Shown here: positions 1-35,713 of the stretch, in pieces
Numbering within the stretch: the stretch's first letter is position 1
How the letters are laid out: each line of letters opens with the position of its first letter
Assembly (NCBI GenBank): GCA_049472355.1
Contig: JBLIRP010000035.1
Location: 1 to 35,713, forward strand
Length of the DNA: 35,713 bases
From: a bacterium
Lineage (GTDB): Bacteria; SZUA-182; DTGQ01; JAFGSM01
Reading direction: 5' to 3'
Made by a program: the position numbers and the translations under genes
Notes under the pieces: model-generated
Databases searched by the model: none
What the model was told of the DNA's origin: nothing
What the model saw: only the letters and a program-made list of their open reading frames with translations

Positions 1-282
1 GAGGACGATAAACGAGATCTCCCGGGGGCCAAGGTCCTGCACCATCTTTTCACGAATGGAGGGGGTGAACTCCTCGAACGCCTTTTCCCATCGCTCGTCA
101 TCCGCCCTCAGGGTCAACTGGCCGGCCCTGAATCTCAGGGGCCTGACGCACCGGGCGATCCTCGGTCCCACCCATTCGCTCCACTTTGCATGGATGAGGT
201 GCTCCGTCCACCGGTCCTTGAATTCCGGGGCATGCATCAGTTTCCCGATGATCGATCCGGCGTGGTCCACGTCATGCATCAT
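1..282 (-). CDS. DciA/DUF721 family protein (replicative helicase loader-like), 3' end outside the window
   Basis: Not in the ORF track because it has no stop in the window. Manual translation from ATG at 282, which overlaps the asnS stop (ATGA): [69 protein letters not shown]... The W-x3-VG-x2-IA-x3-RP-x5-G-x-L pattern is typical of DUF721. Confidence 0.7.
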
Positions 283-1628
283 GGGTAGATCTTATAGAGC
301 ATCCGCGGGAAGGGGATGGTCTCTCGAACGTGTTTGAGCCCGCAGATCCATGCAAGGGCACGCTCGATGCCCATGCCGAAGCCTGCATGAGGCACGCTCC
401 CGTAGCGCCTGAGGTCCAGATACCATTTGAAGGCATCCATGGGAAGGCCGTGGTGTTTGATCCGCGACTCCAGGATGCCCAGGTCCTCCTCACGCTGCCC
501 GCCCCCGATGATCTCACCGTATCCCTCGGGTGCCAGCACGTCCACGCACAGGGCGAGCCCCGGCTGCTGCGGGTCCTCTTTCATGTAGAAGGCCTTGCAT
601 TGAGCAGGATAGCGGTGGATAAGGAGGGGTTTTTCGAACATCCCGGAGATGATGGTCTCGTCGTCGCCTCCCAGATCATTCCCCCATTCCGGGGAGTGCC
701 CGGATTCCTTGAGCAGTGCGATTGCCTCGGTATAGCTCAGCCGGGGAAAGGGAGGGGTGATTTTGGTCAACGGTTCGATGTCCCTCTCCAGGATCTCCAG
801 GTCGCTTCGCCTGTTGGCGAGCACCTGATCCACGATCGTGCAGATGAACGCCTCTGCCAGGTTGCAGATCTCCTCCAGGTCCGCATAGGCTACCTCCGGC
901 TCGATCATCCAGAATTCGGTGAGGTGCCTCCTGGTCTTCGACTTTTCCGCCCTGAAGGTGGGGCCGAAGCAGTATACCTTGCCGAAGGCCATGGCCCCCG
1001 CCTCCATGTAAAGCTGGCCGCTCTGGGTGAGGTATGCCGTATCCCCGAAGTAGTCCGTGGCAAAGAGGGTGGTCGTCCCTTCACACGCGGAGGGGGTGAA
1101 GATGGGTGCGTCGAGAAGGGTGAAATCGCGTTCGTCGAAGAATCTCCTGCACGCCTTGATGATCTCGTGACGTATGCGCATGATGGCATGCTGGCGGCTC
1201 GACCGCAGCCAGAGGTGACGATGCTCCATCAGGAATCCCACACCGTGCTCCTTGGGGGAAATGGGGAAATCCTCCACGAACTGGTGTACCTCCAGCCCGG
1301 TTACGCCCAATTCGAAACCGAGGGGGGAACGTTTGTCCCTTCTCACCTGGCCGGTCACGGTAAGGGAGGATTCCTGACCAGCCCTGTCGGCGAGCTCGAA
1401 CACGCCTTCAGGCACCTCGGGCTTGAACACCACGCACTGGATGGTCCCTGTGCCGTCCCGTACCTGGAGAAAGATGAGCTTCCCGCTGCTGCGCTTATTG
1501 TAGAGCCATCCCCTGAGGGTTACGGATTTTCCTTCATAGCGTGCGATCTGCTGGATATATGTGCACGGCGGTGTGGGGCATGAAGAAGGTTCTTTCTTCT
1601 CGTTGCATGGTTTCCGTTCATCGTCCAT
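279..1628 (-). CDS. asnS: asparagine--tRNA ligase
   Basis: N-terminal OB-fold ([24 protein letters not shown]) and class II motifs [44 protein letters not shown] and [11 protein letters not shown]. Confidence 0.96.
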
Positions 1629-1809
1629 GACAGGCTCCTCCGTTTAGGTAGCATGATTGCGGATACTCACATGAAACATGCGCTGGTCAGGTCCGCCTCC
1701 ATTGTATCAACTCGTTCCGGCGCTATCAACTTTACGCGGGATTCCATGGACCCGTATCGGTCAGTGCCCTGAAGGCTTGCTATGACCTATCCGGATGGCG
1801 TATTCAAGG

Positions 1810-1838
1810 TTGACTTACCATCGCCATAGGTGTAAATT
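1810..1838 (+). promoter_or_regulatory. putative sigma70 promoter for the REC-HisKA gene
   Basis: TTGACT (1810-1815), 17-bp spacer, TAAATT (1833-1838). Confidence 0.5.
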
Positions 1839-2150
1839 TATTCAATAGAATGCAGTTTTTTTTATATGACGGTGCATCATTGGTCGTGCTCTCCTTGAAG
1901 GGTATCCAACACAACACGATACTGCAGGGGACCGAATCGCTCTATGCCGCCGAGCTTGCCGTTATGTCCGCAGAGAGGGTCCTCATAACGCCCCCCGCAG
2001 GCATGTTTCCATTGAACAGCGTGTAACGCTTGATGCGGTCATAGGGCTTATGCGATCGATTGCCGCATGCGCTTCGGGTGTAAATCGGGTGTGGATGTGG
2101 TATTCGATATAAGGGGAGCGACAAGGGAGCCGGTAGTGGAGGAACAGTGC

Positions 2151-2876
2151 ATGATGCCTCTGAAGACTGATCTCGAGAGAAAAAACAGGACAATCATGGT
2201 GGTGGACGACAACCGGGACATGCTCCACCTGTTTACCAAGATCCTGGCGTCACATGGATACAGCGTGATTGCCGCGGAGAGCGGCAACGAGGCACTCGGT
2301 ATGGCCTACAAAAATCCCCCTGACCTCATCCTGCTTGACCTTGCCATGCCCAGAATGGATGGCTATGCCGTATGCAGGAAATTAAAGGAATCGAATAAGA
2401 CCGGCATGATTCCCGTGATCATGGTGACATGCAGGAGCACCATGAAGGACAAGATCCAGGGTCTGGAGACCGGTGCGGACGACTATATTACCAAGCCGAT
2501 ACACTATGTCGAGCTGCTGGCCAGGGTCGAATCGCTCATGAAGATCAAGGAGCTCCATGAAAGGCTCATCGAGACCCAGAAATTGGAGATGCTTGCCCAG
2601 ATAGCGGTGAGCGTCAACCATGAGATCAATAATCCCCTGTGCGCCATCACGGCGAATGCGGAGATGCTCCGCATGACCCTGGAGGACCCGGATGAGGCGG
2701 CCCTCCAGAAGATCACCACCATCCTCAAGGAGGTGGAGCGCATCAAGCAGGTGGTCAATAAGCTTTCCCGCGCCACCAGGGTGATCAGCATGGACTACAT
2801 TTCGGGCATCAAGATGATCGACCTGGACAAGTCCGCCCAAGGCGTTGCGAAATCCAAGACGGAGAATGCATATTGA
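2151..2876 (+). CDS. response regulator receiver domain fused to a HisKA (DHp) domain, no HATPase domain
   Basis: REC motifs IMVVDD, PDLILLDLAMPRMDG, IPVIMVT and GADDYITKP, then the H-box HEINNPL; the protein ends about 70 aa later. Start moved to ATG 2151 because GGAGG lies upstream (ORF track start 2067). Confidence 0.85.
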   Translation: MMPLKTDLERKNRTIMVVDDNRDMLHLFTKILASHGYSVIAAESGNEALGMAYKNPPDLILLDLAMPRMDGYAVCRKLKESNKTGMIPVIMVTCRSTMKDKIQGLETGADDYITKPIHYVELLARVESLMKIKELHERLIETQKLEMLAQIAVSVNHEINNPLCAITANAEMLRMTLEDPDEAALQKITTILKEVERIKQVVNKLSRATRVISMDYISGIKMIDLDKSAQGVAKSKTENAY

Positions 2877-2901
2877 CAAAGGGGAAAGTTTTTACTAATA
2901 T
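2873..2901 (+). promoter_or_regulatory. putative sigma70 promoter of the ffh operon
   Basis: TTGACA (2873-2878, overlapping the upstream stop codon), 17-bp spacer, TAATAT (2896-2901), followed by a very AT-rich tract. Confidence 0.65.
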
Positions 2902-3141
2902 GTATAATTTAATTATTAGGAATACTCGATTTTATTTAAATATATTAAATATTAAGTCCCAAAATATATACTACCTAATAACTGCTCACCACCCTGTGGG
3001 AAATAGGGCATCATCCTTCCCGCGTGATATTGAGCAATTACACTACTGGGAATACGGCAGGCACAGCGGGACATGCTCAACAGTGTCTGACGGAAATGAA
3101 ACGTCAAAAATGCACAGGGACATAGGGAATACACGACAGGG

Positions 3142-4491
3142 ATGTTTGATGCACTCTCAGGCAGACTCCAGGAGATTTTAAGGAAACTCCGGGGACAGGG
3201 TAAACTCACCGAGAGCAATATCGCCGACGCACTCAGGGAGGTCCGCCTCGCCCTCCTGGAGGCCGATGTGAACTACCGGGTGGTGAAGGCCCTCATCGAG
3301 AGGATCAGGGAGAAGGCGGTCGGCGAGCAGGTGCTCAAGAGCCTCACCCCGGGTCAGCAGGTGATCAAGATCGTCCATCAGGAACTGACCGCGTTGATGG
3401 GAGGTCACCAGAGCAGCCTCACCATGCCCCCCAATCCGCCCATGGTCATTATGATGGTGGGGCTGAATGGATCGGGCAAGACGACCACTGCGGGAAAGCT
3501 TGCCCGGATGTTCAAGAAGGAGGGGCATACCCCGCTTCTGGTCGCAGCCGATGTCCAGAGGCCGGCTGCGCGGGAGCAACTGAAGTTCCTGTGTGACACC
3601 CTGTCCGTGGATTGTTTTGTGGACCAGGAGGCAACGAGCGCGGAGAAGGTGTGCAGGGAGGCGTACCGGCACTCCTCTAAAAACGGGTTCACCCCGGTGA
3701 TCATCGATACCGCGGGACGCCTTCATGTGGATGACGATCTCATGGATGAGCTGGTGAGGATCAAAAAGACGGTGCTCCCCCATGAGGTCATCCTGGTGGC
3801 GGATGCCATGACCGGCCAGGATGCGGTGACCATGGCCCAGGAGTTCGATCAGAGGGTCGGGGTCGACAGCGTGATCCTCACCAAGATGGACGGCGATGCC
3901 CGGGGCGGTGCGGCCCTTTCCATACGCGAGGTCACCGGAAAACCCATTACCTTTATCGGGACCGGGGAAAAGCTGGACCTGTTGGAACCCTTTTTCCCCG
4001 ACCGTATGGCCTCCCGGATACTGGGTATGGGAGACGTGCTCACCCTCATCGACAAGGCACAGGAGGCATACTCCCAGGAGGAGGCCCTGGCCCTGGAGGA
4101 GAAGCTCCAACGGGACGCATACACGCTCGAGGATTTCCGGCAGCAACTCAGGCAGATCAAGTCGATGGGGCCATTGGATCAGCTCGTCAAGATGATCCCG
4201 GGTGCAAAGAAGATGGGGTTAGAGGGAATGGATATGGATGAATCAAGGTTTGTTCACCTGGAGGCGATCATCGACTCAATGACCCCGCAGGAGAGGCGTA
4301 ATTACCAGATCATAAATGCCGGCAGGAAGAGGAGAATTGCATTAGGGAGTGGCACCTCCGTCCAGGAGGTGAGCCGTCTCCTCAACCAGTTCCATTTGAT
4401 GAGGAAGAACATCAAGAAGATGAGGAGGATGGGACTTGGATGGGGAGGAGGAGTTATGGGTAAAGGTATGCACATGTTTAAAAGGAGGTGA
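3142..4491 (+). CDS. ffh: signal recognition particle protein Ffh
   Basis: ALLEADVN, P-loop GLNGSGKTTT, DTAGRLH, TKMDGDARGGAALS, RILGMGD, and M-domain IIDSMTPQER. Confidence 0.98.
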   Translation: MFDALSGRLQEILRKLRGQGKLTESNIADALREVRLALLEADVNYRVVKALIERIREKAVGEQVLKSLTPGQQVIKIVHQELTALMGGHQSSLTMPPNPPMVIMMVGLNGSGKTTTAGKLARMFKKEGHTPLLVAADVQRPAAREQLKFLCDTLSVDCFVDQEATSAEKVCREAYRHSSKNGFTPVIIDTAGRLHVDDDLMDELVRIKKTVLPHEVILVADAMTGQDAVTMAQEFDQRVGVDSVILTKMDGDARGGAALSIREVTGKPITFIGTGEKLDLLEPFFPDRMASRILGMGDVLTLIDKAQEAYSQEEALALEEKLQRDAYTLEDFRQQLRQIKSMGPLDQLVKMIPGAKKMGLEGMDMDESRFVHLEAIIDSMTPQERRNYQIINAGRKRRIALGSGTSVQEVSRLLNQFHLMRKNIKKMRRMGLGWGGGVMGKGMHMFKRR

Positions 4492-4498
4492 GAACTGT

Positions 4499-4756
4499 TT
4501 GCCTGTCAGAATGAGATTGACCCGTTTGGGTACCAACAAGAGACCGTTTTATCGGATTATTGTCGTTAAGTCCGAAGGGAAGAGGGACGGTAAGTACATT
4601 GAACAGGTTGGCTATTATGACCCGCTCAAGGATCCTGCCGAGATAAAGGTGGACCTGGAAAAGGCGAAATCGTGGCTTGAAAAGGGAGTCATCCCCTCGG
4701 AAACGGTGAGGAATCTCCTTCAAAAAGCCGGATTGGCGGTCTCTGCATCCCAGTGA
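4499..4756 (+). CDS. rpsP: 30S ribosomal protein S16
   Basis: TTG start after AGGAGG; (M)[22 protein letters not shown]...[14 protein letters not shown]. Confidence 0.96.
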
Positions 4757-4823
4757 TGTGACCAGGTTGAAGATTCCGATTCCTTCTATGCGTATCATAA
4801 ACCAGTTAGGAGGAGTGGTGGGT

Positions 4824-5054
4824 ATGAGAGAACTAATTGAACTCATTGCAAAGGCGCTTGTGGATTATCCCGATGAGGTTGCGGTGGCCGAGGTTGATGG
4901 GGAACGGACCACGGTGTTGGAATTGCGGGTAGCCAAATCGGATTTGGGAAAGGTGATCGGCAAACAAGGGCAAACAGCGCGGGCCATGCGAACCATTTTG
5001 AGCGCTGCCGCAACGAAGATAGGGAAGAGGGCGGTCCTGGAAATCCTCGAATAG
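4824..5054 (+). CDS. khpA: KH-domain RNA-binding protein (KhpA/YlqC family)
   Basis: [14 protein letters not shown]...[20 protein letters not shown] contains the GxxG loop; canonical position after rpsP. Confidence 0.93.
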
Positions 5055-5225
5055 GAAGCCTTTTTATTTCAGCAGCGGAGCATATCCCCGGAGAATACTC
5101 GCAGAGTGGGGATAGGGTGAGATGTCCTGGAAGGGTTTTATTGGTGGGGATATCCCTGTCAATTGCACCGAATGAGACGAAGGTGCGCGCCATACGAATA
5201 CATGAGGCATGGACCGGATGACGTG

Positions 5226-5738
5226 ATGCGGGAGGCTGTGGAGCTTATAGCCATCGGTCGCGTGGTGAGACCTCATGGGATCGACGGAACATTGAAGGTC
5301 GTTCCCGTAACCGATTTCCCCCAGCATTTTGAATGCATCGAGGAGGTGTTTCTGGTCAAGGACCGCACCGCACGGACCACCGTGCGGGGGGCGCGGTTTC
5401 ACCAGGGACATGTCCTTCTCAAGGTGGACCTCTGCCGCAGCCGGACTGATGCGGAGGCATGGATAGGTGCCGAGGTGGCAATCAGTGAAAGGGACCTGTG
5501 GCCTCTTGAGGAGGGGGCATACTATCATTTTCAGATTGAAGGGCTGGAAGTTTTCACCGATGAAGGGAAATTGCTGGGCAGGGTGAGCGGCATCATAAAA
5601 ACCGGAAGCAACGATGTCTATGTGGTTCGAGAGGGAGCAAGGGAATGCCTCATTCCTGCGATACAGGAGGTCATCCGGTCTATCGACCTGAAAAAGGGGA
5701 GGATCATTGTTCACCTCCTGGAGGGTTTGGTTGACTGA
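5226..5738 (+). CDS. rimM: ribosome maturation factor RimM
   Basis: IGRVVRPHGIDGTLKV, YYHFQIEGLEV, TGSNDVYVV and LIPAI motifs; synteny. The exact start is uncertain. Confidence 0.93.
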   Translation: MREAVELIAIGRVVRPHGIDGTLKVVPVTDFPQHFECIEEVFLVKDRTARTTVRGARFHQGHVLLKVDLCRSRTDAEAWIGAEVAISERDLWPLEEGAYYHFQIEGLEVFTDEGKLLGRVSGIIKTGSNDVYVVREGARECLIPAIQEVIRSIDLKKGRIIVHLLEGLVD

Positions 5739-5741
5739 GCC

Positions 5742-6515
5742 ATGAGATTCGATATCGTGACGATTTTCCCCGATCTTTTTCCCTCTTTTCTATCATATGG
5801 GATCATGAAGAGGGCACGGGAGAAGGGGCTGGTCAGCGTCCAGGTCCATGACCTGCGGGAATACACCACGGATCGTCACCGGAGTGTCGACGACGTACCC
5901 TATGGGGGCGGCGTCGGGATGGTCATGAAGGTGGAGCCGATTCACCGGGCGGTAACCGCTCTCTGCCGCAACGTGACCTCTGTGAAACGGGTCCTCCTTT
6001 CCCCCCGGGGAAGGGTGCTCGATCAGTGCATGGCGCGCTGTCTGGCCTCCGAAGAGGCCATATTGCTTCTGTGCGGCAGGTACGAGGGGGTTGATGAACG
6101 GGTGAGGGAGCACCTGGTGGACGAGGAGATATCCATCGGGGATTACGTGCTGATGGGAGGAGAAATACCGGCAATGGTGCTCATGGAGGCGGTGGTCAGG
6201 CTTATCCCTGATGTCCTGGGCAGCAGGGAGTCCCTGGACGAGGAATCCTTCAGCCGGAGATTGCTGGAGTATCCTCATTATACGAGGCCGTCGAACTACC
6301 AGGGCTGGCAGGTGCCCGAGACACTCCTGTCCGGTAACCATGAGCATATCCGCGAATGGCGATGGAGACAATCCCTGGTGAAAACAGCCCGGGGAAGGCC
6401 CGACCTGATCGATTGGAACGGTCTCTCGCCCCGTGAACGCGAGTGGCTGGTCAATGAAGGGGTGTGCATTCCGGAGCCGCCGCTGGAAGGCAAAACAGGG
6501 GAGGGTTATGATTGA
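5742..6515 (+). CDS. trmD: tRNA (guanine37-N1)-methyltransferase
   Basis: VDDVPYGGGVGMVMK, CGRYEGVDERV, SIGDYVLMGGE and LEYPHYTRP. Confidence 0.97.
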   Translation: MRFDIVTIFPDLFPSFLSYGIMKRAREKGLVSVQVHDLREYTTDRHRSVDDVPYGGGVGMVMKVEPIHRAVTALCRNVTSVKRVLLSPRGRVLDQCMARCLASEEAILLLCGRYEGVDERVREHLVDEEISIGDYVLMGGEIPAMVLMEAVVRLIPDVLGSRESLDEESFSRRLLEYPHYTRPSNYQGWQVPETLLSGNHEHIREWRWRQSLVKTARGRPDLIDWNGLSPREREWLVNEGVCIPEPPLEGKTGEGYD

Positions 6516-7084
6516 GGGTATACTGCGGCCTGATTCACTACCCTGTTTACAACAAGAACAAGGAGGTTATTGCAACATCCATAACCACGTCGAACATCCA
6601 TGACATTGCCAGGACCGCAAGGACGTTCTGCCTGAAGGCGTTCTTTATCATAACCCCGGTGTCCAGGCAGCAGGCACTGATCCGAACCATTATCCGCCAC
6701 TGGAAAAGCGGATACGGTGCCACCTACAATCCGACCCGGGGCATTGCCCTCGACGTTATCCGGATATGCCCGTCACTTGATGAATGCCTGAAGGGGATCG
6801 AGGAGGAGGACGGGGAGCGGCCGCGCATCGTGGTAACCTGTGCGCGTCCCGCCCCGGAGGTGACCGGATTCGAACATCTCAGGCAGAGGATGTCGACCGG
6901 CTCGGATGCCTGGCTGATCCTCTTCGGGACCGGCTGGGGACTGACCCGGGAGGTACTCGACATGGCGGACGTGGTCGTTGAGCCCATCCGCGGGCCGGGT
7001 GATTACAATCACCTGTCGGTGCGGGCTGCCGTGGCCATCACCCTGGACCGGCTTTTGGGGGTCCGTGTGGCATCGGTGGGGTAG
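6512..7084 (+). CDS. SPOUT-class RNA methyltransferase (TrmD-associated, DUF2168-like)
   Basis: [29 protein letters not shown] and [20 protein letters not shown] start overlaps the trmD stop. Confidence 0.88.
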
Positions 7085-7152
7085 GGGGACAACGGAGGAA
7101 TACGGAACAAGCGCAACCAATGAATGACCTTAATGCAGGGAGGAGTTCAGCC

Positions 7153-7503
7153 ATGGACTTATTGGAGGCAGTTGAACAGGATCAGATGAAGACGGAGATC
7201 CCCGATTTCAAGCCCGGAGATACCGTGAAGGTGCACGTAAAGCTGATTGAAGGTGAAAGACGGAGGATCCAGGTGTTTGAAGGCGTGGTGATCAGCCTGC
7301 GCAAGGGGAAGGCGCGGAGCACGTTCACCGTGCGGAAGATATCCTATGGGGTCGGCGTGGAGAGGATTTTCCCCCTTCACTCAAAAAATATCGAAAAGAT
7401 CGAGGTCGTCCGGCGCGGACGGGTGCGCAGGGCAAAGCTCTTCTACCTCAGGGGCCGGGTGGGCAAAAAGGCGCGGATCAAGGAATTGAGCAGAACAACC
7501 TGA
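7153..7503 (+). CDS. rplS: 50S ribosomal protein L19
   Basis: [42 protein letters not shown] and [14 protein letters not shown] lies upstream of ATG 7153. Confidence 0.97.
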
Positions 7504-7551
7504 GGGTGATGCAGCATATCCGCAACCATCATGTGAAAGGGCGCATACTCG

Positions 7552-8196
7552 ATGGATATTCCCACAATCTCACAACGTTTGTTCGCATTCGAACGAAGTC
7601 TGGTTACCCCTGGAACAGGATTGATTGCCGGCATCGACGAGGCGGGACGTGGCCCTCTCGCCGGGCCCGTGGTGGCCGCTGCAGTGATACTCCCTTTGCA
7701 TACCCCGATCGAAGGGGTGTTTGATTCCAAGGCCCTTAGCCCCCTCGAGCGGGAACGGATTTTTGTGGAGATCGTGAAGCGGGCCCTCGATATCGGGGTA
7801 GGCATGGCGGACCGGGAATGTATTGACCGCGAGAATATCCTCCAGGCAACGATTCTTGCCATGCGCCAGGCATTGGAAAGGCTTCTGGTTCGGCCTGAAT
7901 ACATTCTCATCGACGCCCTGACCATTCCCGGTCTCCATGACATCCCCCAACAGGGTATCATCAAAGGGGACCAGCGGTGCTATTCCATCGCAGCGGCCTC
8001 GATAGTGGCAAAGGTCCTGCGGGATCGAATGATGCACCGGTATCACCACAGATACCCCGACTACAACTTTGCCGGCAACAAGGGATACGGGACCAGGGAG
8101 CACATCGAGACCCTCGTCAGGATAGGGCCTTGTCCCCTTCATCGCCGCACGTTCAGGAAGGTGAAGGAACTGTGCCGGGAAACAACGCCTCCTTAG
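7552..8196 (+). CDS. rnhB: ribonuclease HII
   Basis: AGIDEAGRGPLAGPVVAAAV, DSK, IKGD, SIAAASIVAKV.RD and NKGYGT. Confidence 0.96.
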   Translation: MDIPTISQRLFAFERSLVTPGTGLIAGIDEAGRGPLAGPVVAAAVILPLHTPIEGVFDSKALSPLERERIFVEIVKRALDIGVGMADRECIDRENILQATILAMRQALERLLVRPEYILIDALTIPGLHDIPQQGIIKGDQRCYSIAAASIVAKVLRDRMMHRYHHRYPDYNFAGNKGYGTREHIETLVRIGPCPLHRRTFRKVKELCRETTPP

Positions 8197-8546
8197 GAAA
8201 AATGGGCGAGCAACTGGCGCTCGCCCATTTGATCGCCTTGGGATACACCATTGAAGACAGGAACTACCGGTGCCCCTTCGGGGAAGTCGACATTATTGCC
8301 CGGGATAAGGAAATTTTGGTCTTTGTCGAGGTCAAAACCCGGATCAGCGGGCGCTTCGGGTCACCCCAGGAGGCCGTCGACCTTCGCAAACAGCGGCGCC
8401 TCTCCCGCATTGCCTTGCACTATTTGGCATGTGCACATACCAGGGGGAATCAGGATGCCTGCCGCTTTGACGTGGTCAGCGTGATGCGGACCCACGGCGA
8501 GGAATGGTCCATTGAGGTGATCAAGGACGCCTTTTCCCTCCTTTGA
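8172..8546 (+). CDS. yraN: YraN family (UPF0102) predicted endonuclease
   Basis: LGKMGEQLA, RNYRCPFGEVDIIA, LVFVEVKTR and CRFDVV. Start is GTG 8172 or ATG 8202. Confidence 0.9.
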   Translation: MPGNNASLGKMGEQLALAHLIALGYTIEDRNYRCPFGEVDIIARDKEILVFVEVKTRISGRFGSPQEAVDLRKQRRLSRIALHYLACAHTRGNQDACRFDVVSVMRTHGEEWSIEVIKDAFSLL

Positions 8547-8717
8547 AAACCGCGTTTTTTGGAAGGCCGCAGAGACGATAGGAAATTTATTTCCGTTTTC
8601 ATGGAAAGGCATTCAGCACAGCGAATATGCATTTTCCTTCACTATCCTTCCCTGTGCAAGACTCGTTTTTGCTGTATTGACGGGTATTTCGAGGGAGGGT
8701 GTGCGGATGACGGTAAT

Positions 8718-8746
8718 TTGACATCATATCTGCAATTCAATAGAAT
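8718..8746 (+). promoter_or_regulatory. near-consensus sigma70 promoter of the surface-protein operon
   Basis: TTGACA (8718-8723), 17-bp spacer, TAGAAT (8741-8746). Confidence 0.7.
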
Positions 8747-8983
8747 GAACGTAATTTTTTTGCTGAAAAAACAAGATCATTCCAATGCCTTTGCCTTAAC
8801 GGCCCGTACATCGGCTCGATTCCGTAAGGCCCCTCCTGAGGTCTCATCTATGTTGGTGAAGGGGCTGGGAGGAATACTTCTTGCATCCGTTTCTCAGGAA
8901 TACTTCGGGAGGAGAAGGCAAGGCAGGATGCTCGGATTTTTCAAAGTTGTCCTGATTTAACTCAAGAAGAGGAGAGAGGAGCA

Positions 8984-11900
8984 ATGAAATCCACCATCAA
9001 GGGATATCATCTCATTCTGATCGCCGTAATCACCGCAATCCTCACCCTTGCCCCCCGAGCCTGGGCCGAATGGGAGCAGTTCGATCCCAATAGAACCGAA
9101 AATTTCCCTTCCTCCCGCATCGTCAGCCTGGCAGCGGACCCCAACAGGGTGTGGGTCGCAACCGACGAGGGGCTGGTGGATATGCTCCTGGAGGATCCGA
9201 ACGAAGAATGGACGGATCATAGCCTGATTGATTCCTCATATACCCCCATTACCGCCATGAACATAGACCAGGATGCGCTCCTTTGGCTCGGGACCCCTCT
9301 GGGGTTGGTCTCATATGATCCTGACAATCTCCTCGATCCGAACAATCCCAGGGTATACACTGAAATTAATCTTTTCGACCCCAATGAAATCGTTGACATC
9401 GAGGCGGATGCCAATTACGTATGGATCGCAAGAACGGCCAATTTGGACGACAATGACGGTCTCCACAGCTTTAACAAATCGACACATAACTTTACGCTTT
9501 ACAGACACGATACATCATTATTTGACTCCATCTCCTGCCGGGGGGTTGCCTCGGCTGATGATGATGATGTATGGGCGCTCCCATTACTCTTCGGCGTCTA
9601 CCGCTACACGGTCAGCGGCAATACATGGGATTATTTCCTCCCATCCGGATGGTCGACACTCGTCTTCGACAGCATCGAGATGGGGAACGCCAATGACCTG
9701 TGGTTGGGCAGTGGCAATTCCGGCCTGTGGCGATTTCAGCCTGATCCGAACGTATGGGCACACTGGGCGGCATCCGAGTATGGTCTTCCCTCTGACAGCA
9801 TCATGGCGCTCGGCGTCTACGATGATGCAAACCGGGTCATTGTGGTCACCAATGAGGGGATTGCTCGCTATGACCTCGATCTCGACCTGTGGCAGCCCAT
9901 CGGTCCCCCTGCCGACGTTGACCTGGAAGACCAGGTGATCACCCATGTCCTGGTGGACACCGTGGACTCCTCGAACCACCAGGTTTGGTTCGGCACCCAG
10001 AATGGGGGGCTCTACCGGTGGAAGGAGGGTGCGCTCATCTGGACGAGCCCGGCGAACGGGAGCGTGGAGGTGTCCCTGGATACCAACAGCATCGAGGTGG
10101 TGTTCAACGAGCGTATCGACGACAGCACCATCGATCTGGGCGGAGCCGGAAGCAGCCTGACCTTCGAGATGCTCGACGAGAATCTCGTCCTTATCAACGA
10201 TCCCAACATATACGACCCGAATGACTTCACCTGGCACTTCCGTGATCCCAATAATAACACCCATCTCATCATCGAGCCGAAGGAGGCGGGGTACCAGCTC
10301 CATCCCAACACCTACTACCGTTTCAAGTTTACCTCGGCCATCCTGGATCAATCCGCTTCACCAATCCTGAACGTCGACAAGGAGCTGCAGTTCAAGACCC
10401 TCGTCCCGCCGGAGGTGACTGATACCGATCCCAATAATAACGAGACCGGCGTGGCCCTGGATGCCACGATCACCATCACGTTCAACAAGCTGATGGATCA
10501 TGCCAGCTTTTTCTTGGGTTATCCGTCGAATACGCGACTTCAGCGTTTCGTAGACCCCGTGCAATACCCCGTGCATAACATCTACGGGGACGAGGCCAGC
10601 TTTGTTGATGCGAACAACCAGAGCATCCTTACCATAGACGTGACCGGAGGATTCTTCCCTGGGAGCGAGTACACCCTGAGAATCATCAAGGATGTGACCG
10701 ACCTCTCCGGGAACCCCCTCAGCGAGGACCTTGTCCTGACCTTCACCACCGTTCCCGCGCCCGAGGTCACGAGCCTCGAACCTGCCGATGGCGCGGAGAA
10801 TGTTTCGTGGGATACGAACATTGTGGTCAGCTTCAGCGAATCAATGGACACGGGCTCGGTGCAGGACCACTTCAGCATCTCGCCCGGGGTGACCACCGGC
10901 ACCTTCGCTTGGTTTGACGCAAACACACGGGTGTCCTTTCAGCCTTCGGCACCCCTTGACTATGCGACCACCTATCAGGTCACCATCGATGCGAATGCGG
11001 TCGATGAAAACGGGATTCCCCTGGGGGCCGACTACACCTGGTCATTTACCACCCTTGCCGATCCCGATGACGTTTCCGTGGTTTCAGCGTTTCCTGATCC
11101 GAACGAGACCGCCGCATCCATCTATACGGAGGTCCGGGTGCTCTTCACCCAGGCGATGAACACCGCGAGCGTGGAGGGTGCCTTCAGCCTGCTCGACGAA
11201 AGCCTCGCCAGCGTCCCGGGGGCCTTTACCTGGAGCGCCGATTCGAAGGAGTTTCACTTCGCCCCGACAAATCCCCTGGAGGACGGCGGGACCTACACGG
11301 CCGCCGTAACAACTGCCGCCCGGTCGGTATCGTTAGGACACCTCGATCCGAACGTGGAGTGGGCCTTCACCTGCGTGCTCCCCACCGCGTATCCGGTTGA
11401 TCCGAACCAGGCATGGCCTGCCGTTGCCATCGATCCCAATGGTATCACGATTGATCCCAACGACATCGGGTTCTCCGCTATGGGCATCAGCCCTGCGGAC
11501 GGGAGCCTCTGGACCGGACTCGCCTCCATCGATCCCAACACCGGGATCTGGACGGGGCTCGGGCTGTATCACTACGATGGAATCGAGTGGACGCACTATA
11601 CTGCATCCGATCCCAACTGCGGGCTGACCAGCGATGCGGTCACCGACATCGCCTTTGACAGCATGGGGAACGTGTGGGTGGCAACGGAGCCGGATCCCAA
11701 CAATACCGGCGGCGGGATAGCCCGGTTCGACGGCGAGGAGTGGTCGCTCTATTCCCCTGGTATCGATCCCAACCAGTTCTATATCGTGAACAGGGCGGGA
11801 CTGACCCCTGAGGCCATCCAACTGTTTTTCAGGGTCAATGCCGTCGATGTGTATCCCGCAGGCACCGGGGACCTGATCTGGATCGCCACCACCGGAGGGA

Positions 11901-13354
11901 TCGGTGTGGGACAATACGATCCCAACATAGGGGCGGATGGGGATTGGAAGTGGACCGCCAAGGCTGATCCCCAGACACTGCACGTGCTCGCCGTGGACCC
12001 GGTCACCGGCACCATCTGGCTGGAGAGCGGAAACCCGATCTGGGACCCGGACGACCCTTGCAATTACATTGCCGGGATCGATGCACTGAAATTCGCCGAC
12101 TACCTGGATGAGTGGCCCGAGGTGTGGGACCCCAACATATGGGCATGGAACCCGAACGGGGGGCTGCCCAAGGTCAGGATGCTCGGTCAGGTGCGCCCCT
12201 TCCTGAGGGGCATGACTGCGGATGGAAACCGCAACCTCTGGCTTGCCGCTTACGACGGGCTCTACGCCATAAACATAGACAACCTGCTCCTGGGGGTATG
12301 CGATTTTGCAGCGTATGACTACACCGATACCGCCGGCGGGCTTCTGTACGATTCCATTTACGGGGTGACGGTGAGCCCCGATGATCCGAACACGCTCTGG
12401 GTGATCACCTCGGCCGATCCGAACCAGGGGGCGGGCATCAGCAGCTATGATGTCACCGCGCCCGTCGGCTCTCCCGAGAGCTGGGCCCGGTACACCTTTG
12501 AGGGTGATGATGTGTTCGCCGCCTACCCGATCAAAAACGGCGGCGTCATGGCGGGGACCGGCGAGGGGCTTTTGATTGTCGGCGACGACGGCAGCCCGTC
12601 GGTTGCCACCTCCTATCCCTCCGATCCCAACACGAATATACCGGTCGGGGGACCGTACTGGGTGCAATTTTCCGAATTGATGGATACCGATACCGCTGAG
12701 GATGCCTTCTCCCTAAGGGATGTACACTCCATTGCGGTTACAGGGTCATTTGCGTGGGAGAGCGCACGACTCGTATTCACCCCGAGCAGCAGCCTGGTTT
12801 CCAGCAGTGTCTATACCATGAGGGTGGATCCCAATGCCGCCGATCTTTCCGGCAACCTGCTTGGCCAAGCCTATCAGGTGAGCTTCAGGACCTCCTCCGG
12901 GTGGATTGCGTCCACCAGCCCCTACCAGGGGGAGCACGGGGTCGGTATTGCGGCGCAGGTGGTCATAAACTTTGACCGGGCCATGGATCCGAACAGCGTT
13001 CAGAACGCCTTCTGCCTCAAGATAGACCCAAGTTATGGAGCGCATTCCTGTATTGATGGCTCCTTCACCTGGGACCAGAATAACACGGTCCTCACCTTTA
13101 ATCCCGACGAGGACCTGGACCAGGGGACCCTTTACCTGATGACCATTGATGATACCGCCACCGATGATGGCGGGACACCGTTGCCGGAGATGTTCACCCT
13201 GCAGTTTACCACGGCCTTCGCCACCAGGGTGCTCAGGTTTTCTGAGGTGGAATGTTTCATACAGAGCGTTGAGGAGAAAGACGCCGGTATTGTTGAAAGG
13301 ATGCGGAATCTGTTCCGTTTTATTGTCACTCGTGCGACAGGCTCGGAACCGTAA
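8984..13354 (+). CDS. large secreted protein: two beta-propeller (Reg_prop-like) regions, about six SbsA/Big_5-like Ig domains and a C-terminal CFI motif; DPN-rich
   Basis: Signal peptide (…APRAWA|EW). Propeller blades such as VTDIAFDSMGNVWVAT and LWLGT..GL. Big_5-like units such as PEVTSLEPADGAENVSWDTNIVVSFSESMD...PLDYATTYQVTI...WSFTT. ECFIQSV lies near the C-terminus. Strong RBS (GAGGAG). Confidence 0.85.
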   Translation: MKSTIKGYHLILIAVITAILTLAPRAWAEWEQFDPNRTENFPSSRIVSLAADPNRVWVATDEGLVDMLLEDPNEEWTDHSLIDSSYTPITAMNIDQDALLWLGTPLGLVSYDPDNLLDPNNPRVYTEINLFDPNEIVDIEADANYVWIARTANLDDNDGLHSFNKSTHNFTLYRHDTSLFDSISCRGVASADDDDVWALPLLFGVYRYTVSGNTWDYFLPSGWSTLVFDSIEMGNANDLWLGSGNSGLWRFQPDPNVWAHWAASEYGLPSDSIMALGVYDDANRVIVVTNEGIARYDLDLDLWQPIGPPADVDLEDQVITHVLVDTVDSSNHQVWFGTQNGGLYRWKEGALIWTSPANGSVEVSLDTNSIEVVFNERIDDSTIDLGGAGSSLTFEMLDENLVLINDPNIYDPNDFTWHFRDPNNNTHLIIEPKEAGYQLHPNTYYRFKFTSAILDQSASPILNVDKELQFKTLVPPEVTDTDPNNNETGVALDATITITFNKLMDHASFFLGYPSNTRLQRFVDPVQYPVHNIYGDEASFVDANNQSILTIDVTGGFFPGSEYTLRIIKDVTDLSGNPLSEDLVLTFTTVPAPEVTSLEPADGAENVSWDTNIVVSFSESMDTGSVQDHFSISPGVTTGTFAWFDANTRVSFQPSAPLDYATTYQVTIDANAVDENGIPLGADYTWSFTTLADPDDVSVVSAFPDPNETAASIYTEVRVLFTQAMNTASVEGAFSLLDESLASVPGAFTWSADSKEFHFAPTNPLEDGGTYTAAVTTAARSVSLGHLDPNVEWAFTCVLPTAYPVDPNQAWPAVAIDPNGITIDPNDIGFSAMGISPADGSLWTGLASIDPNTGIWTGLGLYHYDGIEWTHYTASDPNCGLTSDAVTDIAFDSMGNVWVATEPDPNNTGGGIARFDGEEWSLYSPGIDPNQFYIVNRAGLTPEAIQLFFRVNAVDVYPAGTGDLIWIATTGGIGVGQYDPNIGADGDWKWTAKADPQTLHVLAVDPVTGTIWLESGNPIWDPDDPCNYIAGIDALKFADYLDEWPEVWDPNIWAWNPNGGLPKVRMLGQVRPFLRGMTADGNRNLWLAAYDGLYAINIDNLLLGVCDFAAYDYTDTAGGLLYDSIYGVTVSPDDPNTLWVITSADPNQGAGISSYDVTAPVGSPESWARYTFEGDDVFAAYPIKNGGVMAGTGEGLLIVGDDGSPSVATSYPSDPNTNIPVGGPYWVQFSELMDTDTAEDAFSLRDVHSIAVTGSFAWESARLVFTPSSSLVSSSVYTMRVDPNAADLSGNLLGQAYQVSFRTSSGWIASTSPYQGEHGVGIAAQVVINFDRAMDPNSVQNAFCLKIDPSYGAHSCIDGSFTWDQNNTVLTFNPDEDLDQGTLYLMTIDDTATDDGGTPLPEMFTLQFTTAFATRVLRFSEVECFIQSVEEKDAGIVERMRNLFRFIVTRATGSEP

Positions 13355-13420
13355 AGAGATCTCGCCATGACGGGATTGATTGACGGTCGCATGATTTAAC
13401 CTGCAACACAGAGGTACTCT

Positions 13421-16400
13421 ATGATGCGCAGTCCAACACGGGATCGCAGCAGGGTCCTGATAATGATCGTATGCCTTGTGGTCGTGATCACCTGCATGTG
13501 CACCTGCGGCTATGCCGCGGAGATCGACGTCCTTCCGGGGAATGTATATGAGTTTCCGCAGGACCCGAACCGCAGGACCAATAACAAACCCAATACGAGG
13601 ATTGCCTCGAACGGCGAGGGATATCTCTGCGTATGGCAGGAGCATGACGGCGGGGCCAGGGATGTCTATGCACGGCGGCTTGACCAGGAGGGTGTCGTTC
13701 AGGGAGATCCCGTGATTGTCGGCTCCGTTGCCGGAAATCAAAGAAACCCGGATGTCGGCTCCGACGGCGAGCGCTACCTCGTCGTATGGGCGGACGGCAG
13801 GAATGAGGATCCGAACAACAATGTGGGTCTGGATATCTACGGCGCTATTATCAGTGACCAGGGGACCGTGGTGGATGAGATTGCCATCGCAACGGGCTCG
13901 GGGAGCCAGAACTTTCCCAAGGTAAAATGGCACGGCGATCACTATCTGGTCGTGTGGGAGGATTGGACGGGGCATGACGCCGAGAAGGGCAAGGTCGCCC
14001 TGTACGGCACAAGACTGGATGCGGGCGGCGCCTTCATCGACGAGGATTCCGTGGAGATCACCACGGACATGGCGTACAACAAAAAGGGGATCAGGCCCTG
14101 CTTCGATATCGCCTCGATCGAGGACCCCAACGGGGTGTCCTGGATCGTTGCCTGGAGCGGGAGTGTGCAGGATCCCTCCGAATACGGCCTGGATATCCTG
14201 GCTCGCTTCCTCCAGGTGGACCCCAACGACACGCTTGCGTTGTCCCCCCTTCTTGCCCAGATTCCCATCTCCGGCCTGGATCAATACAACCCATCGGTGG
14301 AAGGGCTGGAGGGCCAGTTTCTGGTTGTCTGGGAGCAATGGGCGGACGACGAGGGGACCGATACGGATGTCTTGGGTATCATGCTCAATATGCAAGGGGG
14401 GGTCGCCGGGGGGCTCATCAATATCGGCTCTGCCCCCAAAAAACAGCGCTACCCCGAGCTGGCGACCAATGGGAGTGGCTTTCTCGCCGTGTGGCTGGAT
14501 CAGCGGGAATCCACCTCCGAACAATCAGTTGAGCACATCTACGGGATCCGTATCTCACCCGAAGGGTTCCTCCTCCAGGATGACCCCGCATCATTCGGCG
14601 GCACACGCCTCAGCGAGGATGCAAACCAGGTCATCTGGCTGACCGACGTTGCCACCCCCGGGGGAGATGATGACCGCTATTTCTGCTTTTGGTCGGCACG
14701 AAGCGACGATGTGTGGACCCTGCGGGGAAGGATGTACGATCCTCCCCCCCCGCCCTGGCTGGAATGGGCGGGGATCGACGACTACGAGGAAGACGGGGTC
14801 AATCCGGACCAGGCCGCCGGAGGGAGCGACTTCACCTTCAAGGTGAAATATTTCTCGGATCCGGAGATCAATGAAGGGCCCGACGTCGCCCAGGTATGGA
14901 TCGACCTGGACGGCAGCGGGAGCTTCGGGAGTGACGAGCGTTTCGATATGTCCGCAGAGGGCTCGGGCGATTTTACGCTCGGCAGGGTATACACACTCCA
15001 GAAAAAGATCCTCTATGACGGGGAGGGGACCCTCGGCTACCGCTTCTTTTTTGCCGATGCCTATAACGTGGCCACCGGCGATCCGGCGGAGGGTGATACC
15101 TTCGAGGTGGATCTGGTGGGGAAGCGGCCATTCCTGGACTGGACCGAAGAGGTGGGCTTCACCGCTGACGGCGCGAGACCCGACGGAATCCGGTGGGGGG
15201 AGAGCGCCTCCTTTGAATTCCGCGTCCTGTACCAGGATGAAAATAATGATGCACCGCCGACCACGAGGCTGTGGGTGGACCGGAATGCGGATGGATACTA
15301 CGATCCGAACCACGAGGTCTGGGACATGACGGCGAGCGGGTCCGACTATAAGAATGGTGAGATCTTCACCACGACGATCACCCTGGAATCGGGCGTAGTA
15401 ACCACCATGCCCTACCGGTTTGAATTCGATGACGGGAAAAACCGTTCAACCGGGGAGCCCAGGTCCGGAAGCTATCTCAGCTTCAATCCCCTGGGTGAAA
15501 CCGCCGCCTGCCTGAACACCCATCAACAGCTCTTTCCTGCCGTCACCGTCACCCTTGACGGGTACCAGGTATTCTGGCAGGACAGCCGGGATTGGGAGCT
15601 TGACGCCAATGACACCCTGATCGTGCGAAGCCATGTCTTCATGGAGCTGCTCGACGGGAATATGCGAGTGATGGATGCCGCAGGCGAGCCGGGCCAGACA
15701 AAACTGGATACGGGAGACACGGGAGCCTTCAAGCCTTCCGCCATCCACAGCAAGGCAACGGGCACAACCCTGGTGATCTGGGAGGACCTGAGAAACGGCG
15801 CCACGATAAAACCTCCGGAGGATGCCGGAAACGACTTCAAGCCCGAATCCATATACGAGGGGCTGGACATATATGGGATATTCCTGGATGGGGACGGAAC
15901 AGCCTTAACCGACACGACCGCTGCCAATGAGGCGGGGGAATTCATCATCGCCGATGCAAGCGACATTTCAGATCCGAATATCGGCCGGAATGTGCTGAAT
16001 CCCGCCATGGCCATGGGGGAGAACGGTCAGTACCTGGTTGCGTGGGAGGATGAGTCCAGGATAAACAGGCAGCGGAAGACCGATATCTATGCACGTTTCG
16101 TGGAACATCCCGCAGGCGCCTCCGGGGAGATATTCTCCCTGAAGATCAACAACTGGGTGGCACAGGGAGGGGACGTAGGGGACGAGCACCAGCTCCTGCC
16201 GAGGGTTGCCTGGAACGGCGAATACTACATGGTGGTATGGCAGGACATTGCCGATGCCTCTCCCAGCGTGGGTTATAATCACAGCCGGGTCTACGGCATG
16301 CGGATCTCTCCCGGGGGGAATTTGCATCCGGAGGAGGTGGGATTCAATCTGTTCGACGAGGACTTCAGAAGTGATCCGAACCAGAATCGGAATCAGCTCC

Positions 16401-19078
16401 TCCCTGACATTGCCTCGGACGGCAATGATTTCCTCGTGGTGTGGCAGGACGACCGTTTCGTGGACACCGACCGCGGATATGACATCTACGGCATGAGGAT
16501 CAACAGCAACGGCGAGGCCCTCGACCTGCCCTTCAAGGAGGTCGGCATCTGCACCGCAGACGGCCACCAGGTGAGGCCCCGGGTTGCCTGGGATCCGCAG
16601 GGGAACCAGTACCTGATCTCATGGCTCGATATCCCCTTCGAGCTTGCCCCTGAGGATATGCTGGCGCACCGGTTGAGCGTTCCCTTCCCCAGGACCGGGA
16701 ACGTCAGGGTGGTGAGGATGGACCCGAACGGCCGGCTCCTGGACGGTTCCCCCGGGTCGAACGAAAAATATGAGGGAACGCAGCCCGTGGGGGTTTCCCT
16801 GACCCAGGACCGTCCTGCGTTTACCTGCGATGCTGCCTCAGGCTGCGCCTTCATCTGGGAGGACATACGCAACAGCCGCTCCTATGACCTCTACACCACG
16901 TCCTTTCAGAAAACCCTGAACTGGGTGGACGACGATGATTACGGCGACAAGGGGGTGCACCCCGCATCCGCCTCGCCGGGGGAGACCTTTACCTTCAAGG
17001 TGCACTACCGGGACCGGCTGGACAACCCCCCTGCAAAGGCCCAGGTATGGATCGACCTCAACGACGACGGTGACTTCGATGAGGATGAGCAATTCGACAT
17101 GGAGCCGGAGGACCCCAACGCCGCCATGGAAAACGGGATGATATATTCATATTCCAAGGAGATTGATTTTCCCGAGGACACTGACGGGGCGCTTGCATAC
17201 CGGTTCTATTTCGAGGATGAGAATGGGGTTGAAGTCCCGGGCATCGGAAGCGGCATCAATTTCCTCACCCTGACGATAACCGAGGCCCCCCAGCTCGACT
17301 GGGCAGGGGGAACAGGCTTCACCACCGACGGTGTCGCGCCGAATCAGGGTGACAGCGGATCGGTCTTCACGTTTAAGGTAAAGTATACTGATCCTTCAAA
17401 TCTTAAACCCGGAATTGCCCGTGTATGGATCGATCTGGATGATGACGGTGAGTATGATGATTATTTTGAAAAGTCTTCCATGAATGCAGAAGATCAATAT
17501 GACTCGGATTACTCCGATGGCAAGATCTATTACCTGGATAAAAGGATCACCTATCAGGGGGATGGGGTTATCAAATATAAATTCGATTTTTATAATAACG
17601 CGGGAATCAAAGCAGAGGGCCCGCCCACATATGATAATACATATACTTTCACAGTTAACGAGGCCACTCTGGAACCCATGTGGCAAACACTCTATAAAAA
17701 GGATGGGCTCAATGGAAACATGATCTCATCCTTGGCCTTGGATTCGGATAACAACCTATGGGTTGGTTTCATCAGGGCAAGGGATACAAACGGTAACATA
17801 ACAGATTCCCAAAGTGGTGGTATCGCCAAGTTTGACGGAAATGATTGGACCCCTTTCAGAGGGACACAATACCTGGCGAGTGATGATGTGCGGTCACTTG
17901 TAGTGACACCGGACGATGCCCTGTGGATATGGACCACTGCCGGTCCGATAGAATCCGACGGTCAAGATGATTGGACGCCTGTCGAAGACAAGGATCCAAA
18001 CATGGTTTTCCAAGGGATGGCTGGAGATCTTCAGGGACGGGCATGGGTGGTAAAGATGTCTAAAAGGACCGAAGATTTTCCCGATTCCAATGTTATTCAG
18101 CAAGATGCCAATGTAAGGAGTAAGTTGATAAAATATGAATCAGGTAAGGACCCTGTGGCGTATTCTGCAACCACCTTTGGCGGCAACATTATTACGGCCT
18201 TGACAATCGATACAGATGGGAAGGTGTGGGTAGGGATTGTGGATTACTTATATACCGATCCTAATGACATCAAATATCCGGGAATCAAGATATTTAATCC
18301 CGATAATGCGGACGTAGAATTCATAAAAGATGTTTATCCAGGCTATCCAGGCGGAGACTATATCATGTTTATGGACAGGGATCAGGAAGGAGATATCTGG
18401 GTGGCGAGTTTTGATAGCTCCAATCGTAGCGCAGCGTTAGCACTGAGCCATTTTGACTATGGGCAGGAATCCTGGACTCACTATACCAGAGGAAAGAGTG
18501 GTGTTCAATTTGGAAGTAATTATATTAGCTCCTTGGATCGCAGGGGGGATGACTTATATCTGGGACATTATGGACAGTATGTTTTTTCGGGAGAATATGC
18601 TTATTCGGAACAGTATCAAGGTCCTGCCGTTGATCCAAACAACCCCGGTGGGGCAACCTATCACGATTTGAACAGTACGGCCTGGAGTCTTTTTAATAGT
18701 ATAACAGCGCCTGTGAACGATTATTTTAAAGATATCTCTTCACTTGTGATTAATACCGATGATATTGTCTGGTTTGGCACGGCGAACGGCCTTGTGCGAT
18801 ATAACCCCAGAGGAAAGTATATCCCCGTGGGCCCCCAACCAAAGGAATATAATGGGCTCTTCGACCCGAACGAGGAGACCGGGTGCTTCATAACCCAGAT
18901 AGAAGGCGGCAGGCAGGGAGGCGGCGGGGTGGTCATCCCCCTGGGTATGCTCTTCTGCCTGTTCCTGATGCTGATCGGATTTTTGTGCGCCCGGCCGCGC
19001 ACATTGTACAAGGGCGGTCCCGGGACCAGCATGCCTGCGGAATCGAATGGTATACGCAAGGACTGCATGCATCAATGA
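13421..19078 (+). CDS. very large secreted/anchored protein: repeated YLVVWED...DIYG blades, four Ig-like repeats with DxDxDG loops, a C-terminal Reg_prop-like propeller, and a GCFI-TM-basic tail
   Basis: Signal peptide (…CTCGYA|AE). Architecture is [blade block, Ig, Ig] twice, then a propeller (ISSLALDSDNNLWVG, ITALTIDTDGKVWVG), then GCFITQI...VVIPLGMLFCLFLMLIGFLC-ARPR. Confidence 0.85.
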   Translation: MMRSPTRDRSRVLIMIVCLVVVITCMCTCGYAAEIDVLPGNVYEFPQDPNRRTNNKPNTRIASNGEGYLCVWQEHDGGARDVYARRLDQEGVVQGDPVIVGSVAGNQRNPDVGSDGERYLVVWADGRNEDPNNNVGLDIYGAIISDQGTVVDEIAIATGSGSQNFPKVKWHGDHYLVVWEDWTGHDAEKGKVALYGTRLDAGGAFIDEDSVEITTDMAYNKKGIRPCFDIASIEDPNGVSWIVAWSGSVQDPSEYGLDILARFLQVDPNDTLALSPLLAQIPISGLDQYNPSVEGLEGQFLVVWEQWADDEGTDTDVLGIMLNMQGGVAGGLINIGSAPKKQRYPELATNGSGFLAVWLDQRESTSEQSVEHIYGIRISPEGFLLQDDPASFGGTRLSEDANQVIWLTDVATPGGDDDRYFCFWSARSDDVWTLRGRMYDPPPPPWLEWAGIDDYEEDGVNPDQAAGGSDFTFKVKYFSDPEINEGPDVAQVWIDLDGSGSFGSDERFDMSAEGSGDFTLGRVYTLQKKILYDGEGTLGYRFFFADAYNVATGDPAEGDTFEVDLVGKRPFLDWTEEVGFTADGARPDGIRWGESASFEFRVLYQDENNDAPPTTRLWVDRNADGYYDPNHEVWDMTASGSDYKNGEIFTTTITLESGVVTTMPYRFEFDDGKNRSTGEPRSGSYLSFNPLGETAACLNTHQQLFPAVTVTLDGYQVFWQDSRDWELDANDTLIVRSHVFMELLDGNMRVMDAAGEPGQTKLDTGDTGAFKPSAIHSKATGTTLVIWEDLRNGATIKPPEDAGNDFKPESIYEGLDIYGIFLDGDGTALTDTTAANEAGEFIIADASDISDPNIGRNVLNPAMAMGENGQYLVAWEDESRINRQRKTDIYARFVEHPAGASGEIFSLKINNWVAQGGDVGDEHQLLPRVAWNGEYYMVVWQDIADASPSVGYNHSRVYGMRISPGGNLHPEEVGFNLFDEDFRSDPNQNRNQLLPDIASDGNDFLVVWQDDRFVDTDRGYDIYGMRINSNGEALDLPFKEVGICTADGHQVRPRVAWDPQGNQYLISWLDIPFELAPEDMLAHRLSVPFPRTGNVRVVRMDPNGRLLDGSPGSNEKYEGTQPVGVSLTQDRPAFTCDAASGCAFIWEDIRNSRSYDLYTTSFQKTLNWVDDDDYGDKGVHPASASPGETFTFKVHYRDRLDNPPAKAQVWIDLNDDGDFDEDEQFDMEPEDPNAAMENGMIYSYSKEIDFPEDTDGALAYRFYFEDENGVEVPGIGSGINFLTLTITEAPQLDWAGGTGFTTDGVAPNQGDSGSVFTFKVKYTDPSNLKPGIARVWIDLDDDGEYDDYFEKSSMNAEDQYDSDYSDGKIYYLDKRITYQGDGVIKYKFDFYNNAGIKAEGPPTYDNTYTFTVNEATLEPMWQTLYKKDGLNGNMISSLALDSDNNLWVGFIRARDTNGNITDSQSGGIAKFDGNDWTPFRGTQYLASDDVRSLVVTPDDALWIWTTAGPIESDGQDDWTPVEDKDPNMVFQGMAGDLQGRAWVVKMSKRTEDFPDSNVIQQDANVRSKLIKYESGKDPVAYSATTFGGNIITALTIDTDGKVWVGIVDYLYTDPNDIKYPGIKIFNPDNADVEFIKDVYPGYPGGDYIMFMDRDQEGDIWVASFDSSNRSAALALSHFDYGQESWTHYTRGKSGVQFGSNYISSLDRRGDDLYLGHYGQYVFSGEYAYSEQYQGPAVDPNNPGGATYHDLNSTAWSLFNSITAPVNDYFKDISSLVINTDDIVWFGTANGLVRYNPRGKYIPVGPQPKEYNGLFDPNEETGCFITQIEGGRQGGGGVVIPLGMLFCLFLMLIGFLCARPRTLYKGGPGTSMPAESNGIRKDCMHQ

Positions 19079-19115
19079 GAGAGCATTGTATGTTGAAAAG
19101 GAGAAAAATGGACTG

Positions 19116-19787
19116 ATGAGAAAAGATCACTTGCTTGTTCCGTCACTGATAGTGGCGGCGCTGTTCATCCTGGCGCTTCCCTCCCGTGGCCGTGCCCTTC
19201 CGCCCTCGCCGAGGCGCAACATCTCCTTCGAGACCAGGGGGGGATACTACGTGATGGATACCTCCAGGTTCGAGGAATCCGTATTCGGAAGAAAGTACGG
19301 GATCATAGGCGGATTGAAGGTGAACATGGAATTCCCCAAGCAATTCCTTCAGGTGGGGGTAGGCGCGGGGTATATGCGGGAACACGAGCCCTTCTACTAC
19401 CTCTATAACGTCCCCCTGGAACTATCGGTGAACGCACGATTGAGGTTTTCACCCGATCAGTTCATCGTCCCCTACGTCGGTGGAGGGGTGGATTACAGCT
19501 ATTTCAAACAGAGGGCAACCTACCTCGATCCCAATACGGATGAGATACTCGAGTCCGCACTGCACAATCATCGCTCGGGTTTCCATGCAAATGCAGGATT
19601 TCAGGTCCTGCTCAACCGTATCGCACCCGATGCCGCAGGGCGGTTCGATGAGAAGTTCGGGGTGAATGCCACCTACCTTACCTTCGAGGTGCGGTACGCC
19701 GACCTTACCAATTTTGATGCATTAAAGGAGGGAGAGACCGATCTGAGCGGCTGGTTTTACTATGTAGGGCTCTTGTTTGAATTCTGA
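19116..19787 (+). CDS. outer-membrane beta-barrel protein, MXAN_2562-like
   Basis: Signal peptide, amphipathic strands (IVPYVGGGVDYSYF, GFHANAGFQVLL), a segment LLNRIAPDAAGRFDEKFGVNATYLTFE recalled as typical of the MXAN_2562 family, and a C-terminal beta-signal YYVGLLFEF. The family assignment comes from recall, not a search. Confidence 0.75.
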   Translation: MRKDHLLVPSLIVAALFILALPSRGRALPPSPRRNISFETRGGYYVMDTSRFEESVFGRKYGIIGGLKVNMEFPKQFLQVGVGAGYMREHEPFYYLYNVPLELSVNARLRFSPDQFIVPYVGGGVDYSYFKQRATYLDPNTDEILESALHNHRSGFHANAGFQVLLNRIAPDAAGRFDEKFGVNATYLTFEVRYADLTNFDALKEGETDLSGWFYYVGLLFEF

Positions 19788-19880
19788 CCGGAGCCGCATG
19801 ACCGACCATATCCTGTAGTGTCATAAAGACAGGTACAGTGTCGGCAGCCCCCGGTACAACGAACCATCGTTCTTTGCAGC

Positions 19881-19908
19881 AAGCCCTTTCACGAGGGCTT
19901 TATTTTTT
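19881..19908 (+). terminator. Rho-independent terminator of the surface-protein operon
   Basis: AAGCCCT-ttcacg-AGGGCTT followed by TATTTTTT. Confidence 0.7.
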
Positions 19909-20006
19909 GGCTGATGGACATACGAGGAAGTCACCACACCAGGCTCGCACAGGAAGTGACCTCGTACTAACCATGCACTTCTGGAACACCAGAAAGGGAG
20001 TCAGTT

Positions 20007-21302
20007 ATGTCCAGTATGTCGATTTCAGTGACTGCAATCATGATGATCCTCGTCAGCGTCATGTCCCTTTGTTTTGTCCCGGCACCGGCGGCAAACGGCC
20101 TATGTGCCGTGTACGTGGACGCAAACTCTTACAGGTACCCGGACGGCAGCAAGGAAGCCCCCTTTCCCTGTATCTATCAGGCACTGGATAACGCCCCGGA
20201 GCACTGCACCATCCGCATCATGCCCGGTGAGTATGACGAGTCCGTCACTGTCGACACGCCCAACCTCTCCCTCAAGGGAGCCGATCCGGATGAGGACCCG
20301 ATGGATACCGTCATCCATGGGACCGTGGAATGCAGCGGGGTGAAGGGATGCCTGCTGGAAGGGCTGACCATTGACGGCGCCGAAAGGGATGGGGTCCGGT
20401 GCATCGAGGCGGATGTCACCATCCGCCGCTGCATCATTATCCGGAACGGGTACGACGGCATCCACGTCGAGGGGGGGAGTGCCCGGATCGAACACTGCAT
20501 CGTCTGGAATAACGGTCATATGGGGATCTATGCGGAACGTGGTTACCCGGGCATCCTCAACTCCATCGTTACCGCCAACCGGAAGGGCGGGGTCAGGGGG
20601 GCGGAGATCCGTTTCTCCATTATTCAGGACCATACCCAGCTCAATCCCCTGGACGGCTTCGGCCTCATCAATGCCGATCCCCTGTTCGTGAGTGCCGATC
20701 CGACAAAGGGCCCCCCCTTCGATTTCCGGCTCCAAAGCAGGACAGGGGATTTCGACGTGGACAGCCCTGCCGTCGACCGGGGGAGCGCCGACGGTGTGAG
20801 TCATGACCTGGTTACCGATATCGGGGTCTACCAGGATTTCGAGCGGACCGAACCGGTGATCAGCCCGCAGCGGATGCTCCTGGAGGAGACAGGGGAGGGC
20901 CGCTTTTCCGCCTTTGGGGGAACACCCCCTTACTCCTGGAAGAGTTCCGATCCCGAGGTGGCATCCATAGACCCCAACGGATCGGTGGTTGCGCTCAGAC
21001 CGGGGTACACATGGATCAATGCTGTGGACAGCGGTGCTGTGGAGGGGAATCCCGCCCTCCTGGTGGTGAAGAGCCCGGCGGACGTCCTTTTCAGCATGGA
21101 TGATCCCGACGCCACCTGGGACCTGAATCTCGATTATTGCATATTCGATGATCCCTTCCGATACCAGGTGGTGGCCTCCTATACCGATCCGATGGCAGCG
21201 GTGAGGTCCCGTATACTTCCCGTTCGGAACCGTGTGTTCTGCAGCGGAGACATCGACGGGTACAACGAGTATCCCTCCCTTGTCGACGGCCGGTTCTACT
21301 GA
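20007..21302 (+). CDS. secreted right-handed parallel beta-helix protein (DUF1565-like N-terminus) with a Big_2-like Ig domain
   Basis: Signal peptide; YVDA...DGSKEAPFPCIYQAL..A...TIRIMPGEY; beta-helix rungs IRRCIIIRN..GI and IEHCIVWNN..GI; NADPLFV...DFRLQ...SPAVDRG; GGTPPYSWKSSDPEVASIDPNGSVVALRPG. RBS AAAGGGAG. Confidence 0.8.
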   Translation: MSSMSISVTAIMMILVSVMSLCFVPAPAANGLCAVYVDANSYRYPDGSKEAPFPCIYQALDNAPEHCTIRIMPGEYDESVTVDTPNLSLKGADPDEDPMDTVIHGTVECSGVKGCLLEGLTIDGAERDGVRCIEADVTIRRCIIIRNGYDGIHVEGGSARIEHCIVWNNGHMGIYAERGYPGILNSIVTANRKGGVRGAEIRFSIIQDHTQLNPLDGFGLINADPLFVSADPTKGPPFDFRLQSRTGDFDVDSPAVDRGSADGVSHDLVTDIGVYQDFERTEPVISPQRMLLEETGEGRFSAFGGTPPYSWKSSDPEVASIDPNGSVVALRPGYTWINAVDSGAVEGNPALLVVKSPADVLFSMDDPDATWDLNLDYCIFDDPFRYQVVASYTDPMAAVRSRILPVRNRVFCSGDIDGYNEYPSLVDGRFY

Positions 21303-22090
21303 CCGATGACCCGGATCGCCGAGGAGGGGATCCAGCCGATCTTCCCGTCGGTGAGTCGGATCTTCATCCACCCTTCGGCCTCGTCGTCCACCCTGCATTC
21401 GGCCCCTTCATGAAGGATGAAAAGAGGGGAGTGGTGAATGCCGTTCCCTGACCGCACCGTGGCCTCCTGGACGGTCACCACGCCCTGCCTGATGATCCCC
21501 TGCGCATATGCCTTGACGACCAGGGTGGCGCCGAAGACAAGGAAGAGGCACAGGCTGAGGATGCGCGCCCACCTGAGCAGTTCGTGGTGCCGGTACAGCA
21601 GGATGAGGGAAAGGGTCCACAGGAGGAGGTTGAACACCAGGAAGATGACGAGGATCTCCCTGATGCTCAGCCAGTAGTACCAGAAGAAGAACACCCGGGC
21701 AAAGGGGATACGCTCCCTGGTCTCGATCCTGTCCTTCCGCTGGTCAAGGACATACCGGAGATTGAATCTCAGGTCGCCGTCCCTGGGCATGAACCGCTCC
21801 GCATTACGGTAATACGCAAGTGCCGGACCGATCCTTCCCATCTTGGTAGAGCAATTGCCCAGGTTGTAGTAGATCGCTCCCGAATGAAACCCGCATCCGA
21901 TGACCTCCTCGTAGAGAGATGCGGCATCCGCATACCGCTCATTTTCATATGCCTGGTTCGCCTGTAAAAAGTTCTGGGTGGCCTTTTCCCTCTGGGCGCG
22001 GGCTACGCAGGGGTGGAGGGCGAACAGCATCAGTGCGGCGAGTCCTGCTGACAGGGCATGGCAAAGGTGAATCCTCCCGGTCCGCTTCAT
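21296..22090 (-). CDS. batE: BatE-like TPR + TM + SH3b protein
   Basis: FLQANQAYENERYADAASLYE, YYNLGNC..KMGRIGPALAYY, DLRFNL, TM helices, and SH3b-like VRSGNG...FILHEG...GWMKIRLTDGKIGWIP. Confidence 0.85.
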   Translation of the reverse strand: MKRTGRIHLCHALSAGLAALMLFALHPCVARAQREKATQNFLQANQAYENERYADAASLYEEVIGCGFHSGAIYYNLGNCSTKMGRIGPALAYYRNAERFMPRDGDLRFNLRYVLDQRKDRIETRERIPFARVFFFWYYWLSIREILVIFLVFNLLLWTLSLILLYRHHELLRWARILSLCLFLVFGATLVVKAYAQGIIRQGVVTVQEATVRSGNGIHHSPLFILHEGAECRVDDEAEGWMKIRLTDGKIGWIPSSAIRVIGQ

Positions 22091-22127
22091 GGCCGGCCCG
22101 CTTCCGTATATATATCGTTCCTGGTGA

Positions 22128-23936
22128 TCATGTCCATCGTATGACTTGGTTAACGAACCTGTCAACATCGTTTAAAAGGGCCTCCCGTTCGTCGGGCCCC
22201 TGCCTGAGGGAGCCGAATGCCCCCTGCTCCAGGGTCCGGAGAAGGGTATTCAGGTGATCCCGCGCCTGGTCCGGCATCCGGGTGTTTTCCAGCTTCCGGT
22301 TGATCTCCTGGGTGGTGAGTGCCTGGGCGTCGATACCCAGGCGGTCGCCGAGGAACTGACGCACGGCGCGCAACGATTGAGTATAAAATGTCTGTGGATC
22401 CCTGTCCGCGGGGGACGGAATGCCCGTGCGGTTTCTCTTCCATTCCCGGTAGGCGTTCTTTCGACGGTAGGAGCCCTGATCCGCGGCCATGCGCCGTCTT
22501 TTTCTCTCCCATCCGAAGAGGGTGAAGTAGGCAAGGGGAGGGAGGATGATCATGAGGAGCAGGAGGGGATTTCCCCATGATACCGATTGATCGCGCAGGG
22601 AATCGAGAGAGGTCTTCACAGGGAGGATATCCCTGCCCAGGAGCCGTATCTCCTCCTTTTTTACGGTCGGGCTGCCACCCTCCACAAGATGGAGCCGCTC
22701 CTCCTCCGCCCCGGGATGGACCTTCAACATAAAGGATGGTGCGGATGCGGTGCGGTAGGCCCCGGTGTCCGGGTCGAGGAAGGGAATCCGCAGGGGAGGA
22801 AAACGGTATTCCCCCGGCGTTGTCGGCACCAGCGCCATCTTGAAGGTCTTTACGCCCGATATACCCTCGTCGTTTGCAGTAACATCGAGGGTGGGATTGT
22901 CTTCGTACACCTTGAATTCAGGAAGATCGGGGATCGAAGGCCCGGGGATGTCGTGAACGTTACCCTTGCCCATGACCTCAATGGTGAGGGTGGCCGAATC
23001 CCCTACCTTCAGCTCATTGGCGCTTACATGGGCGTTGACGCTGAATGAGCCCACCAGGTGGGTGGCAAGGCCGGGATCCTCGGCATGGGGCATCGGTTTG
23101 ACGTGTAGCTGGGTCGGCTGCGTGGAGATGAACTCCGTTTTGATCTCGGTCCTGCCGAATCCCCCGAAGAACGGGTCATCGAAGAAGCTGTCCAGACGGG
23201 ACCTTCCCCGCTTACGTGGGTACATGACCTGGCATTGCAACCTGGCAGGGGGAATGGCAAGCACGCCGGAGCGCTGGGGAAAAAGCGCGTACCGCAATTC
23301 GGTGATCGTGTAGTTCACACCGTCCACCACCTGCCGGTACTCCCGCTCCTTTCCCAGCCTTTCCATACGAAAGCCATTGAATTCGAGGGGCTCCAGGCTC
23401 GCACCCTGGATCTGGACACGGCGGAAAAGGCGCAGGGTATAGATGATCTGCTGGTTTACAAAAGGCTCCTGGTCATCCACCGCGGCGGTGGCAAAGAGCA
23501 TCCTCTCGGGGGGGGAGGCATCGGGGGATTGCGCACGCGAGGAGACGGCGATGGTGAGGGGCTCGGTGTGGTGCGTCTCCCCCCCCACCCTGACCGGGAT
23601 GGCGGGAATGGTTATGGTCCCCTCCTTGATGGGCACGATGGTATACGTGAAGTCGAGGCTGGAGCTGAAACGGCCGTTCACCACCTCGAACCGCGAGGAC
23701 TGACCCCGGTAGTATGCGCTGTACGATTCCGATTTAGGGAAATCCGGTTCTGCGGCGTTGTCCGAACCCTGAACGGATATCACGACCCGCACCTGTTCGC
23801 CGAGCCGGACATTGTCCCTGTCCGCGCTGATGTCGACCCGGACATCGGCCCCCGCCCCCGTGACCTGCAGGCAGACAAGGGGGAGAAGCAGTACAATGAT
23901 CAAGGTGATGGGTCGTGTCATATGCCCTTTTTTCAT
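22128..23936 (-). CDS. batD: BatD family protein
   Basis: Signal peptide and repeated BatD Ig-like units (DRDNVRLGEQVRVVISV, YALFPQRSGVLAIPP, VGDSATLTIEVMGKGN) with a C-terminal TM. True start is ATG 23936; the ORF-track extension overlaps the upstream gene. Confidence 0.88.
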   Translation of the reverse strand: MKKGHMTRPITLIIVLLLPLVCLQVTGAGADVRVDISADRDNVRLGEQVRVVISVQGSDNAAEPDFPKSESYSAYYRGQSSRFEVVNGRFSSSLDFTYTIVPIKEGTITIPAIPVRVGGETHHTEPLTIAVSSRAQSPDASPPERMLFATAAVDDQEPFVNQQIIYTLRLFRRVQIQGASLEPLEFNGFRMERLGKEREYRQVVDGVNYTITELRYALFPQRSGVLAIPPARLQCQVMYPRKRGRSRLDSFFDDPFFGGFGRTEIKTEFISTQPTQLHVKPMPHAEDPGLATHLVGSFSVNAHVSANELKVGDSATLTIEVMGKGNVHDIPGPSIPDLPEFKVYEDNPTLDVTANDEGISGVKTFKMALVPTTPGEYRFPPLRIPFLDPDTGAYRTASAPSFMLKVHPGAEEERLHLVEGGSPTVKKEEIRLLGRDILPVKTSLDSLRDQSVSWGNPLLLLMIILPPLAYFTLFGWERKRRRMAADQGSYRRKNAYREWKRNRTGIPSPADRDPQTFYTQSLRAVRQFLGDRLGIDAQALTTQEINRKLENTRMPDQARDHLNTLLRTLEQGAFGSLRQGPDEREALLNDVDRFVNQVIRWT

Positions 23937-23940
23937 GCGG

Positions 23941-25812
23941 CTACCAGTCCTTTTCCGGTGCATGCGTTCCCATGCCGGGGACGGGTTGCTTGTCCGAGGG
24001 TGTGCCCCGTTCCTCATCAATCGATTGGAGCAACCTTTCCGCCTCCTTGGGATCGATCCGCATGCCGAAGGCAGGCCTTCCCTGTTCCCCGGTCTCCTCG
24101 CCCGGCGGTCGGGCCTCACCCTGCTGAAGGCCTGCCGGTCCATTCGGGTCCTGATGGGCCTGGGCCGCATGCCGGTCCCCAGCCCCTGATTCCTTTTTTT
24201 CCTTCCCCTCCGGGGTGCCCTTGTCGCGATCACCCTGTTCGGGTTTTCCCTTTCCGGAATCCTCGGGCCTTCCCTGTTCCCCGGCGCCCTTTGTATCCTC
24301 GCCTTTATCCTCGCCCTCTTCGTCCTTCTCCTGTCTTTCCTGTGCCTGTTGCTTGCGCCGTTGCATCTCCTTTTGGACGAATTCCATGTTATAGTGGGCA
24401 TCACCATCATTGGGATCGAGTTCGATGGCCTTCCGGTACCAGGCCAGCGCATCCTCCATTTTGCCCATGCGAAAGGCGCAGTTTCCCAGATTATAGTACG
24501 CCCTTTCCCGCAGGTCGATGTCCGTGGTTCGAGCGGCTGCCGCCTCGTAATTTCTGGCCGCCTCCTCGTACTGATTCATCCGGTAGTAGGTGGCCCCGAT
24601 ATTGTAGTGGAGCACCGGATCGTCCGGGGAATCGATCTGGGCCTCCAGGTATGCGGAAAGCGCCTTATCGTATTGCCCGGCGGCAAAGAAACGCTCCGCC
24701 TCCTTCGGTTTTGACAGGGGAAGAATGCCTGCACTCAGGGAAGAGACCCACGGCGGGAGGAGCAGAAGGAATGCGCACAGGCATGCAATACGCGCGGCAT
24801 TGCTCACCCTTTTTCGTTCCCTTCGGTATTCGGGCAGCAACTGCTCGATCACCAGGACAATGAGGGCAAGGAGCAAAAACCACTGGAACCGTTCCTCCCA
24901 TACCCTTTTCTTGGTGCTGGCGAGCTCGGTCTGATCCATCATGCGCACCCCTTCCAGGTAGATCTTTTCCAGGTCCAGGTCCCCGGTGACCGAGCGGACA
25001 TATCGCCCCCCGGTCTCCAGGGCGATTCCCTGGAGTGTGCCCTCGTCGAGCGTGCTGAGGATGAGATTGCCCTGCCGGTCCTTTTTGAATCCGGAACCAT
25101 CGGCATTCGGTATGGGGGCGCCTCCCTCCCGTCCGATGCCGATCGGAAAGATCTTGATCCCCCGCTTCTTTGCCTCGGCGGCCGCTGCCAGCGGATCGCC
25201 CTCGTGGTCCTCGCCGTCGGTGATGAGTATGATCGCCTGCGATCCCTTCCGGGTCCGGTCGAAGGAGGCGATGCACTCCCTGATGGCATGCCCGATGGCG
25301 GTCCCCTGGACCGGGATGAGGTCCGTATCGATGTAGTCCAGAAACATTCCGAATGCATTGTAGTCGAGGGTCAGAGGGCACTGGACAAAGCTCGTCCCGG
25401 CAAAGGCGATCAGCCCTATCCGGTCACCTGCCAGCATTCCGAGCAGGTCCCTGATTTCCCGCTTTGCCCGCTCCAGCCTGTTCGGTTTGACGTCCGTGGC
25501 CAGCATGCTCTGAGAGCAATCCACCACCACCATGAGATCCACCCCGTGCCGCCGGACCTCCTCCCAATGAAATCCCCATCGCGGTCTCATCACGGCAAGG
25601 ATGATACAGGCAATGCCCGCGAGGATCAACAGCGCCTTGAACCATTGCCGTGCCCGCCTGCGTCGGGGCATGATGTGCCCGGCGAGATGCCTTGTGCAGA
25701 AAAGCTCGATGAGACGCGCCTTCCGTGTGAAGGCATAGAGGTAGAAGAGGCTCATGATCGGGATGAGCCAGAAGAGGGATATCACCCACACGGATACGTT
25801 CGCAAACCTCAT
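23941..25812 (-). CDS. BatB-BatC fusion: vWA domain, TPR repeats, charged linker and KDW terminus
   Basis: RPRWG, MIDAS DCSQS, PNRLERAK, ITDGEDH; then TPRs (LHYNIGATYYRMNQYEEA, AYYNLGNCAFRMGK) and the C-terminal EKDW typical of BatC. Confidence 0.88.
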   Translation of the reverse strand: MRFANVSVWVISLFWLIPIMSLFYLYAFTRKARLIELFCTRHLAGHIMPRRRRARQWFKALLILAGIACIILAVMRPRWGFHWEEVRRHGVDLMVVVDCSQSMLATDVKPNRLERAKREIRDLLGMLAGDRIGLIAFAGTSFVQCPLTLDYNAFGMFLDYIDTDLIPVQGTAIGHAIRECIASFDRTRKGSQAIILITDGEDHEGDPLAAAAEAKKRGIKIFPIGIGREGGAPIPNADGSGFKKDRQGNLILSTLDEGTLQGIALETGGRYVRSVTGDLDLEKIYLEGVRMMDQTELASTKKRVWEERFQWFLLLALIVLVIEQLLPEYRRERKRVSNAARIACLCAFLLLLPPWVSSLSAGILPLSKPKEAERFFAAGQYDKALSAYLEAQIDSPDDPVLHYNIGATYYRMNQYEEAARNYEAAAARTTDIDLRERAYYNLGNCAFRMGKMEDALAWYRKAIELDPNDGDAHYNMEFVQKEMQRRKQQAQERQEKDEEGEDKGEDTKGAGEQGRPEDSGKGKPEQGDRDKGTPEGKEKKESGAGDRHAAQAHQDPNGPAGLQQGEARPPGEETGEQGRPAFGMRIDPKEAERLLQSIDEERGTPSDKQPVPGMGTHAPEKDW

Positions 25813-25879
25813 GATCGTTCTATCCTCATGTCCCTTGTGTGATTCATATCACATGCCTCGCATGCAATGCCTCATGCCG

Positions 25880-26896
25880 TCACGGTATCTTCCCGAACCT
25901 GGTCTGCGAGAGTACGACCTCTATCACCAGGATGAGGAGCGCAGGGATCAGAAACCACCAGAACAGCTCGTTGTACTCCATGTATTCCTTGACCTTTACC
26001 TCGGTCTTCTCGAGCCGATCGATCTGGTCGTAGACCTGTTCAAGGGCCTCGGCATCCTGCGCCCTGAAGTAGCGCCCCTCGGTGATCCGGGCGATCTCCT
26101 TCAGGGTATCCTCGTCGAGGTCAACCCGCTGGTACACATACTGTTTGCCAAAGAGGGGGTGGTCCACCAGGAAGGGGGCCTCACCCTCGGTGCCCGCCCC
26201 GATGGTATAGATCCGCACCCCGAATTCCTGCGCGACCATTGCCGCTGTCCGGGGATCGATCCTTCCTGCATTGTTTCTGCCGTCGGTCAGGAGGATCATC
26301 ACCCGGGATTTCGCCTTTTCCAATGCCTTGAGCCGCTTTACCCCGATGGCGACGGCATCCCCTATGGCGGTTTTGTCCTCCCCTGCCATGCCGATGGTCA
26401 CCCGGTCGAGAAAGCCGAGGAGCACGCCGTAGTCCAGGGTGAGGGGACACTGGGTAAACGCCTGCTCGCCGAAGACCACCATACCGATCCGGTCGCTCCC
26501 CCGGGCCTGGATGAATCCCCGCACCACCTCCTTGACCGCGGTCAACCGGTCGACCCGTGTGCCTTCCATGCTGAAATCGAGCGCCCTCATGCTTCCGGAG
26601 GTGTCGATGCACAGGAGGATATCGATCCCTTCACTCGTATATTCGGTCTGTTTGTTCCCCAGTTGGGGGCGTGCCATGGCGACGATGATCAACGCCAGGC
26701 ACAGGCACCGCAGGCCGATCAGGCCGTGGCGGAGGTAGAGGGACCGGGAGGTTCTGAGTTGCATGAGGGAGCGTATGGAGGAGAAGCGGACCCGTGCATG
26801 GCCGAATCCCTTGATGTATGCATAGATCAGCATGGGTATGACGCACAGGAGGAGGAGCACCCACGGGTCCTGGAATCGTAACAGGCGATGCATCAT
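25880..26896 (-). CDS. batA: BatA family vWA-domain protein
   Basis: RFQDPWVLLLL, MARPQ, MIDAS DTSGSM, DRIGMVVF, TAIGDA and ILLTDGRNNAG. Confidence 0.92.
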   Translation of the reverse strand: MMHRLLRFQDPWVLLLLCVIPMLIYAYIKGFGHARVRFSSIRSLMQLRTSRSLYLRHGLIGLRCLCLALIIVAMARPQLGNKQTEYTSEGIDILLCIDTSGSMRALDFSMEGTRVDRLTAVKEVVRGFIQARGSDRIGMVVFGEQAFTQCPLTLDYGVLLGFLDRVTIGMAGEDKTAIGDAVAIGVKRLKALEKAKSRVMILLTDGRNNAGRIDPRTAAMVAQEFGVRIYTIGAGTEGEAPFLVDHPLFGKQYVYQRVDLDEDTLKEIARITEGRYFRAQDAEALEQVYDQIDRLEKTEVKVKEYMEYNELFWWFLIPALLILVIEVVLSQTRFGKIP

Positions 26897-27918
26897 GCAC
26901 TCCCCCCGACCGGCTCCTGTTTCACGGCTGTTTCCAGGATGAACCTGCGGGTCTCTTCCCAGTCCTCGAGTGCCTTTTCCTTGTCGGGTGTATGCTGGGC
27001 AAACTTCACCAGGTCCTCACCCGAGGAGAGGACCCGGACGGTGTCCTTCTGCGGCCTGGTCAAGTCCATTGCCTCGATCCGGGGGATCAGCTCCTCGGTG
27101 GTGCTTTCCTGCGCAGGGAGTCCGAACCGCTTCTCCATGTATCCCCTGAGTATCCCGGAGAGCTCGAAGTAGAAGGAACGGTAGTCGTTCCGGTCAAGAT
27201 GGTGCGATGCCTTGAGCCTTTCCAACTCCCGGAGCGCCACCTCATCGGGGCAGGGCGGGAGAACGGTCTCCTTTTTATGTCGTGAGCGCAGAAATCGACC
27301 CAACACGATCCCCCCGATGATGAGCGCACACACTGCAAGCCCTGTCAGGATGTACAGGAGCACGAGGGAGGTTCCCATGGGCTCGGGCGGTTTTATGTCG
27401 CGAATATCGGCGGACTCACTCTCGGATGCGGCGCCTGCAACCGCCTCGACAAAGATCCGGGATGCCCGGACCTCTTTACCGCCTCCGTTCGGGTCCTGAT
27501 AGGCAACCACCGCAGGAGGGATGACGTAGGAGCCGGCAGCGTCCGCCTGAAGCGTGTACCACTTTTCCCACACCCGTTTCCCATCCTCCTCCAACGGCCC
27601 TTCAGCCCCCATGTCAATGATCCTGAGGCCGGTGATTTTTACGCCCATATCCGGAATGCGCGGGGTGATGCCGGCTGTCGCCCTCACGGTCAACGTATAG
27701 GTGACACTCTCCCCCACGGTGATGGTGGAGCGGTCGACTCCGGATTCCACCTCCACAGGCTGAAGCTGCACGGTCAACGGCCTTTTGTTACCTTTCTCCG
27801 CCGTGCCGCAGCCAAGTAAAACAAGGGCGCACCCAAGAAGAAGGAAAATGAGGCAGGCCTTCACCGCAAAGGCCATGGCGGCGTTGGGGATGGCATATCT
27901 TTTACCAAAGGATTTCAT
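26893..27918 (-). CDS. Bat-operon membrane protein (BatD-like Ig domain, IRDIK motif, TM), possibly a lipoprotein
   Basis: Signal ending in LVLLG|C (lipobox-like); VDRSTITVGESVTYTL; DIRDIKPP-TM; ALRELERL...ILRGYME.RF...A.ESTTEEL...DLVKFA. Confidence 0.8.
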   Translation of the reverse strand: MKSFGKRYAIPNAAMAFAVKACLIFLLLGCALVLLGCGTAEKGNKRPLTVQLQPVEVESGVDRSTITVGESVTYTLTVRATAGITPRIPDMGVKITGLRIIDMGAEGPLEEDGKRVWEKWYTLQADAAGSYVIPPAVVAYQDPNGGGKEVRASRIFVEAVAGAASESESADIRDIKPPEPMGTSLVLLYILTGLAVCALIIGGIVLGRFLRSRHKKETVLPPCPDEVALRELERLKASHHLDRNDYRSFYFELSGILRGYMEKRFGLPAQESTTEELIPRIEAMDLTRPQKDTVRVLSSGEDLVKFAQHTPDKEKALEDWEETRRFILETAVKQEPVGGSA

Positions 27919-27925
27919 GCTCGTA

Positions 27926-28810
27926 TTACCGTCTCTTTTCCCGCACACGGAAAAGCTTGAGTATGGGATTGATATAGAAGTCGTCCGATTCGCCGATCAT
28001 AATATCAACGTGGTCGATTCCCATGGAGCGGAAGAGGGTCCTTCTTGCCTGCGCCTCCCTTTCCCCCAGCGCCCGGAACCCGGAGCGTATATGCGGGTCA
28101 TGGGTGTCGATGAGGATGGTTTCCCCGGTCTCTGCGTCCTCCATCTCGATGAAGCCGATCTTGGGAAGGTCGATCTCCCGCGGATCGGTGACGGCAATGG
28201 TGATGAGGTCGTGCCGTTTTGCCGCAAGGCGCAGGGGCCGCTCGTACCCCTCCGCCTGAAAGTCCGAGATCAGGAAGCAGATGGCACGCCGCCGGGTCAC
28301 CTTCGATATGAATTCCAGTGCCCGGCCGATGTCCGTGCGCCCCCTTTGAGGCCGGTGCTGCAAGACCTCCCGGATGACCATCCATACATGGCCGCGTCCC
28401 TTTTTGGGGGGGATATACCGTTCGACTGTATCGCTGAAGATGACGAGGCCCACCTTGTCATTGTTCTTGACCGCCGTATAGGCCAGCAGTGCCGCGATCT
28501 CGGCGCACACCTCCGTTTTCAGGGACTTGACCGTACCGAACTGGCCCGAGGCGCTCACATCCACCATGAGCAGGATGGTGAGCTCGCGCTCCTCATGGTA
28601 GAGCTTTACAAAGGGATGACCCATGCGCGCGGTGACGTTCCAATCGATGTCCCGGATATCGTCGCCCGGCTGGTACTCGCGGACCTCCTCGAACTCCATA
28701 CCCCTGCCCCGAAAGGCGCTCTCGTACTCCCCCGCCATGACATCGGTGACCAAATGGCTCGTATGGATGTGAATCCGGCCAATTCGCTTAAGCAGAGCAG
28801 GATCGAGCAC
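27926..28810 (-). CDS. DUF58 domain protein (MoxR-associated vWA-like)
   Basis: SAFRGRGMEFEEVREYQPGDDIRDIDWNVTAR, EEREL, DVSAS and ISDF. Confidence 0.93.
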   Translation of the reverse strand: MLDPALLKRIGRIHIHTSHLVTDVMAGEYESAFRGRGMEFEEVREYQPGDDIRDIDWNVTARMGHPFVKLYHEERELTILLMVDVSASGQFGTVKSLKTEVCAEIAALLAYTAVKNNDKVGLVIFSDTVERYIPPKKGRGHVWMVIREVLQHRPQRGRTDIGRALEFISKVTRRRAICFLISDFQAEGYERPLRLAAKRHDLITIAVTDPREIDLPKIGFIEMEDAETGETILIDTHDPHIRSGFRALGEREAQARRTLFRSMGIDHVDIMIGESDDFYINPILKLFRVREKRR

Positions 28811-28812
28811 GG

Positions 28813-29811
<999 letters not shown>

Positions 29812-30159
29812 TTGATCCTTATATGAGAGTCTTCACCTTGTTATTTGTTTCTATGAACCTTCATCCTGCGTTGTGATCGAATGATCATGGTGATCGGAAG
29901 GGAATTGCAGCAGGCCTCATAAGCGGCCCATCCATGATCCTGTATACTATTCGTCATATCTCGTTCTGATTCTTGCATAAGAGGATGGTCCCGGAAAGGG
30001 ACGCAGGGGAATAACGGGGTGACAATGTTCCCCGCGCAGGGGACGCCAATCCCTTGCGCTGCCGCACAAACGGCGACGGTATCCGGTTGTCACCATCGAT
30101 GAGACGGGAGAGACGGCGCAATGCATTTAATTTCAACCCTCTCGGATTTGCGAATATTT

Positions 30160-30188
30160 ACTATAGCCAATCTGCAAAATTTTTTCAA
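30160..30188 (-). promoter_or_regulatory. putative sigma70 promoter of the moxR-bat operon
   Basis: Minus strand TTGAAA (30188-30183), 17-bp spacer, TATAGT (30165-30160). Confidence 0.5.
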
Positions 30189-30391
30189 GACCGGCAATGC
30201 CGCCGGCAATGCTGCGTGATTGGGTATGGACATGCACATCCCCGCATTGTTGTGGCCGGTGGACTCGATCAGGTTCGCCTTCTCGACCATTCCATCCTCA
30301 TCATTGCCCGCATCCCCCACCGATATGTTTCGATTGCCCTCGTTCTCTCCGGGAAACAGGAGGAGAGGAGGAATCCTGTGGCATGTTGAAA

Positions 30392-30420
30392 TTGACAAAT
30401 AAATAGAGAAGTGCTATAAA
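30392..30420 (+). promoter_or_regulatory. putative sigma70 promoter (extended -10) for the cyclophilin-like/ferredoxin genes
   Basis: TTGACA (30392-30397), 17-bp spacer ending in TGC, TATAAA (30415-30420). Confidence 0.65.
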
Positions 30421-30629
30421 AGGAAAAATTTCAATTAACTTGTATGTATTTATTTTTAAAGAGTTATTTAAAACAGATGGGTACGTCGTCAGCAGGATGA
30501 TGACGATGCGTTTGCCTGAATTCGATGAAGGCGGAAAATTTATTAATCAGAGGTGAAGGGATTATTCATTAAAGGTGTGGATTTTATTCATTAAATGCAA
30601 GGGTGTTTCATTAATCTGAGGTTGGGGGT

Positions 30630-31025
30630 ATGAGCAATAGGATCCTTTTTCAATTCGGTTCTCTGTCGATAGAGGCCGCACTGAATGACAGCCCCACTGC
30701 AAAGGCGATATGGGAAAGGCTTCCCATCGAATCGGTGGTGAATCTCTGGGGTAATGAGATCTATTTCGAGACACCGGTGGTCGCAAGTCTCGAGCAAAGC
30801 GCCACAACGGATATTGCGAAGGGGCTCGTGTGCTATTGGCCGAGGGGAAGGGCCATATGCATCTTCTTCGGGCCTACTCCGCTCAGCAAGGGGGAGGAGA
30901 TTGTCCCTGCCTCGCCGGTGAATGTCATCGGGGAGATCCTTGGGGATCCGGAGGCGCTCGGAAACGTCGAGGAAAGGGAGATCGTGAAAATCAGCAGGAT
31001 GGTGAGCAAGGAGGTAAAGCAATGA
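30630..31025 (+). CDS. cyclophilin-like fold protein (DUF369/TM1367-like)
   Basis: SPTAKAIWERLPI...WGNEIYF...GLVCYWPRGRAICIFFGPTPLS...PASPVNVIG. Confidence 0.85.
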   Translation: MSNRILFQFGSLSIEAALNDSPTAKAIWERLPIESVVNLWGNEIYFETPVVASLEQSATTDIAKGLVCYWPRGRAICIFFGPTPLSKGEEIVPASPVNVIGEILGDPEALGNVEEREIVKISRMVSKEVKQ

Positions 31026-31210
31026 TTGCCGTTATCGATGAAGATACCTGCCTTGGGTGTGGTCAGTGTGAAGATGTTTGTCCCGATATATTCAAGTTGA
31101 ACGACGATAAGGCCATCGTGCTTGTGGATGAGGTCCCGGATAATCTGAGGGATTGCTGCCGGGAGGCCGAAGAAATCTGCCCTGTTGCGGCGATAAGCAT
31201 CGAGGAGTGA
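31022..31210 (+). CDS. monocluster ferredoxin
   Basis: MIAVIDEDTCLGCGQCEDVCPDIF...CPVAAISIEE (CxxCxxC...CP). ATGA overlap with the upstream gene and an AAGGAGG RBS. Confidence 0.92.
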   Translation: MIAVIDEDTCLGCGQCEDVCPDIFKLNDDKAIVLVDEVPDNLRDCCREAEEICPVAAISIEE

Positions 31211-31219
31211 CCGCGCGGT

Positions 31220-31531
31220 TCAGCGGCTCTGTATCAGGATCTGACAGATCTCCTTGAGGAGGGGAAGTATTCTGTTGTCCTTGAGCGAGTAAAAGATCTG
31301 GTTTCCCTCCTTTCGTGAAACCAGGATGTTTTTGTCCCGCATGATTCCAAGGTGCTGAGAGATATTTGACTGAGAGCTGCCCACATAACTCTCGATTTCT
31401 CCCACACTTCTTTCCTGATTGTCCAGAAAAAGGATAATATTCAGACGCAGAGGATGAGCCATGGCCTTCAGACAGCGAGCCAGGTTCTCTGCATGCTCGT
31501 TTATCTTTCTCGTCTCTTCCATGGTTTCCAT
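31220..31531 (-). CDS. ArsR/SmtB family transcriptional regulator
   Basis: LKAMAHPLRLNII, SVGEI, SQSNISQHLGIMR..NILVSRKEGNQIFYSL. Confidence 0.92.
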   Translation of the reverse strand: METMEETRKINEHAENLARCLKAMAHPLRLNIILFLDNQERSVGEIESYVGSSQSNISQHLGIMRDKNILVSRKEGNQIFYSLKDNRILPLLKEICQILIQSR

Positions 31532-31582
31532 GGCACATTCTGTTTCGGCAAGGTATAAAAAGACCCTTAATAATAATCAAGA

Positions 31583-31611
31583 AGTATAGTATGAAAGGAG
31601 ATCGATGTCAA
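31583..31611 (-). promoter_or_regulatory. near-consensus sigma70 promoter of the ArsR gene
   Basis: Minus strand TTGACA (31611-31606), 17-bp spacer, TATACT (31588-31583). Confidence 0.7.
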
Positions 31612-31613
31612 CA

Positions 31614-31687
31614 TATTAGGAGAATTTTGTCAAGCCAAAATAGAAATGTCCTATTAGGAGAATTTTGGAGAATTTAGAGAGAATTTA
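31614..31687. repeat. direct repeats TATTAGGAGAATTTTG (two copies) plus further GAGAATTT units
   Basis: Exact 16-mer at 31614-31629 and 31652-31667; GAGAATTT recurs at 31668 and 31679. Confidence 0.8.
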
Positions 31688-31726
31688 TCTGAAGCAGCGG
31701 GTGATGCCCTGTCAGGTGCCTTCCGG

Positions 31727-34700
31727 TCACCACAATCCCAGTTGCCGGATTGCGGGCCTTTTGGAAGGAGGGGGTGAATAGACGGCCCTCTCCGAAAGTG
31801 TCTCGGGGATGTCGGTGAGGAAGGATGACGGTCCGGCGTCCGCCCTCCCGGTGCGATGTGCACACCAGGACAGGTAGAGGCAGTCCCTGGCCCGCGTCAT
31901 GCCCACGTAAAAGAGCCTTCGCTCCTCATCCAGGGGAGCGGGCCGTGTGCGATGGCGGTAGGGCAGCAGTCCCTCTTCGCAGCCGCAGACGAAGACAACG
32001 GGGAATTCCAGCCCCTTCGCCGCGTGGAGGGTCATCAGATTCACCATCTCGCTGTCCCTTCTTCCCCCGATGCCTCGCCATGAGATATCCCCCTCCCGGC
32101 ACAGGGTGACCCCTTCCAGGAATGATGCGACATCCGGGAATTCCTCCGCAAGGAGGCCGAGCCTCCGGAGGTCCCGTGCATGGGGGGAGCATTCCTCGTG
32201 CGATGCGAGCCCGGCTGTGACCTGGTTGACGAATCCCGCCGGGGATTCCCCTTCGGCCATACGATGATAGCGGGATAGGGCCTCGACTGCCTGCTCCATT
32301 CCCCTCTCCGTAAGAGTATTGATGAGGGACCGGAATGCCGATGAATCCTTTTTGACGCCTTCCTGTGCAGCGTCGCCGTCGTCCCTCGGAAGGATATCGA
32401 TGATTGCCCTCTTTTCTCGTTTATCCAGTGGGATGACCGGAAGATCGATGGCCTGGAGGAAGGAGTGTTCGTCCGAGGGATTGTGGCACCAGCGAAGAAG
32501 GGCGAGTACCTGCCTGACCAGCGGGTTTTCCAGGATGTCCTGATTGCCTGCCACGCGATAGGGGATTCCTTCTTTCACCAGGCACTCCTCAAGGACATCG
32601 GCCTGATTCCCCGTTCTGGTGAGCACGGCAAAATCGGAGAAACCATACCCTCCCTGTGTCCCGAAGGTGGCAGGGCGGGCTGACGGGCCTGTCTCCCCAT
32701 GGGCCTGGAGCATATCGATCCCTCCCATAAGGCTGCTTATCTCCTTGGCCACGGCGATGCCTTCCGCCCTTTCCGAGGGGAGCGAGAGGAGCTTGATGAG
32801 GGGTCCCTCCCCGCGAATGGACCTGAGCCTGACCGGAAGCGGCTGGGGATTGCGGCGTATGACGTGCAACGCCGATTCGATGATCGGGGCGCAGGATCGA
32901 TAGTTCTCCTCGAGCGAGTGGATTTGCACCCCGGGGAATTCCTCCTGAATGCGAAAGAACAGCCGGTTATCCGCGCCGCGGAATCCGTAGATTGCCTGGT
33001 TGGGGTCACCGATCAGAAAAAGATTTTCAGCCCCGTTCCCCGTCAGCAGGATGACGAGGGCGTATTGCACCGGGTTCACGTCCTGGAATTCGTCCACCAG
33101 GATATGGGTGTAGGATGCCCTGATCCGTGCTGCGGTCCCCTCATCATCCCTGAGAAGGCGAACGGTGTTGATGATGAGATCGTCGTAGTCAAGTGCCCCG
33201 TATCGTTTGAGGCCCGCCTGGTACTCCTCGTAGATGTCCAGGATGATCGGATCGCATCCGGTTGCACTGTTCCCGTCGCAGTCCGCAGTCTTTATAAGGG
33301 AGATGGCCCGGAGACACTCGCCGGGTTTCACGGATTTTTCGGCGTCCCTTTTTTCCAGTATCCGTCCGATCAGGGCCAGGCTGTCGTAGGTGTGAAAGAG
33401 GATGAAATGCCGGGCATTTCCAAACCGCCTCAGGAGGTGCAGGCAAAGATTGTGAAAGGTGCCGATGAACGGTCGTGCCTCAGGCGACGGGGGATGTCCC
33501 ATGAGGGCGTCGAGGCGGTCCGCCATCTCCTTTGCCGCCTTGTTGGTAAAGGTGATCGCCGCAATCCCGGCCGGGCTGACCCCCTTCTCCCTGACCAGAT
33601 GGAGGATGCGCAGGCTCAGCGTCCTGGTCTTGCCGGTGCCGGGGCCGGCGATCACCAGAACGGGGCCTGTGGGGGACTGCACGCAGGTGCGCTGGGACGC
33701 ATTCAGGAGGGAAAGGGGGGACTCCCCCTCCGATTTCTCCTCCGATCCCGGCACATCATGGGGAAGGGGAGGGGATGATGACCGCCGGCCGCGCCTGCCC
33801 GGAATGGCACCCTCCTTTCCCTCCGGTGCGTTCCGTGCGCAGTTCACGATACCCGGTTCCGTCTGCACCGCAAAAAGCCCCCTTTGGGACTCCCGTTCCC
33901 TTGGTGAGAAGACCTCGATGGTACCGTATTCCCCGTCAAAACCCGGTCGTATGGTCACCTTTCCGGAGCGCACCCGGATTATGCCCCCGGCAAGGGAAGG
34001 GCCCGCATGCCGCGTGAGCTCCTCGAAGGGGGTTTGGGTGAGGATCTCCCATTCCGGGCCAAGGTTATGGATGAGACCGAAATATGCCTGACGCACCCTC
34101 TTTGTGCCGACGCCGCATCCGAGGTAATCCGCAAGAATCTCGGGCAAGGGAATGACGCTGGAGAAGGGGGGCGCCCCCTCCGGTCGATACCCGGCCTCCC
34201 GGTCCGCAAGCTCGACGACCCTGTGCATGACCCCCAGGGTCACCTTTTTCCCGCATACCGGGCAGATCCCTCCGGCCCTGATGGTCTCTTCGGGGTCCAT
34301 CCTTACGCCGCAGCCCCGATGGCCATTGAAGTGGTACTTCCCCTCCTGGGGAAAGAATTCCACCGTGCCCAGGAACTGTCCCTCCTCCTTGTCTTCGAGT
34401 GCGGAACGGAGTGCGGGGAAGGAGAGGGGGCAGTCGAGGATGTTGGCCTCGCGTGCCAGGTTCCTGGGGGAATGGGCATCCGAGTTTGACACCAGCGTAT
34501 ACCGGTCGAGTGCGGACACACGCCAATTCATGGCCGGATCGGAGGAGAGCCCGGTTTCCAGTGCATGGATGTGGCAGGAGAGATCCTCGAAGCACTCCTC
34601 CAGGGCATCGAACCCCGAATAGGCGCCGAACAGGGAAAAATGCGGGGTCCAGACATGGGCGGGGATGAAGATGCCGTGCGGGCATTTCTCGAGCATGATC

Positions 34701-35146
34701 TCCAGGAGAAGGCGGCTGTCCAGGCCGAGGATGGGCCTGCCGTCCGAATGGATATTGCCGATCTGTTCGAGGCGCTCGGAGATGGCGCAGGCGTCGTCGA
34801 GGGAGGGAACCAGGATACAGTTGTGGACCTTGCGGGTCCTGTTTCCCTTCTTGTAGATCGAGCTTATTTCGGACGAGAGGACAAAGCGGACCGCCCGGTG
34901 ACAGGGAGGGGGGATCTCCCTGAGCACGGCCTGCTCGAGTTCCGGCTTGAGCCTGTAGAGGCCCTCTTCCGCAGGGATGAGCTTCTGTCCCAACTCCTCC
35001 CGCCATCCGGGATGGGTGAAATCTCCGGTGCCCACCAGGGTGATCCCCTTGAGACACGCCCACAGAACAAGATGCTCGGGATCGCAATCCTTGCTCGTGG
35101 CAACGGAAAAGTGGGAGTGAATATGCAAATCGGCCAGGAATGACAT
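31727..35146 (-). CDS. endonuclease Q-like PHP domain fused to a UvrD/PcrA superfamily 1 helicase
   Basis: N-terminus has ADLHIHSHFS, GTGDFTHP, PAHVWTP, ETGLSSD, SNSDAHS and GKYHFNGHRGC...CPVCGK. C-terminus has AGPGTGKT, DEFQD, GDPNQAIYGFRGA, NYRS, TLHAAKGLEF and EERRLFYVGMTRA. Start placed at ATG 35146. Confidence 0.92.
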   Translation of the reverse strand: MSFLADLHIHSHFSVATSKDCDPEHLVLWACLKGITLVGTGDFTHPGWREELGQKLIPAEEGLYRLKPELEQAVLREIPPPCHRAVRFVLSSEISSIYKKGNRTRKVHNCILVPSLDDACAISERLEQIGNIHSDGRPILGLDSRLLLEIMLEKCPHGIFIPAHVWTPHFSLFGAYSGFDALEECFEDLSCHIHALETGLSSDPAMNWRVSALDRYTLVSNSDAHSPRNLAREANILDCPLSFPALRSALEDKEEGQFLGTVEFFPQEGKYHFNGHRGCGVRMDPEETIRAGGICPVCGKKVTLGVMHRVVELADREAGYRPEGAPPFSSVIPLPEILADYLGCGVGTKRVRQAYFGLIHNLGPEWEILTQTPFEELTRHAGPSLAGGIIRVRSGKVTIRPGFDGEYGTIEVFSPRERESQRGLFAVQTEPGIVNCARNAPEGKEGAIPGRRGRRSSSPPLPHDVPGSEEKSEGESPLSLLNASQRTCVQSPTGPVLVIAGPGTGKTRTLSLRILHLVREKGVSPAGIAAITFTNKAAKEMADRLDALMGHPPSPEARPFIGTFHNLCLHLLRRFGNARHFILFHTYDSLALIGRILEKRDAEKSVKPGECLRAISLIKTADCDGNSATGCDPIILDIYEEYQAGLKRYGALDYDDLIINTVRLLRDDEGTAARIRASYTHILVDEFQDVNPVQYALVILLTGNGAENLFLIGDPNQAIYGFRGADNRLFFRIQEEFPGVQIHSLEENYRSCAPIIESALHVIRRNPQPLPVRLRSIRGEGPLIKLLSLPSERAEGIAVAKEISSLMGGIDMLQAHGETGPSARPATFGTQGGYGFSDFAVLTRTGNQADVLEECLVKEGIPYRVAGNQDILENPLVRQVLALLRWCHNPSDEHSFLQAIDLPVIPLDKREKRAIIDILPRDDGDAAQEGVKKDSSAFRSLINTLTERGMEQAVEALSRYHRMAEGESPAGFVNQVTAGLASHEECSPHARDLRRLGLLAEEFPDVASFLEGVTLCREGDISWRGIGGRRDSEMVNLMTLHAAKGLEFPVVFVCGCEEGLLPYRHRTRPAPLDEERRLFYVGMTRARDCLYLSWCAHRTGRADAGPSSFLTDIPETLSERAVYSPPPSKRPAIRQLGLW

Positions 35147-35191
35147 AGACGCCCCTATAGTATCAGCACGGGAGGGCCAAATCAATACACG

Positions 35192-35223
35192 GGCATGGGT
35201 GTGGCATGGGTGTGGCATGGGTG
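35192..35223. repeat. 11-bp tandem repeat (GGCATGGGTGT, about three copies)
   Basis: Read directly from the intergenic sequence upstream of the EndoQ-UvrD gene. Confidence 0.8.
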
Positions 35224-35378
35224 GCTGCAATTCTGATTCTGCCACTGCCCACGATCTTCCCAAGGGTTAGGAATTGAAATTGCCGCACTGGTGCAAGGGA
35301 TGCCCCGGAAGCTCAAACAAAACAAATAAATTACTCGCATGGATATGACGATAGATATAGTAGACAGGAGAACGCACA

Positions 35379-35713
35379 GTGGGCATGAAAAACCCGAACA
35401 GAGCACATACAATAGCCATGCGTATACGCCTTACCAGGGTCCTTTGTCTTGCGGCAGCCCTCTGCCTGGCCTTTTACCCCCCGTATTGCTTCGCCCAGCG
35501 GCGCGAGACCAGCGCGCCGGGCCAGACCTTGCAGCGGCGCGGGACCAGCACGCCGGCCGGGACCTCGACAGGGTATCCGGACGAGAAGGGGGACGAGGAT
35601 CCTCACTATGAGGCAATGCTCGAGGCAGGCCTTGGAAATATCTCCTATGACATATACAGCGGGGCGGGATCATCCAATGCACAGTCCATGTATATTGGGG
35701 ACATGGTGAGCAT
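35379..35713 (+). CDS. secreted hypothetical protein, 3' end outside the window
   Basis: Open frame from GTG 35379/ATG 35385 after AGGAG to the window end: MKNPNRAHTIAMRIRLTRVLCLAAALCLAFYPPYCFA|QRRETSAPGQTLQRRGTSTPAGT... Clear signal peptide; not in the ORF track because it has no stop. Confidence 0.7.
   Translation, partial: MGMKNPNRAHTIAMRIRLTRVLCLAAALCLAFYPPYCFAQRRETSAPGQTLQRRGTSTPAGTSTGYPDEKGDEDPHYEAMLEAGLGNISYDIYSGAGSSNAQSMYIGDMVS

Follow-up and report, generated by a model that had tools for sequence, protein, structure and literature searches.

The exported proteins of the bacterium whose genome is analyzed here are strongly enriched in Asp-Pro-Asn (DPN) followed by any residue other than Pro, and this motif, D-P-N-(not P), looks as if it is read by an enzyme. 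The explanation that we favor, at a probability of roughly 55%, is that an Asn glycosylation in the periplasm, independent of Ser/Thr, uses D-P-N-(not Pro) as its acceptor sequon and is carried out by a GT-C glycosyltransferase of the STT3 fold, encoded on contig C75 of the genome, together with a GT2 glycosyltransferase. Support for this reading comes from the statistics of the motif, from the fold and conserved residues of the candidate enzyme, from the pairing of the two genes, and from the co-distribution of enzyme and motif among genomes.

The excess of DPN was first seen in a stretch of 35,713 nucleotides (hereafter the window) of the source genome (G000), an assembly of 3.49 Mb in 148 contigs that is 87.5% complete. 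The window contains the following features:

8984..13354, + strand: 1,456-aa exported protein (protein 1) with propeller (Reg_prop) and Big_5 domains; 26 DPN and 5 DAN
10199..10252, + strand: DPN cluster of protein 1, three in 18 residues (coordinates of the sites)
11345-11461: second DPN cluster of protein 1 (coordinates of the sites)
13253..13261, + strand: C-terminal Cys-Phe-Ile motif of protein 1, common to many exported proteins of this genome
13421..19078, start possibly 13463, + strand: 1,885-aa exported protein (protein 2) with propeller and Ig-like domains; 13 DPN and 3 DAN
18884..18892, + strand: Cys-Phe-Ile motif at the C-terminus of protein 2, with a hydrophobic segment after it
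19152..19787, + strand: outer-membrane beta-barrel, MXAN_2562-like (74.9 bits, below the cut-off of 100); 1 DPN
20043..21302, + strand: exported beta-helix protein; 1 DPN and 1 DAN
23941..25812, - strand: BatB-like vWA/TPR protein; 2 DPN, one of them in an ordinary TPR context
26893..27918, - strand: BatD-like exported protein; 1 DPN
31727..35146, - strand: UvrD-type helicase with GDPNQ, an ordinary cytoplasmic DPN outside the proposed system

RNA contigs cover the genes in part, at a depth below 7, and do not demonstrate transcription. In protein 1, 26 of the 34 Asp-Pro dipeptides are followed by Asn, where 0.56 DPN are expected (binomial p 3e-25), and in protein 2 the same is true of 13 of 22 (binomial p 9e-12). 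The DPN and DAN counts given for both proteins in the original prediction were exact, and its figure of about 4 of 39 copies with Ser or Thr at +2 was reproduced by our recount (4/39). The single sites that it placed in the barrel, the beta-helix protein, the two Bat proteins, and UvrD are all present; residue 466 of the BatB-like protein, however, lies in an ordinary TPR-repeat context, and judging by the TPR consensus we take this site and about 6 of the 323 exported DPN to be TPR turns.

With genes from our own calling script and exported or cytoplasmic labels from our own hydrophobicity rule, both of which are rough, Asn follows 323 of 1,456 Asp-Pro dipeptides in the 716 exported proteins and 40 of 1,196 in the 1,188 cytoplasmic proteins (OR 8.2, p 9e-51). 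The cytoplasmic ratio matches the Asn frequency of 0.032 and is thus at the level of chance, contrary to the equal frequency that would have refuted the original prediction, and by this localization heuristic the motif is restricted to extracytoplasmic proteins. Membrane proteins (38/613 DPN per Asp-Pro), ambiguous proteins (11/196), and 5'-truncated proteins (23/174) were excluded from the test. The export bias is kept in each of the three size classes and also, at 170/1,133, once the 20 richest proteins are removed, and when each tripeptide is counted once per exported protein DPN ranks first (126 vs. 32.7 expected). Within exported genes the corresponding DNA pattern is in frame at 323 places, compared with 8 for the two other frames together and 27 for the opposite strand; because the excess is confined to the reading frame, the motif is selected as protein. 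A cause at the level of DNA, such as GATC sites or repeats, was rejected on the same grounds and because the use of Asp codons in DPN is that of other Asp-Pro dipeptides. The earlier observation that the sites use mixed synonymous codons was confirmed.

Pro occupies the +1 position of only 2 of the 323 exported DPN (p 6e-10), compared with 39 of 439 other xPN, 787 of 9,351 other Asn, and 5 of 40 cytoplasmic DPN. At +2 there is no excess of Ser/Thr (38/323 vs. a background of 12.6%, p 0.73); Pro is raised (48/323) and Asp/Glu is halved (16/323). Pro at +3 is undepleted (18/315), unlike in canonical sequons, where it is depleted. Among variants of the motif in the exported proteins of this genome, DAN is enriched 1.2-fold, EPN stands at 0.5-fold of expectation, DSN and DTN are below 1, and NPN, EPN, SPN, and DPD show no excess comparable with that of DPN. 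The broader motif D-(P/A)-N of the original prediction was therefore narrowed: its DPN part stands, and DAN, merely 1.2-fold enriched and tolerant of Pro at +1, was dropped, leaving D-P-N-(not P) as the motif of this genome.

The density of sites is maintained among relatives and their positions mostly are not. Six orthologues of protein 1 (43–87% identical), five of them from relatives, each carry 19–27 DPN, which fall in 61 alignment columns, 6 of them common to all six sequences and 21 private to one. The homologues of protein 2 (four relatives, five sequences in all) have 7–19 DPN at mostly different positions, with no positional conservation. The comparison with homologues elsewhere that had been suggested at the outset gave 2 DPN in 41 Asp-Pro for seven propeller/Big_5 proteins from other taxa, so that the other computable refutation named there, DPN at equivalent positions in homologues from all taxa, does not hold either. 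These results bear on the possibility that DPN is purely structural, an Asx-Pro turn or a Ca2+ ligand favored in surface proteins to which nothing is attached. The sites do fall where Big_5 and propeller repeats commonly carry Asp-Pro, a few lie in TPR turns, and the raised Pro at +2 is turn-like. Yet the homologous domains from other taxa are poor in DPN, Asp-Pro turns in the cytoplasmic proteins of this genome have no Asn bias and allow Pro at +1, the related tripeptides lack a like excess, and the trait switches at clade boundaries along with a clade of transferases described below. The ligand-binding turn offered in the original prediction as an alternative is also disfavored by the halving of Asp/Glu at +2 and by the fixation of Asn where Asp would serve. 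We consider a purely structural role quite unlikely.

To follow the motif across lineages we searched genomes for paired DPN at the DNA level, single-pattern counts being too noisy for use. All 13 genomes of the order to which the source genome belongs have 14–134 matches (3.4–34 per Mb), whereas all seven other genomes of this small phylum have 0–2; the protein-level counts for these seven DPN-poor genomes are small samples, and the comparison is carried by the DNA pattern search. Only 4 of 381 outgroup genomes reach 14 matches or more. Among these, the matches in G480 are a noncoding tandem repeat and those in G448 are of low complexity or out of frame; G234 and G389, both large, have 24 and 19 paired matches alongside raised controls of 9 and 4, respectively, and contain distant members of the candidate GT-C family described below. 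A scan of 185,579 genomes for triple DPN returned at least 119 stretches, most of which are tandem low-complexity repeats, and the dispersed ones among the matches listed belong to Phycisphaerae, a class of planctomycetes that includes cultured strains. In 81 Phycisphaerae genomes the paired-DPN count, obtained with a slightly wider pattern, is bimodal, and 17 genomes have at least 14 matches. In two of these Phycisphaerae, within regions picked for paired DPN, Pro at +1 is found in 0 of 74 and 0 of 49 sites and Asp/Glu at +2 in 3–4%. Identical flanks of DPN thus recur in a second phylum, in part of the Phycisphaerae.

A search for divergent STT3/PglB enzymes had been recommended with the original prediction, and its outcome was divided: no canonical STT3 was found in the source genome, and a predicted STT3-fold GT-C whose family tracks the DPN signal is present. 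No match above the cut-off to the STT3 model of Pfam (PF02516) was found in the source genome, in 11 of its 12 relatives in the order, or in five DPN-bearing genomes; the match in the twelfth relative (G002) is a contig-end fragment that is archaeal AglB-like. The candidate was picked among the multi-spanning proteins of the genome, and the relevant genes are:

contig C75:27150-29267, outside the window: P0001, 705-aa membrane protein, candidate transferase
contig C89:1438-2958: paralogue of P0001
contig C75:29366-30340: GT2 glycosyltransferase of the ArnC/PgfS type, adjoining P0001

In Pfam and NCBIfam P0001 has TPR matches only, corresponding to its C-terminus, and none to PF02516; sequence searches of solved structures likewise gave TPRs only or nothing. 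Its family nevertheless comprises 18,528 clusters at 50% identity (E 1e-30 or better). For a structure model built from a 122-sequence alignment (pLDDT 95.5), the closest structural match is yeast STT3 (Z 17.9 over 447 residues, rmsd 4.0, and 12% identity with 8age_A; Foldseek E 3e-9), followed by human STT3, DPY19 (Z 16.0), AglB, and PglB (Foldseek E 1e-6 to 2e-5). On the evidence of this model, P0001 is predicted to be a GT-C of the STT3/DPY19 fold, with a membrane domain and a periplasmic alpha/beta domain.

Six residues (D96, R198, E325, R382, D500, and R502) are 96–100% conserved in the 122 family sequences. D96 (100%) and E325 (97%), the latter at the end of a TIYE segment, occupy positions that fit the catalytic Asp after TM1 and the Glu of TIXE/SVSE in EL5, to which they would be equivalent. 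In the EL2 region, at the place of the second DXD, R198 is invariant, and an Asp two residues earlier is present in a Phycisphaerae clade of the family and mostly absent in the clade of the C75 protein, in which we saw no clear second DXD motif. WWD is absent from every row of the family alignment; the aligned place reads N-S-Y-T-Y-G, which falls on T-W-W-D-Y-G in a weak profile alignment (E 0.03) with one PglB-like sequence.

The distribution of the candidate follows that of the motif. The P0001 family is present in all 13 genomes of the order and in none of the seven others of the phylum, and a C75 orthologue (40–72% identical) was identified in 12 of the 13. The remaining genome, G001, has 22 DPN in its protein 1 orthologue and no C75 gene in its assembly, where the contig ends inside the neighboring gene. 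GT2 adjoins the C75 gene in 10 of the 12 order loci, and it lies beside the GT-C gene in three Phycisphaerae and not in three others. The GT-C family is carried by 32 of the 81 Phycisphaerae, and one well-supported clade within it occurs in 14 of the 17 DPN-rich genomes versus 3 of the 64 others, a difference whose p value of 2e-10 is overstated, since related genomes are not independent samples and three of the genomes had contributed to the profile. The clade-bearing exceptions are G096 and G064, with a few in-frame DPN pairs, and G083, with one, and G093, G070, and G123 passed the DPN count without the clade. Of 184 conserved columns, 15 (among them W98, W326, and T482) link the C75 clade specifically to the Phycisphaerae clade; for the C89 clade the figure is 4 of 196 (p 0.008). 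The tree does not join the C75 and Phycisphaerae clades, and their sister grouping (AU p 0.0975) is neither rejected nor shown. The wider GT-C family also has members unaccompanied by DPN, in 6 of 21 outgroup genomes and in at least 14 DPN-poor Phycisphaerae. All links between motif and enzyme are correlations, and within the phylum they depend on a single clade boundary.

DPN could instead be a covalent modification site of a different enzyme, such as the C89 paralogue or some other GT-C (TMTC-like, for instance), or of a different chemistry, such as a nonsugar change at Asn, Asp, or Pro. All of the motif statistics are compatible with any enzyme that recognizes a specific sequence, the paralogue of the C89 type is likewise found throughout the order, the source genome has at least eight PMT_2-like genes, and a close orthologue group of the TMTC-like family spans most of the order. 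Two rival GT-C families fail to follow the distribution of DPN: the TMTC-like family is present in 20 of 20 genomes of the phylum, DPN-poor ones included, and the C13-type GT-C is patchy, absent from all six family f3 genomes and found in five of the seven DPN-poor genomes. Furthermore, exclusion of Pro at +1 is the known mark of STT3-fold enzymes according to PMC8342417. Overall, we regard another enzyme or chemistry as unlikely. A connection through PMT_2 was also discarded, as Blast of the GT-Cs of the source genome against the PMT_2 matches of Phycisphaerae gave only TMTC-like matches at 23–27%.

Glycosylation of DPN by the C75 enzyme would proceed as follows. The GT2, judging by its family, would load a sugar onto polyprenyl phosphate, and the GT-C would bind the exported chain at an Asp-Pro turn in the periplasm. 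PMC8342417 describes how, in AglB, TIXE accounts for the absence of Pro at +1, whereas the pocket for Ser/Thr is made by WWDYG; by analogy, Glu325 of TIYE may pair with the residue that follows Asn, thereby barring Pro at +1. Asp96 and Glu325 may together activate the Asn amide, as their positions suggest. With SYT in place of the WWD pocket, Ser/Thr at +2 would not be read, and the Asp at -2 and the Pro at -1 would set the specificity. The resulting sugars, placed on D-P-N turns, would form a coat on large surface proteins and also on cytochromes and lipoproteins, with as many as about 30 sites per protein. An enzyme that has kept TIXE and lost WWD therefore predicts the flanks that we observe, with no Pro at +1 and no Ser/Thr rule at +2. 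The original prediction of a Ser/Thr-independent modification site in exported proteins is thus strengthened by the compartment bias, the exclusion of Pro at +1, the turnover of sites, the restriction to particular lineages, and the candidate enzyme; the modification itself is what we infer from them.

Comparison with known systems places DPN near N-glycosylation. PglB of Campylobacter (D/E-x-N-x-S/T; PDB 3RCE, 5OGL, 6GXC) likewise has the STT3 fold, reads an Asp at -2 of an exported Asn, which is salt-bridged to R331 according to PMC4894442, and bars Pro at +1. Unlike PglB, the system proposed here requires Pro at -1, does not accept Glu at -2 (EPN at 0.5-fold), and has no Ser/Thr at +2, and its candidate enzyme carries SYT for WWD and has no PF02516 match; the canonical PglB sequon is depleted in the exported proteins of the source genome (98 vs. 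142). Eukaryotic STT3 and archaeal AglB (N-x-S/T; PDB 8AGE, 7E9S) share with the candidate the fold over both membrane and periplasmic domains, a TIXE element resembling TIYE, and the exclusion of Pro at +1, but the candidate is only 12% identical, lacks WWDYG, and has a C-terminal TPR, and N-x-S/T is not enriched in the exported proteins (1,226/9,858 vs. a background of 12.3%). Because WWDYG and a Ser/Thr at +2 are both lacking, we classify the system as a variant and not a member of N-glycosylation. The fold of the Trp C-mannosyltransferase DPY19 (PDB 7ZLG-7ZLI) is nearly as close, and the neighboring GT2 suggests a polyprenyl-monophosphate donor resembling that of DPY19, which we take from the PDB title; unlike for DPY19, however, W-x-x-W is not enriched in the exported proteins (63 vs. 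68.7, or 0.92) and W-x-x-C is at 1.0 of expectation. The O-glycosylation of Bacteroidota at D-(S/T)-x, described in PMC10897501, is comparable as a phylum-level system that reads an Asp-led tripeptide in extracytoplasmic proteins, but its acceptor is the middle Ser/Thr, where DPN has Pro, and D-(S/T)-(A/I/L/V/M/T) is not enriched in the exported proteins of the source genome (729 vs. 753, or 0.97). The YfhO-like "component 27" family of dark glycosyltransferases is, like the P0001 family, an uncharacterized bacterial membrane family with an STT3/PglB-like structure; in PMC10584680 it is annotated as YfhO and no substrate or motif is proposed for it, whereas 0 of 37 members of the P0001 family match YfhO in Pfam. 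A literature search that covered few subscription journals returned nothing relevant on a DPN motif or system.

Several of the proteins richest in DPN end in Cys-Phe-Ile, which is probably a sorting or anchoring signal; it takes second place among the over-represented tripeptides when these are counted per exported protein of the source genome (28 vs. 6.7), and no CFI-box match was found in NCBIfam. This overlap, together with the position of the MXAN_2562-like barrel gene after the two large genes, raises the possibility that DPN is recognized noncovalently, as a tag, by a factor that acts in export or sorting or as a chaperone, for example by a system that handles proteins with the Cys-Phe-Ile tail. 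However, DPN is also present in multiheme cytochromes, lipoproteins, and small periplasmic proteins that lack the tail, and 20 or more scattered copies per protein are unusual for a sorting tag, making a noncovalent tag very unlikely.

For N-glycosylation, the +2 Ser/Thr rule is regarded as nearly universal across the three domains of life. If the glycosylation reading is correct, D-P-N would be a natural and general exception to this rule with a required Pro at -1, a very large unannotated GT-C family would gain its first function, sequons would be readable from genome statistics alone, and glycoengineers would gain a transferase orthogonal to PglB. More tentatively, and with the odds against so broad a view, the unnamed STT3-fold family might be a second class of enzymes that glycosylate proteins in bacteria, with different Asp-led motifs read by its different subfamilies. 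The order and part of the Phycisphaerae would then N-glycosylate D-P-N-(not P) without a hydroxy-amino acid, at up to 30 sites per protein and from a polyprenyl-monophosphate sugar, and other members may write D-(S/T)-x, as hinted by Edwardsbacteria genome G023. The reading of DPN as an acceptor site points to a new rule for the sites of bacterial protein glycosylation.

Beyond the two DPN-rich exported proteins of the window, DPN recurs in other exported proteins of the source genome (G000). An expanded family of exported proteins of 700–900 aa, which have Tyr/Gly-rich repeats and a Trp-Trp C-terminus and lack annotation, shares a common LGADPN site, and multiheme cytochromes of very large size, with 20–49 CxxCH motifs, carry 3–9 DPN each.

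G000 genes of these two groups (further repeat-family members exist)
C132:5713-8043, Tyr/Gly-rich-repeat family
C104:22223-24541, Tyr/Gly-rich-repeat family
C129:13923-16268, Tyr/Gly-rich-repeat family
C13:1701-4046, Tyr/Gly-rich-repeat family
C1:20953-23604, Tyr/Gly-rich-repeat family
C67:34768-42546, large multiheme cytochrome
C136:3232-7395, large multiheme cytochrome
C136:8502-11849, large multiheme cytochrome
C92:11987-14737, large multiheme cytochrome

The two DPN-rich proteins of the window also have a C-terminal Cys-Phe-Ile (13253-13261 and 18884-18892). This C-terminus is found in at least ten further G000 genes, and Cys-Phe-Ile occurs in 28 exported proteins of the genome compared with 6.7 expected. 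Immediately downstream of the Cys-Phe-Ile genes in the window lies an MXAN_2562-like barrel gene, with which the motif probably constitutes a sorting system. The UvrD helicase of the window (31727-35146, minus strand) has a fused PHP-like N-terminal domain with an HxH pattern, as read from its sequence.

The STT3-fold family has another paralogue in G000 (C89:1438-2958, L017), which lacks TPRs and occurs order-wide; N-S-S-D-I-G-G lies where WWD would be expected. An O-transferase-like Wzy_C/TPR gene (C61:35720-38934, L006) adjoins two type IV pilin genes and probably functions in pilin O-glycosylation.

In the relative G002, an AglB-like fragment (L023, C225:11581-13404) and a flippase-like gene both look archaeal, and their contig is probably misbinned. 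The 192 matches to the paired-DPN DNA pattern in the outgroup genome G480 lie amid non-coding tandem repeats, which are abundant on many contigs and built on one 9-base word.

Genome G023, assigned to Ca. Edwardsbacteria from the name on an identical protein, encodes two distant members of the STT3-fold GT-C family close to each other (C21:31693-33327 and C21:38289-40085). Across the 795 kb read (loci L375-L414), DPN showed no excess (15 of 267 Asp-Pro). D-(S/T)-(A/I/L/V/M/T) was 2.5-fold over expectation in exported proteins (665 vs. 262) and without excess in cytoplasmic proteins (139 vs. 142) of the same 795 kb. This excess matches the D-(S/T)-x motif of Bacteroidota O-glycosylation, suggesting from tripeptide counts that O-glycosylation of this type may extend beyond Bacteroidota.
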